Part shown: positions 1-64,000 of the stretch, piece after piece | How the letters are laid out: the number at the start of each line of letters is the position of its first letter | How positions within the stretch are numbered: the stretch's first letter is position 1 | NCBI GenBank assembly: GCA_024274875.1 | Contig: JAJSAH010000020.1 | Span: forward strand, 3,897 to 67,896 | Direction: 5' to 3' | Length of the DNA stretch: 64,000 bases | Source of the DNA: an archaeon | GTDB taxonomy: Archaea; Micrarchaeota; Micrarchaeia; CAILAH01 | The notes under the pieces: generated by a model | The model's database searches: none | What the model saw: only the letters and a program-made list of their open reading frames with translations | What the model was told of the DNA's origin: nothing | Translations under genes and position numbers: made by a program

Positions 1-32
1 GATAAAGCGCGAAAGTACATAAGGTAGGTTTT

Positions 33-1040
33 ATGTGGGACCTTCTCAAATCAAAAATATCTAATTTTGTGTCTAAAGTAAAAGGGGAGGAGGAAAAATC
101 GGAAACTATCTCGAGTAAGAAAATAAGTAAGCAAGATGATGAGAGAATAAGCATAAAAGTTGGAATCAAGGACAAGATAAAGAAAACAATACTAAAAAAA
201 ATAACTCTTGATAAGTCAAAAATTGAAGAAATTGCCGATGAGTTGGAGTTATCTTTAATACAAGCAGATGTGCATCCGGATGTTGCAATGGACATTTGCA
301 GCAAAATTAAGGAGAGATTGTCTGATACTGAATTTACTAAGCAAAACTTGGAGGATGAAATTAAAGAAGTGCTCAAAAACATATTCAGGGAAGAGGTATT
401 TGGAGAGAGCAATGCGCCAGATTTGGTTGAGAAAGTTAAGGAATGCGCTAAACCTTGCAAGATTCTTTTTGTAGGACCTAACGGCGCAGGCAAGACCACC
501 ACTCTCGCGAAAATCGCGCGCTTATTAATGAAAAATGGATTCAAAGTAGTCATTTCTGCATCAGATACGTTTAGAGCAGCAGCAATCGAGCAGACGGAAG
601 AACATGGAGGCAAATTAGGAGTTAAAGTGATTAAGCATGCTTATGGAGCAGATGCTGCCGCTGTTGCGTATGATGCAATAAAACATGCCGAAGCAAAAGG
701 AATCGATGCAGTTTTAATAGACAGTGCTGGCAGGCAGGACACGAACGTTAATTTGCTTAGAGAACTTGAGAAAATGAAGCGAGTCATAAAGCCAGACCTA
801 ATAATTTTCATAGGGGAATCTATCGCTGGAGGTTCGCTATACCAACAAGTTGAAACATTCAAAAACAGCATAGGACTTGATGGCGTGATACTCACAAAGA
901 TTGATTGCGATGCTAAAGGGGGCACTGCAATATCTATTATGAGAGAGACCGGCGTGCCCATAATCTACCTTGGCGTGGGGCAAAAGCACGAAGATATTGT
1001 AAAATTCGATCCAGAATACATCATATCAAACATAATGTGA
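33..1040 (+). CDS. ftsY: Signal recognition particle receptor FtsY (SRP-type GTPase)
   Basis: NG domain motifs FVGPNGAGKTTT, DTFRAAAIEQ, DSAGRQDTN, TKIDCDAKGG; Lys/Glu-rich N-terminus. Confidence 0.9.
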   Translation: MWDLLKSKISNFVSKVKGEEEKSETISSKKISKQDDERISIKVGIKDKIKKTILKKITLDKSKIEEIADELELSLIQADVHPDVAMDICSKIKERLSDTEFTKQNLEDEIKEVLKNIFREEVFGESNAPDLVEKVKECAKPCKILFVGPNGAGKTTTLAKIARLLMKNGFKVVISASDTFRAAAIEQTEEHGGKLGVKVIKHAYGADAAAVAYDAIKHAEAKGIDAVLIDSAGRQDTNVNLLRELEKMKRVIKPDLIIFIGESIAGGSLYQQVETFKNSIGLDGVILTKIDCDAKGGTAISIMRETGVPIIYLGVGQKHEDIVKFDPEYIISNIM

Positions 1041-1044
1041 AAAA

Positions 1045-1269
1045 TCACGAAAGAGCCTTTTTCAACGCTTTCTCATCGGAGACATCAACAATTTGATCAA
1101 GGGGCTCTAAGTGGGATATGTTGGCTCGCCTGGGTTTTTTCCTCGCTGCTGAAACAACTTCCACAAAATTATGGTCAATTATCTCCTTAATCACGCATTT
1201 TTTTCCAGCGTCCCTCCCTCTTAATTTAATGCATACTCTTCCAGGTTCAATACTCCTCATGCTTATCAC
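1045..1269 (-). CDS. rpl14e: Ribosomal protein L14e (eL14, KOW)
   Basis: 74 aa, PGRVCIKLRGRDAGKKCVI KOW-like start; sits downstream of cmk/L34e as in archaeal secY-adk-cmk cluster. Confidence 0.75.
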   Translation of the reverse strand: MISMRSIEPGRVCIKLRGRDAGKKCVIKEIIDHNFVEVVSAARKKPRRANISHLEPLDQIVDVSDEKALKKALS

Positions 1270-1777
1270 CTATCATTTTTGCAATATATATTATTATTTC
1301 GGCTATTTGTTTAGGTTCAAACTCGCCGCTGTTTATGCAAATATGAAATTTATTTAAATCCATAATATTTATATTATATACTTCAAGGTACCTTTTTTTA
1401 TTCTGAGCATCTCTCCTCATCATGCTTTTTAAAGCGTCTTCATAACTCACGCCATCGCGCTTAGCAACCCTCTCCGCACGTATAGAATCCTCTGCATACA
1501 GCCAAACATTCAAATCCGCATCAGCAAACCACGGACCCAACCAAGTGCTTGTGACAAAGCTGTCATGTTTTTTAATTTCACCCTTCTGCCTGTCATCAAA
1601 CTCCAAGTCGATATTTTTATTCTGTTCCGCCAGTTTCTGCAATTCTGAGAGCGTAATTCCCCTCAGTTTCGCCTCTTCCTTAAATGAAAAAGAAATATGG
1701 GGGATGTTGAGCATGCGAGCAACATAAGAGGCAGCAGTTGTCTTTCCAACGCCAGTTAAACCACATATGCTTATCTT
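1247..1777 (-). CDS. cmk: Cytidylate kinase (archaeal type)
   Basis: P-loop MKISICGLTGVGKTT at internal Met; position between L34e and L14e matches conserved archaeal order. Confidence 0.7.
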   Translation of the reverse strand, partial: KISICGLTGVGKTTAASYVARMLNIPHISFSFKEEAKLRGITLSELQKLAEQNKNIDLEFDDRQKGEIKKHDSFVTSTWLGPWFADADLNVWLYAEDSIRAERVAKRDGVSYEDALKSMMRRDAQNKKRYLEVYNINIMDLNKFHICINSGEFEPKQIAEIIIYIAKMIGDKHEEY

Positions 1778-1801
1778 CATCGCAAACACTACCATGCGCG
1801 C

Positions 1802-2104
1802 TTAGAGGTACTGCTGGAAAACCAACGGCACATCCATTCCTTTCATATCTCCATTCTTTACCCTCGCGCGATACATTACAACTCTCTCAGCACATTTATG
1901 GCACAGATTGCCGCCAAAAATCCTCTCCGGCCTGCGCTCAGTTTTTCTAACCTTTCTGGGATTTGAAGCAGTGCCCTTAAGCTTAACCCCGCATACTGCG
2001 CATTTAGGCGCATTCATCTTCTCCCTCTTTGTGCGAGTTCTTAATTTACCGCCAGGAGACCTGTATGAAACTCTCTTTTTTGATCTTTCACTTCGTCTTA
2101 CCAT
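1802..2104 (-). CDS. rpl34e: Ribosomal protein L34e (eL34)
   Basis: MVRRSERSKKRVSYRSPGGK ... C-x2-C ... C-x2-C zinc motif, basic. Confidence 0.85.
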   Translation of the reverse strand: MVRRSERSKKRVSYRSPGGKLRTRTKREKMNAPKCAVCGVKLKGTASNPRKVRKTERRPERIFGGNLCHKCAERVVMYRARVKNGDMKGMDVPLVFQQYL

Positions 2105-2603
2105 TTTTCACACCTCCTATTTTCATCTGCGCTATGAAACTGAACAACATGAAGCTTATCCAAAACCAACCTACTGGACCAAATGCATCCCTCCAACTTA
2201 TCAGATGCTCTAAATTAAATTGCGGAATAGGTATGCTGAACGGAAACATAATCACATAATCTGAATAGACCTCTCGCAATTGACCCGCAATAAATGTTGA
2301 TACTAAAAGCAAAGGGAGAGTTATTAACATTGGCTTTAATTGAGATTTGAGCATATCTCCAGCCATCTTATTCATCTTTTCTTCATATTTCTTAAGTTCG
2401 CTGTCGCGCCTCGCCCTTGCAGCAGAAATGTATTTCTTGTTAATCTCCTTCATCTCTTCCTGCAACTGCTTATTTTTTTCCATAAGCTTGCGCATGCCCC
2501 CCAACTCATACATCACATACCTAAGCACTGCTGAGTACGCACCTGCCGCTATCGCTATTATAAATGTAATGGTTATTGGCTCCGAAATCATATCCTCACA
2601 CAC
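2088..2603 (-). CDS. DUF106/EMC3-like integral membrane protein (conserved between adk and cmk in archaea)
   Basis: 2-3 TM segments plus charged coiled stretch KLMEKNKQLQEEMKE; conserved genomic position. Confidence 0.55.
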   Translation of the reverse strand: MCEDMISEPITITFIIAIAAGAYSAVLRYVMYELGGMRKLMEKNKQLQEEMKEINKKYISAARARRDSELKKYEEKMNKMAGDMLKSQLKPMLITLPLLLVSTFIAGQLREVYSDYVIMFPFSIPIPQFNLEHLISWRDAFGPVGWFWISFMLFSFIAQMKIGGVKNGKTK

Positions 2604-3139
2604 TCCTCAAACATCTTTATCGATTGCTCTAATTTACCATCCTCATTTAATATAAACTTTATGGGTGCATTAGCATAACTTGAATACGAGCACACCATAG
2701 ATAAGTTAATCTGCTCATGAAAATATATGTTATGCTCAGATTCAATATCCCTCTTTCTTGATCTGTCCTTCTTCCTCCTGCCAAGGATCTCTTTAACAGA
2801 TGCATGAATGTATATGAATGCATCAACGCTTAACTTAGAGAGCACATAATATGGAAATCCTGGGTAATATCCGTCAGCCGTCTTAACGGATGCGTGAGTA
2901 TCAACTATGATTTCTTTGCCAAGCGTTAGAAGCCTGTTTGCCGCCTTATTCTGCAAACTGCGAAATTCTGATCTCTTAAGCCTGCGCATATCATCCCGGT
3001 TTTGCATGCCAAGTTCATGCGAAGCAATCTCAAACATAAGAGTGCCAAAACTCACTACATTTGCATTAGGATGGCGCTTCCTAAACTCCCTAATTATTGT
3101 GGTTTTGCCTGCACCGGGCGTGCCCATCACAATTATCAT
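2588..3139 (-). CDS. adk: Adenylate kinase (archaeal AdkA type)
   Basis: Start taken at internal Met: MIIVMGTPGAGKTTI P-loop; immediately downstream of secY. Confidence 0.85.
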   Translation of the reverse strand: MIIVMGTPGAGKTTIIREFRKRHPNANVVSFGTLMFEIASHELGMQNRDDMRRLKRSEFRSLQNKAANRLLTLGKEIIVDTHASVKTADGYYPGFPYYVLSKLSVDAFIYIHASVKEILGRRKKDRSRKRDIESEHNIYFHEQINLSMVCSYSSYANAPIKFILNEDGKLEQSIKMFEECVRI

Positions 3140-3140
3140 C

Positions 3141-4607
3141 TCAAGCACCCAACATTCCCCGCAGCGCAGGGTACATCTCAAACATCCTCTGGGACTCCAT
3201 CTCTTCATACATTCTGTACAATATTCCCGCTGTCAGTAGAATACCCGTCCCTGTGCCCAACGCGCCTGTGAGGTCTGCAAATGCCGCCAAGAGACCTACA
3301 AACCCGCTTCCAAGTATTGTAATCACAGGAATGTACTTAGCAAGTATTCTCTCAATCATGCGCTGATCTCTGCGAAATCCAGGAATTGATAGACCTACTC
3401 CTTTAAGTTGGTTTGCTACATCGCGTGCAGTCATTGAAGAGGTCTCGGTCCACAAATAACCAAAGATTACTGAAAGAATGCATAAACTAATTGCATATAA
3501 TATCGCATGCACATATTGAGGCACAAGCACTGCTCCGACAAATGGCACAAGCAAAGTATTGCTGCTCGTCAGCATAAGATTTATGTAAACAGGCATGCCG
3601 CCCGCAATCGCTATGGGTGATGGAAAGTTTGGGCTTATCAGATAAAGCAATCCCCCTGACAGCTGACCAGTAGGGTCATATGCAGCTATGAATGAAGCCA
3701 AACTTACACCCCCTATCTGAACATTTATGCCCTCTATAAACCTGCCAACCAACTGCAACGATGACAAAAACGCAAATGCAAGTATAACTGGCATGTTAGA
3801 TGTGTACAGAAATTTGATGGGGTACCTCCCTCCATAGCCGCGCGCCCTATCAAATGCAAGGGGAACTTCCACCTTGATTCCCTCTGCATAAACGGACGCT
3901 GCAAGAACAACGATCGTGGAAATTAATGGAGCGAGAGCAATTATGGCAAGAGGTATTGCATTCGCACCGCCTTCAGCCAAGTTGTGGATAAGAGTGTTTG
4001 ACTGCGGTATTCCTCCAAATCCTGTCAGGATGCCCATCATTCCTGAAACCACTGCAAGAGAAACTCCTCCCGCAATAAACAGCCCGATTCCACTGCCTAC
4101 ACCATACTTCGATATGACTTCATCAAAATACATTAACAATATAGACCCTAATGCAACCTGCAAAGCAACTATTATGCGAGTCGCTTCAGCTCCAAAAATT
4201 GGGTCGATAGTCATTAAATTTGTATACACATACGCTTCGAAAAGCGCAAGTATGATTGTGAGCAACTTCTGCGCGCCTTGAAAGAGCGCTTTGTTCTTTG
4301 GATCTGACAAATCCATATCAATTATTTTGGCGCCAACAAACAGCTGAAGGAATATTGATGCAAGAACAATTGGACCAATACCTGTTGTAACTAAGGAACC
4401 TATTTTTGAAGCCAACACCAACTGCAGAAATTGCATGCTTGAATCTTCGCCAACAATCACGCCAACTGGATAAACATGATACATTACATAAAACAGCACC
4501 AATATTGCCCCGGTATAGAACAACCTTTCTTTCAGAGAGGGGGGAACACTGGGCGGCCTCACTTCTGGCAAACGATCGATTGCAGGCTTTAGGAAATTAA
4601 GGTTCAT
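3141..4607 (-). CDS. secY: Preprotein translocase subunit SecY
   Basis: 488 aa, 10 TM helices, follows L15 in r-protein cluster. Confidence 0.95.
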   Translation of the reverse strand: MNLNFLKPAIDRLPEVRPPSVPPSLKERLFYTGAILVLFYVMYHVYPVGVIVGEDSSMQFLQLVLASKIGSLVTTGIGPIVLASIFLQLFVGAKIIDMDLSDPKNKALFQGAQKLLTIILALFEAYVYTNLMTIDPIFGAEATRIIVALQVALGSILLMYFDEVISKYGVGSGIGLFIAGGVSLAVVSGMMGILTGFGGIPQSNTLIHNLAEGGANAIPLAIIALAPLISTIVVLAASVYAEGIKVEVPLAFDRARGYGGRYPIKFLYTSNMPVILAFAFLSSLQLVGRFIEGINVQIGGVSLASFIAAYDPTGQLSGGLLYLISPNFPSPIAIAGGMPVYINLMLTSSNTLLVPFVGAVLVPQYVHAILYAISLCILSVIFGYLWTETSSMTARDVANQLKGVGLSIPGFRRDQRMIERILAKYIPVITILGSGFVGLLAAFADLTGALGTGTGILLTAGILYRMYEEMESQRMFEMYPALRGMLGA

Positions 4608-4615
4608 CTATACAC

Positions 4616-5038
4616 CTATTTCTCGCTCTGCAGCACGCGCGCTTCTCCACCTACCTGCTCAATTTTTTCCACAGCATTTTTTGAAAAATGCTGCGCCTCA
4701 ATCACCACCGGAAACAATAGCGTGCCAGCACCAAGAACTTTTCCATCGAACTTATAATAAAATATGTTATCCCTCTTCTTAATCTCCCCATTAGCAATCA
4801 TCCGCGATATTGAAGATAAGTTCATTTTATTAATTTTCTTCAATGTTGGATTTAGAAATCCATTCCTACCATAAAACCCTTTTTCATACTTATATGTGTA
4901 TGTTTTTTTATGCTTTCTGGATCCTCCGCGGCCTGTGCCGCCTCTGCAACCGGAACCCCTTCCTTTTTTGGTGTTGCCCCTTCCATGCGACCTTGTTCCA
5001 GCATACTTGCGTTTCCTTGATTTATGAGTCCTTACCAT
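4616..5038 (-). CDS. rpl15: Ribosomal protein L15 (uL15)
   Basis: MVRTHKSRKRKYAGTRSHGRG...GRGGSRKHKK Gly/Arg-rich N-term. Confidence 0.9.
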   Translation of the reverse strand: MVRTHKSRKRKYAGTRSHGRGNTKKGRGSGCRGGTGRGGSRKHKKTYTYKYEKGFYGRNGFLNPTLKKINKMNLSSISRMIANGEIKKRDNIFYYKFDGKVLGAGTLLFPVVIEAQHFSKNAVEKIEQVGGEARVLQSEK

Positions 5039-5493
5039 CAGATCATCCTCCTCAATAATGCATTAATGGCTTCTCTCCTATAACCAAGCGCCCCGCGAGG
5101 ATATGCATACTTTATATGTTTATATCCCCCGCTCGGCGGATGCAACCGAAATACAGGTTTAATCCCAATATCTTTTGCTTTCTTGCCGCTCAAAATTGCT
5201 TCAGCCAATTCATTATAATTCTTAAAACCTTTGTCTTTAAGGAATTTTTTAGAAATGCGCTTGTTGCCTGCTAAACGCCCTCTTTTCTGCACAACCTTTG
5301 CAAACACATCCTTATTAACTTCTCCCCAAGTCACATAATCTTTGCATTTGTTGAGCATCCCTTTCAACTGCGCAGATTCACCCATGACCACGCAATGATT
5401 CACCCTCGTCAAATTAAGCAAATGCATCGTGCGTTTTATATCAGGTTTTATGCCTGTTCTTCCTCTCACCCTAATGATAGCATAATATTTCAT
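5038..5493 (-). CDS. rpl30: Ribosomal protein L30 (uL30)
   Basis: MKYYAIIRVRGRTGIKPDIKRTMHLLNLTR; start moved to internal Met to clear S5. Confidence 0.85.
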   Translation of the reverse strand: MKYYAIIRVRGRTGIKPDIKRTMHLLNLTRVNHCVVMGESAQLKGMLNKCKDYVTWGEVNKDVFAKVVQKRGRLAGNKRISKKFLKDKGFKNYNELAEAILSGKKAKDIGIKPVFRLHPPSGGYKHIKYAYPRGALGYRREAINALLRRMI

Positions 5494-5497
5494 ACAA

Positions 5498-6142
5498 TCA
5501 CTCCTCTGACCAATCAACATTGGATTGCATATTCGTAAGCTCTTTCAGCGCTCGATACACAGCAATAGCAGTATTGTACCTTGTGGAAGTGTGGCCTTTT
5601 GAATGCGACCACACATCGCTTAACCCAACTTTTGAAAGAACTTTCTTGACAACATTATTGCCGACAATACCAACCCCTCTCGGCGCAGGTTTAAGCATCA
5701 CGCTAACGCTGCCGCATTTCCCAGATACCTTTACAGGCAAGCTGTGGCGCGTCCCGCAACCGCATTCCCAAGAACCGCATCCAAACGGAACATAAATTAT
5801 GTTCATCTTCGCATCGCGAATAGCATTCTCTATAGCAGGCCTAACCTCATCTGACTTGCCTGCGCCTATGCCCACATGACCATGACCGTCTCCTACCACA
5901 ACAACTGCCCTGAATCTTATCTTTCGCCCTGAATCAGTGACTCTTTGCGTAGTGCCAAGTTTTAAGATTTCATCCTTCAAATCCGGCAAGAGTTTATCAA
6001 CGATTTCTGATTCTAATATTTTCTCTCCGCTAAGAATGATTTCATCAATGCTTGTTATCTGACCGCTAGCCACTTTGCGACCCAACTCAGTTTTTGGAAC
6101 CCATTCCACCTCAACTTCCTTTGATTGACCTCTCATCACCAT
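5498..6142 (-). CDS. rps5: Ribosomal protein S5 (uS5)
   Basis: FRAVVVVGDGHGHVGIGAGKSDEVRPAIENAIRDAK signature. Confidence 0.95.
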   Translation of the reverse strand: MVMRGQSKEVEVEWVPKTELGRKVASGQITSIDEIILSGEKILESEIVDKLLPDLKDEILKLGTTQRVTDSGRKIRFRAVVVVGDGHGHVGIGAGKSDEVRPAIENAIRDAKMNIIYVPFGCGSWECGCGTRHSLPVKVSGKCGSVSVMLKPAPRGVGIVGNNVVKKVLSKVGLSDVWSHSKGHTSTRYNTAIAVYRALKELTNMQSNVDWSEE

Positions 6143-6154
6143 AACAATACCCCT

Positions 6155-6733
6155 TTACATTTTAGATTTCACATCCTCTACCAACGCAGGCAGGTTGCCC
6201 GGATCAATCTTGCTTGAAAGATACTTTGAGAACAATCTTTTGTACATCGCCTCATCGGATTTCTTAACTTGATTAGCGTACTCAGCTATATGCTTGCCAG
6301 AGAACCTGTCCATATCAAATACACTCTCACTATGAGGAATATCCATGCCAGCATCAATCGCACCTTTCAAAACCGCATATGCAAAAAATGATTTGGTAGG
6401 AGTCCTTCTACCAAGATCCAAAACCGCTTTCTTGATATTCTTTGCAATTGCGCGCTTGCCAAGCAGATACCCTATTAAATATGCAAACGGAGCGCTCTTC
6501 ATATTAGGAAGACCATACTTAGACAAATCTTTCGATGATGCACTGACCGCAACCTTATCCCCCTCTGGAGAATATGCAACTATCTGCGCAATAATGTTCC
6601 TGCAAGTTTTCCTAACAACAAGCCTATCGCCAAACTTCAATAAGGCAATGCGCTTTGAATAGTTAGTTTTACCTTCCCTCCGTCTCCTAAAAGCCACTTT
6701 ATAAGTGCATCTTGTCGCTCTTCCCATAATCAC
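6155..6733 (-). CDS. rpl18: Ribosomal protein L18 (uL18, L5e family)
   Basis: AFRRRREGKTNYSKR...RLVVRKTCRNIIAQI. Confidence 0.9.
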   Translation of the reverse strand: MIMGRATRCTYKVAFRRRREGKTNYSKRIALLKFGDRLVVRKTCRNIIAQIVAYSPEGDKVAVSASSKDLSKYGLPNMKSAPFAYLIGYLLGKRAIAKNIKKAVLDLGRRTPTKSFFAYAVLKGAIDAGMDIPHSESVFDMDRFSGKHIAEYANQVKKSDEAMYKRLFSKYLSSKIDPGNLPALVEDVKSKM

Positions 6734-6735
6734 AC

Positions 6736-7173
6736 CTACTTAAACAAGTTGTTATCTTTTATGTAATGCATCAACTGCGAACATGACTTAAACTCACCGC
6801 CTTTTATCTTAAGGTATAATCTCCTGTATGCAGAATCCTTAAGCGCAGACTTAACCTTTCTGAGCGTTCTTCTCTGAGCCCTCGTATGCAAAGTCCATAT
6901 CCGCTTCTTAAGATTGGAAGGTCTCCCCTTCACACTGCCTGCGCCGCGCCTTCCCTTGCGCTTTCTCTCATCATTCAACCTTCCTCTGTATCTTGATGTG
7001 CCGCGCTTTTTCTCAGATGTTATTGTCCCCTGCATTATGAGCACTTTTACATCATCGCGCGTGAGCGCTGAGGATGCTTCCGAAAACTTCTCCGGATTAA
7101 TCTTAATCCTATTCTCACCGCATTTGAGTATGTCCGCGGCCATTCTTTTAACAGTTTTTATGCTCATAAACAC
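6736..7173 (-). CDS. rpl19e: Ribosomal protein L19e (eL19)
   Basis: KRMAADILKCGENRIKINPE...very basic C-terminus. Confidence 0.9.
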   Translation of the reverse strand: MFMSIKTVKRMAADILKCGENRIKINPEKFSEASSALTRDDVKVLIMQGTITSEKKRGTSRYRGRLNDERKRKGRRGAGSVKGRPSNLKKRIWTLHTRAQRRTLRKVKSALKDSAYRRLYLKIKGGEFKSCSQLMHYIKDNNLFK

Positions 7174-7176
7174 ACC

Positions 7177-7539
7177 CTAATTCAACAATTTCAGCCCAAG
7201 CTCTGTTACCTTGCTAACTATCTGCTCCCTCTTTCTCTTGCCTATGCTTGATGCAATCCTAACCGCTACAGATTCCTTATCTATTCCATCTAAATCATGC
7301 AAAGATCTCACAAGCACTTCTGAATATCCACTGGGGTGAAGCCCACGCAACGCACGTGGGTTGCGATATCCAACATTCGGCAGCGCCCCCATCTTGACCT
7401 GCTTCTCCCTTTGCTTATTATCAACACCTCTGGGTTTCCTCCATGTATCTTTAAGCCTCCTTCTGTCTGGCCTGCCTACATTAGGCCTAACAAAACGCGG
7501 ATGTTTAACTTTTTTTGATCGCAATTTATCCGATTTCAT
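7177..7539 (-). CDS. rpl32e: Ribosomal protein L32e (eL32)
   Basis: KHPRFVRPNVGRPDRRRLKDTWRKPRGVDNK...GYRNP. Confidence 0.9.
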   Translation of the reverse strand: MKSDKLRSKKVKHPRFVRPNVGRPDRRRLKDTWRKPRGVDNKQREKQVKMGALPNVGYRNPRALRGLHPSGYSEVLVRSLHDLDGIDKESVAVRIASSIGKRKREQIVSKVTELGLKLLN

Positions 7540-8039
7540 TCTCTCACCAAGTATATGCCATCTTGAAATATGCGCTCATCCTTTCCTCTTATGCGAGTAG
7601 CGCCTCTAAGGTTTGCTGCGGTCTGGCCCACACCGTATATATCAGGACCCTGTATAATCACTTCCTTGCCTTTCACTTTAACCTGAGTATTTCCGACCAC
7701 TTTAGCAATCCTATCAACCTTTGCCCCAAGAAAGTTCTTTATATGAATTTCATTTCCCTTTACTTCAATCTTTATTGGAAAGTGCGAGTATAAAACCGAC
7801 ATCTTCATCTCGTGCCCTTGCATTACGCCTTTAATCGCGTTGAGAATGTGGGCTTTGCATGTGTTCACAAACATTTTCGGTCCAACAATCTTCAAAGAGT
7901 CGTTCTCGCGATTCAAAGAAAGTTTCTTAGACAATGGAATGCTGACTTCGCCCTTCGCCCCTTTAACCGTAACAGCTTCCGGCGTTACTGTTATGTCGAC
8001 TTCTTTTGGAATTTCAACAACCGCGTCCACAACACTCAC
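7536..8039 (-). CDS. rpl6: Ribosomal protein L6 (uL6)
   Basis: two-domain L6 pattern; EIPKEVDITV...VKGAKGEV; position between L32e and S8. Confidence 0.9.
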   Translation of the reverse strand: MSVVDAVVEIPKEVDITVTPEAVTVKGAKGEVSIPLSKKLSLNRENDSLKIVGPKMFVNTCKAHILNAIKGVMQGHEMKMSVLYSHFPIKIEVKGNEIHIKNFLGAKVDRIAKVVGNTQVKVKGKEVIIQGPDIYGVGQTAANLRGATRIRGKDERIFQDGIYLVRE

Positions 8040-8423
8040 CTAATAAATATATCCTATCAACCTTCCGCCAATGCCTTTCTCTCTTGCTTCTATATTCGTC
8101 ATTACGCCCTGGGAAGTTGATACTATCAAATGCCCAAACTCCTTGCTGAGAATGTATCTCTCCTCCCACTTAACCCAATCATTTGCGCGCACAGAAAACC
8201 TTGGCTTGATAGCGCCGCAATCATTTATTGAACCGATTCCGCTAATTATGAGCTCCCCGCCTCTACCATTTTCAACTAATTCATATGATTGAATGTATCC
8301 TTTATCTTTGAGAATTTGCACAACATTCAAAAGCAACTTCGAAACTGGCTTAAGCTTGCATTCATGCTTTCCAACTTTTTTGTGAGTTTTTATTACATTT
8401 AATCCATCGGCAACTACATCCAT
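8040..8423 (-). CDS. rps8: Ribosomal protein S8 (uS8)
   Basis: DVVADGLNVIKTHKKVGK...IVSTSQGVMTNIEAREKGIGGRLIGYIY. Confidence 0.9.
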   Translation of the reverse strand: MDVVADGLNVIKTHKKVGKHECKLKPVSKLLLNVVQILKDKGYIQSYELVENGRGGELIISGIGSINDCGAIKPRFSVRANDWVKWEERYILSKEFGHLIVSTSQGVMTNIEAREKGIGGRLIGYIY

Positions 8424-8433
8424 AATAACACCT

Positions 8434-8604
8434 TCAATACTTCCTGAATCCTATCCTCTCACCGTAATCCCTAAAACATCTCCTGCATATGTTAAGCCTG
8501 TACTTCCTAATCAACCCTCTCGCAGTGCCGCAAAAACGGCATTTCCTGTTTCCCTTGCCTTTATACTTGGATAAATATTTCTTCTCATCTTTTGGCTCCA
8601 AACA
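8434..8604 (-). CDS. rps14: Ribosomal protein S14 type Z (uS14, zinc ribbon); TTG start, absent from ORF track
   Basis: Hand translation of minus strand: (L/M)[54 protein letters not shown]; C-x2-C...C-x2-C; fills the canonical L5-S14-S8 gap; no in-frame ATG after the L5 stop, two in-frame TTG. Confidence 0.7.
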
Positions 8605-8605
8605 A

Positions 8606-9124
8606 TCACCCTTCTATTTCAACACCAAACTTATCACGCAAATACTCCTGCGCCTCATCATCTGTTATCACATGCTTCTTCCCAACGCGAGACCTTGCAA
8701 CCTTGCGCTTCGCGACTCTGTATCCAGGCCTCTCCAGATTAACGCAAACATCAAAACCCAGAACACCAATCTTTGGATCATACTTTGCACCGGGAAAATC
8801 AATGTACTCTTTCACGCCAAACGAGAAATTTCCTCTGCCATCAAACGCGCGCTTATTCAGCTTGTTTCCCACCGCAGTAAATGCTTTCTTCAGGAATGAT
8901 TCGGCATCCTCCCCGCGCAATGTGGTTTTTGCACCTATGGGAAGGCCTTTTCTGATGCCCCAAGTAGGGTTCCTTGTCTTTGATTTAGTGAGCACCACAT
9001 TCTTGCCAGCGAGCCTGCTTAAGAAAGCTGCTGCATTCTCCAATTCTTCTCCTGCCTTGCCTATTCCCATGTTCACGACAACTTTTGACAGATGAATTTC
9101 TCTCATTTTTGACATATCATTCAC
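8606..9124 (-). CDS. rpl5: Ribosomal protein L5 (uL5)
   Basis: [17 protein letters not shown]...[19 protein letters not shown]. Confidence 0.95.
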
Positions 9125-9806
9125 CTAAAACAAACAAGTACTCTTTTAACGTGACAAATTTCTCACCTGCATCAGAAACAACTACTGCCTTCGCCCTTGC
9201 CTGCGGTGTGCCTGCAATGATTGATTCAACCGCGCCAACATCGCCAGCATGCTTGCCTTTAAGAACCTTGCACTTGGATCCATCTTTCAAAGGAAATACC
9301 TTCAATACCTTAAAATCAGGTATTGAGAATTTAACTACATCGCCCATATTCAATTCCTTATCCAACAGCATCGAGCGACCATCATCAAAAGAGTACTGCA
9401 TCCTGCCTTTTGAAACCTTGCGCTTGCCTACAACTTTAAGAAATTTGTGCTTCAAATTGTAATTCCTTTTTGGAACTAGCCTGCCCTTCGAATCAAGATC
9501 TATGTAATATGTCATGTTCATGCCCTTTATATGGACAACATCCATAAACCCTATTGGAAACTTAATATCTTTAACAACCTTTCCATCCACAAGCACTTTT
9601 CCTTGCGTTATGATATATTTTGCCTCCTTGCGAGTGTGAGCCACATTCAATAAATCGCGCAGCAATGAACCAAGCGCTATACTCTCGGATGCCGAATGCG
9701 TGCCTGCATTCGGCTTAATCAACCAAGTCTTGCCCTTTTTAGGCAACAAGATTACGCGGGAAATGTTCAACCGCTTCAATGTGTTATCATGACCATGCTT
9801 TGCCAT
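9117..9806 (-). CDS. rps4e: Ribosomal protein S4e (eS4)
   Basis: KRLNISRVILLPKKGKTWLIKPNAGTH; KOW region GDVVKFS. Confidence 0.9.
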   Translation of the reverse strand: MAKHGHDNTLKRLNISRVILLPKKGKTWLIKPNAGTHSASESIALGSLLRDLLNVAHTRKEAKYIITQGKVLVDGKVVKDIKFPIGFMDVVHIKGMNMTYYIDLDSKGRLVPKRNYNLKHKFLKVVGKRKVSKGRMQYSFDDGRSMLLDKELNMGDVVKFSIPDFKVLKVFPLKDGSKCKVLKGKHAGDVGAVESIIAGTPQARAKAVVVSDAGEKFVTLKEYLFVLGE

Positions 9807-9814
9807 ACTTACAC

Positions 9815-10165
9815 CTATTTAGACCTCGCAGCAGATTTTGTCTCCTTCGCCTCAAGACTTGTAAGCATAAGAATGGAAGGATCGAGAAAAATGGGCTTTT
9901 CCTTGCCATCGGGCTTTCTCACAGTTATTCCTTCAAGCGCCACCTTGCGCTCCTTCAGCTTGACCTTAACTACTTTCGCCTCTTTGCCCTTATGCTCGCC
10001 TCTCATCACTTTAACAATATAGCCATTTTTAACGCGCGCAGAACGCCTGCCCAGCGTCTTGCGGAGATCCTTAGATACATGAACTGACACCATATCTTGC
10101 TTTCTATGCAAAGGAGCATTTTCTAAAAACTTCCGCTGCTTTCTCCTAGATTTAGTTACCATCAT
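9815..10165 (-). CDS. rpl24: Ribosomal protein L24 (uL24)
   Basis: KOW: GYIVKVMRGEHKGKEAKVVKV. Confidence 0.9.
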   Translation of the reverse strand: MMVTKSRRKQRKFLENAPLHRKQDMVSVHVSKDLRKTLGRRSARVKNGYIVKVMRGEHKGKEAKVVKVKLKERKVALEGITVRKPDGKEKPIFLDPSILMLTSLEAKETKSAARSK

Positions 10166-10590
10166 ACCACCACTGATGCAATCGCCGCCACTTTAGGGAA
10201 CCTTTCAGCAATCTCCCTAGCAATCGCACCCTTAATCTCAGTTCCCTTAGGCAGCTTATTATCATCCACCAGCACAGCGGCGTTATCCTCAAACATCACA
10301 CGCGTGCCGTTGGCCCTTTTAAACTCTTTCCTTTGGCGGATTATCACCGCTTTCTCAATGTTTTTCCTTACCTTAGGGGAACCTTTTTTAACCGAAACTA
10401 CAACAATATCGCAAATGCCCGCAGAAGGGTACTTCGATTTTGTGCCCTTATATCCTATCTTCCCGATGATTTGAAGTATCCTTGCACCGCTGTTGTCATC
10501 GCACAACAATCTCGCACCAACAGGAAGAGGTTTTGTTATTTTTGAAGTAAGCGCTCTCATAAACATCCCCTTTGCTCTACTCTTTACCAA
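10162..10590 (-). CDS. rpl14: Ribosomal protein L14 (uL14)
   Basis: GARLLCDDNSGARILQIIG...ICDIVVVSVKKG. Confidence 0.95.
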   Translation of the reverse strand: MVKSRAKGMFMRALTSKITKPLPVGARLLCDDNSGARILQIIGKIGYKGTKSKYPSAGICDIVVVSVKKGSPKVRKNIEKAVIIRQRKEFKRANGTRVMFEDNAAVLVDDNKLPKGTEIKGAIAREIAERFPKVAAIASVVV

Positions 10591-10879
10591 TAACTACCCA
10601 ATTCTTCGTCTTGCTCAACCGCCTGCATTGTTTTAGCCGAACCACATCACCCACGCCAACATCCATGCATGGCGGAAGATGAGCATGAAGTTTTGAACGG
10701 TTTTTTGCGTACCTCTCATACTTAGGAACGTACAACAAATACTCGCGCTCGACGACAACTGTCTTCTTTGCGCCCTTGCTGACAACCTTTCCAGACACCT
10801 CTAAACCATACGTGCTTAAGTTGCCATGCACTGCGCATCGTTCATCATCGCATTCAACCATCTTAACACCTTTAATCAT
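10577..10879 (-). CDS. rps17: Ribosomal protein S17 (uS17)
   Basis: LSGKVVSKGAKKTVVVERE...GDVVRLKQCRRLSKTKNWVV. Confidence 0.9.
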   Translation of the reverse strand: MIKGVKMVECDDERCAVHGNLSTYGLEVSGKVVSKGAKKTVVVEREYLLYVPKYERYAKNRSKLHAHLPPCMDVGVGDVVRLKQCRRLSKTKNWVVIGKE

Positions 10880-10899
10880 ATGAATATGCGACTTATTTA

Positions 10900-10930
10900 A
10901 ACGGTCTAATATTTATATAAGTTATGCCGC
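10900..10930. promoter_or_regulatory. Putative BRE/TATA promoter for the S17-led r-protein operon
   Basis: aatatttatataagtt about 30 bp upstream of S17 start (minus strand); AT-rich 126-bp intergenic. Confidence 0.35.
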
Positions 10931-11005
10931 ATACCATTCGTAGATGTAATTAAAAAGAGAAGGTATTTTAAAACTAATGCCAAGAACTGCAAAAATATAT
11001 GAACC

Positions 11006-11206
11006 TCAAATCCTTGCAAGCTTAATGTCATCCTCAGTGACAGTTTTCCTTCCCGCGTGCCTTGCAAGCTTAATTGCGCGCGTTGCAATCTTAATAGCCT
11101 CTTCCTCTAAAACATCAGCAAGCGCTTCAACCGCTCCATCACTGACCCTCTCCGCGCCAGCACGCTTTATCAGGCGCTCAATGGGTGCCCTGGGCAATTC
11201 TACCAA
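11006..11206 (-). CDS. Archaeal histone (HMf-like histone fold)
   Basis: 66 aa: ELPRAPIERLIKRAGAERVSDGAVEALADVLEE...ARHAGRKTVTEDDIKLA, classic archaeal histone. Confidence 0.85.
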   Translation of the reverse strand: MVELPRAPIERLIKRAGAERVSDGAVEALADVLEEEAIKIATRAIKLARHAGRKTVTEDDIKLARI

Positions 11207-11250
11207 AATATCACCTATGTTTAATAATATATGGAAAGAATATAACCTTA

Positions 11251-12696
11251 ATGGTGCTCAAACAGGGCATACTGCCTCGAAAATACCAAACTGAGATAGC
11301 AGAGAACGTTTTACGCAAGGGAAACTCATTGATCGTGCTTCCAACCGGGTTGGGCAAGACATTAATAGCAATGCTTATCGCAGACAGATTGAGGAATAAA
11401 GGAAATGTGCTGTTCCTTGCGCCTACTAAACCGCTGGTAAACCAGCATGTTAAATCCTTCGCAGAGTGCATTGAAAACGCAGATGTGATCCCAATAACAG
11501 GAGAACTGCAAAAACAAAAGAGAAAAGATATGTGGAATGCGCATAACATTATCGTAGCAACTCCGCAAACGGTTGCAAGCGACATAGAACATATTGACAA
11601 GAGCAGGTTTGCACTAGTTATATTTGATGAGGTGCACAGAGCTGTGGGCAAATATGCATACTCGCTGATTGCAAAAGAGTTCAGGCCTTACGCGTTGCTG
11701 GTAGGATTAACTGCTTCACCAGGCGGCAAAAAAATCAAGATTGATGAGATCAAGAAAACGCTCGGAATAATAAATGTGGAAAGCAGGGATTATAGTGATG
11801 AAGATGTATCTAAATATGTTAAGCAGATGGATATAGAATGGATTGTTGCAGAGCAGGACCCTATCTATAAAAAAATCTCAAGCCGGCTGAAAGACCTCAC
11901 TAAATGGTACTTAAAGATGGTGAGGGGGTATGGGTTTAGAGTGGGAAGCACGCGAAAAAGCATGATAAGCGCGAGAACATCTATACTCAACAGTCCAATA
12001 AAATCAAAGTATCATGCCATTAAGTATTTGAGCGCAGCAATCAATCTGGATTATGCCGCTGAAATGGTTGAAACGCAGAGCATGAATGCATTTTTAGAAT
12101 ATGTTGATAACCTTAAATCAAGGGAAGGCAAAGGAGTCAAGATGCTGCTTAAAGATGGGAGATTTGAGCAGATAATAAAAGATGTGAAAAGCAATATGCG
12201 AACGCACCCTAAGATGAAAGTGCTGGCATCTATACTCAAACAAAACCCCAACTCAAAATACATCATTTTCTCGCAGTACACTGCTCAAATAAAACATATT
12301 CATAATACGCTAGAGCGCGAGGGATTTAAGTGCAAGATGTTCGTTGGGCAGCGGAAAGGGTTTACAAGAAAACAACAACTGGAAGTAATCAAGCAGTTCA
12401 GAGAAGGGATTTTCAATATACTTATAGCGAGTTCAATTGGAGAGGAAGGGCTCGACATACCTTCAGTGGATTATGTTATTTTTTATGAGCCCATCCCAAG
12501 CGAGATAAGGACTATACAGAGACGGGGCAGAGCAGGAAGGGCTAAGAAAGGATATGTTAGAATATTAATTGCCAAAGGGACAAGAGATGAAGCATACTAC
12601 TTTGTGGCAAAAAGAAAGGAGAAAAAAATGAAAGCAATAATAAAACAAATGGGAAAGAGAGAGAAAAGGACAGGAACATTAATCGATTTTATGTGA
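11251..12696 (+). CDS. Hef/FANCM-like (RIG-I-like) DEAD/DEAH-box helicase, helicase module only
   Basis: RKYQTEIAENVL...LPTGLGKT (motif I), DEVH (II), TASPGG (III), HelC QRRGRAGR; start set at internal Met to clear the histone gene. Confidence 0.7.
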   Translation: MVLKQGILPRKYQTEIAENVLRKGNSLIVLPTGLGKTLIAMLIADRLRNKGNVLFLAPTKPLVNQHVKSFAECIENADVIPITGELQKQKRKDMWNAHNIIVATPQTVASDIEHIDKSRFALVIFDEVHRAVGKYAYSLIAKEFRPYALLVGLTASPGGKKIKIDEIKKTLGIINVESRDYSDEDVSKYVKQMDIEWIVAEQDPIYKKISSRLKDLTKWYLKMVRGYGFRVGSTRKSMISARTSILNSPIKSKYHAIKYLSAAINLDYAAEMVETQSMNAFLEYVDNLKSREGKGVKMLLKDGRFEQIIKDVKSNMRTHPKMKVLASILKQNPNSKYIIFSQYTAQIKHIHNTLEREGFKCKMFVGQRKGFTRKQQLEVIKQFREGIFNILIASSIGEEGLDIPSVDYVIFYEPIPSEIRTIQRRGRAGRAKKGYVRILIAKGTRDEAYYFVAKRKEKKMKAIIKQMGKREKRTGTLIDFM

Positions 12697-12972
12697 GGAG
12701 CGAGATTGTTTAGAACAACCTTCTGAATAAACATCCATCTCTATGCGATACATTTTGCAATAAAAATCATCTCCCTCTTCATCGCACACGCGCTTGAACT
12801 CTTTAATGCTTCTTATGAGTTTTGCGCATTCAACAGCCATGCGCTCTTCGCTGTACTTCTTTATTAGTGGCCTATTCTGCGCTGCGCAACTGCCTACAAG
12901 CAGAGATGCTGATAGAAATAAAGAGGCCCTTCTGCGAGCCGATTTTCGCCTCTGAGCAAATGACTGTGCCAT
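12679..12972 (-). CDS. Small secreted/lipo-anchored hypothetical protein
   Basis: Signal-like RRASLFLSASLLVGSC; 6 Cys; no recognised domain. Confidence 0.3.
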   Translation of the reverse strand: MAQSFAQRRKSARRRASLFLSASLLVGSCAAQNRPLIKKYSEERMAVECAKLIRSIKEFKRVCDEEGDDFYCKMYRIEMDVYSEGCSKQSRSSHKID

Positions 12973-13059
12973 GCAAACATTTGCCTCATGCTATATTATA
13001 AACATTGCGAGCATGCAGTATGGAAATATATATATAGTTTAACATTAAGAAAGATTGGC

Positions 13060-13350
13060 ATGAGCATAAAACGCATCTTAGAAAAAAGGAACGGCCGCAT
13101 CGCGCGAAAGGGCGTGTTCAACAAGGCGAAGAATGATGCGGCTGAACGCGAGATGCATATTATAGATACTGCGCTCATAGTGGCGTGCTGGAAAGGAAAT
13201 TTAAACATGGCAATAGAAGCGATTAAAAACGGAGCAAACATAAATGCACAGGATATAGCGGGCACGAGCGCGCTTGAGTGGGCAAAAAAATCCGGCAATA
13301 AAGAACTAATTAAATACTTAAAAAGCAATGGAGCAAAAGATAAAATATAA
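13060..13350 (+). CDS. Ankyrin-repeat protein (2-3 repeats)
   Basis: TALIVACWKGNLNMAIEAIKNGANINAQDIAGTSALEWAKKSGNKELIKYL; TATA aatatatatatag about 30 bp upstream of the chosen Met. Confidence 0.6.
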   Translation: MSIKRILEKRNGRIARKGVFNKAKNDAAEREMHIIDTALIVACWKGNLNMAIEAIKNGANINAQDIAGTSALEWAKKSGNKELIKYLKSNGAKDKI

Positions 13351-13608
13351 TCATTTCAGCAAGAAGTCCAATGACGATTTGCCCTTTGGAAACACGATTA
13401 TGCCAGCGGCGCGTATCGGCAAGCCGACTTCGTTGCTTAAATTGGATAATTCGTGTATTCCTATCTGCCTTTCAGCAACCAACAGCTTGTATTTTCCAGC
13501 AGGGGAAGGTTCGGCGACCATTCGAAACACAACGCGCTGGTACATGCCGCTGCGCTTAACTCTCAACTGCACGCTCCCGCCTTCAACAAATTCCACAGAC
13601 ATGACCAT
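13351..13608 (-). CDS. Hypothetical protein, co-oriented directly downstream of RNase HIII gene
   Basis: 85 aa ORF, abuts rnh stop; no recognisable motif. Confidence 0.3.
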   Translation of the reverse strand: MVMSVEFVEGGSVQLRVKRSGMYQRVVFRMVAEPSPAGKYKLLVAERQIGIHELSNLSNEVGLPIRAAGIIVFPKGKSSLDFLLK

Positions 13609-14435
13609 TATTTCCTCTTAAGATATTTAAGCTTGCATACATTGCGCAAAAAACCTTCATCAAACTCAAGCATCCTTGAACGAGTTGCTTTGCCCAAATC
13701 TATGCCTGTTGATTGGCTGTGCGATAAAATCCACCTCATATACTCATGCTTAGCAATTATGCTTGCGCACGACACGCTTGGGTGGGCTTCCGCGCGCGGC
13801 TCGATCACTACATCTACTTCCTGCGAACCGAACACCTGTTTTATCTCGGAGATAAGCGTATCGCTTGCCTCACTGCCCCCAAACTTATCAATTATCACTG
13901 CACATCTTCCTTTAGAGAAAGGTGCGAGCGATGCGATGCATCGCATGTGAAGAGAAACCATAATCGAGGTTAAATTGTTGTTAAACTGCTTGTTAAAATC
14001 CCTCGGAGAGAGCATGCGCACGCTATGCTTAAACTTGCTTATCCTGGCAAAGACATCATTAATCTGAGATTGCGATAAAAGTTTGCTATCCATCGCACCC
14101 TGCAACCTCGCAAAAGCGCGCTCGCGTTTGCTTCTCAACAGAACAGAACCTACAACCAAAGGGCCCATAAATTCCCCCTTTCCAACCTCATCTGTCCCTA
14201 TTGTGCAACCGCTAAACGGGTCAACGCTCTCAAACATTCGAACAATGCTTTCGCTCAACTTCTCAGATGGAAATTTCGAGAAAACAACTTTTCCCGTGGA
14301 ATACACCACAATTAAATTGCCGTCATGCTCATACCTTGCCAGCTCATGCTTATTTGTTGGCGAACATCTTTTTCCGGAAGAAATCATGCGAATGAATAAA
14401 TTTATTTCATTGCCGTTGAGCTTAATTATATGCAC
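13608..14435 (-). CDS. rnhC: Ribonuclease HIII-type (RNase H type 2 fold with N-terminal TBP-like domain)
   Basis: GTDEVGKGEFMGPLVVGSV (HIII-style GxDExGKG-D/E-F/Y-x-GP), DSKLLS, SCASIIAK; about 80-aa N-term with VVYSTGKVVFSK like the HIII N-domain YxSGKLxxQG. Confidence 0.65.
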   Translation of the reverse strand: MHIIKLNGNEINLFIRMISSGKRCSPTNKHELARYEHDGNLIVVYSTGKVVFSKFPSEKLSESIVRMFESVDPFSGCTIGTDEVGKGEFMGPLVVGSVLLRSKRERAFARLQGAMDSKLLSQSQINDVFARISKFKHSVRMLSPRDFNKQFNNNLTSIMVSLHMRCIASLAPFSKGRCAVIIDKFGGSEASDTLISEIKQVFGSQEVDVVIEPRAEAHPSVSCASIIAKHEYMRWILSHSQSTGIDLGKATRSRMLEFDEGFLRNVCKLKYLKRK

Positions 14436-14656
14436 GCTTAAAAATATGTTGCAAATAATTTTAAGGCTTAATTATTTCATATGAGCTAAAACAGAGGAGA
14501 ATCGTTTTATTTAATAAAAACACGCTCTCAGAAGCCCTTTTCGGCAAAAAAACGATTTTTAAGAAGCAATTCAGAAATAAATCGCTCAAAACGATTTTTT
14601 TTGAAAAATAAGCATTAATAGAAATATTTAAATAAATTACAGCACTAAAAACTGAT

Positions 14657-15031
14657 ATGATTAAAGATGCATTAGTTTCAGCCTCAAAAAACACAGTTTT
14701 AGGGCGCCATATCGTTGCAGAAGCTGAAATAAGCGATCTGGACCTTTTAAATGATGAAAAGCGGCTTTTAGAGGCTATAACTATTGCATCAAAAAAGGCG
14801 GGGATGACTGTTATAAACGGGTCTTCGCACAGATTCAGTCCGCAGGGAGCCACAGCAATTGTATTGCTTGCTGAGTCGCACGTATCAATACACACTTGGC
14901 CAGAGTATAGTTATGCGGCTATAGATATATACACCTGCGGCAAAGATCCAGAGCCAATTATGGAAGAATTAAAAGGCCTCCTGCCCATACATTATACAAA
15001 GGTGATGGTTATTGACAGGGGGCCAGAATGA
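14657..15031 (+). CDS. speH: S-adenosylmethionine decarboxylase proenzyme (pyruvoyl-dependent)
   Basis: LAESHVSIHTWPE self-cleavage/active-site motif; about 124 aa. Confidence 0.85.
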   Translation: MIKDALVSASKNTVLGRHIVAEAEISDLDLLNDEKRLLEAITIASKKAGMTVINGSSHRFSPQGATAIVLLAESHVSIHTWPEYSYAAIDIYTCGKDPEPIMEELKGLLPIHYTKVMVIDRGPE

Positions 15032-15887
15032 ATTCTGCATCGTTGAAAAGAACAACCATGTCTCGCATGTTATCCCGTTTTCGCTTGTTTCGCATGTAAA
15101 ATCGCAATACCAAGACATAAAAATTGCAAGCAATAATAAGTATGGGAAATGCCTAATACTTGATAATGCAATTCAGCTTGCAGAATATGATGAATTCATG
15201 TACCACGAATTCCTTGTCCAACCTGCGATGCATATCTCTAAACCAAAGAGAGCGCTTGTGCTTGGGGGTGGAGACGGATGCGCATGCAGAGAGATGCTTA
15301 AACATGAATCAATTGAGGAAATCGTGCTTGTAGATATAGACAGAGATGTTGTGCAGCAGTGCAAAATTCATATGAATGATATAAATAATGGCTCGCTTGA
15401 TGATGATAAAGTGAATATAATCATAGGAGATGCAATAGAGTATGTGGAAACTTGCAATGAAAAGTTTGATGTGATTATATCTGACATCACGGATCCAGAT
15501 ATGGTAGGAGATTACTTTTACAGTGAAGAATTCGTAAGCAAGTGCAAAAACGTGCTGAGCGATGGAGGGGTTTTTGCAACGCAGGCAGGCATGCTGTCGT
15601 ACGAAGAGAATATAGCAAGGACAATATTCGATAAAATAGGAAAACTATTCAAGCATTCAGTATTATATTCTTCGCCATACATCGGCTCATTCAACTCAAC
15701 ATGGGGATTTGTCGTGTGCTCTGACGCGTTTGGAGTGAAAGAATGCAGGAAGGTTGAAATCAAGTGCAGGATATTCTCTGAGCAGATGCACTCAGCGATG
15801 ATTTGCTTAGCAAATGCAATCAAAGGAAACAAAAAATATGATGAAAATAAATATTATGAGAGAAGCTGCAAAGAGATTAACCTATAA
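15012..15887 (+). CDS. speE: Spermidine synthase / polyamine aminopropyltransferase
   Basis: ALVLGGGDGCACRE, DVIISDITDP; forms speH-speE pair. Confidence 0.85.
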   Translation: MTGGQNEFCIVEKNNHVSHVIPFSLVSHVKSQYQDIKIASNNKYGKCLILDNAIQLAEYDEFMYHEFLVQPAMHISKPKRALVLGGGDGCACREMLKHESIEEIVLVDIDRDVVQQCKIHMNDINNGSLDDDKVNIIIGDAIEYVETCNEKFDVIISDITDPDMVGDYFYSEEFVSKCKNVLSDGGVFATQAGMLSYEENIARTIFDKIGKLFKHSVLYSSPYIGSFNSTWGFVVCSDAFGVKECRKVEIKCRIFSEQMHSAMICLANAIKGNKKYDENKYYERSCKEINL

Positions 15888-17399
15888 AAATGCCTCCACA
15901 TCTTCCTTCTTCTGCTCCAACTCCTTTTCATAATCCCTTGCAAGAGATTCAAGGTTAGGAGATTCAAAAGCAAAATCTGCATTGCGCTTTCTAACTTTAA
16001 CAAACACTGGTTGCACAACTGCTTCGCCTACCAAAAGCGCTTCGCCCGTTTTCAATGAAGTTATGCTGTCAAGCATATACTTATCGATCCCTTCGCTGCT
16101 TTCCCCGATATGCTTTATGTCATAAGGGTTAGTTACGCGCATAATTACATGTGTATTGCATTGCGATAATGCTGTTGTGCTTAGTTTTACCGGACGCTGT
16201 GAAATCAAGCATATAGATGCGCCAAACTTCCTCCCTTCGCGCGCTATCAACTCAATCTCGTATTTAGAAAGCATGTCTTCCTTCTTTACCTTTTCGCCGG
16301 CAAAATTATGGGCTTCTTCGATAACTAGTATGAAAGGAGGAATGCGCTTCTTCTTAACCGCTCTGAACAACCTGCGCGAATAATACGCAACGAGCAGCTG
16401 TTTTTTCTTGATGCTGTCAACATTTTTCATATCTATTATGCTTACCTTGCCTGGCTGAACAAGAGAAGTTATTGAAGGATCATCAACCTTCCCGAGCAAT
16501 CTCATTCTTTGCATGCTGTTTAAATGCTCAGCAAGAGTGTCGCGCGATTGAGCAGTTTTTTTATCGCTTTCAGAGAGTATGCAATTGATAAGATCTCTCA
16601 AAGTGAATAGCTTGCGCTCCGTCCTAGCTGACTTTTTTAAAGAACGAAGCTCAGTATTAAGTATGCGCTTCTGCGGACCGCTCAAAGAATTGTAAAATGG
16701 AAACATGTCTGCAGAAAGATTCTTCAGCCCAATCTTTATTTTTGATGCATCATGCACAACTACATTTTTTGAGTAGATGCTGTTTTTCATATGTGCGTAC
16801 TCGCCATGCACATCTATCACAACTACACCAACTCTTCCGTGCTCCTTCTTTCTGCTCAGAAGTTCTTCAAGCAGAACGCTCATTAAATAACTTTTGCCTG
16901 CGCCGCTCATTGCAAGTATTGCTACATGCTTCTGAAACAATTTTGATAGGCCAAGCTTAACATTTGTATTATGATTTAAAAGTGTTCCTATATTGAGGCC
17001 GTCTTGTTTGAATCCTAAATATTTAGATAACATTTCATCTTCAACGCTGCGCACATCATTGCCAGGTGAGGGGGGAAAAGAGCATCTATGGAGCATAGAA
17101 CCATCAAACACACCGATTATGCCTGCTTCTGCAATTGTATAACTCCAATCTGAAACCGGAAACTGCGAGGACAACATCCCTATGCGTTCATACTCCGCCA
17201 CGCTTTCAGCGCGTTCAAAATACCTGTTTGAGCGGAATATGTCTTTAACTACTGCAATCAGCGTCCCGTTTTCATGTTCAAGCTTGATGAACTGACCTTT
17301 CTTTACAGCATTCACTGCATCATCATTAATTACAAATGCAAACCGTGTTGTGTTCGGGCTGTCGGCAAGAGATATAACTGTTCCAAGCTTGCGGACCAT
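15882..17399 (-). CDS. herA: HerA-like (DUF87) FtsK/HerA-superfamily ATPase
   Basis: N-terminal HAS-barrel-like region, Walker A AMSGAGKSYLM, Walker B VVVIDVHGEY, C-term ISQRP; no adjacent nurA. Confidence 0.6.
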   Translation of the reverse strand: MVRKLGTVISLADSPNTTRFAFVINDDAVNAVKKGQFIKLEHENGTLIAVVKDIFRSNRYFERAESVAEYERIGMLSSQFPVSDWSYTIAEAGIIGVFDGSMLHRCSFPPSPGNDVRSVEDEMLSKYLGFKQDGLNIGTLLNHNTNVKLGLSKLFQKHVAILAMSGAGKSYLMSVLLEELLSRKKEHGRVGVVVIDVHGEYAHMKNSIYSKNVVVHDASKIKIGLKNLSADMFPFYNSLSGPQKRILNTELRSLKKSARTERKLFTLRDLINCILSESDKKTAQSRDTLAEHLNSMQRMRLLGKVDDPSITSLVQPGKVSIIDMKNVDSIKKKQLLVAYYSRRLFRAVKKKRIPPFILVIEEAHNFAGEKVKKEDMLSKYEIELIAREGRKFGASICLISQRPVKLSTTALSQCNTHVIMRVTNPYDIKHIGESSEGIDKYMLDSITSLKTGEALLVGEAVVQPVFVKVRKRNADFAFESPNLESLARDYEKELEQKKEDVEAFL

Positions 17400-17465
17400 A
17401 AAACAAGTTAGGGTGAATACCTATTTAAACAAAACGCAAGCGCATTTCCAATAAAAAAGAAAAAA

Positions 17466-18878
17466 TTAGTTTTTCTTGCGAAGCAGGAATGCCAACAACG
17501 GCGGGGAGAGTAAAGTGGTCAAAATCACCATAACTACGATTATGGAAAACAGCTGGCTGTTGATTACACCTAAATTTTTGCCGATCATCGCGAAAATAAG
17601 GCCTACTTCGCCGCGTGGCACCATGCCTACGCCAACCATAAGCTTATCTACGCCTTTGCTCGCCGCTATGCCAGCAACCACTTTGCCTATGAAAGCAACA
17701 GCAGTTATCGCAAGAGCGAGCATCAATATCTGCGTATCAAATAATGTTTGCAGCTCAACGCTCATCCCAGTAACTACAAAGAACACCGGCACAAGAAAAT
17801 AACTCACAGGTTCAATTAAATCCTCTATATGTTTTTCGGAATGTTTCTCAAGCACCCTGCTAATCTTTTCTCTTGTGCTCTGGCTAGCTGACTTTATTGC
17901 ACCCTTCACATCATCAACAAACGCTGGGTTCTTGAAAAACTTGAAGTGCACTGGATCCAAAATCAGCCCTATTGCAAATGCGCCAACTATGGGCGCCAAC
18001 CCAATCATTTGCGCAAGGTATGCAAAAATGAGGCAAAACGCGATCGCAACAGTGAATTTCATAGGTATGCCTGCATGTATTTGCGAGAATGCTTTGTTAA
18101 AGAACGGTGCGAAATACTGGCCAAGCGCAATTGAACCTCCAAGGAAAAGCACGGCTTTAAGCACTATGAAACCTATGTCTGCAAATCCAACTGCGCCAGT
18201 GGTAACGATTGCTGAAACAACAGCAAGTATTATCAGTCCCATCACATCATCTATAACTGCTGCGCCCAAGATTGTCTGCGCTTCGGGAGTTTTTAGTTTT
18301 CCAAGGTCTCTGAACACCCGTGCAGTGATTCCCACTGATGTTGCAGTCAGCGCGGCGCCCAAGAACAAGTATGCATTATCAGAAAGCCCAGGAAACACTG
18401 CTGGACCAACAACATATGTTCCAAGCACAAACGGAGCAATCACTCCTATGAGAGCAACTAAAAATGCGCTTACGCCAACCTTTTTCATTTCGTGAATGTT
18501 CGATTCGAGACCTATTTGAAACAGAAGAATAACAACGCCCAGTTCAGAGAGAAACAGTATGATGCTGTCAGTTTTTATCGGCTCAAAAAATGTAATGCCA
18601 AAAAGCACCAAGTTTCCTAAAATCAAACCTATAACAAGCTCTCCGAGAACTGTGGGTTGGCCAAAACGTTCAACGAATCCTGCAATTTTTGCAGCAATGA
18701 GTATGACTGCAATCCATAAGAAAGTCAATGCAGCGCCAGACCCATGGCCTTCCACATCCTGTTCGCTAGTGTTGCCGTGTTCAGCAGAAAATGCAAGCGA
18801 ACAGAGCAAAAGAATTGCCAATACTCCAAACAATTTGCTCATGCAACCACTCCTTTCAAAGATGCGGTATTTCTGCAA
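17466..18878 (-). CDS. Cation:proton antiporter (CPA2, Na+/H+ exchanger family)
   Basis: Signal peptide plus about 12 TM; GELVIGLILGNLV...LSELGVVILLFQIGLES. Confidence 0.8.
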   Translation of the reverse strand: MQKYRIFERSGCMSKLFGVLAILLLCSLAFSAEHGNTSEQDVEGHGSGAALTFLWIAVILIAAKIAGFVERFGQPTVLGELVIGLILGNLVLFGITFFEPIKTDSIILFLSELGVVILLFQIGLESNIHEMKKVGVSAFLVALIGVIAPFVLGTYVVGPAVFPGLSDNAYLFLGAALTATSVGITARVFRDLGKLKTPEAQTILGAAVIDDVMGLIILAVVSAIVTTGAVGFADIGFIVLKAVLFLGGSIALGQYFAPFFNKAFSQIHAGIPMKFTVAIAFCLIFAYLAQMIGLAPIVGAFAIGLILDPVHFKFFKNPAFVDDVKGAIKSASQSTREKISRVLEKHSEKHIEDLIEPVSYFLVPVFFVVTGMSVELQTLFDTQILMLALAITAVAFIGKVVAGIAASKGVDKLMVGVGMVPRGEVGLIFAMIGKNLGVINSQLFSIIVVMVILTTLLSPPLLAFLLRKKN

Positions 18879-18925
18879 GGGAAAATATATTAAGATAACT
18901 AAGTGAATACTCTATTGCATTGAAC

Positions 18926-19175
18926 GGGCCCGTGGCTCAACTTGGATAGAGCGGCTGGCTTCGGACTCAGGGATGAAACCAGCAGGTTGCGGGTTCAAAA
19001 CGAGGGCGCTTCCGCCCCTCGTGCTCCCAGGTAATTTCGCTAACGCGAAATGAAAAAGGGAAACTAACGAGGGCGCTTCCGCCCCTCGTGCTCCCAGGTA
19101 ATTTCGCTAACGCGAAATGAAATAGGGAAACTAACGAGGGCGCTTCCGCCCCTCATGAAAATCCCGTCGGGCCCG
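18926..19175 (+). tRNA. tRNA-Arg(UCG) with two putative introns: 13 nt at 37/38 and about 162 nt inside the T-loop
   Basis: Hand-folded: acceptor GGGCCCG/CGGGCCC (18926-32 / 19168-74), U8, D-arm GCTC/GAGC with GG loop, anticodon stem GCTGG/CCAGC, loop CU-UCG-G [13-nt insert] A, T-stem GCGGG (18989-93) / CCCGU (19163-67), T-loop starts TTCAAAA; 3' partner only found after the 162-nt insert. Confidence 0.55.
19001..19155. repeat. 67-bp tandem repeat, 2 full + 1 partial copies (GC-rich, two hairpins per unit), inside the tRNA T-loop insert
   Basis: Units 19001-19067 and 19068-19134 identical except A/T at one position; third copy diverges after cgagggcgcttccgcccctc; hairpins GAGGGCG-cttc-CGCCCCTC and ATTTCGC-taac-GCGAAAT. 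Confidence 0.85.
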
Positions 19176-19241
19176 TTCCTTATTTGTTCGCGATTCCGCA
19201 AATATTTATATAATAACCTTTCCTAAAATCTATGTGGTTTT

Positions 19242-19811
19242 ATGAATGAAACCAAAAAACTTATAGAACGAAATGGTGTTAAGCTATTTTTGAAGAAAAT
19301 TGCCGGATCATGCGCTCCAACAATTGTTTCAAATCTTGTGAAACCAATAAGCGATGAAGATTTAGCAGAAATGTGCGGCATGCGTTCTGCAGATGTGAGA
19401 ATGATTCTCAACAAACTGCATTATGTTGGGCTTATTGATTACAACAGATCAAAGGATAATGAGAGCGGATGGTATTACTATTCTTGGTTCGTGAGACCAG
19501 ATAAACTGCTTGAAACATACATCAATAGTAAAAAACAAGACCTTGAAGATTTGGAGGAGATGCTGGAGAATAATGAGATTTACACCATGTACATATGCAG
19601 GAAATGCGATCAAACATACGATTTTGATAAAGCTGCTGAGCTCCTGTATCATTGTCCGCTATGCGAATCTATACTTGACAGGGGCACTACTGACGAGGAC
19701 ATACGCAAAATGAAAATGATTGCAAGAAGCATAAAAAAAGAGATAAGCGAAGTAATATCGGCATACGGAAAATTGTCTGAGATTAAGCACAAATCAATGA
19801 AAGTGCTGTAG
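19242..19811 (+). CDS. tfe: Transcription factor E (TFE, TFIIE-alpha homolog)
   Basis: N-terminal winged helix plus Zn ribbon CRKCDQTYDF...HCPLCES; TATA aaatatttatataat about 30 bp upstream. Confidence 0.8.
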   Translation: MNETKKLIERNGVKLFLKKIAGSCAPTIVSNLVKPISDEDLAEMCGMRSADVRMILNKLHYVGLIDYNRSKDNESGWYYYSWFVRPDKLLETYINSKKQDLEDLEEMLENNEIYTMYICRKCDQTYDFDKAAELLYHCPLCESILDRGTTDEDIRKMKMIARSIKKEISEVISAYGKLSEIKHKSMKVL

Positions 19812-21143
19812 GTGTTTGCATTGGGAAAACGCATCTTAAACAAAAAAAAGAGGCCCATAGAGTTTGCAGCATTTTTGCTCGTCAGCATCGCAGCTGCATA
19901 TCATTCGTTCGTGCACATCGGATATTACTGGACAGTGCTAATACCTAACTTGTTTTTGCTTTACATTACAACAGTATTATTGCTCGTGTATCTCGAAGAT
20001 AAAGACAAGTACGACTATGTTAGCCATGAAAAACTGCTTCCCCCCGTATCAATCATAATTCCATCCTACAACTGCAAAAAAACAATTGGGAAGACAATTC
20101 AATCTATAAAAAACTCGAACTATGCAAATGATATTGAAATAGTTGTGGTTGATGATGGAAGCACAGATGGGACTCGCGAGTTTCTGAAGAACATTAGAGG
20201 CATAAAACTCATAACCAAACAAGTTAATGAAGGAAAAGCTGAGGCGCTCAACTATGGGATACAAAAATGCTCGCATGAGCATGTGTTCTGCATAGATTCT
20301 GACTCGTATGTTGAAAAAAATTCCATAAGAAATATGGTATGCAAAATGCTCAGCGATGACAAATATGGGGCAATCACATGTTTCGTAAAAGTTGCTAATA
20401 ATAATTCACTGCTGGGGAAAGTTCAAGAGATTGAATATTTTGTTGGGTTTGGGTTCTCAGCCATATCGAATTACCTAATAGATGCGGTGTTTGTAACGCC
20501 TGGTCCGCTGACATTGTTCAAGAAATCTGCGGTCATAAAAGTCGGGTTGTTTGATGCTAAGAATATTACCGAAGACCTTGAGATGGCTTGGAGATTGAGA
20601 AAGAACGAATATAAGATTGGATATGTTTATGAGGCCGCGGTATACACGATTGTCCCTGGCACATTCAAAGATTTGTGGAGGCAAAGAATCAGATGGTACC
20701 GCGGAAAACTCTCTAATATAATAAAGCATAAAGATATGTTGTTTAATCCAAAGTACGGGTACTTTGGGATGTTCGTGATGCCGTTCTCGCTTGCAAGCGA
20801 GTTCGCAGCGATGGCAACAGTGTATTTTCTTATGTATGTAATCGGGTACACTATTTACTGGAACATTTTAGCGATTGCATCCTTCTTGGAATTGAACAGC
20901 TTGACTTTATCAAACCTGCTTACAGGAGTTATGGGATCTTCAGCAGGCATGATAATGTTTTTAATTGTTGTAATTCCCTGGATTACAGTGCTGATAATCA
21001 GCCATAAACTTGGCAATAAGAAAATGGGCGTGAAAGACATACCATTCATCTCATTCTTTCTTTTCATATACAGCGTGTTTCTATCTGCTGTTTATGTATA
21101 CAGCCTTTATGAAGAAATATATGGAAGTGATTACTCATGGTAA
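19812..21143 (+). CDS. Processive family-2 glycosyltransferase (CesA/NodC/HAS-like, membrane-embedded)
   Basis: VSIIIPSYN, VVVDDGSTDGT, DSD, and QRIRWYRG (QxxRW) motif; TM helices N- and C-terminal. Confidence 0.8.
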   Translation: MFALGKRILNKKKRPIEFAAFLLVSIAAAYHSFVHIGYYWTVLIPNLFLLYITTVLLLVYLEDKDKYDYVSHEKLLPPVSIIIPSYNCKKTIGKTIQSIKNSNYANDIEIVVVDDGSTDGTREFLKNIRGIKLITKQVNEGKAEALNYGIQKCSHEHVFCIDSDSYVEKNSIRNMVCKMLSDDKYGAITCFVKVANNNSLLGKVQEIEYFVGFGFSAISNYLIDAVFVTPGPLTLFKKSAVIKVGLFDAKNITEDLEMAWRLRKNEYKIGYVYEAAVYTIVPGTFKDLWRQRIRWYRGKLSNIIKHKDMLFNPKYGYFGMFVMPFSLASEFAAMATVYFLMYVIGYTIYWNILAIASFLELNSLTLSNLLTGVMGSSAGMIMFLIVVIPWITVLIISHKLGNKKMGVKDIPFISFFLFIYSVFLSAVYVYSLYEEIYGSDYSW

Positions 21144-21799
21144 GCAAAAATGTTTTCGTAAAAGCTGCGCTGATAACCGCAATCCTTTTGCTCATATCCA
21201 TAACTATTGGGAGTTATATTGAGGGCAGCGCATACAGCAAATTTGACAAAGAGATTCTTAGGATGAATGAAAACAGCGAAGCAATCCTAATAATGCAATC
21301 ATTCTCAAGCTCGAACGACCCTAAAATATGCAGCATGATAAGCAGCCAAATAGATGCTATTAACTCAGATATATACTCATTCAGATCAGAGCTTGAAAGA
21401 GAGAAAAGCACCAGCATACTGATGAACTATGATGCAATCAAACGCAGATATTTCATCGCAAACGCCCGATTGCTTGCGCTAACTAAACAGTATAACAACA
21501 AATGCAACGGAACAGATGATATTATTTTATTCTTCTACATAAGCGAGAAGGACTGCCCTGAATGTTATGTGCAGGGCAAGGCATTGGATGATGTGAGAAA
21601 CGCATGCAAAAATGCAAAGATATTCTCTTTCCCAATAGATGCTGATATGCAAATAATAAAATCATTCATGGCATATTACGGGATTGAGCATGCGCCAGCC
21701 ATAATCATCGACAAGGAAAATGAGAAGGATATTGCTTACAGAGACCTTGTAAGCGCGCCTGCAATCATGAACAATTTAAATTGCAAGGGGGCTGATTAA
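21137..21799 (+). CDS. Membrane-anchored hypothetical protein, overlaps GT2 stop by 7 nt
   Basis: N-terminal TM AALITAILLLISITIGSYI; CPECYVQGK motif; translationally coupled to GT2. Confidence 0.4.
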   Translation: MVSKNVFVKAALITAILLLISITIGSYIEGSAYSKFDKEILRMNENSEAILIMQSFSSSNDPKICSMISSQIDAINSDIYSFRSELEREKSTSILMNYDAIKRRYFIANARLLALTKQYNNKCNGTDDIILFFYISEKDCPECYVQGKALDDVRNACKNAKIFSFPIDADMQIIKSFMAYYGIEHAPAIIIDKENEKDIAYRDLVSAPAIMNNLNCKGAD

Positions 21800-21801
21800 C
21801 A

Positions 21802-23124
21802 TTGGAGTTTAACCTTGGCAGAAGAATCAGAAAAGCAATATCAACTTTTACAGGGAAGGCGCTGATTGATGAAAAAGCCATAAAAGAGATTGTTAAGGAG
21901 CTTCAAAGAGCGCTCATAAGCGCTGATGTAGATGTGCATTTAGTATTAAAAATCACCAAGGAAATTGAGAAAGATGCGATGGAAATCGAAAAAAGGAGAG
22001 AGCTTGATGCAAGAGAACAAATTGTAAAAATAATATATGATAAACTTGTTGAACTGCTTGGAGAAAGGTACGAACCAGAGATTAGAAAAAAGAAAATACT
22101 TTTGTTAGGGTTATATGGAAGCGGGAAAACCACAACTGCCGCAAAACTTGGAAAATTCTACAAGACGCGAGGACTTAAAGTTACGTTGGTGTGCGCAGAT
22201 GTCGACCGGCCAGCCGCATACGAACAGCTTAAGCAATTGTGCAGCAAAGCAGGTCTTTCATTCTACGGAGAGAAAGATAATAAAAATGCTCGCGAGATTG
22301 TCAAACATGCAATGGAAAAATTGGATGGGTTTGATGTCTTAATTGTTGACTCATCTGGAAGAAGCGGATTGGATGATGTTCTCATAGATGAGTTGAAACA
22401 AATTAATGAAGAGTTGTCTCCTGATGAGAGAATCCTTGTGCTGAGCGCAGATATTGGGCAGGTGGCAGGCAAGCAGGCGAAAGCATTCAACGATAGCGTA
22501 GGGGTAAATGGCATCATAATCACAAAAGCTGATGGGAGCGCAAAGGCCGGCGGCGCATTAAGCGCGGCAAATGCAGCGAACGCAAAAGTGATGTTCATAG
22601 GCACAGGAGAACGCATAGAAGATCTGCGGCCTTATGACAGCAAGAAATATGTGGCAAGGTTGCTCGGATTTCCTGATTTAGAATCATTGATTGAGAAAGT
22701 AAAAAATATCGAGCAAGAGAGCCAAATAGATGCAACGAAGATGATTGGCGAAAAGCTTACAATGAAAACATTCATGGAGCAGTTAAAAGCAGCAAAAAAA
22801 ATGGGGCCATTGAAAGATGTATTCTCTATGATGGGCGCTCCGGATGTTCCAGAGGAGCTGGTTTCGCAAAGTGAAGAGAGAATGAAAAAGTTCGAATCTA
22901 TCATAAATTCTATGACTGAATATGAGCGTGAAAACCCTGATGCAATACGCAAGAGCGCTAGCAGAATCAAGAGGATTGCGCTTGGATCAGGATGCGATGT
23001 GTCTGATGTTAAAGAGCTTCTAAGGCAGTTTGACATGATAAATAAGATGATGCATGGTTTCAAGACAGACAGAGGAATGAGAAAGAGAATTGAAAGAATG
23101 CTTAAGAAGGGATTTAAGTTTTGA
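21802..23124 (+). CDS. srp54: Signal recognition particle protein SRP54
   Basis: N domain, G domain LLGLYGSGKTTTAAKLG, DVLIVDSSGR, TKADGSAKAGGALS; M domain C-terminal. Confidence 0.95.
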   Translation: MEFNLGRRIRKAISTFTGKALIDEKAIKEIVKELQRALISADVDVHLVLKITKEIEKDAMEIEKRRELDAREQIVKIIYDKLVELLGERYEPEIRKKKILLLGLYGSGKTTTAAKLGKFYKTRGLKVTLVCADVDRPAAYEQLKQLCSKAGLSFYGEKDNKNAREIVKHAMEKLDGFDVLIVDSSGRSGLDDVLIDELKQINEELSPDERILVLSADIGQVAGKQAKAFNDSVGVNGIIITKADGSAKAGGALSAANAANAKVMFIGTGERIEDLRPYDSKKYVARLLGFPDLESLIEKVKNIEQESQIDATKMIGEKLTMKTFMEQLKAAKKMGPLKDVFSMMGAPDVPEELVSQSEERMKKFESIINSMTEYERENPDAIRKSASRIKRIALGSGCDVSDVKELLRQFDMINKMMHGFKTDRGMRKRIERMLKKGFKF

Positions 23125-23616
23125 ATGAGTAATTATATCATGTCAGTTCGGTTCAAGGCATTAGGCAACCGATTAAACTTGCGATTGCGAAACGCTTTCT
23201 CTGCGATGCCTCTCTCAAAAGGGATTGATTCTGCTATGTTCGGGCTCATGAGATACACTATAAGGCATCCTGCCGCAAGGTGGAGGTTGGGCAATTTCCG
23301 AGTAATTAAAAATGAGTTGGATGGAGATTTGAGGATTATCATCATTAAAGGAGAGAAAGTGCAGGAGTATGTGTTCTGCAAGGATGACAGAGGAATCAGC
23401 TACATAATATCATTGCCTAAGATTAGCCTTCATTCGCAGCTCATTGAGGTCCTTGAAGACGCCCTCCATGTTAACATAACATTTCTTAAAGGAGGGATGA
23501 TGGCATTTGATAAGGACGAGATTGCGTTGTATGGGTTTTCTTCAGTGTTTGGCGCGGCGGACCATAGAAAAATTTCGAATATTTTGCGCGCCCACGGGAT
23601 CAAAGCGCATTCATAA
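23125..23616 (+). CDS. Hypothetical protein
   Basis: 163 aa ORF immediately after srp54; no recognised motif. Confidence 0.3.
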   Translation: MSNYIMSVRFKALGNRLNLRLRNAFSAMPLSKGIDSAMFGLMRYTIRHPAARWRLGNFRVIKNELDGDLRIIIIKGEKVQEYVFCKDDRGISYIISLPKISLHSQLIEVLEDALHVNITFLKGGMMAFDKDEIALYGFSSVFGAADHRKISNILRAHGIKAHS

Positions 23617-23655
23617 CCGCAAAGTATATATACGACTTCTTCTCTAAAGATATGC

Positions 23656-23994
23656 ATGGTAGCTATTTGCTCATACAAACCTCAAATAGATAAGTGGAAG
23701 CCATCTGTTGCAAAGCCCCGCATACCTCTATGCAGAGGAGCAAGAAGAAGCAATGTAGTTTTTGCTGGCGAACCGTTGGTTGAAAATAAAGTTAATTTAG
23801 CAAGCATAGATAATATGTGCTGGAAAAAATATGGAATAAAAGAGTGGTACAACAAAATATTAAGAAAGGGATGGCCTGGCGTGAAAGGAAAGGTCAGGCT
23901 TGGCAGGCCAGTCGTAAATAAATTTGGGGAGATTATAGTAATCACGCTGAACGATCAAAGAATGCCAAAATGCACTTTGATAGGAAAGGCGTGA
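23656..23994 (+). CDS. Hypothetical protein
   Basis: 112 aa basic ORF; no recognised motif. Confidence 0.3.
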   Translation: MVAICSYKPQIDKWKPSVAKPRIPLCRGARRSNVVFAGEPLVENKVNLASIDNMCWKKYGIKEWYNKILRKGWPGVKGKVRLGRPVVNKFGEIIVITLNDQRMPKCTLIGKA

Positions 23995-24009
23995 TTGCCG
24001 TGGAAAAAT

Positions 24010-25707
24010 TCACAAACGGTAATCAAGAGTAGGATGTTCATGGCCGAGACGCTTGCGTTCTGTTAACTCATCAAGATGCCGGGCTTTTTCTGAAATAAAT
24101 TTGTTCAAATCAACCCCATAACGAAGAATGAGGTTTGATGCATGCTTGCCGCCAAGGAAATGCGGCATGATTACATAGTCCACACCTTCAGAATATAAAT
24201 TAATGGCCTCATCTATCTTGTGCGCTGTCGCTATGAAGATAGTTTTCTTCTTGCGGAGCGTCTTCTTAATATGCCTAGCTATGAAAATGTTGGTTCTCGC
24301 ATCGGGTATCGTTGACACAACCATCTTTGTTTTTGAGAAATTAAGTTCTGATATGAAATCCATATCGCTTGCGTCCCCATAAACAACTGGAATGTTTTTT
24401 TCCTTCAGCATGCTCACTATCTCAGGATCATAATCCACCACTAAACAGGATAACTTCATTTTATCAAAGGATTTCAGCAGGTCATACCCTACTCTATTAT
24501 ACCCAAACAACACAACATCAGGGCCCTTGCCCTTGTGCATTCTCTTACGAGGTTCTCTGGCTTTAAACACCCAAGAATAAATTTTTCTTCCATGCACAAT
24601 TAAGTATGATGATGCTGCAATAGACAGCATGCCAACCGCAGTTGCAATTTCCATTTCGCTGCCGGCAACATATCCTAGCGAGATGCCCAACGCCAAAAGA
24701 ATGAATGAGAACTCGCTGACTTGCGATAAAGATAACCCTGCCAACAGCGCAACCTTCTTGCTGTACCCGCTCAACCTAACCCCTATATAAGTAAATAATA
24801 TCTTGCTCAGCATAGTTACAACCGTTAATGCCGCAATTAACGGAAGAACCTGCATCACGCTACCTATTGAAAGGTGCAAGCCCAATGCAACAAAAAACAT
24901 TATTATGAAGAAATCCCTAAGAGGTTTTATTCGCGCAGAAATTTCATAATGATAAGGAGATGTTGATAAGCTGAGTCCAGCTATCAGGGCGCCTATCTCG
25001 AGACCTATGCCAATTATATTAAACAGCGCAGCCACCACAAAACACCAGCTTATCGTGAACATGAACAACAACTCCTGCGAGCGCGCAATCAATCGCGTGA
25101 ACCTTGGGAGTATGTGAACGCTGAACACATATAGCAAAAATACGATCACGCCCCATTCAATGAATGATGATGTAATATTATCTGGCTGGCTTGCTGGACT
25201 GAGCGAAACTGCAAGCATAAGTGCAAGGACTGCGACTATGTCCTGCACGATGAGTATTCCAAGAGCTGTGCGGCCGTACAACTTATGTATATCTTCATTA
25301 TCAGACAGCAGTTTAACCACTATAACTGTGCTGCTGAATGACAATGCAATCGATAAGAACGCTGCTGGAACAAACGGAATCGCAAAAAGCTGAAGAACCA
25401 TAAAAGTTGCAATTGCAGTTAGCGAAATCTGGAACAATCCAGCAACAAGCGAAACTACGCCCATGCGCCTTATTATGCGCAAATCAAGCTTGATGCCTAC
25501 GATAAACAACAACAGCGCTATCCCTATCTGCGAGAATGCATCTATCGAACTTTGCGAGATGCTCACAGGTCCAAACAACACGGGAATTAGTACTCCTGTA
25601 AGTATGTATGCAATCAATATGGGCTGTTTTAAGAGCCGCGCTATCACAGATAATATCAATGTTAATATTAGGATTAAAGAAATCTCTGCAAAAATTCCTA
25701 TTTCCAT
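24010..25707 (-). CDS. K+/H+ antiporter KefC-like (CPA2 with C-terminal TrkA-N/RCK domain)
   Basis: about 12 TM then Rossmann VVLFGYNRVGYDLLKSF...VVDYDPE...VYGDASD; start set at internal MEIGIF. Confidence 0.8.
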   Translation of the reverse strand: MEIGIFAEISLILILTLILSVIARLLKQPILIAYILTGVLIPVLFGPVSISQSSIDAFSQIGIALLLFIVGIKLDLRIIRRMGVVSLVAGLFQISLTAIATFMVLQLFAIPFVPAAFLSIALSFSSTVIVVKLLSDNEDIHKLYGRTALGILIVQDIVAVLALMLAVSLSPASQPDNITSSFIEWGVIVFLLYVFSVHILPRFTRLIARSQELLFMFTISWCFVVAALFNIIGIGLEIGALIAGLSLSTSPYHYEISARIKPLRDFFIIMFFVALGLHLSIGSVMQVLPLIAALTVVTMLSKILFTYIGVRLSGYSKKVALLAGLSLSQVSEFSFILLALGISLGYVAGSEMEIATAVGMLSIAASSYLIVHGRKIYSWVFKAREPRKRMHKGKGPDVVLFGYNRVGYDLLKSFDKMKLSCLVVDYDPEIVSMLKEKNIPVVYGDASDMDFISELNFSKTKMVVSTIPDARTNIFIARHIKKTLRKKKTIFIATAHKIDEAINLYSEGVDYVIMPHFLGGKHASNLILRYGVDLNKFISEKARHLDELTERKRLGHEHPTLDYRL

Positions 25708-25847
25708 GCAACTATTATCAGTAAAACTTTTATATATGTGAAGGTATAACTTAGTCGGCAATGAAGAGACCACCCCAGAGGAGCAGTCAGATGCTATGAC
25801 TTTCGGAGTAACTTCTGAGCCACATTTTTAAGTTTTAAGGCGTATTC

Positions 25848-26555
25848 TTGTTCATGGCGCGCAAAAGAATTTGTTCTGGCATAAAAGGGCTGGATGAGAT
25901 GATTGAGAATGGATTTTTGGAAGGGCAGATTATACTGCTTGCAGGCGATGCTGGCGCAGGCAAGACCACATTCGCATCTCAGTTCATATACAACGGTGCT
26001 ATGCAGCATGACCAAAACGGCATGCTCATCAGTTTTGAAGAACCAAAAAAACTGATATATGAAAATATGAAAAGGTATGGATGGGATTTCGAGAAGGCTG
26101 AAAAAGAAGATAAGGTTATGTTCTTAGAGTATCCCACGCAAGATGTTGAGCATTTCCTGTCCCATGAAAACATAATACGCGATTCTATTGAAGAGAATAA
26201 CATAAAACGCGTTGCGATTGATACAATAACAGCATTTGCCCTTATATATGAGACCGAATACAAACGCAGGCAGGAAGTTGCGCGATTGCTTAACAAACTT
26301 AGGAAATGGGGATGCACAATTTTGCTTACTTCAGAATCTCGCGCGATGGATGAAGAGTATCATGTGCGGTTTGGGCTTGATTCGCTTGCTGATGGATTAA
26401 TCTATCTTTACAACATACGAAAGCTTGAAGTTAGGGTGAGAGCGCTTGAAGTGATGAAGCTTAGAGGAACAAAGCATATGCAAAGGATGGTGCCTATGAA
26501 ATTCGCCAAAAACGGACTGGTCGTATTCCCGGAAGAGCATGTGTTCAGCGAATGA
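25848..26555 (+). CDS. KaiC/RadA-like RecA-superfamily ATPase (single domain)
   Basis: GIKGLDEMIENGF...LLAGDAGAGKTTFASQF Walker A; ILLTSE Walker B-like. Confidence 0.65.
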   Translation: MFMARKRICSGIKGLDEMIENGFLEGQIILLAGDAGAGKTTFASQFIYNGAMQHDQNGMLISFEEPKKLIYENMKRYGWDFEKAEKEDKVMFLEYPTQDVEHFLSHENIIRDSIEENNIKRVAIDTITAFALIYETEYKRRQEVARLLNKLRKWGCTILLTSESRAMDEEYHVRFGLDSLADGLIYLYNIRKLEVRVRALEVMKLRGTKHMQRMVPMKFAKNGLVVFPEEHVFSE

Positions 26556-26562
26556 ATAATTA

Positions 26563-29244
26563 TTATGGTTTGCTGTCCTCATAGTAAGAGCAAGAGACAG
26601 TTGTGACCTGAGCAACGGAAATGCTGTCCATATTCACTGCATCCAACGTTGATGATATTCCGCTGTCAGCATCAAGCAAGCTTATGGATTTAGATAGCAT
26701 CGAATTAAGCGCAAGATTTCCAAACGCATCTGCCTCCACCACGCAGTCATTTCTCGAGGATATGCAGTATCCATAAATCTCTTCAGATAATGTATCGCAC
26801 TCCTGCGCAACTTGGTCGTTCATTCCTTCATAAGCGCTTGAATATGCATCGAGAAGATATTCTGTGAACATATCTATGCACGCATCTTGTGTTTGCTGTT
26901 TCAAACTTTCGCATGACGATATGATTGACGCTTCGCTTGAGCATTCATCATAATTCTGCGCGCATATTAAGTTTGCGCATAATGAAATTACTTCGTTGGA
27001 GAACCAATCGCACCTGGATGCATACACTCCTTCCGGATGCATATCACCTTCCCAAAGACCTCTAAAAACATCTTTGCACGCATATTTATCCGCATCGTCC
27101 AGCAATTTGCTGCACAGCGAATCCGCAGTTGATGCGCATGAATAATAGTTGCCATAATAATTGCCCTCGCAGGCGCTATGCATGCATTCCATAGATAAGT
27201 TTAACTGCGCATGCCTGATTCCCTCATATAAAAATGATGTAATAACTGGATTCACCTTTGTCGAGCAATCTGGCTCCCTGCCAAGCAGAAAAATCTTTCG
27301 GATAGGGTTAGTTGCGCCATACGGCGCAGCAATCATGTATCTCCATTCCAAATATGAACATCCCGAATAATACTTCTCCTGGCCTTTTATGTAAGGAGAT
27401 CCTCTCATTACTAATACGCCTGTGCTTGCGACAGCAGGTTTTAATTCATCTGGCACTGCAATATCAGTAAGGTAATCTGCAAGTTCTTTGAATGCAATAT
27501 TAATCCTTTGCGAATATCCAAACCCTAGAAGATATATGTTAAATGTATCGCTCACATTTCCATACAACTGCGTTCCAAGCAAGTATTTTTGCTCTGCAGT
27601 CAGCAGTTTCGAATTAAAGCATAGCGATTCAGTAGTTATATCAACAACCTTGCAGGTTCCATCTTCGCACACATCCCTCATACACTGCCTATCAAAAGCA
27701 TCAACTTTCCCGTCTCCATTAAAATCAAACCTTCGGTCATACAATGAAGTGCACTGCGCATAACTCTCTGAAGAGCCAATATTTTCACCGCAATACGCAT
27801 CGAATATCTGCAAATCTGCAGTGTTTAGCAGCTCATCGCCATTCAAATCATACATTGCGCCATCATAATTGCACTCATAATAATTATCTACGCATATTTC
27901 AGGAGATTCTGTTTCAAAAACCCATGATGGAAGATCGGGATTATCCATCCAATCGTTAAATTGGTCTTCAGTGAATGTAGTCCATTCATTTTCGCCCTGC
28001 TCATCAGTTGATGTGCAGGCGATTGAGCCCGTGCTTAAAGGCAATACTCCAAATCCTCTGGCAATCAAGTTAGATAAATCAATGCATAAGAACTCAATGT
28101 CGCCTCTCTCAAACACTTCGCCCTCTTCACTGGCGCATGCGCCTGTTGATGCATCCCTGCATTCATACGGGCATGCGGGATCATAAACAAACCCTGGCGG
28201 GCAATCGCCGGCGCTCATGCAAGAGTATGTTTCAGAATCCGGCAAGGTCTTTGCGCACACTGAACCTGCGCACTCAACGCATGTCCCTGAAGCATCGCAC
28301 ACAGAGCACTGCTGGCCAACCAGTGATTCAGCGCATAGCATATTTTCGCATGATGCGCAATCCCCGCTGTTGACATCGCAACACCCAGAATCGCATCCTG
28401 CGCACGAATAATAACCTTCAGGGCACGCACCGATATCTGCGCATGTGTATGTTCCTAAAACGTTTGCGCACACTGAATCGCTGCACTCAACGCAGGTTCC
28501 GGAAGCATCGCACACAGAACACTGCTGGCCAATCTGTTCTGGGGAGCATTGCGCACCGCTGCACGATGCGCATTCTCCAGTTGCTGCTGCGCAGCATCCA
28601 GTATCGCAGTTATCGCATTGAACATAACCTGCGGGGCATGCGCCTTGCTGCTTGCACACATTCCTGTTGAGCAACGAATCATACGCGCAATAACTGTTAT
28701 CAGTGCAATCCGCGCAATTGCCTGATGAATCGCATATCTTGCATCTTTCTCCGGGTTCATCGCAAGGTTTATCGCTGCACCCTTCCAACAGTTCGCATCT
28801 GCCCTGAGCATTGCATGCATAATCCGAACAACAGGACTGCACATCCTGCGGATCGCACAGCAACCCTGCCTCGCAAGGCGCGCACTCTCCATCTGAACAC
28901 ACATATCCTGCGCAGCACGAGTCCTGCTCGCCGCACGATGCCGGATTTACACACGCTTGCTGAACCGCAAGACATTCCTGAGGGTTATCAACACTGCAAC
29001 ACTCGCCTTTCGGATTCATCACATATCCCTGCCCGCAAACGGAATAATCGCAGTAATCGATCTGATTGCCTAATGCATCAAGCACGCAGCACCCGCACGG
29101 ACTATTGCACTCAAATGCTTCATCAGGGCATTCCACTCCTCCATGTTGCGAGAACAACCATATTATAAGCAATCCAAGCACGACAAGCACTACTAATGCA
29201 ACGATTATTCTGTAATCTGCCTCGCCTCTATTTAACATTCCCAT
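26563..29244 (-). CDS. TM-anchored cysteine-rich surface protein with dockerin-like repeat pair (893 aa)
   Basis: N-term TM IVALVVLVVLGLLIIWLF; about 100 Cys in CxxC/CC modules in first 370 aa incl. a duplicated ~71-aa module; DLNGDELLNTADL...DFNGDGKVDAFD; last gene of operon. Confidence 0.7.
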   Translation of the reverse strand: MGMLNRGEADYRIIVALVVLVVLGLLIIWLFSQHGGVECPDEAFECNSPCGCCVLDALGNQIDYCDYSVCGQGYVMNPKGECCSVDNPQECLAVQQACVNPASCGEQDSCCAGYVCSDGECAPCEAGLLCDPQDVQSCCSDYACNAQGRCELLEGCSDKPCDEPGERCKICDSSGNCADCTDNSYCAYDSLLNRNVCKQQGACPAGYVQCDNCDTGCCAAATGECASCSGAQCSPEQIGQQCSVCDASGTCVECSDSVCANVLGTYTCADIGACPEGYYSCAGCDSGCCDVNSGDCASCENMLCAESLVGQQCSVCDASGTCVECAGSVCAKTLPDSETYSCMSAGDCPPGFVYDPACPYECRDASTGACASEEGEVFERGDIEFLCIDLSNLIARGFGVLPLSTGSIACTSTDEQGENEWTTFTEDQFNDWMDNPDLPSWVFETESPEICVDNYYECNYDGAMYDLNGDELLNTADLQIFDAYCGENIGSSESYAQCTSLYDRRFDFNGDGKVDAFDRQCMRDVCEDGTCKVVDITTESLCFNSKLLTAEQKYLLGTQLYGNVSDTFNIYLLGFGYSQRINIAFKELADYLTDIAVPDELKPAVASTGVLVMRGSPYIKGQEKYYSGCSYLEWRYMIAAPYGATNPIRKIFLLGREPDCSTKVNPVITSFLYEGIRHAQLNLSMECMHSACEGNYYGNYYSCASTADSLCSKLLDDADKYACKDVFRGLWEGDMHPEGVYASRCDWFSNEVISLCANLICAQNYDECSSEASIISSCESLKQQTQDACIDMFTEYLLDAYSSAYEGMNDQVAQECDTLSEEIYGYCISSRNDCVVEADAFGNLALNSMLSKSISLLDADSGISSTLDAVNMDSISVAQVTTVSCSYYEDSKP

Positions 29245-29251
29245 TTAACAT

Positions 29252-30862
29252 TCACCTCTGAACCACAACTGGGTCTGCAAAACATTGTTGCCCTTCCGGG
29301 CATGTTGCCGCTATGTTATCGCAATAATCTTCAGGAAGCACTTTCATAGAGTATGTAGGGTATTCATACGGAGACACTTGAGATGAGCTGTAATATGAAT
29401 TGCCACCGCAATCAAACGCATAATTAAACACTCCATCGCCCTGCTCATATGAAACTGTGCAACACGAACCCTGTTGCGCATCCTGATACCCTGATGCGCA
29501 TACATCAGAGGTTGTTGAAACAACACCGTCAGGGATGGCATTGCGCGGCAGTATGTACATGCAACATGCGTCAGGGTTATCGCTGCATTCGAATGCTCCA
29601 CTTGGACATGCCGCCTCAACAGATGGAGCGCATATGATCATGCCTCCTATTTGCTCGCACTCAGGCAATATAACTGCGCAACCGCGCCCTTCGCATAAGA
29701 ATGTTCCTTCTGGGCAAGCCACTATATTTTGCGCGCCCTGCTCGCAACAGCTGCAACCCTCTACATTTTCACATGGGTGACCGCTTGCACAGACCGAACA
29801 TTCGCCGGTCAAAGCATCGCAGCATCCTGAAGCGCAATCCTCCGCACTGCAAGCAACCTGTCCTTCACCGCAATTCCCAGAACTTTGACAAGTGAACATA
29901 GACGCTGCATCATTCCACGCGCACACAGTATCATCTGCGCAATCAATGCAATCATTTCCTGAGCAAACTATGCATGCTTCGCCAGGGTTGGAACATGGAA
30001 AACCTTCGCATGATTCCGCATACGCGCACGAACCCTGCGAACATACGCCGTCATCGCAGCAATCCTCGCTGAATGAACACGACCTGTCGCAAGATTCGCA
30101 GGCATTTGCATTCATATTGCATTCAAACCCGTTGCAGCATGGCTTGTCTTCATCGCAATACGCGCCCTGCTCGCAACCGCTGCACGATCCGTCTATGCAT
30201 GCATCGCCATCGCAACAATCCACATCAGATGAGCAGGAACGATAACAGCTTTCGCAGGCTCCAGCAACGCAGTTCCATCCGTTGCAACACTCATCATCTT
30301 CCGCGCAGGTTCTCTCGCATGAGATGCAAAACTCATTGCTGCACTCATAACCGCCGCAACAATCCGAATCAGATGCGCACGCAACATTATTGCAAGATTC
30401 GCATGTTCCCTCAGCCGTGCACATGAAACCTGAGCAACATGAGTTTGGGTCCTGCGGATCGCATACAAGCCCTGCTTCGCATGGAGCGCATCTTCCATTA
30501 CTGCATGAATAACCTTCGCAGCAATCCAAACTGCTTTCGCATGAGAGAGGATTAACGCATACTTTTTGATTAGTTATGCAATTCGCTGGGTTCTGAGCAT
30601 TGCAACACTGCCCTGTGCTTGGATTAAGTGAAAAACCTTCTGGGCACGACCCTGTCTCGCAGTACTCTACCAAATTGCCAAACCCATCTTCCACGCAGCA
30701 TCCGCATGCGCTTAGTGATGCATCGCACTGCACAGCTCCTTCTGGACAATTCCCGCCCAAATTCTGAAACAAAAGCATGAACAACAGCAAAAGCATGAAC
30801 CCAATAAGTAATATTGCAAGAAGTTCCATGCCTGTGTCATTATTTCTCCAAAACGGCATCAT
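29252..30862 (-). CDS. TM-anchored cysteine-rich protein, paralog of the N-terminal half of the 893-aa protein (536 aa)
   Basis: N-term TM LLAILLIGFMLLLLFMLLF; shares GRCAPCEAGLVCDPQD block (vs GECAPCEAGLLCDPQD); >90 Cys. Confidence 0.7.
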   Translation of the reverse strand: MMPFWRNNDTGMELLAILLIGFMLLLLFMLLFQNLGGNCPEGAVQCDASLSACGCCVEDGFGNLVEYCETGSCPEGFSLNPSTGQCCNAQNPANCITNQKVCVNPLSCESSLDCCEGYSCSNGRCAPCEAGLVCDPQDPNSCCSGFMCTAEGTCESCNNVACASDSDCCGGYECSNEFCISCERTCAEDDECCNGWNCVAGACESCYRSCSSDVDCCDGDACIDGSCSGCEQGAYCDEDKPCCNGFECNMNANACESCDRSCSFSEDCCDDGVCSQGSCAYAESCEGFPCSNPGEACIVCSGNDCIDCADDTVCAWNDAASMFTCQSSGNCGEGQVACSAEDCASGCCDALTGECSVCASGHPCENVEGCSCCEQGAQNIVACPEGTFLCEGRGCAVILPECEQIGGMIICAPSVEAACPSGAFECSDNPDACCMYILPRNAIPDGVVSTTSDVCASGYQDAQQGSCCTVSYEQGDGVFNYAFDCGGNSYYSSSQVSPYEYPTYSMKVLPEDYCDNIAATCPEGQQCFADPVVVQR

Positions 30863-30872
30863 TCCACCTATT

Positions 30873-33800
30873 CTACTCGCATTTATATTTCTTATACAAC
30901 TCCATCAAACGCGATTGGTCGCACATGTTGCCCTGCTGACCTTTAGGAATATCACTTTCAGAGAATATCATCAACGCCTGGCCTTCTCCCATATAATAGT
31001 AATTGCCGCATAAGTCAAACCAATGGCGCGCATACGGATCCTTCCTAACTGCGTTCTCAAGTATAACATCTGGATTGTTAACATCTTCAAATGAATTTAA
31101 CAGGTCTGCAACATCACTGCCTTCTCCGAAACTTGGCAGAGATATTCCTGATGAAGACAGCAGGTCTGAGTAAGATGATATTGTGTTTTCAAACTGCCCA
31201 TAACTTGATGCAAGATCCCCCTCCGTTTCGAAAGATGTGCTTGCAGACGATCCAAACATCGCTCCAGCATACTGCGAAAATGTGGGCATTCCGGGATACA
31301 GTTGATCCGTATGCACTCCATACGTGAATGGATCTTCCCCGCTTGTTGATGAATCATAATACAATCCGTAATCTTCGCCAGCTATCCCTGTTGACAATGG
31401 TTTGCACGAAGTATCAACCAAACAATACTGCCCCATGCCTATTATGCCTGAGCCGATCATTATCACAAAATCCTGGCCGTATAGGTCTTTCAGCTGCTTA
31501 ATCATTTCAGTATTAGTCCAACACGATTCATCCTCGTTTGCATTTCTATTTATGCCAAACCCTATTATTATTGATGGCATTCCATGATTAACAAGAGCAT
31601 ACCGCGATACATTATACAATCCTTCCAAATATGAAGAAATGGTGCACTCGCCTCTGCGCCCTGCGCCAGGGTCATCAATCACGACAATATATCCAACCAT
31701 ATCTGCCCTTTGCAGACCTTCACCCATTTTTTCTTTCAGCTTTTCATCAATCGCATCAATAGCATTCTTCATATTCTCTATATCAGCATCGCTCAACCTA
31801 AGTTCATTTGATGACATATGTATGTAAAACGGAATTGTCGAAATGCACCTCTGCTTGTAAACAGTGTTCTCATAAGGGCACATATACTTATATTGCAAAC
31901 CGTAACTTTCGCAGAAATCCTTATCTAAATCAACGCAGATGCCAGTATCCTCATCGCAGCAGCATCCATCAATTGAAAAATCGCGGTAGTCATAAGTATG
32001 CTCGATGTTTTCAGTTTCGGATTGTTCAGTTGCGCCGCCGCAAACTTCATCATCAACAGATTTAACGCTTCTGCACACACCCTCAATCTCTGCAATCTGG
32101 TCAGCAAGCCCTGAATAGCCTTCATCGCCTACGCTCGCAAGCTGGCTTACATCAATAAGCTCAGTTGTGATAAAGGAAGGTGTTGCAGGAGCGCGCGGGT
32201 TTAGCAGCTGCGTCCTGTAAACTGGATTATCCGCGCCCATTTTAGGCTCTGCGATTGATTCAGCAATCTCAGCCAGTATTGATAATTGGCTCGGGCTGCC
32301 AATCTCATCAACTGTGGCATATAGTTGCCTCTGCGTCAACGAATCTATAATTGAATGGGTGCTAACACGCTGCGCATCTCTGCATACGCGATCTCCAGGG
32401 CTCAAAGATTGCTCATCTTCAAAACCAGTTAAATAGTCTTTGAATATCACCGTTCGATCTTCATCATCTCTGTTAGTTATGCATAAGCGCGAATCTTCGC
32501 TGTTAGGAATGCTTACTTTTCGCGGCTGGAATGAGCTTATGTCTAACTCAATCTGAACCTCAGGTTTATACACATTAACTGTAAAGCTTTTTCCAGAGTA
32601 AGGGTTGTAAAATAGATACCTGATTTTTTTGCCATCGTTCGGTATCTGCAGCTCATTCGCAGTATTGAATGTTTGATGCTCGCCAGGACTTAATTCAAGC
32701 CGTCTTATCTTATCGCCCATCTCCACAGATTTGGCAGACAAGTATGCATCCATATCGATCGGGCTTACTGAATACTGCACGGAATCAATTATGCAATCCT
32801 CATAATCTCCGCTGCATATTTTGGTCATCTTATTCTGTATAACTCCATATATATCATCTTCCGAACACGGATCGAGCGCGCCGTAATACCATACAACTGC
32901 ATCAGGCCCTGTGTTATTTATAACTATTTCATCGCCGAGAGCAACATCAAGCTCATCAACTGAAACTGCGGTAGACGGATCACCTGGATCGATCTGCTGC
33001 ATTACGGTTAAGTTGTATAGATACACATCTGCATACAATGCGTTCTCCATAATGTAATCCATGCTAAGCGAAGTATTTCTGTACATTCTCCCATCGTGCG
33101 CAAAAGATGGCACTTTGTACAGCAAATCGCCCAACTCAGTATCTGCAAGATTGCGAGCGAACGGCGATATATGAGAAAATATAATTTCCTTCCCATCTTG
33201 CACATCTAAAAGATTTGGGTAGTAAGGCGACTCATGCACTGAATACCATCCCTGCATATCTGGAGAGTATGAAACCGTGCCAAGCGGCGAGATAACCTCT
33301 TGAATTCCATCAAATGTGTCCTCTCCATAACAAACCGCTTTCAGCCCTGACTCGCTGTTAATTTGGAATACGTCTGAGATCGCATAACCCTGCCCAAACT
33401 CGCTCACTCCTTCCTGAACCTCGCCTGCCAAAAAGTACGTGCGCCCAGGATCAATGCTGTTCACCATGAACAGAATGCCGTTTGTAAGAGAAGATTCATC
33501 TATTCCTCCTCTTATTCTGTTTCCTGGATCTAAATCATTGTTTGGATTGCTGGATGTATCGCAGGGCGTTTCTGGGAATTCGTAATAATCATTATTTATG
33601 AACCTATACACTCCATTATACTGGCCCACTGGATTTGATAGGTCGAAAAAGCGCACTCTTCCGCTCTCATCTTCTGAATATGCAAATGAATCTATTCCGC
33701 CAATCACATTCGCCAAATACCAATTGTCATCTCTCGTGCCCTTCAACTGGGAATCTGCGCCCCAATCCTGCTTTGTAGCCCTGCACCAATACCAAAGCTC

Positions 33801-36800
33801 TGTGCCTTCCTCATCAACTGTGCTATCTTCTGCAGGATAACCGCACAGCGCCCCGTATTTGTTGTATATTATCAACGGCTTAGAAGCAGCAACTATTAAA
33901 TCTGACCACAAAGCATTCTTAACATCATTGCTTAACCTACCTGGGATAGGCTTTGCTTCAAAATCCCGCTTATCACCGCAAGTCCTGCCGCCATAATTTT
34001 GGTTATAATCTCCTACAAAATCGCCCGTAAGCAAAAACGGCTGGGTCGTAATCAGCCTGCCGCACGGCCTCTGTATAGAATAATCATCAACAAATTTGAG
34101 GGCCGCATCATTGATTATTTCGCCATTCGCCAATATGAGCGTTTCTGGAACAATTTCAACAAAGCGTGAATCTGCGATATCGATTTTTCCATAATCCTGC
34201 CTATGCGACAGATCATACGGGTTTGGCACACTGCCAGGCATAATCGAACCAAATCCATACTGCAATCTGCCCACAACCTGCGGAAGCAGCACATAATCAT
34301 TTCTCTTGCTGCGCAAATACTCATATTTGCCAACGCCCCCAGCAAACGCGTCTCCTCCAAGCTCAGGCACTCCAATAATATGAGGAAATGAGTATGCAAA
34401 TTCTTCAGGATACACTGTGTTGTTGAACGGAACTATGAACCCAATCTTTTCTCCGATAGTATTTACATAACCGCACCCTGATTTCACCCAACCTGGCCTT
34501 TCCTCGCCGGGATTCTCGTTGTGGTACCACTTATCATACCACATGCTTGGGAATACATTAACACCCTTAACAACAAACAACGATCCTTTCCAATTCTTCA
34601 GCATGCTTTCACTGAATGCGCCTCCCGAATCGCTGTTGCTTAATATCCACGAACGGCCTGGCGCATACCTCCTGAGCAGTACTGAATAAGAATCTGAATA
34701 AACATCTCCTCCCAAGTCAACATATGTAAATCTCATTATCTTGTCGGATGTCTCTAACGCAATAGGAGTGAATATTCTGTACTCCCTTACTGCAAAGGTA
34801 TCCTTCATCCCTGTGATATACCCAGGAGTTAACTCAATTGTTCGCTGTTCAAGCTTAGATGTATATGTGTTTGGGATTATCCTATGCGTGCTTTTCAGCA
34901 CAAGAGACCCTACTCCATTTTCATCTGTATCTTGACTCCTGCCCAAAGATAATTTAATATCATCATATCCCATGTTCGGCAGCAGGGTTATATCAGTAAC
35001 TTTGGCTGCGCCGCCAACATACGGATCATGATTTGATAACGCATCTATATCGCTTGCCGATAAAGAATATGCAGTCATTTTCTGCGGGCTCCAAAACTGC
35101 TGAAGATCTGCTGTTGCGGGAGAGCCGTCATCAACTAACATGCAGTAAGAGTTTGCGCTGACATCGCTCGGCCTAAGCATTACTGCTCTGGGATCCTCTG
35201 CAAGATTGTGAAGCCTAACGAGATAATTGTCCGTTCCATGACTGTCCATTCTGTACGCATCATAAGAAACTTTCAATTCGTGAGTAACCGCGGCTTTCTT
35301 TAAATTGAACTGCTTTGACACTGTTCCGCTGCTCACGCTGAAAGTTATATCTTCATCAGGCATTTCAAAACTCCATCCATTCAACGAAGGCGAATATGCG
35401 CCAGCTTCAGGAGGAGCAGATACATCATCTCTTGAAATTCCATCTGCAAGCGTCACATTGACCTTGCTGCCTTCTGCGATTGAATAATTCTCAGGAATCG
35501 AAGGGTCAACCATATTAACATCAGTATCGCCAATTCTGGAATACACAAATACAGGCAATGCGTTATCATACGCGAGCATAGAACGCGCCTGCATAATCTC
35601 TGTCTTGCTCGGAACGCCGGACAACATTTGAACGCCAAACCCTAATGTGCTGCTTGAACCTACCCTTCCCAACGCAGATGCAGAACCTCCTTCAACATCG
35701 CCGCGTATCACTAACATATTTTTGGGAATATTGAACTGCTGCGCATCTTCATCATAATAACTTAGAGCAATGCCTCCTATCCTGCGCACAACAAAAACAT
35801 TAGCGCCAGGACGCAAAACTATTGAATCTCCACTGATCATGCGCCGCGCATTAATGCCAACCTCGAGATTTACAAAACCTGATTTCATATCATCCTCCTT
35901 GTACTGCACATTAAGCGCGCGCATCTTGTAATCTCCAAGCTGATATTCATACACTACCTGCTCGTTCGCAGGCGCTGTGATTGAGCGTTCTCCGTTTGAT
36001 GAATAAACTTTAATAGATATATCATAATCCGCATTGTTGCGTATCACGACATCCGGCACAGACAAATCTAACCTTGCCATGCTGAACCCTGTCCCATTTG
36101 AGATAGATAAATCCTCATACACTTTGTAATTAATATCATCAAGATTAACTACTTTTACATCAGGGAATTGCGAGAACAGATCTAAATTGAGCGGACCTTC
36201 AAACGCAGATGCGTAATCTGGAAACGCAACTTCAGCATATCCAGGCACGGAATTGCCGTTTACTATATATAATATGTTCTTGTCCCCTACCGCAACAAGA
36301 GCGTACAACCCAGTATCAGCATTCCTGAACATGTGCAATCCATCTGAATTCATATCATAGCATCTTTTCTGGCCTTTGGAAATCAATTCGCCTGACTGCG
36401 CAGCGCCGTTATCCCATTCCAAAGAAGACGAATCTGAAACTAATGTTGGCCCAATTATCCTAACATCAGAATCTACAGCATTTATGCATACCTTTCCGCC
36501 TTGAGCGACCCTTCCATCAGTAGGAACAAATGCAGTTGAATACGCATCTATGTTAAGAACATCGCCCCCAGTAGTTGAGATGTAAAACTTTGCGCCGGAC
36601 AATGTATCAACCAATTCATAGTTTGCTTCATTCTCAGACAAACTATAATCGCAGTAATCCTGCAACGGAGGCAACATAAATGAACCTGAATGCCCTTCAT
36701 CGCTCGAATACTCAACCTCTCTCTCTTCTCCAACAGGGTTTGAGATGCATATGAGGTCATCCTTTTTTGCGATAGATGAATACGGGGAATAATCATAATC

Positions 36801-39296
36801 ATTCACCCGAATGTTTGATTGGACATCCGATGGGAACACAACAACATACGCTTTGTTTCCAGCAGGATACTCTTTGTCTGAAATCCTGTAAATGCCGGGC
36901 TCTTTTATATCAAAACAGCATTCAAGACCAAAATATGATGATTTTGCCTGCACAGGCAGGTATGAATTCGGTTCATACAACGCCTTCTTTTCAAGCACAA
37001 GCGTTTTCTTTCCGCTGGGAGCTTCATTGCGCACGCACAACTTTGAGCCAAAAGGAATGGAGATTGCAACTGGAGCAAACAACGGCTCGTTGCTTCCCTG
37101 CACAGTTATAGTATCACCTTCAGTGTAAACTACATAACTGAAATCTTCGCTGCCTATGGTTGCAGTATACTCACCCGGGCCAGGCGCATACAGCAAGCGG
37201 ACTTTGTCATGCTCTACAACACGCATCACTATGCGCAATGACGAATCGCCTGCATCAAAAGAATCAGTCATTTCATCCTCTTGAGACCCGCTCCCTTCTA
37301 AATATACTGAACCATCCTCATTAACGCCAAAAGTTATTCCTTCGCCTAAATCCACTGAACTGCCCCTGCTCATCTCAGATATATCAAGATCGGCGCCTCC
37401 ATAAGATGCGCCAAAATAACTGCCTTCATTAATGGAGAAACTTGGACCCTGCAACTCTCCAGTGAACACTCCTGAAGCGTCATAATCTGCAGATGCAAAC
37501 ACTGCATCCAATTTAACAACGCCTTTGTAATAGAACTCAGGATTGCCTGCATTGTCAAGCCGCATCTCATTAAAATCAGTTATGGTTAGGTCTTCAGGAG
37601 TTATCACGCTAACTATGGCAAATGCATGCTCATTATCATCTACACCTATCTTTGTGGTTCCCAGAGTGAAATTTGTGCCCGAACCTGTTGGGAAACAGGT
37701 GCCTTTTCCTGCTTCAAGATATTTCAGAAGCGTCCTTGCCCCGCCATTTCCAATTAAATGCAATGTGTGATCCTTGCCTCCAACGTTGTCAAAGCATACC
37801 TCACCACCTTCAAACACAGTTGTGGTGCTTGGAGAGAATGGCAATAATCCTGCGCTTATTTCAATGTCCGCAGGTTTTGATGGCTTGCATAGTTTTTTAG
37901 CAAGCTCGTAATCATTAAAAGAGGGTCCCTGGCCAAGCATGAATATAGGTATTTCTTGGTTCTCGCTTGTCAGAACTTCCTTATACAATCCAGATGAGAA
38001 ATTATGCACTCCATAAACATACCCGCCCTGCGAAGAAGTATCAGATGTCTTCTTGCAGTATGTGTAATAATACTCATCATTTGAATTCGGCCGAGTGCAT
38101 TTGTATGTAGAATACACTGCAATATCGCATCTGCACTTGCAGATGAAATATCTCTGCTCGTCTTCTCCAGAGAATTCATCTTTGCCGCAAGTGTACACAT
38201 TCTTATAATACGGACCCAATGCATCCATCACCTCAATGCGCACATACCTGCCTTTTCCTATCCCTGCCCTGTCTATTTCAACGCATGGGTTTAAGCCATT
38301 GCATTTATTGAACTCTAAATCGGAATATGAGAACCCGCGCGCAGTAACGCCTGCATCAGATTTGCTGAAATCCTCTATGTCATCATTCGCATGCTCGCGC
38401 GAACACCTGTTGCACTCTTCACCTTTATCAGGGTTTTCCTTCGCTTCGCTGCATATATCTTCGCATCCTTTCACATATGTATCTGAACTTTCTTCAGATG
38501 AAGAATCAAGATACTCCTGAGCCAATTCTTCAAGCAACCTGTAATCATCTCTCAAGTTATCTATTCTCTTTGAATCAGGAGGATAAGCTGATGTGTCAAG
38601 AATAGGGTTGTATTCGAACCCTTTGGCATTGTATGGATACTGAATCGGCATGTTGGCTTGGCAGCCCATAGGGATTTTATAGGATAGTATGCCCCCCTCA
38701 TCACAGGTATAGCAACCTTCCTGCAAACTCGTGCAATTCAACGCATATTCAGAATTCCTAGCTGAGTCAGATACTGCGTTGCATCCCATATAATATGTTT
38801 CATCGCTTTGCTCATCCAACTTGAACTTCCCTATTGATCCCAAACCATCATAAAAAGATCCAGGATGGAGCGATTCGGAAGGGTATGCAATTCCAAACCC
38901 ATACCCGCGATCTCTCTTACCGCAGACCATTCCAGTGATGTAATACCCTACTTTTTTCTCAGTATCGAATGAACAATCATATTTAAGGCACAGCGTATCT
39001 GGAATGCTTAATACCTCGCATCTGTCACCTCTGTCTTCATAATACACAGTCCCCCGCGGGTCATCATTTGCCCCTTTATACGCAGGAGAACACTCCCACT
39101 TAACGTTCTTTTTCTCAACTTCTTTAACAACTGCCATGCAGCTTGCTTGTTTGCATTCGATGGGGGATTCAGGCACAGTCGGTTCGGCAGATTCCACAGT
39201 AATTTTCGTTGGGAGCTCTTGCCGAACATCATATTTAAGGCACCCTGCAAAGAACAATGCAACCAACAATAACAGCGCAGCGGTTAGTTTATACAC
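30873..39296 (-). CDS. Giant surface protein, 2807 aa, lipoprotein-type signal peptide
   Basis: MYKLTAALLLLVALFFAGC (lipobox-like), uninterrupted 8.4-kb ORF, many N-x-S/T sequons, Cys pairs, acidic Ser/Asp-rich tail; no TM beyond signal. Confidence 0.8.
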   Translation of the reverse strand: MYKLTAALLLLVALFFAGCLKYDVRQELPTKITVESAEPTVPESPIECKQASCMAVVKEVEKKNVKWECSPAYKGANDDPRGTVYYEDRGDRCEVLSIPDTLCLKYDCSFDTEKKVGYYITGMVCGKRDRGYGFGIAYPSESLHPGSFYDGLGSIGKFKLDEQSDETYYMGCNAVSDSARNSEYALNCTSLQEGCYTCDEGGILSYKIPMGCQANMPIQYPYNAKGFEYNPILDTSAYPPDSKRIDNLRDDYRLLEELAQEYLDSSSEESSDTYVKGCEDICSEAKENPDKGEECNRCSREHANDDIEDFSKSDAGVTARGFSYSDLEFNKCNGLNPCVEIDRAGIGKGRYVRIEVMDALGPYYKNVYTCGKDEFSGEDEQRYFICKCRCDIAVYSTYKCTRPNSNDEYYYTYCKKTSDTSSQGGYVYGVHNFSSGLYKEVLTSENQEIPIFMLGQGPSFNDYELAKKLCKPSKPADIEISAGLLPFSPSTTTVFEGGEVCFDNVGGKDHTLHLIGNGGARTLLKYLEAGKGTCFPTGSGTNFTLGTTKIGVDDNEHAFAIVSVITPEDLTITDFNEMRLDNAGNPEFYYKGVVKLDAVFASADYDASGVFTGELQGPSFSINEGSYFGASYGGADLDISEMSRGSSVDLGEGITFGVNEDGSVYLEGSGSQEDEMTDSFDAGDSSLRIVMRVVEHDKVRLLYAPGPGEYTATIGSEDFSYVVYTEGDTITVQGSNEPLFAPVAISIPFGSKLCVRNEAPSGKKTLVLEKKALYEPNSYLPVQAKSSYFGLECCFDIKEPGIYRISDKEYPAGNKAYVVVFPSDVQSNIRVNDYDYSPYSSIAKKDDLICISNPVGEEREVEYSSDEGHSGSFMLPPLQDYCDYSLSENEANYELVDTLSGAKFYISTTGGDVLNIDAYSTAFVPTDGRVAQGGKVCINAVDSDVRIIGPTLVSDSSSLEWDNGAAQSGELISKGQKRCYDMNSDGLHMFRNADTGLYALVAVGDKNILYIVNGNSVPGYAEVAFPDYASAFEGPLNLDLFSQFPDVKVVNLDDINYKVYEDLSISNGTGFSMARLDLSVPDVVIRNNADYDISIKVYSSNGERSITAPANEQVVYEYQLGDYKMRALNVQYKEDDMKSGFVNLEVGINARRMISGDSIVLRPGANVFVVRRIGGIALSYYDEDAQQFNIPKNMLVIRGDVEGGSASALGRVGSSSTLGFGVQMLSGVPSKTEIMQARSMLAYDNALPVFVYSRIGDTDVNMVDPSIPENYSIAEGSKVNVTLADGISRDDVSAPPEAGAYSPSLNGWSFEMPDEDITFSVSSGTVSKQFNLKKAAVTHELKVSYDAYRMDSHGTDNYLVRLHNLAEDPRAVMLRPSDVSANSYCMLVDDGSPATADLQQFWSPQKMTAYSLSASDIDALSNHDPYVGGAAKVTDITLLPNMGYDDIKLSLGRSQDTDENGVGSLVLKSTHRIIPNTYTSKLEQRTIELTPGYITGMKDTFAVREYRIFTPIALETSDKIMRFTYVDLGGDVYSDSYSVLLRRYAPGRSWILSNSDSGGAFSESMLKNWKGSLFVVKGVNVFPSMWYDKWYHNENPGEERPGWVKSGCGYVNTIGEKIGFIVPFNNTVYPEEFAYSFPHIIGVPELGGDAFAGGVGKYEYLRSKRNDYVLLPQVVGRLQYGFGSIMPGSVPNPYDLSHRQDYGKIDIADSRFVEIVPETLILANGEIINDAALKFVDDYSIQRPCGRLITTQPFLLTGDFVGDYNQNYGGRTCGDKRDFEAKPIPGRLSNDVKNALWSDLIVAASKPLIIYNKYGALCGYPAEDSTVDEEGTELWYWCRATKQDWGADSQLKGTRDDNWYLANVIGGIDSFAYSEDESGRVRFFDLSNPVGQYNGVYRFINNDYYEFPETPCDTSSNPNNDLDPGNRIRGGIDESSLTNGILFMVNSIDPGRTYFLAGEVQEGVSEFGQGYAISDVFQINSESGLKAVCYGEDTFDGIQEVISPLGTVSYSPDMQGWYSVHESPYYPNLLDVQDGKEIIFSHISPFARNLADTELGDLLYKVPSFAHDGRMYRNTSLSMDYIMENALYADVYLYNLTVMQQIDPGDPSTAVSVDELDVALGDEIVINNTGPDAVVWYYGALDPCSEDDIYGVIQNKMTKICSGDYEDCIIDSVQYSVSPIDMDAYLSAKSVEMGDKIRRLELSPGEHQTFNTANELQIPNDGKKIRYLFYNPYSGKSFTVNVYKPEVQIELDISSFQPRKVSIPNSEDSRLCITNRDDEDRTVIFKDYLTGFEDEQSLSPGDRVCRDAQRVSTHSIIDSLTQRQLYATVDEIGSPSQLSILAEIAESIAEPKMGADNPVYRTQLLNPRAPATPSFITTELIDVSQLASVGDEGYSGLADQIAEIEGVCRSVKSVDDEVCGGATEQSETENIEHTYDYRDFSIDGCCCDEDTGICVDLDKDFCESYGLQYKYMCPYENTVYKQRCISTIPFYIHMSSNELRLSDADIENMKNAIDAIDEKLKEKMGEGLQRADMVGYIVVIDDPGAGRRGECTISSYLEGLYNVSRYALVNHGMPSIIIGFGINRNANEDESCWTNTEMIKQLKDLYGQDFVIMIGSGIIGMGQYCLVDTSCKPLSTGIAGEDYGLYYDSSTSGEDPFTYGVHTDQLYPGMPTFSQYAGAMFGSSASTSFETEGDLASSYGQFENTISSYSDLLSSSGISLPSFGEGSDVADLLNSFEDVNNPDVILENAVRKDPYARHWFDLCGNYYYMGEGQALMIFSESDIPKGQQGNMCDQSRLMELYKKYKCE

Positions 39297-40070
39297 TCAT
39301 GACCCCCCTACTTCCAAAAGTTCTACATCAAACTTTTTATTCTTATTATCGTCATACACAATGTGCCTAAGCATTATTGGGATGCTCTCATCCACCCACA
39401 GCTCTTCCTCCCCATTCGCGTATATGAACACGCTTGCGTTGAATTTTCTTCCGCCTGCATTGTATGTTTCATACCTATCGAAGCTTTCCGCATCCAAATG
39501 CTCCTTGCACACAAACCATACTGGATACCCTGAACAGCTCATAACATTATTGTTGGACTGCTGAAAACTGCCAAAACCCTGCAAATCTGTTTGGTATTGC
39601 ACGCATTTCCCATCGCTCGCATAAGTATAGTATATGGCTATCTCTGTATGCCTTCCGCCGTAATTAGAAGTAACTGTTGATTTTATTCTGTAATACTGCC
39701 CAGTGAAAGAATCAAACTGATATGTTGAATGGACCGTGATATCCTCGAAGCTTACTGCATACTTCGTGCGCAATAACATTAATTCACTGGGATTGCCGAG
39801 CGGCGTGCAGTTGGAGAACTCCGATTGCTGATCAAACCATGTTCCCGAGCTCTGCTCAACAGCAGATTCTGGTTCTCTGTCGCCAATATTCTCACCAAAA
39901 TCCGCACCTGAAGATTCCTGGTTAGAACTCTGTTCAATTTCAGCAGCATTCGCAAACGGCATAACTTCATCATTATGCGAAGGTGAGTTTAAGTATGACA
40001 ATATAAGCACAAATGCGAACATCGCGCCTATCAGCAAAACTATCATCGTGTTGTCTTTGCTCAAATCCAC
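39297..40070 (-). CDS. Membrane-anchored hypothetical protein (257 aa)
   Basis: N-term TM MIVLLIGAMFAFVLILSYL then acidic Ser-rich linker and globular domain; stop abuts giant gene start. Confidence 0.5.
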   Translation of the reverse strand: MDLSKDNTMIVLLIGAMFAFVLILSYLNSPSHNDEVMPFANAAEIEQSSNQESSGADFGENIGDREPESAVEQSSGTWFDQQSEFSNCTPLGNPSELMLLRTKYAVSFEDITVHSTYQFDSFTGQYYRIKSTVTSNYGGRHTEIAIYYTYASDGKCVQYQTDLQGFGSFQQSNNNVMSCSGYPVWFVCKEHLDAESFDRYETYNAGGRKFNASVFIYANGEEELWVDESIPIMLRHIVYDDNKNKKFDVELLEVGGS

Positions 40071-40071
40071 C

Positions 40072-41136
40072 CTAAATCACCCTTACCATGCCGCGGCCAA
40101 TATCTGCAATATTGCCGCCAAGTATTTGCGCAACTGTTCTTGCGAACAGCACTGTCCCAACCATTGCTATGAACGGGAAGAAATACGAATATAAACGCAC
40201 TACGGAGAATCCTGATGCATCCATCTTTGGCAATGCACTGCCATACCCGCTTCCCGATGACTTCTGCTTAAAGAATTCCTCGACTGCTGACGGATCGTTT
40301 GGGCACAGCTTCTTGCCCTGCTGCGCAGGAGGGCTCTCCTCAACCTCTGCGATTATGGAGCAACTCGACGGAAGTTTAGGTCCGCTGAAAAATAAAATAT
40401 TCAAGAGGAACGGATACACAAAATACAGCGAGATTGATACAGCCATTATCGCTGCTCCGGCGCCGCGAGTGTAAGGGAATGAACGCAACAGAATGCCTAT
40501 GGGGAGGTAGACTGCCACCATGCTTGCCTCAATCCACTGCAGGAAGTTTATCTGGAAATATGTGGCTATAGAAAGCCAAAGTATATTCTCTGATTCAACG
40601 ATCGAATTCATCAAGGATTTCCATGTTGAAATGAATAGCGGAGATAAAGGCAACGGGATGTTCGCGCCAAGAACATACGTAGACAATCCCATGCGAGTTA
40701 AGATCTCCTCAGATTGATCATTAAGCCTTGCCTCATATTCTGATTTGAGGCACTTTGTCATAGCGATGAAATATACATAAGATACATCAAATATATTTAC
40801 TTGAAATCCTGGCTTGCCAAGAAGCCGTTGAGCTGCTTCCTCGCTAATCATATCGCGTATATCCTTGTCCTGCGTGATGAGCAACGCAGATGATGACTCA
40901 AACGCAGCAAGAAACATAATCAAAATTATAGTTGCGCCAAGCTGATACATCTCCTTTCGCACAGTCATCTCTAATCTCCGAGAACTGAATACGCGCGAGA
41001 TCATGTACAACAAAGACAGCGAAAATGCAATAATCATTACCACTGTCATTGCGATGGAAAGCCAACCTGCCGGCAGATTTCCTGCAAGATTGCTCGCAGA
41101 AGTTTCCCACAATGAACCTATCGTAAACCAAAACAT
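40072..41136 (-). CDS. Polytopic membrane protein, paralog 1 of 6 (novel family)
   Basis: LPIGILLRSFPYTRGAGAAIMAVSISLYFVYP and C-term GGNIADIGRGMVRVI. Confidence 0.6.
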   Translation of the reverse strand: MFWFTIGSLWETSASNLAGNLPAGWLSIAMTVVMIIAFSLSLLYMISRVFSSRRLEMTVRKEMYQLGATIILIMFLAAFESSSALLITQDKDIRDMISEEAAQRLLGKPGFQVNIFDVSYVYFIAMTKCLKSEYEARLNDQSEEILTRMGLSTYVLGANIPLPLSPLFISTWKSLMNSIVESENILWLSIATYFQINFLQWIEASMVAVYLPIGILLRSFPYTRGAGAAIMAVSISLYFVYPFLLNILFFSGPKLPSSCSIIAEVEESPPAQQGKKLCPNDPSAVEEFFKQKSSGSGYGSALPKMDASGFSVVRLYSYFFPFIAMVGTVLFARTVAQILGGNIADIGRGMVRVI

Positions 41137-41137
41137 G

Positions 41138-42241
41138 TTATACCGCCCTCATAATGCCGCTTATGTCAACTTCCGTGCCTAACGCACCTGAAATGCTGCG
41201 GACCGCTGCTGCCATAAGCATCACTTCCAAAACTGGCAGGAAGAATGCTATCAGCATTATTGACCCAAATGATGAATAAACGCTTGCTAAGTCGGATTCA
41301 ACATATTCCGAAGATCCGGTTATAAACCCTAATTCTGATGCAGCCATGGTTGATCCTGTTGCAATGCCCATTACCGCTCCAAGCTTCGACGCGCTTCCTA
41401 TTGCGCCTGCCAAAGATACGCCAAGCATGGCTGCAGATAACGGGACTATATAAACCATTGCGTCAACGCTGTCAAGCTCGCTGTAATCAACACCTCCCGC
41501 CATTTCAAACCCGAAAGTAACCATCAAAGGATATATGAATGACATTCCAAGCGACACTGCGATTAGCACGCCGCCAAATTTCCTAGTTAAAGAAAATGAC
41601 CTGAACACCAACCCCACAGGAAGAAGCATCATGAATACTTTGCTCTGCGCAATCTTGAATATAGTATACTGAAAGATTATGGAAAAATACGCAAGCAAAA
41701 CTGATTGAGAAACTGGGGCAATCATGCTTGCCACTATGCTATGCGTGCCGAATGGGGATAACAGTACGCTCACGCCATGCAATGAAAAACCTGTGTAAGC
41801 GCTGCCAAGTTTTGAGTAATCCATGATTGCATTCGACATATCAAGGTATACATCAAGGATTGTTCCAGCAAGCATCTGAAATTTGCTCTCCGTCTGAACA
41901 ACCATCGCGCTCACCCCTCCGTTATAACCCAATCCATCTTCATATATGGAGATGCCGCATAGCAAAGGGATGACTGCGCGCAATGCAACTGCAAGCAGCA
42001 AAGTAATCCCTATCTGCTGGAATTCATTTTTAGTGGTCGCCTCTATTTCCGGGCTGCCCATCAGGCTGCCAATCATATACCATAATGAGACAAGCAGCCC
42101 AGAAATCATTATTCCCATAAGGAATATTGATGCAAGGTCATCTGAAATAATTTGCGCGCAGGAAGATGATTGCGCGTGCGCATCGCTGGCAATTATTGCA
42201 AGCATGATGACCAATGATGCTGCTAGTGTTCTTAACTTCAT
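41138..42241 (-). CDS. Polytopic membrane protein, paralog 2 of 6 (signal peptide)
   Basis: LPVGLVFRSFSLTRKFGGVLIAVSLGMSFIYP; C-term GTEVDISGIMRAV; N-term MKLRTLAASLVIMLAIIASDAHA. Confidence 0.6.
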   Translation of the reverse strand: MKLRTLAASLVIMLAIIASDAHAQSSSCAQIISDDLASIFLMGIMISGLLVSLWYMIGSLMGSPEIEATTKNEFQQIGITLLLAVALRAVIPLLCGISIYEDGLGYNGGVSAMVVQTESKFQMLAGTILDVYLDMSNAIMDYSKLGSAYTGFSLHGVSVLLSPFGTHSIVASMIAPVSQSVLLAYFSIIFQYTIFKIAQSKVFMMLLPVGLVFRSFSLTRKFGGVLIAVSLGMSFIYPLMVTFGFEMAGGVDYSELDSVDAMVYIVPLSAAMLGVSLAGAIGSASKLGAVMGIATGSTMAASELGFITGSSEYVESDLASVYSSFGSIMLIAFFLPVLEVMLMAAAVRSISGALGTEVDISGIMRAV

Positions 42242-42242
42242 A

Positions 42243-43334
42243 TCATACCACCCTTACCAACTGCGAGAAATCAATCTCGCTACCAAGCAAATGCGCAAAC
42301 TCGCGCGCCATTCCTAATGAAACAATAATTGCAAGCATTGGCAACAGCATGCCTTCCACGCCCATCGTCAGAAAGATAACTGCTATGCCTGAACTGCTGC
42401 CATAGGACAGGTTGTCTGCCGCATTCCCAACTAAATCTGAAATGGTGGGGTTGTCAAAACCTGAACCAACGCCAAATTCAGAAGCAAGACCTTTGTATGC
42501 ATCTGTCTTGCCTGCGAACTTAGTCATTATGACGCCTCCTAGGTCAGTGAGGATATCTGATTCTCCGCACTTTGGATCTGACGGATTATAGCTCATCCCC
42601 ATCGTTTGCACGAGCAATTCTTTGTTGAACAGGTACATGCCAGGCAGCACTAAGTACAGAGCCATGAACAGCGCTATGAGAAGGTTGCCCGCATGCCTGG
42701 AGAACTTAAACGACCTAAAGAATATGCCTAGCGGGAGCAGAGCGCTTGCCCCTTTATCGACAACAAACGAAATGATCAAATGATGCAATTTAACCATGCC
42801 AAGAGGTATGAACATATAACTCTGCACATTTGCAACTGAAGTCAAAAGCGGCTGCAGAAACGGCGCAAACGATATGCCTGCATGCCAAGTTGACAAGCCA
42901 GGCGCCTTGCCTTCCTCTTTGTCCTTCCCGCTGGATTTCATATTGGCAGTATCAGTATCCGATGCAGATTTAACATCCTGCGGAGTGCCTCTCATGCTGA
43001 ATACAGATGGATTAAAATTGAATGTTATCGATGCAATCAGCGAAAGAACATTGGAATCAGCAATGAAGGATGCCTGACATGAAACCATCTTGTTGAACAA
43101 GTAAGATATATACTCCTGCGAAGAGGTCACATAATCAGTTATGTATGAAAATGATGCAAAGGACGCCAAACTTGCAAACAGAACTAAAGTGATGAACACA
43201 TTCTGCATCTCGAGCTTCGACCAAGCTCGCAGAACTTCTGAGTTAAGGAGGTATGACAGCATGTATATGAGCACAGTAAGCAGGTATGATGAAATTACAC
43301 CTATTATTGCAAGCTCGTTCCAAGTAACCATCAT
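42243..43334 (-). CDS. Polytopic membrane protein, paralog 3 of 6
   Basis: LPLGIFFRSFKFSRHAGNLLIALFMALYLVLP; C-term GSEIDFSQLVRVV. Confidence 0.6.
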   Translation of the reverse strand: MMVTWNELAIIGVISSYLLTVLIYMLSYLLNSEVLRAWSKLEMQNVFITLVLFASLASFASFSYITDYVTSSQEYISYLFNKMVSCQASFIADSNVLSLIASITFNFNPSVFSMRGTPQDVKSASDTDTANMKSSGKDKEEGKAPGLSTWHAGISFAPFLQPLLTSVANVQSYMFIPLGMVKLHHLIISFVVDKGASALLPLGIFFRSFKFSRHAGNLLIALFMALYLVLPGMYLFNKELLVQTMGMSYNPSDPKCGESDILTDLGGVIMTKFAGKTDAYKGLASEFGVGSGFDNPTISDLVGNAADNLSYGSSSGIAVIFLTMGVEGMLLPMLAIIVSLGMAREFAHLLGSEIDFSQLVRVV

Positions 43335-44728
43335 AACAACCTCCCTAACGCAGGTATCTCAACATCGCCGCCCAACAATGGAGACAGCCCGCGTATGAAT
43401 GAGAATAATACATAGAAGTTTATCAACGGCAACGCCAGCGCAACTATCAGGTATCGAGAAATAAGGTCAAACGCGCCTACCTTTCCTGTTTCATAGTCTG
43501 TGTACAAATCATTCGCATCCTTGATTGTTGCACTGTTAAGGCTGCTTATAGCTACCAACACTGATATAAGCACAAGCACATCGATAGCCGTTTTAAGGAT
43601 GCCTCCAGGGGTCGTCACAAGCTTTACTATTTCAGCTACGCGCAATGCAGTAAAACCCATTATAACTAATAGCATTGCAAGAGCCGAACCTAGCGTGCTA
43701 TCCCCAAATGCATCGGGCAACTCTGATATTGTTTCAAAGAAATCCTCCTCGCCAGTTTCAGGAATACCCATGCCAGACATGCTAGCGCTCTCAGATATGC
43801 CTGCCTCCTGCATAGGTTTTATATCAATCGTGTACCACCCCAATGCATAAAGCATCGGAAGAACATACATAAACCCAATCCCCATCGCAAGGAATAAGCC
43901 TCCGGCTTTTCTGAATACCCATATTGACCTAAATAAGATGCCAAGAACTATCAACCCGCTCGCAAGGCCGAACTCAAAAAACTTGAGTATGCTTTCTTGG
44001 AATTTGATGATCATCATTATCTTTTCCGTGAATGCAATGAGGTTGTCAAGAGTGTTCAGAAGCACTGAGTGCAGCGGGAAAGATGATGCAAAACTTATCC
44101 CAAAAATCTGGTCAAGAATGCTCATGTCTGTGCTGAACCCAAACGAATCTATTGAGTAATATATTGAGTAATCATGCATGAAATTTTTCAAAAGAACTGC
44201 AAGCTTTTCATAAGTTATCCCTAAGTACGAACGTGCCATGAGGAATTTTGGGTCGCAGTTTTCAGCGCCTGGACCTGTGCATACTGCCTTGCCTCCGACC
44301 ACCGAAACTTTTAGCCCATTTCCTGATTCTCTCCACCTGTTTGAGGCGGGATCATAAACCAAATCAGTCCTTAATTGGTGGCATTCAGGACCTTCGCAGC
44401 TCACCTGCGGATTAACGATGCCTACAAAAAACTCATCAGTAATGCCATTCACAAGCGCAAGCGCGCCTACCAGCGATGCAACGATTATTGCAGAAAATAC
44501 TGCCTGCATAACCTCATTCCTGCACCACGCTTTGATTTCCTCATCTTCAAGCATATACGAAACCATGTACGCAAGCGAAACCAACAGCAGATGAATTATG
44601 ATTACTGCTGCAGCAAGCGAAATCCAACCTGTTGTGTTGAACAGGTCAAACCACCCAACATCATCGCTAGCAGCGTAAGCAAGAATCATCAACATCGCGA
44701 ATGACAGAAGAATTTTGCTAGACATCAC
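43331..44728 (-). CDS. Polytopic membrane protein, paralog 4 of 6 (Cys-containing extracellular loop)
   Basis: LGILFRSIWVFRKAGGLFLAMGIGFMYVLP; C-term GGDVEIPALGRLL; loop CEGPECHQ...CTGPGAENC. Confidence 0.6.
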   Translation of the reverse strand: MMSSKILLSFAMLMILAYAASDDVGWFDLFNTTGWISLAAAVIIIHLLLVSLAYMVSYMLEDEEIKAWCRNEVMQAVFSAIIVASLVGALALVNGITDEFFVGIVNPQVSCEGPECHQLRTDLVYDPASNRWRESGNGLKVSVVGGKAVCTGPGAENCDPKFLMARSYLGITYEKLAVLLKNFMHDYSIYYSIDSFGFSTDMSILDQIFGISFASSFPLHSVLLNTLDNLIAFTEKIMMIIKFQESILKFFEFGLASGLIVLGILFRSIWVFRKAGGLFLAMGIGFMYVLPMLYALGWYTIDIKPMQEAGISESASMSGMGIPETGEEDFFETISELPDAFGDSTLGSALAMLLVIMGFTALRVAEIVKLVTTPGGILKTAIDVLVLISVLVAISSLNSATIKDANDLYTDYETGKVGAFDLISRYLIVALALPLINFYVLFSFIRGLSPLLGGDVEIPALGRLL

Positions 44729-45657
44729 ATCGGCACCTCACCAATAAAGTCTTTTGAGAACATTGGGAACACTGACCTCGCTGCCGCAATAGACAAAATC
44801 ACCGCAAGCAATGGCAGAGTTAGCGCGTAAGGCGATATGTACGCGAGCCTCGTGACCGCTTTAAGCGAATCTCCATCATCAAAATCATACGCATCGCCAA
44901 GCGCAGAACGATCTATGCGCTTCTCAAGCTGCTTCAAGAAATCCTTGCTAACATCCTCATGAATCTTCGCGCCGAGCACATACACCATGGGATACACAAA
45001 ATAGAATGCAAGGGAAAGCGATATTAAATACGCACCTGCATCGCGCGTGGTTGGGAGAATCTTCAGTATAAATCCTGCCGGAAGCAACAGAGCTAAGAAA
45101 TATCTCTTTATGAAATCAAGCGCTAATATCTGCATCACCAAAGATGCCGAAAAAGGGATTATTACATTAGCCATCATCTCAAGATTGTTCGCTATGTACA
45201 CGCTGCCTGCCTTCTCCGTATAACACGTCCCTGCCATGCATGAAGGAGCGGGAGTGATGAGAGTTGATTCTACGCGCGCTTTGACTGCAGAATCCCACAG
45301 GATATTTATGTTAAGAGGTATGGAGTCCTCATAAACTGATCCTATTGCAAACCGAGCAAGGTAGGCTCTGCCAACTGAGAACGGATCCTCGCCTTCACCT
45401 ACCATGAGCGAAGTTGTTTCATACAACAGCGCAGCAAACCCAATTATCCCTATTATCATGAGCAATGAGATGACCAACCTTGCAAACTCTACCTTTGCCC
45501 TGCCTTCCCAATCAGGCCTCTGCATAACCCTCGCTATCATGTAAAACAGCGCAATTATAAGATAAGTGATTATGAACAGCAGCATTACCACAGGTATCCA
45601 AGAGAAATACCCTTGAGGCTCAAACAATAAATCAATGAATGTCACCACCATAATCAC
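44725..45657 (-). CDS. Polytopic membrane protein, paralog 5 of 6
   Basis: LPAGFILKILPTTRDAGAYLISLSLAFYFVYP; divergent C-term. Confidence 0.55.
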   Translation of the reverse strand: MIMVVTFIDLLFEPQGYFSWIPVVMLLFIITYLIIALFYMIARVMQRPDWEGRAKVEFARLVISLLMIIGIIGFAALLYETTSLMVGEGEDPFSVGRAYLARFAIGSVYEDSIPLNINILWDSAVKARVESTLITPAPSCMAGTCYTEKAGSVYIANNLEMMANVIIPFSASLVMQILALDFIKRYFLALLLPAGFILKILPTTRDAGAYLISLSLAFYFVYPMVYVLGAKIHEDVSKDFLKQLEKRIDRSALGDAYDFDDGDSLKAVTRLAYISPYALTLPLLAVILSIAAARSVFPMFSKDFIGEVPM

Positions 45658-47040
45658 CTATATGAATGTAAGCATGTTTACCACTGATTCATCACCGCCG
45701 AACGCTTCAACAAGCGCTTTCATGCCGCTCAGCACAAACACTATGTTAAAGAACGGCATGAAAAATGCATACGCAAACATATCTGCGCTCATGGCAATTT
45801 GGCTTGCGATGGCTTCTCCAATCTGAATGCCTACCAATCCAGGACCGCTCAAAATCAATGACAATACGGCCGATACGGATGTAAGCACGCTGTACACCAA
45901 GCTTATTATGGTCCATAAGACATCAAATGTCCATACAACTACGCCCAATACAGGAAATATGGATACGCATACAGCAATGCATATGTACCTCAAGAAGCCT
46001 GACGGGCATTGGTCAACAAGCCAATTGAAAAAGTCCCATAAATATACTGGTATGTTAAGCAGGCTGAAAAAATTAACTATATCTGAGGGCAGGCCTGATG
46101 CAGATGACACAGTGCTATCCATGCTTATGCCTAAATTGTTTAATCCTGCATCGCGCAAAAGAATCTCGGAAGATGTGCTCCCTGAAGAATCTATGCCTGT
46201 CAACTGGCCTGATGCGCTAAGCTGCGAATACACCGCTGCCTCAAACACAAGTATCAACTTGAAGAACAAAAACCCGCCTAAAAATATGCCTAATAAAGTG
46301 CTTCCCATCCTCCTCGTAAAAGTGAATGCGCGGAGAAATAACGCAAGGCCTATGAATATGTGAATTGTTTTCTCAAAAAATGCCAGCAGAAGCATCTGCC
46401 CGGTTATAGAGATAATTGCTGTAATAAGTATGGGCATGAACATGCTCGCAAATACCATAACTAAAGAATATGCTGTCTGCGGCGCGTAGTAGAATGAATA
46501 CGTCCAGCTCACAAAAAATGTGTTGTATGCTGCGGGAGACCAACTAATTGCGTTGAGCAATGATGCAAAAGATGTAAACTGCGAAAGGCCAACCAACTGG
46601 TCAACTGATGAATGAATCACTGAAGAAAAAACTTCTTGATATGTTTGATCAGGAGTAAATGAATTTACCAACGCATCGAATACCGGGAAAAATGCAACTA
46701 TCAGAGCAGCATACACCGTGCTCATAAACACTTCCCTAAGCTCTGCTCTGCTCCAAATCTCCAACTCCCTTGAAGAGAATATTGAAGCGCCCATAAACCC
46801 TAACGCAACGATTGCATATGAAATTATCAGCGCAATCGCAATCCCATAATCAAATAGAAAACTTTCCAAACCAGTATCCTGCGGTGGGACCTGAAACTCA
46901 GATCCTTGCACTCCCGCCTGCGGAAATGCTTCGAGCTCTGAGCCCTGGCCTTGCAACGGATGAACCTGAGAATAAGCCGCGCCTGCAATTAAAATGAAAA
47001 AAAGCACCGGCAAGAACAGGCGGTTAGCGCTTGCATCCAT
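45658..47040 (-). CDS. Polytopic membrane protein, paralog 6 of 6 (first gene of operon; signal peptide)
   Basis: IGLALFLRAFTFTRRMGSTLLGIFLGGFLF; start set at MDASANRLFLPVLFFILIAGAAYSQ (ORF-track start 47136 would overlap divergent gene). Confidence 0.55.
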   Translation of the reverse strand: MDASANRLFLPVLFFILIAGAAYSQVHPLQGQGSELEAFPQAGVQGSEFQVPPQDTGLESFLFDYGIAIALIISYAIVALGFMGASIFSSRELEIWSRAELREVFMSTVYAALIVAFFPVFDALVNSFTPDQTYQEVFSSVIHSSVDQLVGLSQFTSFASLLNAISWSPAAYNTFFVSWTYSFYYAPQTAYSLVMVFASMFMPILITAIISITGQMLLLAFFEKTIHIFIGLALFLRAFTFTRRMGSTLLGIFLGGFLFFKLILVFEAAVYSQLSASGQLTGIDSSGSTSSEILLRDAGLNNLGISMDSTVSSASGLPSDIVNFFSLLNIPVYLWDFFNWLVDQCPSGFLRYICIAVCVSIFPVLGVVVWTFDVLWTIISLVYSVLTSVSAVLSLILSGPGLVGIQIGEAIASQIAMSADMFAYAFFMPFFNIVFVLSGMKALVEAFGGDESVVNMLTFI

Positions 47041-47098
47041 AACTTGAATTCGCTGATTAAATATATAAATATGATATGAAATATAGCTTTGACATAAC
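47041..47098. promoter_or_regulatory. Divergent promoter region with shared TATA element
   Basis: ttaaatatataaatat centred about 30 bp from both the 47040(-) and 47099(+) starts. Confidence 0.4.
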
Positions 47099-50000
47099 AT
47101 GAGCATGAAAGCTTTGCACAGCAGTTTGCTAGCCATATTTGTAATTTCGTTGTTAGCGCTTAACCTAATCCATGCTAGCGCAGGATGTCTTATTCAAAAA
47201 ATCCCCACAGCGCTTGAGTTAAAAGAATCATACGATCCAGACACAAACAAGCTAATACTTTATGCTAAGTTGACATACATAGACCCAAATACTGGATTGG
47301 GCAAACCGCTCGAACAAAAAAAACTTAAATTCTACGTGAATTACACCACATCGCAAGGCAGTGAAAAAACTGATTCTTCAGTTTTATTTACTGACAGCAA
47401 AGGGAAGGCATCTGCGTTATTCGTTCTAAGCAATGCAGCAGAGCATAATTCAGCGGTTGTCTTTGAAGGCGATGATCTGTTTGGGAAAAGCATAGGCACA
47501 TTAAGCGGTGCGAAGGGCGCGCCGCAATCGTTTGAAACAAATCTTCCTGAAGGCATAAACATTACTACATGCATGCCGCTGCTTCTGCTGTTGGGATTTC
47601 TCGGTGCAGCGATGTATGCATCTGGAATGAATCCGTTTGGAGCTATTGATTTTACCGCGCCGCGCGGATTTACGATGCAGCGCAGGCTAAGGAAAGCATA
47701 CCAAGCAGGGTGGTTCTCAAGCATCGCAAGAGCTGTAGGGGGAACGCTGAGCGCAGTCGGCAGGTCAATGGTTAAAGGAAAAGGGGTTAAGGAAGAGGCG
47801 ATGAAAGAAGGAGAGAATGCAAACGAACAGAAGACCAAAGAGAAACTGCCTGTTAAGGGTAAGGGCAAGGGCAAATTGCCTACAAAAAGCAAAGGCGTGC
47901 GCATGGCCAGCAAGCAAGCGAAAAAAGCAATGGCCGCAAAAAAGCCTGTTGCAAAACCTAAAAAAATGGAAAAACCTCTGGGAGCGAAAGCAACGCTTGG
48001 AAAAGCCGCTCCAAAAGATGTTAGTTTAGAACAGCCAAAGACAGCTATCGCGCTCACCGCAACAGCAGGTTATGGGTTGATGCTCGACTTTTTAGGATGC
48101 ATTGCATCCGCCATGGGCGGCAATGTATGGGCTGCTAGTGGAATGAAGCTCAAAAAGCTCGATTTCATTAAAGATGGAAATAAGTACAAAGGTTATGTTA
48201 TACTCACGAACGCAACAACTCAAATCGTCAAAAAAGCTCTCTTTGAAGCTGCAAAAGAGCTATGGGCTAATAATTCATCTGTGCGCGAGGTAGGAAGCGC
48301 TTTGGCAAATGCAGTGCGTCAACTATCAGTGAATGCAGAGATTGGAAAAGACCTTGCAAAACGATTGGAAGAAGCAGTAGACTCGTTAAAAAACAAAGAA
48401 AAAAAGCTTAAAAAATCCATCAAATCGCTAAAAAAAGAAATAGAAAAAATCGAAGATAAGATGGATGTTGTGGGACCTGAAGAAAGAAAGTCACTCGCAA
48501 AGAAGCTTAATGAGAAAAACATTGAGCTGGACCTTGCTAAAGAACATCTCAGCGATGTTAAAGAAAGGATTACTGCTATTGAGGGAAAGATAAAAGCAAC
48601 TGAATCAATCATTGGAATGCCTACAAGGCTTGAGCAGATTGCGGAAGGCGCAAAACAGGTGAGCGAGATTGAAGAATCGCTTGCTGAAGTGCGTGAATCA
48701 GCGAAAAAAATATTTGAAGAGTTTGGCAGGGAGATGGGCGTAAGAAGGTATGACCAAATAAAAGTGAATAATCTCGAAGAATTCGCAAAACAATTAGAAA
48801 AGAAAGGCGATACTGAGAGGGCTGCACAGCTTCGAAACATGCTTGATGAATTCAAATCGAGCATGATTGATGCAGCGAACGCGCTAAGCAATGCGAGCAT
48901 GTTTGTGGGAAGTTCAAACGCAATGATACATAAAGGAAGCAAATTGTTGGGCGAATCTAGATTCCTTGCGGATGTTGATTCAAAAACTGTGCTGCAAGCA
49001 AAGTTGGGGGATATGGCAAGAAACCTGGATAATGCCATTGTTGGTTTCAACACGGTCAAAACCATGATTGATAATGGAATTCCAGTGAATTACAACATAG
49101 CTGTGAACTGCATAGATGATTTGACTGCTACGCTCGCAGCGCAGGGCATCAAATCAAAAAAGCTTGATGAACTGAGAATTAAAATGCATGAGTTAATTAA
49201 AAACCCTGAAACTGCCAGCGAAACCTTGAAAAGCATGCTCTCAATCGCGGATACGGATGTTTTACAAAATATTCGCAAGCACACCGAAAAATATGGCGTG
49301 CAGATAAAAACGCGCGGAGAGTTTGATAAGTTTATAACTAATATGAATGAGAAAGTGCAAAAAGCCGAAAAACCCGTGCAGGAAAAATTAGCTGAACCTG
49401 TTAAAAATCTTAAAGAATCCTATGATGCGCTGATTTCGTTCAGGGAACAGATGAAAGAGAATAAAGAGGTTGATTATCAGAAGCTAAACGAGCAAATCAA
49501 TAAAGCTAAAGAGTCGATTAACGCGCTTGGAATCAAACCCCCTGAAGCGCTTGACAAAATTAAGGAGAAAATTAAAGAACAGCCTGAATATGCAGATGAC
49601 AAATCTATCGGCAATATAATTGCAACAATAGATGTAGAAATTCTTCCTGAAGTAAAGAAACTGGCTGAGGAGAATAATCTTGAAGTAACCACAGAAAGCA
49701 GGTTTGATGAATATGTAAAAAATCTGAAGAAAGAATCAACGAAAGCGTGGGAGAAGAAAGACAAATATGTAAAAGAATACATGGCGGAGAAAGCAAAGAG
49801 CATGGCAAAAACTGAAAAAGAAAAAAAGATGGCTTCTAAATCTCCTGAGGCGGTGGTGCTGCGTCCAGTTGAACAGCCAATACCAAAAAACATAAAACTT
49901 GAAACCCCGCATTACGATGAAATTGTTAAGGAATTAAATAGAAGAAGTTACGAAAAGCTTGACAGATCGATAGAAGAAAGGAATAAACAGATTAACGACT

Positions 50001-50227
50001 TCTTGGAAATAGTTCCTGAAGAAAAACGGGATGCGATGGAGAAAGAACTATTTAATGAAAGACCGTTAATGCAAATGGATTTTGGAACGCTTGGCCCTCA
50101 AAAAGTTTTAGATATAGCTGAGGAAGAGGGGATAAGCAAAAGCGTGATAAAAGATGCAAAAAGAGAGATCGAGGGAATTAATCTTTTAAGAGAGGCATTG
50201 GGCCTTCAAAATGAATCTTCTGAATAA
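47099..50227 (+). CDS. Lys/Glu-rich coiled-coil membrane protein (1042 aa), divergent partner of the membrane operon
   Basis: Signal peptide ALHSSLLAIFVISLLALNLIHASAGC, TM ITTCMPLLLLLGFLGAAMYASG, AKK/PKK-rich linker, then about 700 aa heptad-like K/E-rich sequence. Confidence 0.6.
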   Translation: MSMKALHSSLLAIFVISLLALNLIHASAGCLIQKIPTALELKESYDPDTNKLILYAKLTYIDPNTGLGKPLEQKKLKFYVNYTTSQGSEKTDSSVLFTDSKGKASALFVLSNAAEHNSAVVFEGDDLFGKSIGTLSGAKGAPQSFETNLPEGINITTCMPLLLLLGFLGAAMYASGMNPFGAIDFTAPRGFTMQRRLRKAYQAGWFSSIARAVGGTLSAVGRSMVKGKGVKEEAMKEGENANEQKTKEKLPVKGKGKGKLPTKSKGVRMASKQAKKAMAAKKPVAKPKKMEKPLGAKATLGKAAPKDVSLEQPKTAIALTATAGYGLMLDFLGCIASAMGGNVWAASGMKLKKLDFIKDGNKYKGYVILTNATTQIVKKALFEAAKELWANNSSVREVGSALANAVRQLSVNAEIGKDLAKRLEEAVDSLKNKEKKLKKSIKSLKKEIEKIEDKMDVVGPEERKSLAKKLNEKNIELDLAKEHLSDVKERITAIEGKIKATESIIGMPTRLEQIAEGAKQVSEIEESLAEVRESAKKIFEEFGREMGVRRYDQIKVNNLEEFAKQLEKKGDTERAAQLRNMLDEFKSSMIDAANALSNASMFVGSSNAMIHKGSKLLGESRFLADVDSKTVLQAKLGDMARNLDNAIVGFNTVKTMIDNGIPVNYNIAVNCIDDLTATLAAQGIKSKKLDELRIKMHELIKNPETASETLKSMLSIADTDVLQNIRKHTEKYGVQIKTRGEFDKFITNMNEKVQKAEKPVQEKLAEPVKNLKESYDALISFREQMKENKEVDYQKLNEQINKAKESINALGIKPPEALDKIKEKIKEQPEYADDKSIGNIIATIDVEILPEVKKLAEENNLEVTTESRFDEYVKNLKKESTKAWEKKDKYVKEYMAEKAKSMAKTEKEKKMASKSPEAVVLRPVEQPIPKNIKLETPHYDEIVKELNRRSYEKLDRSIEERNKQINDFLEIVPEEKRDAMEKELFNERPLMQMDFGTLGPQKVLDIAEEEGISKSVIKDAKREIEGINLLREALGLQNESSE

Positions 50228-50595
50228 AAGGAATCTACTCGGTTGTCAATGTGCGCGCGGTCTTTCCCGTACACATGAGGCAGCAGGGCGCCGCTGAATG
50301 TCTTAGGTATGTGGAGGAGCTCGTGCAAAATCGTCTTCTCCTTCTCAATGCTGCTTAGCTTATCAAAATGTTCATGCAACACTTCTAAAACATAAAATGC
50401 ATCAATATCAAGAGCAATTTTCCAAACCTGCGGCATGCTCCATATCCTAGCATAAGCGTTAGCTTTGCTGCCATAAGACCGCACGCAAAGAATCCTGTAT
50501 GAATTTATATGCGTTAATTTATCCCTAAATTTCTCGCTAACATTGATAACGATTGCATCAACATCAGGAGCTTTCTCATATCGCATCCTAACCAT
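50206..50595 (-). CDS. Small HExxH-motif putative zinc metallopeptidase
   Basis: ILHELLHIP; 129 aa; 3' end overlaps 47099..50227 by 22 nt (convergent). Confidence 0.45.
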   Translation of the reverse strand: MVRMRYEKAPDVDAIVINVSEKFRDKLTHINSYRILCVRSYGSKANAYARIWSMPQVWKIALDIDAFYVLEVLHEHFDKLSSIEKEKTILHELLHIPKTFSGALLPHVYGKDRAHIDNRVDSFYSEDSF

Positions 50596-50622
50596 ATAAT
50601 ACTTTTCACCATAAACAATTTT

Positions 50623-51147
50623 ATGGGTATCACAATTCTAAGACTCGGGCATCGCATAATCAGGGATCAAAGAATCACGACGCATGTTGCGCTAACAGCA
50701 AGAGCTTTTGGAGCGGACAGAGTAATAATTAGCGGTGAAAAGGATGATGGGGTTGTGCATAGCGTTGCAGGAGTTTGCGAAGAATTTGGGGGAGATTTTG
50801 CCATTGAATACGCAAAAGACTGGAGAGCAATCATCAAGGAGTGGAAAGGTTTGGTTGTTCATCTAACTATGTATGGAATGCAATTTAACGAAGTTATTCA
50901 AGAAATTCGAGCCCATGAAAAGCATGGCGAAATTCTTGCGGTTGTGGGGGGCTCCAAAGTGCCGCCAGAAGTGTATGATTGGGCGGATTATAATGTTGCA
51001 ATCGGCAATCAACCGCACTCTGAAGTTGCCGCAGTTGCAGTGTTCTTAAGGGAGATCATCGATGAAGAAGAGGTTGAGCGTAAGTTCAAGGACGCAAAAA
51101 AGACAATCGTGCCATCTCCAAAGGGAAAAAAAGTAGTGGAACATTAA
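50623..51147 (+). CDS. trm56: tRNA (cytidine56-2'-O)-methyltransferase aTrm56 (SPOUT)
   Basis: ILRLGHRIIRDQRITTHVALTARAFGADRV typical aTrm56 N-terminus. Confidence 0.85.
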   Translation: MGITILRLGHRIIRDQRITTHVALTARAFGADRVIISGEKDDGVVHSVAGVCEEFGGDFAIEYAKDWRAIIKEWKGLVVHLTMYGMQFNEVIQEIRAHEKHGEILAVVGGSKVPPEVYDWADYNVAIGNQPHSEVAAVAVFLREIIDEEEVERKFKDAKKTIVPSPKGKKVVEH

Positions 51148-51176
51148 ATATTAAGTTTTAGTGCGTAATTTATGCA

Positions 51177-51476
51177 ATGGATAAGCAAACAGTAATAAAT
51201 GCGCTTAAAGAAGTAATCGATCCTGAAATAGGAGTGAACATAGTCGATTTAGGGCTCATATATGATGTAAGCGTAGAAGGAAACGATGTTAGAATTAAGA
51301 TGACGCTGACTACGCCTATGTGCCCTCTGGGCCCGATGATCGTTGATAATGTGAGGAAACGCGTTGAAAAAATTGATGGAATCGGCGATGTGGATGTGCA
51401 GGTTGTGTTCGAGCCTGCATGGTCTGCGGACCGGATTGACCCAAAAGTGAGGGAAAAACTTGGGTTTGAGGTGTGA
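51177..51476 (+). CDS. DUF59/MIP18-family Fe-S cluster assembly protein
   Basis: EVIDPEIGVNIVDLGLIYDV...TLTTPMCPL. Confidence 0.85.
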   Translation: MDKQTVINALKEVIDPEIGVNIVDLGLIYDVSVEGNDVRIKMTLTTPMCPLGPMIVDNVRKRVEKIDGIGDVDVQVVFEPAWSADRIDPKVREKLGFEV

Positions 51477-52216
51477 TTATGGTTGTTGAACTTGCATGGA
51501 AAACATTTAAGAACAATTTAGGGTTGCTGCTCGTATTTTCTGTATCATTCTTGCTTGGGTTTTTGATGCCCATCGTTGCGAGCACTCCAACTTACAACGC
51601 AATAGGTGGCGTGTTCTTAAGGTTTATGAGCCTGCCGGAAATGACTGCTCTTGATGCAGTTTTCATAGCAGTTGCATTCCTTGTGTCAAATTACTTCATA
51701 TCATTTGGAATAGTGGCGGCAAACCTCATTGTGAAAAAAGAGCGCATGATGATTAATCTAACGAGAGAAGCGCTGAACAGCATATCAAAATACACTGCAG
51801 TTGTGTTCATGGTGTTTGTGTTTTTATTCATGATTAATGCAGCAGTGCAAGTAGCGCTTGCCGAACTGCAGGCGCCTTATTGGATTTCAGCAATCATATT
51901 CATCCTTATATACCTGCCCTCGTTTTACATAGGTCCAGCAATCGTTATAGATGAGCTTAAGCCGTTCCATGCGCTCAAGGTCAGCGCAAAACACATAAAG
52001 ATGCGTCCTATGAGAGTTGTTAAATGGGTTATTGCTGGATTGGCAATGCTGTTCATCACAACTTATGTAAGTTATCTAATCGCGCCGGCATATTTCCAGT
52101 GGATTACTATTTTAATAAATTCGTTCTTAATCATACCGTTCCTTTTAGTATACCAATCGCACTGCTACCTGGAAAAGTACGGTATACTAAAGAAGAAAGC
52201 AAGACGAAAGAGGTGA
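51473..52216 (+). CDS. Integral membrane hypothetical protein (about 6 TM)
   Basis: hydropathy only; overlaps DUF59 stop by 4 nt. Confidence 0.45.
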   Translation: MIMVVELAWKTFKNNLGLLLVFSVSFLLGFLMPIVASTPTYNAIGGVFLRFMSLPEMTALDAVFIAVAFLVSNYFISFGIVAANLIVKKERMMINLTREALNSISKYTAVVFMVFVFLFMINAAVQVALAELQAPYWISAIIFILIYLPSFYIGPAIVIDELKPFHALKVSAKHIKMRPMRVVKWVIAGLAMLFITTYVSYLIAPAYFQWITILINSFLIIPFLLVYQSHCYLEKYGILKKKARRKR

Positions 52217-52220
52217 GCAA

Positions 52221-52967
52221 ATGTTTAAGATTGATCTGGATGATGTAAAGGATTTTAGGAGCGCTATGGAAGCGCTGGGCAATTTAATAGATGAAGGCGA
52301 GTTCTCAATAACTAAAAAGGGTATGGGCTTGCATGCGCTTGACCCATCGCAGATTGCGATGGTGATATTCAACATGCCCGACTCAGCATTCTCAAATTAT
52401 GAAGCTGACAGCGAGCAAAAAGTTGGAGTGAAGCTCGATAATTTCAACAAAATACTCTCCAGAGGCAAAGGTAGCCGCATGAGCTTATACGACATGGATA
52501 ACAAGCTTGTTGTTGAGTTTAAAGGCGAGAAAAGCAAAAAAAGCTTCAAAATACCTATTATTGAGATAGGGCCAGGCGTTGAAAGAGAACCTAAGGTTGA
52601 GCATGATGTTAATATTGCTATGAGAGCAAGCGCTTTGAAGGATGCTGTCAGAGATGTATCGCTCGTAAGTTCGCATATCACATTGGAAGCAAAAGGGAAA
52701 ACATTAAAAATCAGCGCAAGCGGTGATGATGCAGAAGCAGAGGTAGAGTTTGAGCAGGGCGAGGACAGCGGAATCAAAGAGATGGAGGTTAAGAATGCTG
52801 CAAGAGCAACATTTCCTGTGCAGTATTTGGATGATATGATTAAAGGCGCAGAGGACAGCAGCGATATAAAAATCGCGCTGAGAACAAACGCGCCCATCAA
52901 AATAAGCTATTCGCTCGGAAATGCAGAATTCACTTATTATTTGGCGCCTAGGATCGACCTGGAATAG
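52221..52967 (+). CDS. pcn: DNA polymerase sliding clamp PCNA
   Basis: 248 aa; two-domain PCNA pattern, start MFKIDLDDVKDFRSAMEALGNLIDEGEF. Confidence 0.9.
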   Translation: MFKIDLDDVKDFRSAMEALGNLIDEGEFSITKKGMGLHALDPSQIAMVIFNMPDSAFSNYEADSEQKVGVKLDNFNKILSRGKGSRMSLYDMDNKLVVEFKGEKSKKSFKIPIIEIGPGVEREPKVEHDVNIAMRASALKDAVRDVSLVSSHITLEAKGKTLKISASGDDAEAEVEFEQGEDSGIKEMEVKNAARATFPVQYLDDMIKGAEDSSDIKIALRTNAPIKISYSLGNAEFTYYLAPRIDLE

Positions 52968-52984
52968 ATGCAGAAAACAGAAAA

Positions 52985-54187
52985 TTAAAATTGGTGCTGC
53001 AAAGCAGCAGCAAGCCTCCGTATGCTTGCGCGGTATGCAGCCTCTCTATAACTTATTTTATCGGTTTTTTCAGATAATACCCTTGAGAATGCGCGGTCCA
53101 TAACTACTTTAAGCTTATCTACCACTGCATCATAATCGTATACATTGCCTTCCCTGTTCTGCACCCATTCTAAATAACTTGCAGATACGCCGCCGCAATT
53201 CACAAGAATGTCAGGAAGCACCTCAACACCATTCTCTGCAAGTATTTGGTCTGCTTCGGGGGTTATTGGATTATTGGCTGCTTCAAACACATACTTAGCT
53301 TTAATCTTATCTGCATTATCCCTCCTAATCTGATTATCTAATGCTGCAGGCACGAGCGTATCGCAATCTAACTCAAGCAGTCGCTCATTGCTTACTTTAT
53401 CGCCTTTTTCAAACTCTTGCACAGGTTTGCGCGAACGCTTAAACTCGATAAGCGCAGGGATGTCCAATCCATCTGAATTATAAATTCCGCCTTTGGAATC
53501 GCTCACTGCAACAACTTTGTATCCATTCTCATGCAGTATGCGCGCAAGATTCATACCTACATTGCCAAAACCTTGTATTGCAATGCCAGCTTTCTTTGAA
53601 ATGTTATGCCGTTTAAACACGCTCATCATTATGAAATAAGCGCCTCTGCCCGTTGCTTCGCCCCTTCCTTTAAGACCGTTAAAGTCCACAGGCTTGCCAG
53701 TAAAAGAAGCAAACTCTTTCCTGCCAGCCAAACTATTGTATTCATCAACCATCCAAGCCATAACCTCTGCATTAGTGTTCACATCTGGGGCCGGAATATC
53801 AACATCTGGCCCTATGAATTTGAATAGGTTGCGGACATATGATTTAGATACGCGTTCAATTTCAGTTTTGCTGAATTGTTTAGGATTGAATTGCACGCCG
53901 CCTTTTCCGCCACCGTAAGGCAAACCTGCAAGCGAGTTCTTGAATGTCATTAACTTTGATAGTAAAACTACCTCATCTCTGTCAACATTCTCATGAAACC
54001 TTATGCCTCCCTTGCAAGGCCCAAGAGCCGAATTATACTGAGACCTAAACCCTTTAAGAAATATTACATCACCATCATCCTTCCTCAATGGAAACGTGAA
54101 CTCAATCACGCGTTCAGGATGCTCCAAACGCTCAGCGTATTTTTTATCCACGCCAAGCGCATCAACAGATTCTTGTATTAAATCCAT
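52985..54187 (-). CDS. gdhA: Glutamate dehydrogenase
   Basis: GGGKGG(V) Lys active-site box, GFGNVG Rossmann; start at internal Met to clear aglB. Confidence 0.9.
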   Translation of the reverse strand: MDLIQESVDALGVDKKYAERLEHPERVIEFTFPLRKDDGDVIFLKGFRSQYNSALGPCKGGIRFHENVDRDEVVLLSKLMTFKNSLAGLPYGGGKGGVQFNPKQFSKTEIERVSKSYVRNLFKFIGPDVDIPAPDVNTNAEVMAWMVDEYNSLAGRKEFASFTGKPVDFNGLKGRGEATGRGAYFIMMSVFKRHNISKKAGIAIQGFGNVGMNLARILHENGYKVVAVSDSKGGIYNSDGLDIPALIEFKRSRKPVQEFEKGDKVSNERLLELDCDTLVPAALDNQIRRDNADKIKAKYVFEAANNPITPEADQILAENGVEVLPDILVNCGGVSASYLEWVQNREGNVYDYDAVVDKLKVVMDRAFSRVLSEKTDKISYREAAYRASIRRLAAALQHQF

Positions 54188-54200
54188 GCAAACCACGCTC

Positions 54201-57026
54201 CTATATCTTCCTGTATATGCGGATTGGCAATACGCCCAATCCCTTAACATCTTCCGGATAAACCTGCTCGAACCCATCCAGCTGCCCTAAAAAGAATGCC
54301 TTGTAGAACACTGAATCATATCCTTTAAGAGGGGCATCATCGATGCTGTCATTAGTGTATACCATAAGAAATTCTGAATATCTCCGGCCGTCAAACGTCC
54401 TATCCCCTACCTTCAAAGGAATCACACTTAATTGTTTGCCGGTCTGCGCATCAAAAACAAAGAGCATTCTGTCCTGTTCGAGCACGCAGTATGTGCCCAA
54501 TACCCTGCCATTGTATATTGAAAATGATAGCTTGCCGTAGGTTTGAGAGAATTGGTCAAGCACGCACATCTCGTTGATCGTTGGATTGTTTGGGACATAA
54601 ATCCTCTCAAATTGGTATGATGCGCTGCACTCCGATTCATAAGGCATTTCAGTTGGAGATGTCTCATTATTGTACACGCATGACAGATAAGTTAATGCGC
54701 CCCATTTGCCTATCAAATCCATATCAAACAGCGCGTATGTTGAATTTCTCGAGTCCATGTATTCTTTAAGCGCTTCAGGAGTGTTTGCAACAAACTTGTC
54801 GGCAACCTCTAAATCAAGTATGACAAACGGGTGGTCGTTTCGGGTTACCGTGCGCTGCCTGCCAAAGTAATTTGTCCAATGCCCATAATCCCACCACGAG
54901 ATCACATAAGAATCATCATTTACATTGTCACGAAGCCATTCCATCGCATCATACCAATAATTAGGGATTACATTGCAGTAAATAACCGATAAGTATGCTG
55001 AACCGCTGCTCCTAACATCACTGCAAAACTTAACAACGCTCGCATGATCGGTAATATTTATAGACGCATAACTTATTGAGTGCGGTATTACTGTGATATT
55101 GTTCAGCGCAAACGGAAGCAAGAGCACTACCATGCTCATCGCAAACACGCGGTCCAACTTGCCTTCCCTATACCATTCATGGCTGTAATACAGAACAACT
55201 GCGAGGACGATCGCAAAGAGCACATAGTATGCCGGATTGGAAGTTGCAAAGAACGGAATTGACCCGTCACCTATGAAATAAGTTATGAATCCCCATGAGT
55301 ATGAAAGAGCTGCATATCCAGCTATCACTAAGAGAATAACGCCAGCATAATACCCTAAATGCCTCTGCCATCCTTTTGAATCCTTGCTCTTCGCAGATTC
55401 ATAAGCTTCTGAAGCAACGCACGCAAGCGCAAGCGCAAGAACAAGACCCAAATGCGGCGTGTATTTTATCTTCTGCAATCCAATCCACGATACAGAAACA
55501 ATGAATATGAAAAGCAGCAAAGTTAACGAGAACTTGCGGCGCAGGATGCTTGACACAAATGAAAGCACTAACAGCAAGTATATGAGAGGAACTGCGGCGA
55601 GCGACCCATATTTTGATATGAATTTTGAAGTTATTTTGCTAACATCAAGGGAAATTCCAACATACCCAAACCTATTCTGCAGATAACTGCTGTAAAGGTT
55701 TTCTTCTGCAACGGTTTTTTGGAGCGCGCTCGTAGTGCTAAGCTGGCCGACTCCTGAGAGATAGCCTAAATAATTCAATACAGGATGACCCAAAGGCGTT
55801 GCAAGGAACAGCGCTCCAATCAATCCGATGCCGCACAGCGCGTATGCTCTTTTCTTCATCGTGGTTAAGTGACTCTTCCCTCTATCAAGCAAATGATATG
55901 TGAAGAATGAAAATGCAGACGCAAGCAAAATCACTATAGTCATCGCATTGGGCATCAGACCTGCTGAACCTCTCATGTACAAATCAAACAGCAAGTTTGA
56001 TGCATAAGTGAAAACCGCAAGCACCGCAGGAAACTCATAGTAGAATTTATCGCGCTTGTTATGCAGGAAATCATGCGCAGCAAGGATTGCAATGTATGCT
56101 GAGCCAATAACAACAGGCATCATGCCGGCTTTTGAGCCGAGCACTGCGCCAAGCACCGCGATTATTGCAGGTATATAATAAATGCGGTCGTTCTTATGCT
56201 TCACTGCAAAGTATATGAACGCAATGCCTGCGACCGCAGCATAAATTCCCCATGGGAGCTGCTCGGCAACCCCTGCAAGAAATTTTGTAAAGAGCGCAGG
56301 CATGAACGCAACCGCGAAAGCAGCTGCAACAGCAAGCCAATTTGAATATTCATCTTTAAACAGCATATAAACCAAAAATGCGACCAACCCTATCAACAAT
56401 GGGGGGTAAACATTTGATATAACAGCATTGTATAAATGGTTATAGTTGAATCCAAGAGCAAGCGAGTACCAAATTGCAGTGAGGTATTGAGGAACGGGCA
56501 GCACTCTATGATTAATCAACCTAAGCTGGTAATCCTGCCCATTATGGTGGATCACTTCATTGCTCGCGTATGCAAGGTCATCATGCATAGGCACAGAACC
56601 CTGCGTTATGAGAAATTCAGGAATCATCATGTAGTAATATGGGTCAAATTCATAGAAATACGATGATAACGATTGAACATGCAGGTAAAATGACGCGAGA
56701 AATATCAATAAGACAACAATAGAGGATTTTGAAAAATTAAAATGATATTCTTGCAGTTTGAACTTCCCTGCAATAATTAAATACGCTGAAATTGATAACG
56801 GAATCAAAAAAATGATTGCAATCAAAAGCATGGAAAATGAGATTAAAAAATTGAGCAGCCAAGCAATAACCGGGCTCGCCATAATAGAGAGCACGAGGGA
56901 TAACAATCCCAACTCAATTAAATTATACTTATGCTTTCTAAAAATGTAACCTACGAGCGGAATGTAAAATGCCACAAACGCTACTAAGTTTATTATGCCA
57001 CCAGGAATCAAACTAATTAAGTTCAT
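54201..57026 (-). CDS. aglB: Archaeal oligosaccharyltransferase AglB (STT3)
   Basis: 13 TM N-terminal, WWDYGHW catalytic motif, long C-terminal soluble domain. Confidence 0.9.
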   Translation of the reverse strand: MNLISLIPGGIINLVAFVAFYIPLVGYIFRKHKYNLIELGLLSLVLSIMASPVIAWLLNFLISFSMLLIAIIFLIPLSISAYLIIAGKFKLQEYHFNFSKSSIVVLLIFLASFYLHVQSLSSYFYEFDPYYYMMIPEFLITQGSVPMHDDLAYASNEVIHHNGQDYQLRLINHRVLPVPQYLTAIWYSLALGFNYNHLYNAVISNVYPPLLIGLVAFLVYMLFKDEYSNWLAVAAAFAVAFMPALFTKFLAGVAEQLPWGIYAAVAGIAFIYFAVKHKNDRIYYIPAIIAVLGAVLGSKAGMMPVVIGSAYIAILAAHDFLHNKRDKFYYEFPAVLAVFTYASNLLFDLYMRGSAGLMPNAMTIVILLASAFSFFTYHLLDRGKSHLTTMKKRAYALCGIGLIGALFLATPLGHPVLNYLGYLSGVGQLSTTSALQKTVAEENLYSSYLQNRFGYVGISLDVSKITSKFISKYGSLAAVPLIYLLLVLSFVSSILRRKFSLTLLLFIFIVSVSWIGLQKIKYTPHLGLVLALALACVASEAYESAKSKDSKGWQRHLGYYAGVILLVIAGYAALSYSWGFITYFIGDGSIPFFATSNPAYYVLFAIVLAVVLYYSHEWYREGKLDRVFAMSMVVLLLPFALNNITVIPHSISYASINITDHASVVKFCSDVRSSGSAYLSVIYCNVIPNYWYDAMEWLRDNVNDDSYVISWWDYGHWTNYFGRQRTVTRNDHPFVILDLEVADKFVANTPEALKEYMDSRNSTYALFDMDLIGKWGALTYLSCVYNNETSPTEMPYESECSASYQFERIYVPNNPTINEMCVLDQFSQTYGKLSFSIYNGRVLGTYCVLEQDRMLFVFDAQTGKQLSVIPLKVGDRTFDGRRYSEFLMVYTNDSIDDAPLKGYDSVFYKAFFLGQLDGFEQVYPEDVKGLGVLPIRIYRKI

Positions 57027-57095
57027 AACGGAAATTTTGATAATGATATTTTATTAAATTAACACGCATATAACTTTGTGCTAAAGGTGGTATGA

Positions 57096-57593
57096 GTGAA
57101 TAAAGTTTTGTTATTGGGAGGCGCTGTGCTATTTGCAGCGTTGTTGTTCGGGTGCATTGGAGGAGAACCCAACCAGGGGCCTGGGATAGGCACGCCAGCT
57201 GGAGGCGGAGGAATGCAGGTGCAGCAGGCAGCGCCGCAGAAATGCGTTATCATGGATAAGGAGAGCGGATACCAGTATACATACTATTTCGATGGCAAAG
57301 GAAACATGCGAATGGAAGCTACAATGGAAGGCGAGCATGTCGTGATGATAACAAAAGATAATATGGTGTATCAAGCTGTAAGCGGTGACGATTCGCAGTG
57401 CGATTGGATGAGCATAGAAATGGGCACGCAAGGCGGCACATTGGGGATTACTGGATACGATGATATTAATAACATCGAAATGGTGCAACCTCAGCTTTCC
57501 GTAGATTGCACGAACATTCCTCTTGATGAGAGCATGTTTACGCCTTCCGGAAAAATCTGCTCTATGGAAGACATGTTCGGAGCATACCAATAA
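57096..57593 (+). CDS. Small secreted lipoprotein, hypothetical
   Basis: Signal plus lipobox LLFGC; Gly-rich linker; paralog of 59921..60643 (QCDWMSIE / CSMEDMFG vs RCDWIMME / CDLSEMMG). Confidence 0.5.
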   Translation: MNKVLLLGGAVLFAALLFGCIGGEPNQGPGIGTPAGGGGMQVQQAAPQKCVIMDKESGYQYTYYFDGKGNMRMEATMEGEHVVMITKDNMVYQAVSGDDSQCDWMSIEMGTQGGTLGITGYDDINNIEMVQPQLSVDCTNIPLDESMFTPSGKICSMEDMFGAYQ

Positions 57594-57633
57594 TTTAATT
57601 TTTTTATTTTTGCAAAGGTTTAAGGTTGATTTT

Positions 57634-58668
57634 ATGGGGCTAATCGATGATGCGAAAAATCTCGGGACTGATGATGCAATCAACTTGCTCGAAAAAAACG
57701 GAAAGGAATATAAGGAGCTCATGCACCTTGCTGACCTGTACATGAAAAAAGGTGAGCACGAAAAACTCCTTAAACTGCTCAACAGAATAATCAGTGAAAA
57801 TGGCCCTTCAAAAGGGCTGTTAATGAAAAGAAGCGTGGTATTGTTCAAACTCAACAGGAAACAAGATGCGCTGAAAGATATACTAAAGGCAAGAGAGATA
57901 GATAAGAATGATGTTGCAGTCATAAAAGGGTTGATAGATGTGAATGCATCGCTCGGCAATTATGAGAAAGCGATGGAGGAGATTGAAGCGCTCGAAAGGA
58001 TGAATGAGGTTGACCAGGGGATAAAAGAGAGAAAAAGCAATCTGCTTAAACTAATCAAACTGAAAGCGGAATCAGACAAGCATAACTTTCTGCTCGATGC
58101 AGTCAGAGAGAATATGAAAAATGAGAGATTGCTCATTGCAAAATCGTTGTTAAGCAAAATAGATGAGAGGAAAACTACTGAATATTATGAAACAGCATGC
58201 GTTCTCTACCGCAAGTTGGGGATGCCGCATGAGGTTATTCAAATTGCCAAAGAAGCCATCGAAAAAGAATTATATGATAATAAAGTTCTCAGAGCATATG
58301 CATTCGCGCTGATGGACCTTCACAAATTCAGAGAGGCAGTGAAAGTGTTCGACGAAATGCTTGAAAATGAGAATGATGATCCGCGCGCATACGCAGACCG
58401 CGCAATCGCAAGAGCCAATATTGGAGAGTTTGATGGCGCGCTGGAAGATATAAACAAAGCGATACAAATTGATCCTATGAGAGATATATTTTACATCAGA
58501 AAGGGTGATATTATCGCGCGCATAAATGGCGTTGAGAAAAGCCTGCAATACTATAATAAAGCCATAGAAGTCAATCCGCTGAATGCAGAAGCGCACGAAA
58601 GAAAGGAAAATGCGGAATCAATACTCAACCGCAGAGCAGGCAAGCACGATGAAAAACTGTTCAGGTGA
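57634..58668 (+). CDS. TPR-repeat protein
   Basis: Multiple 34-aa repeats (…AYADRAIARANIGEFDGALEDINKAIQIDP…); start at internal Met to clear upstream gene. Confidence 0.7.
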   Translation: MGLIDDAKNLGTDDAINLLEKNGKEYKELMHLADLYMKKGEHEKLLKLLNRIISENGPSKGLLMKRSVVLFKLNRKQDALKDILKAREIDKNDVAVIKGLIDVNASLGNYEKAMEEIEALERMNEVDQGIKERKSNLLKLIKLKAESDKHNFLLDAVRENMKNERLLIAKSLLSKIDERKTTEYYETACVLYRKLGMPHEVIQIAKEAIEKELYDNKVLRAYAFALMDLHKFREAVKVFDEMLENENDDPRAYADRAIARANIGEFDGALEDINKAIQIDPMRDIFYIRKGDIIARINGVEKSLQYYNKAIEVNPLNAEAHERKENAESILNRRAGKHDEKLFR

Positions 58669-58689
58669 ACGCAGGAGGAGTGCAGCAGT

Positions 58690-59889
58690 ATGTTGATTGG
58701 CGTTGTTGGAAAACCAAATGTTGGAAAATCAACCTTCTTCCAAGCGTTGACTATGGCACCTGCGCAGAGAGCTAATTATCCCTTCACAACAATAGATGCT
58801 AATAGGGGAGTAGGGTATGTTGAGATCGAATGCGTAGATAAAGAGTTCGGTATTAGGTGCAACCCACGGCATGGATTTTGCGAAAATGGCAGGAGGTTTG
58901 TCCCAGTGGAAGTGATGGATGTTGCAGGGCTGGTCCCAGGCGCGCATGAAGGAAAAGGGTTGGGCAATAAATTTCTTGATGATTTAAGGCAGGCGGATGC
59001 GCTTATACACATCATCGATGCAAGCGGAAGCACTAATGAGAATGGCGAACCTGTGCAACCCGGATCCTATGACCCAGTAAATGATGTGAAATTTCTTGAA
59101 GAAGAACTGGATTACTGGATAAAAGGGATACTGAATAAAAACTGGGCAAAATTAAGCAGGCTTGAAAAAACAACATCGCGCGATAAGGCTAACCTACTGA
59201 GTGAGCAGTTGAGCGGACTTAAAATCAGCCAGCCGGAGATTTTGGATGCGCTCAAAGAATCAGAAGTTGATGAAAAGGATCTGGAAAGCTGGAATGAAAA
59301 TGAGAAGATTAAGTTTTGCAGGAGCGTGCGCAAAGCAAGCAAACCTATGGTGATTGCAGCAAACAAATGCGATATGCCAGCTGCTAAGGAAAACATTGAG
59401 CGTTTAAAAAAAGCATTCCCTGAATATATCATAGTGCCTGTATCTGCTGAGAGCGAGCTCGTGCTTAAAGAAGCGGCAAAAAAAGGAATGATTAAATACA
59501 CGCCTGGCGATTCGGAGTTTGAGGTGTCTAACCCACAGCAGTTGAACGAGAAACAGGTAAGGGCGCTTGAATTCATATCAAAAAATGTGCTCAAAATATA
59601 CGGCAGCACAGGAGTTCAAAGATGCATCAATGCAGCAGTGTTTGACATGTTGAAATATATTGCAGTATTCCCTGGAGGAGTGAGCAAGCTTGCTGATGCA
59701 GAGGGAAATGTGCTTCCAGATGTATTTTTAATGCCGCCTAAAAGCACAGCGCTCGATTTTGCAGAAAGAATTCATAAGGATATGGCTAAGCATTTCATAC
59801 GCGCAATAGATGTAAAAACTAAAAGAGCGCTTGGAGCGGATTACGCGCTGAAGCATAGGGATGTTATAGAAATCGTATTTGGAAGATAA
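58690..59889 (+). CDS. Obg-family P-loop GTPase/ATPase (YchF/OLA1-like) with C-terminal TGS-like domain
   Basis: G1 VGKPNVGKST, G3 DVAGLV, G4 ANKCD; C-term TGS-like. Confidence 0.75.
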   Translation: MLIGVVGKPNVGKSTFFQALTMAPAQRANYPFTTIDANRGVGYVEIECVDKEFGIRCNPRHGFCENGRRFVPVEVMDVAGLVPGAHEGKGLGNKFLDDLRQADALIHIIDASGSTNENGEPVQPGSYDPVNDVKFLEEELDYWIKGILNKNWAKLSRLEKTTSRDKANLLSEQLSGLKISQPEILDALKESEVDEKDLESWNENEKIKFCRSVRKASKPMVIAANKCDMPAAKENIERLKKAFPEYIIVPVSAESELVLKEAAKKGMIKYTPGDSEFEVSNPQQLNEKQVRALEFISKNVLKIYGSTGVQRCINAAVFDMLKYIAVFPGGVSKLADAEGNVLPDVFLMPPKSTALDFAERIHKDMAKHFIRAIDVKTKRALGADYALKHRDVIEIVFGR

Positions 59890-59920
59890 AAATAAAAAGA
59901 GGAGCTTCATAATAAAAAAG

Positions 59921-60643
59921 ATGAAAACGAAAATTATTGTTGCGGTGATCCTTGGATTGTTTGTTCTTTTCTCTGGATGCATCAACCTCAATCCAGAGCA
60001 GGTTAAAGATTAAATAAAGGATAATGTTGAAAATGCATCCGAACAGGCGCAGGATATTGTTGAGAATGCTGGCGAGACATTATCGCAAACGACATTGGAA
60101 ACTGCAATGTCAAGCGGCGTGGCGTATGAATGCACAGCAATATCTGAAAATGAAGGGCAGACGTATACAGCTCATTATTGGGTTCACGGAGATAAGTTCA
60201 AAATAGAAATGAATCCATCTAATGGCATAACCCTTACTGCAATCGTAAAAGACGATAAGATATACACTAAATCAATATATGGTAATGCAATGCAGTATAA
60301 CGGGGTTAGATGCGACTGGATAATGATGGAAAAACAGCATGAGCAAACTTACGATGGCGCGCATGAATATGATGCGAATATAGATAATTTTGAAGTAATG
60401 AGCAGTGCGCAATCCGCAAAAGTAAATGTAGAATGTCATCCATCAACTTTTGGCGATGATGTGTTCAACCCTGAGGGCAATGTATGCGATCTCAGCGAGA
60501 TGATGGGACAACTTAATAATGGGAACATGCAAGAACCGCCTCAGCAAAGCTATGAAAATAACATAGGACCTAAAGAATGCAACGGGCTCAGCGGCCAGGA
60601 AATGATGGATTGCTTGCAAAATTATATGGACCAAATGGAATAA
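59921..60643 (+). pseudogene. Lipoprotein paralog interrupted by in-frame TAA (60011-60013); could also be two ORFs
   Basis: MKTKIIVAVILGLFVLFSGC...EQVKD-TAA-IKDNVENASEQ... continues in same frame into ORF 60095..60643. Confidence 0.45.
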
Positions 60644-60671
60644 TTTTTCTATTTTTAATTTTGCAAGTGAT

Positions 60672-61682
60672 TTAGGGGTTTGCTGAATTGTACGCTTCAT
60701 CATATTCTTCTTTCGACACGAACTTTGCTCTGACATAAAATCTTCCCGCATACCACTTCCCACCAGCGCAATTTCTGTGGTCTATCCAATAATTATCATT
60801 GCTAGCCGCTGCTGAACCTGCCTGGCATGCAATGATATATTGGTCTCCAATGATTTGGGATCTCCCAGGCAAGGGAAGATCTATTACGCGCAGCTTATTT
60901 ATGTTTGTAATCAGACCGTAATATACATATGATGCATCAGCACTTATTCTGCACAAGTCATCAAAAGCATTTAAATCGCCATTCATCGCGAATAGTTCGC
61001 TATTTCCTATTACATGGGAAGGTATGTTGTGATCCATGCATATCTGATGCACTGCCCTAAACACATCACATCCTGAAATGTTGTTCTCTTCACATTCTTC
61101 AAAAGAATCCCTTGCGTTCGCAAATTCCGTGTATGTGCTTGAATCCCCTGGCACCCAGTTTTCAGGAGCATACGGATCGTAGTTATTTTCTTCTTCATAA
61201 TGCATCCTTTCATTGGATTCAACCGCGATGCCATCATTCTCGCCAACAAGTCTTTCATCCTCAAATAATGAATCCCTTTCAAATCCCTGCTCGCTTTGAT
61301 CGAGCAGTTCAATACCTAAATCACTCCTCAATTCGAAGTTCTCAAGTTGCTGTTCTTTTCCATCGCGCAAATCAACGGAATCAACTCGCGCATCTGGCTC
61401 GAATGCATCTGCGTCCCTATTCTCGCTTATTTTCTCAAATCTTCGGTCCTGCTCTTGGTCAGCATGCTCCAACTCAATGCGCAGACCATCATTAAAACTA
61501 CTGCGATGCGATGGGACAACTGAGCCGGAATCGCATGCGCTAAAATTACATATGCCTGCCAAGCTCATCGCAATGCTTATTGCATACCTCTTGGGCTTCT
61601 TTAAGATTGTTTCGCATAATAAACGCGCTTTCGCGAATCTCTTTTCTTTTGGAACAATAATAGGCTGGCTAAAAATATGCAT
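60672..61682 (-). CDS. Secreted/lipo-anchored hypothetical protein, paralog of 61784..62767
   Basis: Signal AISIAMSLAGICNFSAC; shared C-terminal blocks with neighbour. Confidence 0.45.
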   Translation of the reverse strand: MHIFSQPIIVPKEKRFAKARLLCETILKKPKRYAISIAMSLAGICNFSACDSGSVVPSHRSSFNDGLRIELEHADQEQDRRFEKISENRDADAFEPDARVDSVDLRDGKEQQLENFELRSDLGIELLDQSEQGFERDSLFEDERLVGENDGIAVESNERMHYEEENNYDPYAPENWVPGDSSTYTEFANARDSFEECEENNISGCDVFRAVHQICMDHNIPSHVIGNSELFAMNGDLNAFDDLCRISADASYVYYGLITNINKLRVIDLPLPGRSQIIGDQYIIACQAGSAAASNDNYWIDHRNCAGGKWYAGRFYVRAKFVSKEEYDEAYNSANP

Positions 61683-61783
61683 ATGTCAACACCAAATATA
61701 ATTTCTCATCAGGCACTTATAAACATTTCTTTAATTCCTTTATGCTACTGCGGAACGCATGAAAAATAAAAAATTAATAGATG

Positions 61784-62767
61784 TTAGTACCTCGCCTTGA
61801 ACTCCTCAAACAGTGCTTTGTCAATAACTGCAATGTTTGCATAATATTTTCCTTCAAAAACATCTGGGTTGAAATGCCCTTCTCCAATCGAACCAATCTG
61901 GCAACCAACTGCATAATGATCATTGTTATCGCTGTATGTTCCAGGGATAGGGAAATTCTTCGTATCATACATTCCTAATGGTTTGCTTATTTTTGTCTTT
62001 ATAACATATCTGCCACTGCTTAAATACAAATTACCCATAGTCACAGTCGGAGCAGACCCTTCACCGACAAGGAGTTCAATCGCAGATCCTCTGGTTATTG
62101 CCACGAATTTCATATCGTACCCTTCTACTCCATAGGTCTCAATACCGTCAAAGTTCTCTGTGCATATTGCATCAATCATCTTCTTAAAATCGCAATATGA
62201 GCCAGAATCGCACTCTGCCGCCCTGTCGCCTGCATTAGCCATATCTATATAATCATCAACCAAATCGGGGCGAAGCCAATTCTTAGGGTTATAGTGCTCA
62301 TCAGTGTACTGCTTTTCAGATGATTCATTCTCATAACTCTCCTGGCCATTTTCACTGAACGTGCCTGCATCGCTCTCATAACTCTCTGAGACCTCTGCGT
62401 CGCGACTGCCACTTGCACTGCCATTGCCACCGCAGGATACTGAGAAAGTTACGCCTGCCGCCAACGACAACACAGCAAGCATTCTTGCTGACCTGCCAGC
62501 TGTGCGCTTCCACGCATCCTTAAACCTGCTGAACAGCGTGCGCCTGCGCACTGAATGCGTATCTTCCTCTATACGCTTAATATTAGCAGCCATACTTTTC
62601 ATAATCACACCATACTTATAAGCATTGGTTATATTTATATAATTTGCGATTCTGTGCATGCTAAGAACATCACATTTGAACAATTTGCATGAAGAAAGCA
62701 AATAATTAGCCAACTGGAACCCGCGCCTTAACTTCAAGAAAATGCCTGCCTGAAACATTGGTCGCAT
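61784..62767 (-). CDS. Secreted/lipo-anchored hypothetical protein, paralog of 60672..61682
   Basis: Signal MLAVLSLAAGVTFSVSC; Ser/Glu-rich linker then globular domain. Confidence 0.45.
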   Translation of the reverse strand: MRPMFQAGIFLKLRRGFQLANYLLSSCKLFKCDVLSMHRIANYINITNAYKYGVIMKSMAANIKRIEEDTHSVRRRTLFSRFKDAWKRTAGRSARMLAVLSLAAGVTFSVSCGGNGSASGSRDAEVSESYESDAGTFSENGQESYENESSEKQYTDEHYNPKNWLRPDLVDDYIDMANAGDRAAECDSGSYCDFKKMIDAICTENFDGIETYGVEGYDMKFVAITRGSAIELLVGEGSAPTVTMGNLYLSSGRYVIKTKISKPLGMYDTKNFPIPGTYSDNNDHYAVGCQIGSIGEGHFNPDVFEGKYYANIAVIDKALFEEFKARY

Positions 62768-63119
62768 TAACTGAATGCGGTGTTAGGCGGGCTGTTTTAA
62801 CAATTGCATAGCCGTCTTCAGTTTCTTTAAGAGTATGAAGCAGTATTGGAAAATGAACGTTGAACATCCAAAATGATTCATCAACCGGCTTATCATACAC
62901 AAATAAAATTCCCTCATCATCTTCAACATCCGCAGGATCCCTGAACATATAGCCTATGCTCCGCGATATTGCATTATCAGCGATGTATGCTTTAATTGTC
63001 CTGTTGCCAACTTTAATGTATTCATGCTTAGAGTACGGGCTCGAAATAAGCAACAGAGGCAACATTAAGATGAATAACAACGAAACAACAAAACTTTTGC
63101 CAAACAGAGAGACAATCAT
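62706..63119 (-). CDS. DUF192 (COG1430) family protein with N-terminal TM
   Basis: FWMFNVHFPILLHTL resembles DUF192 FWMKNT...PLD core. Confidence 0.55.
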   Translation of the reverse strand: MIVSLFGKSFVVSLLFILMLPLLLISSPYSKHEYIKVGNRTIKAYIADNAISRSIGYMFRDPADVEDDEGILFVYDKPVDESFWMFNVHFPILLHTLKETEDGYAIVKTARLTPHSVNATNVSGRHFLEVKARVPVG

Positions 63120-64000
63120 ATGAAACTGAACCTCTTGCTAAGCTGGTTTGACAGAGATAATTCCTCATAAGGATACATCGCAGTTTTCTCAGAAACTTCT
63201 GTTATTAGTTCATCAACAGTCATCGATAACTGCTCTCTGCTGCCTCTCTTCCTTACCGCAACAGTGCCTTTCGCCGCCTCCTCTTTCCCAACAACAGCTA
63301 TGTACGGCACCCATTCCTTCTCTGCCTCTCTTATTCTCTTGCCCAAACTCTCATTCCTGTCATCAACATCCGCGCGAACTTTCCCTCTCATATTATGCAC
63401 AATGCCGCGCGCGTAATCTACCTGGTCCGCAGACACAGGGATAACCCTAACCTGCGTAGGCGCGAGCCACAACGGAAACATAGGCACACCGCCGCTTGAC
63501 TTAACCATGCCCTGTTTTTCCAAAACAGCATATATGTCCCGCTCAATCGCGCCACTTATGCTTGCGTGAAGTATATACGGCCTTTTTTTGGAACCATCGC
63601 TCGAAACGTAACTTATGTTGAACCTTTCAGCATTTTCAACATCAATCTGCACTGTGGAAAGCGCAGTGCATTTATCCAAACTGTCAACCACATTGAACTC
63701 AAATTTGGTTATGAAATATGCGTATCTTTTATCGAACATTTCTATTAACATTGGTTTTCCAACCTTCTTCGCAAACTCAGCATACCACTCCCTGTTTTGC
63801 TCATACCATTCGCGCAGTATCCTAAACGCAACGACATAAGAAATATCTATATCTGACATAAACGATTGGCACATTTCGAACTGCTTGCCAAACTCCTCCT
63901 TTGCTGAGTTAAGGTCAACAGTAAGAGTGTGCATATCAGGCATGGTGAATGCGCGAAGCCTTCTCAACCCTGCAACCTCACCGCTCTGTTCTCTCCTGAA
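63116..64000 (-). CDS. thrS: Threonyl-tRNA synthetase, C-terminal part (gene continues beyond window)
   Basis: Class II motif 3 region STVQIDVENAERF, GAIER, anticodon-binding LAPTQVRVIPVS...DDRNESLGKRIREAEKEWVPYIAVVGKEE. Confidence 0.8.
   Translation of the reverse strand, partial: FRREQSGEVAGLRRLRAFTMPDMHTLTVDLNSAKEEFGKQFEMCQSFMSDIDISYVVAFRILREWYEQNREWYAEFAKKVGKPMLIEMFDKRYAYFITKFEFNVVDSLDKCTALSTVQIDVENAERFNISYVSSDGSKKRPYILHASISGAIERDIYAVLEKQGMVKSSGGVPMFPLWLAPTQVRVIPVSADQVDYARGIVHNMRGKVRADVDDRNESLGKRIREAEKEWVPYIAVVGKEEAAKGTVAVRKRGSREQLSMTVDELITEVSEKTAMYPYEELSLSNQLSKRFSFI

Follow-up and report, generated by a model that had tools for sequence, protein, structure and literature searches.

We identified six consecutive paralogous genes in a 64,000-nucleotide stretch of archaeal DNA (hereafter, the window), and the best reading of these genes is that they encode subunits of a membrane complex specific to Micrarchaeota (tiny, symbiotic DPANN archaea). 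Both the family and its gene cluster are previously undescribed. The explanation that we favor as a whole, to which we assign a probability of roughly one half, is that six non-interchangeable subunits form a hetero-oligomer that anchors or exports giant surface proteins as part of a cell-surface apparatus.

The six paralogs and their shared cytoplasmic face

An earlier note on this DNA had described six consecutive paralogous membrane-protein genes, and this was borne out by six minus-strand ORFs at positions 40072-47040 encoding proteins of 310-465 aa, which are mutually homologous (pairwise phmmer E-values down to 1e-10). M1, at array position 1 (45658-47040), encodes 460 aa when started from the ATG chosen in that note, a length also given by the public gene call; its longest ORF extends to 47136 and would overlap the divergent gene that begins at 47099. 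This is the most divergent member, with extra hydrophobic segments in its second outer loop. M2 (position 2, 44725-45657, 310 aa) is the minimal family member. The first outer loop of M3 (position 3, 43331-44728, 465 aa) contains four Cys residues, and that of M4 (position 4, 42243-43334, 363 aa) is Lys-rich; Cys-containing and Lys-rich loops had both been cited before as diversified outer parts. M5 (position 5) occupies 41138-42241 (367 aa), and M6 (position 6, 40072-41136, 354 aa) has a conserved Cys pair (C259 and C278) in its second outer loop and the C-terminus LGGNI[SA]DIGRGMVRVI. Signal-like segments, that is, N-terminal hydrophobic stretches preceding the first core helix, were found in three members (M1, M3 and M5), one more than had been counted before.

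The predicted topology, based on hydropathy with K/R-rich short loops assigned to the inside, is N-out, five transmembrane (TM) helices and C-in. The AF2 model of M2 (pLDDT 85.2, pTM 0.78) contained helices 150-200, 205-250 and 263-300, all far longer than the bilayer. In this reading, TM3, TM4 and TM5 run on past the membrane as long helices, which are predicted to make up a helical ectodomain jointly with the first outer loop. Confidence in the M6 model was low (pLDDT 63.6).

A signature motif had been proposed for all six proteins. In its strict form (LPxG[ILF]x[FL][RK][SA][FI]xx[TS]RxxG), it was present only in M4, M5 and M6. However, a relaxed core, [RK][SAI][FIL]xx[TSF]RxxG, was found in all six members and had no other occurrence in the 329 six-frame segments (45,084 aa) of the window. 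The motif survived multiple alignment, and in its TRxxG element both R and G are invariant among the six. It is not located within a helix, as had been thought; both hydropathy and the AF2 model placed it in the short loop that joins TM3 to TM4 on the cytoplasmic side. The following helix was said to end in Y/F-x-x-P, and a [YF/L]xxP ending was indeed observed in five members, the exception being M1. The C-terminal motif assigned to most members was present in strict form in M3, M4 and M5, could still be recognized in M1 and M6, and is degenerate in M2.

The cytoplasmic face common to the six proteins consists of a Glu that opens TM2, the [RK]xxxx[TS]RxxG loop between TM3 and TM4, and an LGGDxxIxxLxRxx tail. 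Across 108 family members, six residues (E57, G195, R199, R205, G208 and P223, M2 numbering) were at least 90% conserved. Conservation reached 2.8 bits in cytoplasmic loop 2, 2.4 in TM4 and 2.2 in the C-terminal tail, and was 0.8-1.0 in the outer loops; the side facing the cytoplasm is conserved, and it is the outer loops that vary between positions. The family lacks an invariant His, Cys, Asp or Ser that would point to catalysis.

Searches yielded 2952 representatives at 50% identity with E<=1e-3, including 2048 with E<=1e-10. As judged by named database members, the family is restricted to Micrarchaeota/Micrarchaeia, including Ca. Gugararchaeum. No match was found in Pfam, NCBIfam, PHROGs or PDB sequences, and a known permease superfamily, to which the earlier note had allowed that the family might map, was not found in Pfam, NCBIfam or PDB.

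Constant number and fixed order

The arrays examined fall into three sequence groups with only distant similarity among their members. All 10 complete arrays, including that of the window, contained exactly six members, and neither loss nor gain of a position was seen among them. Six members are also visible in an eleventh array (L014), which is cut by a contig end; four further loci (L001, L002, L005 and L008) showed only partial arrays, likewise cut by contig ends. In one locus (L007) the position-5 gene is split, which may reflect a frameshift or a sequencing error. The M1-M6 order was identical in all close relatives, and the six genes form separate orthogroups, with orthologs of each member scoring far above the other five; M1, for example, had orthologs at position 1 in L003, L004, L006, L007 and L009. 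Of 252 best cross-locus matches, 202 (80%) fell on the same position, compared to ~17% expected by chance, with agreement of 42/42 for M3, 41/42 for M6 and 40/42 for M2. When only matches between the three sequence groups were considered, 120 of 168 agreed. Position 3 has undergone ectodomain expansions in other lineages, up to 1683 aa, at the N-terminus and in the TM4-TM5 loop. Adjacent genes within M1-M6 either overlap by 4 bp or are separated by 0-1 bp.

These features bear on whether the paralogs might instead be redundant or used alternately, for example with different hosts or for surface variation, without forming one complex. Outer loops that are highly variable between paralogs would suit such a role, but the copy number of redundant families normally varies, and here six members are invariably present, every position has orthologs of its own, the order is fixed and reading frames overlap, which makes this explanation highly improbable. 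The preference for a hetero-oligomer over redundancy, first put forward from the window alone, is strongly supported by this comparison (own orthologs per position, fixed order, constant number, positional agreement and tight junctions), and we infer that the six proteins would associate physically as a ring or stack.

Surface-protein genes in the cluster

M6 is followed by P257 (39297-40070, minus strand), a 257-aa protein with an acidic ectodomain anchored by an N-terminal TM segment, which has no match in Pfam, NCBIfam or PHROGs and occurs directly after M6 in every case within the clade of the window. With a 0-bp gap, P257 is abutted by GIANT (30873-39296, minus strand), an acidic 2807-aa surface protein with a lipobox-like signal peptide (..LFFAGC) and 64 Cys residues; junctions from M1 through GIANT range from -4 to +1 bp. 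Two further minus-strand genes encode N-terminally anchored Cys-rich proteins that are paralogous to each other (E-value 1e-46): P536 (29252-30862), an extracellular protein with 87 Cys residues (16%), and P893 (26563-29244), with 89 Cys residues and a borderline dockerin-type Ca-binding repeat (Dockerin_1, 22.8 bits versus a cut-off of 22.9). All products of the downstream genes in the window are anchored or secreted.

On the other side of the array, a plus-strand gene (CC1042, 47099-50227) encodes a divergent partner with a signal peptide, a short ectodomain, a TM segment at residues 153-171 and a Lys/Glu-rich coiled coil of ~870 aa that is predicted to be cytoplasmic. Homologs of CC1042 are found divergently upstream of M1 in L004, L006 and L007. 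The 58-bp AT-rich region between the two genes (47041-47098), which contains TTAAATATATAAATATGATATGAAATATAG, is likely a bidirectional archaeal promoter, judging from its sequence. The gene order CC1042, M1-M6, P257, GIANT and P536 was identical wherever the contig reaches, with M1 through GIANT kept in L003, L004, L006, L007 and L009, and P536 in L004. A mobile element or virus was rejected as the source of the region: its flanks are housekeeping genes, GC content is uniform, and there were no PHROG matches or viral contig matches.

In the L012-L015 group, large proteins (1100-1700 aa) are encoded after the array, with gaps of no more than 15 bp after the sixth member. These proteins had no detectable homology to GIANT, so the presumed cargo is not conserved as a family. 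In a distant locus (L010), the array is followed by SecF/SecD and no giant protein is present; therefore, the link between the array and giant surface proteins is not universal. This locus is consistent with a multi-subunit channel or transporter for ions or solutes with no functional tie to the neighboring surface proteins, their adjacency being historical, as are the well-conserved TM helices and the near-invariant charged residues (E57, K/R199 and R205) at the membrane-cytoplasm interface. However, the family resembles no transporter family in Pfam, NCBIfam or PDB, large surface-protein genes lie downstream of the array in two of the three sequence groups, and position-specific diversification and expansions are all extracellular, which suits docking better than the transport of solutes. 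A channel or transporter of this kind is unlikely.

Known membrane machines and a possible assembly

An architectural parallel is VirB6/TrbL (PF04610; TrwI of R388, PDB 7o3v and 8rtd), which is also polytopic, with a large outer loop after TM2, a cytoplasmic C-terminal tail and long helices projecting past the membrane. VirB6 was reported by Jakubowski et al. (2004) to have an N-out, five-TM, C-in topology, and it forms a pentameric ring at the base of a surface structure; tandem VirB6 paralogs (RvhB6a-e) are present in Rickettsiales. The array might accordingly encode a divergent channel of this type, belonging to a type IV secretion or conjugation-like apparatus that moves DNA or proteins between the micrarchaeon and its host. 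The layout, in which a large outer loop comes after the first two TMs and is followed by more TMs and a basic C-tail, is like that of TrwI/VirB6; Foldseek with the M2 model ranked TrwI chain 8rtd_L third and TrwI chain 8rt9_F seventh (probabilities 0.60 and 0.44), although with E-values of 0.5-0.8 and TM-scores of 0.29-0.31; and weak Pfam matches to T4SS_pilin and TcpE occurred in 3 and 1 of the 108 members, respectively. In contrast, when a profile of 108 family sequences was compared with an alignment of 23 TrwI/VirB6 sequences, hhalign gave a probability of 0.14%, and PF04610 matched none of the 108 members even at E<=10. Genes for VirB4, VirD4, VirB11, relaxase and pilin were absent in and near all clusters, and the sole FtsK/HerA-type ATPase in the window is HerA, ~23 kb away. 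The arrays also differ in having six distinct subunits, whereas VirB6 is a homo-pentamer, and a large second outer loop (TM4-TM5), which TrwI lacks. Such a channel is quite unlikely, and the comparison with VirB6, offered from the start as analogy and not homology, stands as such, with a shared topology and recurrent weak fold matches.

The best precedent for six paralogs making one ring is the mycobacterial transporter Mce1A-F (PDB 8fef), six tandem paralogs in fixed order that form one envelope-spanning heterohexamer. DPANN archaea are generally host-dependent for lipids, and a hetero-hexameric conduit for uptake of host lipids or hydrophobic molecules, with the giant protein as a bridge, could be imagined from the six position-conserved tandem paralogs, the long extracellular helices of the M2 model and the adjoining very large extracellular proteins. 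We consider it very unlikely: we found neither an MCE domain nor a permease of the YrbE type or an ATPase of the MceG type, each subunit has five TMs and is not single-pass, the sequences do not indicate a hydrophobic tunnel, and structural similarity is lacking, the Foldseek match to 8fef_I having a probability of 0.06. The type IV pilus/archaellum platform proteins PilC/ArlJ (T2SSF, PF00482) and, by description only, CedA of the archaeal Ced DNA importer are likewise polytopic archaeal membrane platforms of surface machines; unlike PilC/ArlJ, however, the family has no T2SSF match and the cluster has no secretion ATPase or pilins.

Returning to the hetero-oligomer, the six proteins are probably synthesized in equal amounts because their genes are translationally coupled, and they may come together as a ring or bundle with a 1:1:1:1:1:1 stoichiometry. 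Through the conserved inner face, the subunits would pack against each other or engage a shared cytoplasmic partner, for which the divergently encoded long coiled-coil protein CC1042 is a candidate. None of the clusters examined contains a gene for an ATPase or another energy source, which leaves active export unsupported. The co-transcribed products P257, GIANT and the two Cys-rich proteins would be held by the six distinct outer faces, which might also aid their export or assembly, and the whole would constitute a cell-surface apparatus, plausibly for host contact.

Organization and common architecture of the array

Six consecutive ORFs occupied the minus strand of the window between positions 40072 and 47136 when taken at their longest extent, and we designated their products M1 (45658–47040, 460 aa), M2 (44725–45657, 310 aa), M3 (43331–44728, 465 aa), M4 (42243–43334, 363 aa), M5 (41138–42241, 367 aa) and M6 (40072–41136, 354 aa). 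The start of M1 was placed at 47040, as in an earlier note on this DNA, and the public gene call likewise gives 460 aa; the longest M1 ORF extends to 47136 and overlaps a divergent gene starting at 47099. Junctions between the six genes were gaps of 0–1 bp or overlaps of 4 bp, and the gene string was unbroken from M6 into four further minus-strand genes: P257 (39297–40070, 257 aa), GIANT (30873–39296, 2807 aa), P536 (29252–30862, 536 aa, after a 10-bp gap) and P893 (26563–29244, 893 aa, after a 7-bp gap). Upstream of M1, beyond an AT-rich spacer of 58 bp (47041–47098), lies the divergently transcribed gene CC1042 (47099–50227, plus strand, 1042 aa).

The region was flanked by archaeal housekeeping genes, including those for aTrm56, PCNA, AglB, glutamate dehydrogenase, SRP54, FtsY, TFE, HerA, RNase HII and a Rad25-type helicase, and its GC content was uniform. 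The array region belongs to the core chromosome of an archaeon and not to an island. It is unlikely to derive from a mobile element or virus, given the housekeeping flanks, the uniform GC content and the absence of a viral contig match. A small gene for a 'phage metallopeptidase' (PF18894; 50206–50595, minus strand) adjoined CC1042 and had a likewise placed counterpart in one related Micrarchaeota locus (L006); it may be part of the conserved neighborhood.

Pairwise phmmer comparisons bore out the mutual paralogy of the six proteins proposed in the earlier note (E-values of 1e-10 to 1e-3 for a notional database of 1e5 sequences), with M1 as the outlier. The signature motif described there stayed in register in a MAFFT alignment. 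Its strict pattern matched three of the six members and failed in the other three; a relaxed core, [RK][SAI][FIL]xx[TSF]RxxG, was present in all six and had zero other matches among the window's 329 six-frame segments. At the C-terminus, the G-x-[DE]-[IV]-[DE]-[IF]… element, which most members had been said to carry, was found in strict form in three and was recognizable in two, and had been lost in M2. Signal peptides had been assigned to two members, and we observed an N-terminal signal-like segment in three (M1, M3 and M5).

Hydropathy and charge distribution pointed to a common topology for all six proteins: an outside N-terminus, five transmembrane (TM) segments and a C-terminal motif that lies inside, after TM5. 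TM1 and TM2 are linked by a short, K/R-rich inside segment, TM2 is followed by an outer loop of 70–140 aa (outer loop 1), the motif loop lies inside between TM3 and TM4, and the outer loop after TM4 (outer loop 2) is variable in length. In an alignment of 108 diverse family members, nearly invariant positions were M40, E57, G195, K/R199, R205, G208 and P223 (M2 numbering), together with the Gly of the C-terminal LGGD element. Conservation peaked in the membrane and at the cytoplasmic face (2.8 bits in cytoplasmic loop 2, which contains the motif, 2.4 bits in TM4 and 2.2 bits in the C-tail) and was lowest outside (0.8–1.0 bits in the outer loops). A structure model of M2, built with 43 sequences as input, was confident (pLDDT 85.2, pTM 0.78) and contained helices 150–200, 205–250 and 263–300, whose length is far beyond that of a bilayer. 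Together with the hydropathy-based TM segments, these helices suggest that TM3, TM4 and TM5 project 15–30 residues outward; in the model, these extensions, two more helices and the β-hairpin of outer loop 1 form a predicted helical ectodomain.

Occurrence of the family and fixed order of its six members

An exhaustive HMMER search with a profile of the six proteins identified 2952 representatives (50% identity clusters) at E≤1e-3 and 2048 at E≤1e-10; the reach of a word-indexed homolog search was limited to close orthologs. All family members with a named source were from Micrarchaeota/Micrarchaeia, including Ca. Gugararchaeum, and none of the family members had a precomputed Pfam domain. Scans of the six proteins and their neighbors against Pfam, NCBIfam and PHROGs gave nothing meaningful. 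When the 108 members were scanned at E≤10 for a recurrent weak Pfam family, matches were at noise level only, the best families being Abhydrolase_9_N, T4SS_pilin and DUF5684 with 3 members each. Searching PDB sequences with the family profile returned only chance matches (E>0.3), and the searchable literature on VirB6, on paralogous membrane proteins and on gene clusters of Micrarchaeota and DPANN archaea yielded no description of the cluster or family. Judged by these comparisons, both the family and this type of gene cluster are undescribed, and neither has a relative that we could detect in Pfam, NCBIfam, PHROGs or PDB.

Each of the six proteins had its own orthologs among the representatives, separated from the other five by a score gap of hundreds of bits. 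The order of divergent CC1042, M1–M6, P257, GIANT and P536 was identical in the related loci fetched from metagenome-assembled genomes (MAGs), as far as their contigs reach: M1 through GIANT were covered in five loci (L003, L004, L006, L007 and L009), CC1042 was upstream of M1 in L004, L006 and L007, and P536 was present in L004. Partial arrays only, cut by contig ends, were contained in L001, L002, L005 and L008. A less likely alternative is that the six proteins constitute a transporter unrelated to the neighboring genes. No known permease or transporter superfamily was matched in Pfam, NCBIfam or PDB sequences, and fold searches gave nothing significant.

Exactly six tandem members were also present in each of five more distant loci (L010 and L012–L015). 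A locus search seeded with M6 orthologs reached close relatives and one distant locus only, and L012–L015 were found via long family members. All fully covered arrays, the window included, had six members (10/10), and an eleventh (L014), cut at the contig end, had six nonetheless. In a single MAG (L007, 6119–7233), the position-5 gene was split into ORFs of 277 and 94 aa, which may reflect a frameshift, pseudogenization or an error in sequencing.

In cross-locus comparisons, the best hit fell on the same array position in 202 of 252 cases, and in 120 of 168 when only comparisons between sequence groups were counted, compared with roughly one in six expected by chance; agreement was near-perfect for positions 2, 3 and 6. 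The hexad was present in every Micrarchaeota lineage sampled here. The constant number and the matching positions indicate that the six-fold duplication is older than the split of these lineages and that number and order have not changed since. Redundant variants are an unlikely alternative: unchanged number and order, combined with overlapping reading frames, are the signature of subunits required together in fixed proportion.

One array position differed greatly in size among lineages. Position-3 proteins of other lineages were 602–1683 aa long owing to insertions in the TM4–TM5 loop and at the N-terminus, both extracellular (L012, 10001–12907; L013, 3383–8029; L014, 1744–6795; L015, 6223–8031). 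No recognizable domain was found in these insertions, and a PDB sequence search with a 1548-aa position-3 homolog returned nothing.

Surface proteins encoded with the array

All other operon products, as well as CC1042, were predicted to be anchored or secreted. P257 combines an acidic ectodomain with a TM segment at the N-terminus. GIANT is an acidic protein of 2807 aa with 64 Cys residues and a lipobox-like signal peptide (LFFAGC); it had zero Pfam domains above threshold and a single weak match to Cupredoxin_1. Orthologs of approximately 2800–3000 aa were found at the same position in MAGs spanning the whole gene (L001/L005, L004 and L007). We considered and rejected GIANT as the S-layer protein: the one known from Micrarchaeota is of ∼101 kDa and has PF05123, a domain that GIANT does not possess. 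P536 and P893 are paralogs of each other (E = 1e-46), each with an N-terminal anchor, behind which lie 87 and 89 Cys residues, respectively, in repeated C-x-C/CC modules; a dockerin-type Ca-binding repeat in P893 was borderline (22.8 bits versus a cut-off of 22.9). Across the P893 and P536 genes (26563–30862), GC content locally rose to as much as 0.51.

CC1042 contains a signal peptide with a lipobox-like SAGC at its end, a short ectodomain and a TM segment at residues 153–171, beyond which ∼870 residues form a Lys/Glu-rich coiled coil that is predicted to be cytoplasmic. We regard this protein as a candidate partner of the hexad on the cytoplasmic side. In PDB sequence searches, none of GIANT, P893 and CC1042 had a match.

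In L012–L015, the hexad was followed by proteins of 1100–1700 aa that were homologous to each other and not to GIANT, and a second large protein was weakly similar to CC1042. In L010, a locus of the distant MAG isolate SKW198, SecF and SecD were encoded directly after the hexad (11571–14442, plus strand), in the place of giant surface proteins. None of the clusters compared contained an ATPase gene. The only ATPase near the cluster was a KaiC/ArlH-like protein of 235 aa (25848–26555, plus strand), located downstream of P893 and convergent with the operon end; this adjacency was seen in the window only, as related loci end at or before P536.

Comparison with known machines and possible function

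VirB6 is N-out, with approximately five TM segments, a large outer loop after TM2 and a cytoplasmic C-tail, and hydropathy analyses, including that of TrwI, and structure models indicated the same layout for the hexad subunits. TrwI/VirB6 surfaced in two independent fold searches. With the M2 model as the Foldseek query, two of the solved TrwI/VirB6 structures (7o3v, 8rtd, 8rt9), namely 8rtd and 8rt9, ranked 3 and 7, these matches being nonsignificant (E 0.5–0.8, TM 0.29–0.31). A divergent T4SS-like channel, a less likely reading, would be consistent with this layout; sequence and profile comparisons were negative. PF04610 (TrbL/VirB6), which was present in all true TrwI homologs, had no match in the six proteins at E≤1 and was not among the 25 families listed of 72 matched by the 108 members at E≤10. 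An hhalign comparison of the 108-sequence alignment with R388 TrwI and 22 homologs, a shallow set with at least 50% identity to TrwI, gave a probability of 0.14% (E = 0.42, 16 columns). When the window and L010 were scanned with Pfam, VirB4, VirB11, VirD4, relaxase and pilin were not found, and none of the listed precomputed Pfam hits of called genes in L001, L002 and L012–L015 was to such a component; genes around the array in L003–L009 were classified by similarity to window proteins only. The earlier note had proposed VirB6 as an architectural analogy and not a homology, and we retain it as the nearest topological analog rather than as a family assignment.

Other systems were also compared. 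In the mycobacterial Mce1A–F transporter, six tandem paralogs form one heterohexamer, which is the best precedent for such an assembly; the likeness is confined to the six-tandem-paralog architecture. A lipid or solute conduit is a further, less likely reading that this architecture would accommodate. The MCE domain (PF02470), YrbE permeases and MceG ATPase were not found in the cluster by Pfam and NCBIfam scans. T2SSF (PilC/ArlJ, PF00482) had no match in the six proteins or among the families listed for the 108 members, and, with regard to archaeal Ced DNA import, where CedA has the HerA/VirB4-like ATPase CedB next to it, no HerA/VirB4-like gene was adjacent to the hexad cluster.

From the anatomy of the subunits and their genomic context, we infer, as the most economical interpretation, an obligate membrane platform that is hetero-oligomeric and probably hexameric; the earlier note had suggested a hetero-oligomeric ring or stack. 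The conserved inner face of the platform would pack the subunits together or bind a common cytoplasmic partner, and the six distinct outer faces would hold, and perhaps aid the export or assembly of, the large surface proteins encoded alongside. A role in host contact is plausible, as Micrarchaeota are DPANN archaea that depend on hosts. A more specific possibility, to which we give roughly one chance in four, is that the hexad is the membrane core of an unrecognized envelope-spanning nanomachine restricted to Micrarchaeota: a hetero-hexameric ring with VirB6-like topology and its own fold that, with the giant and Cys-rich surface proteins and a cytoplasmic coiled-coil protein, would form a conduit or attachment organelle of these archaea, whose genomes are reduced, to their hosts, drawing lipids, metabolites or macromolecules from them.

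Cryo-tomography of DPANN–host contacts has revealed bridges, filaments and nanotubes, and, to our knowledge, almost none of the DPANN-encoded components of host attachment or exchange have been identified. Some Micrarchaeota have been cultured (Ca. Micrarchaeum harzensis, Ca. Mancarchaeum acidiphilum and Microcaldus variisymbioticus), so that proteomics, cryo-ET and pull-downs would come within reach after identification of the hexad in their genomes. A large membrane-protein family (∼3000 clusters at 50% identity) joins the unannotated families, and the array adds to Mce a second case in nature of six tandem paralogs as the signature of a probable heterohexamer. Encoded on the chromosome in a tightly coupled operon, and with undetectable relatives among known machines, the cluster is a concrete, testable candidate for DPANN host attachment or exchange.
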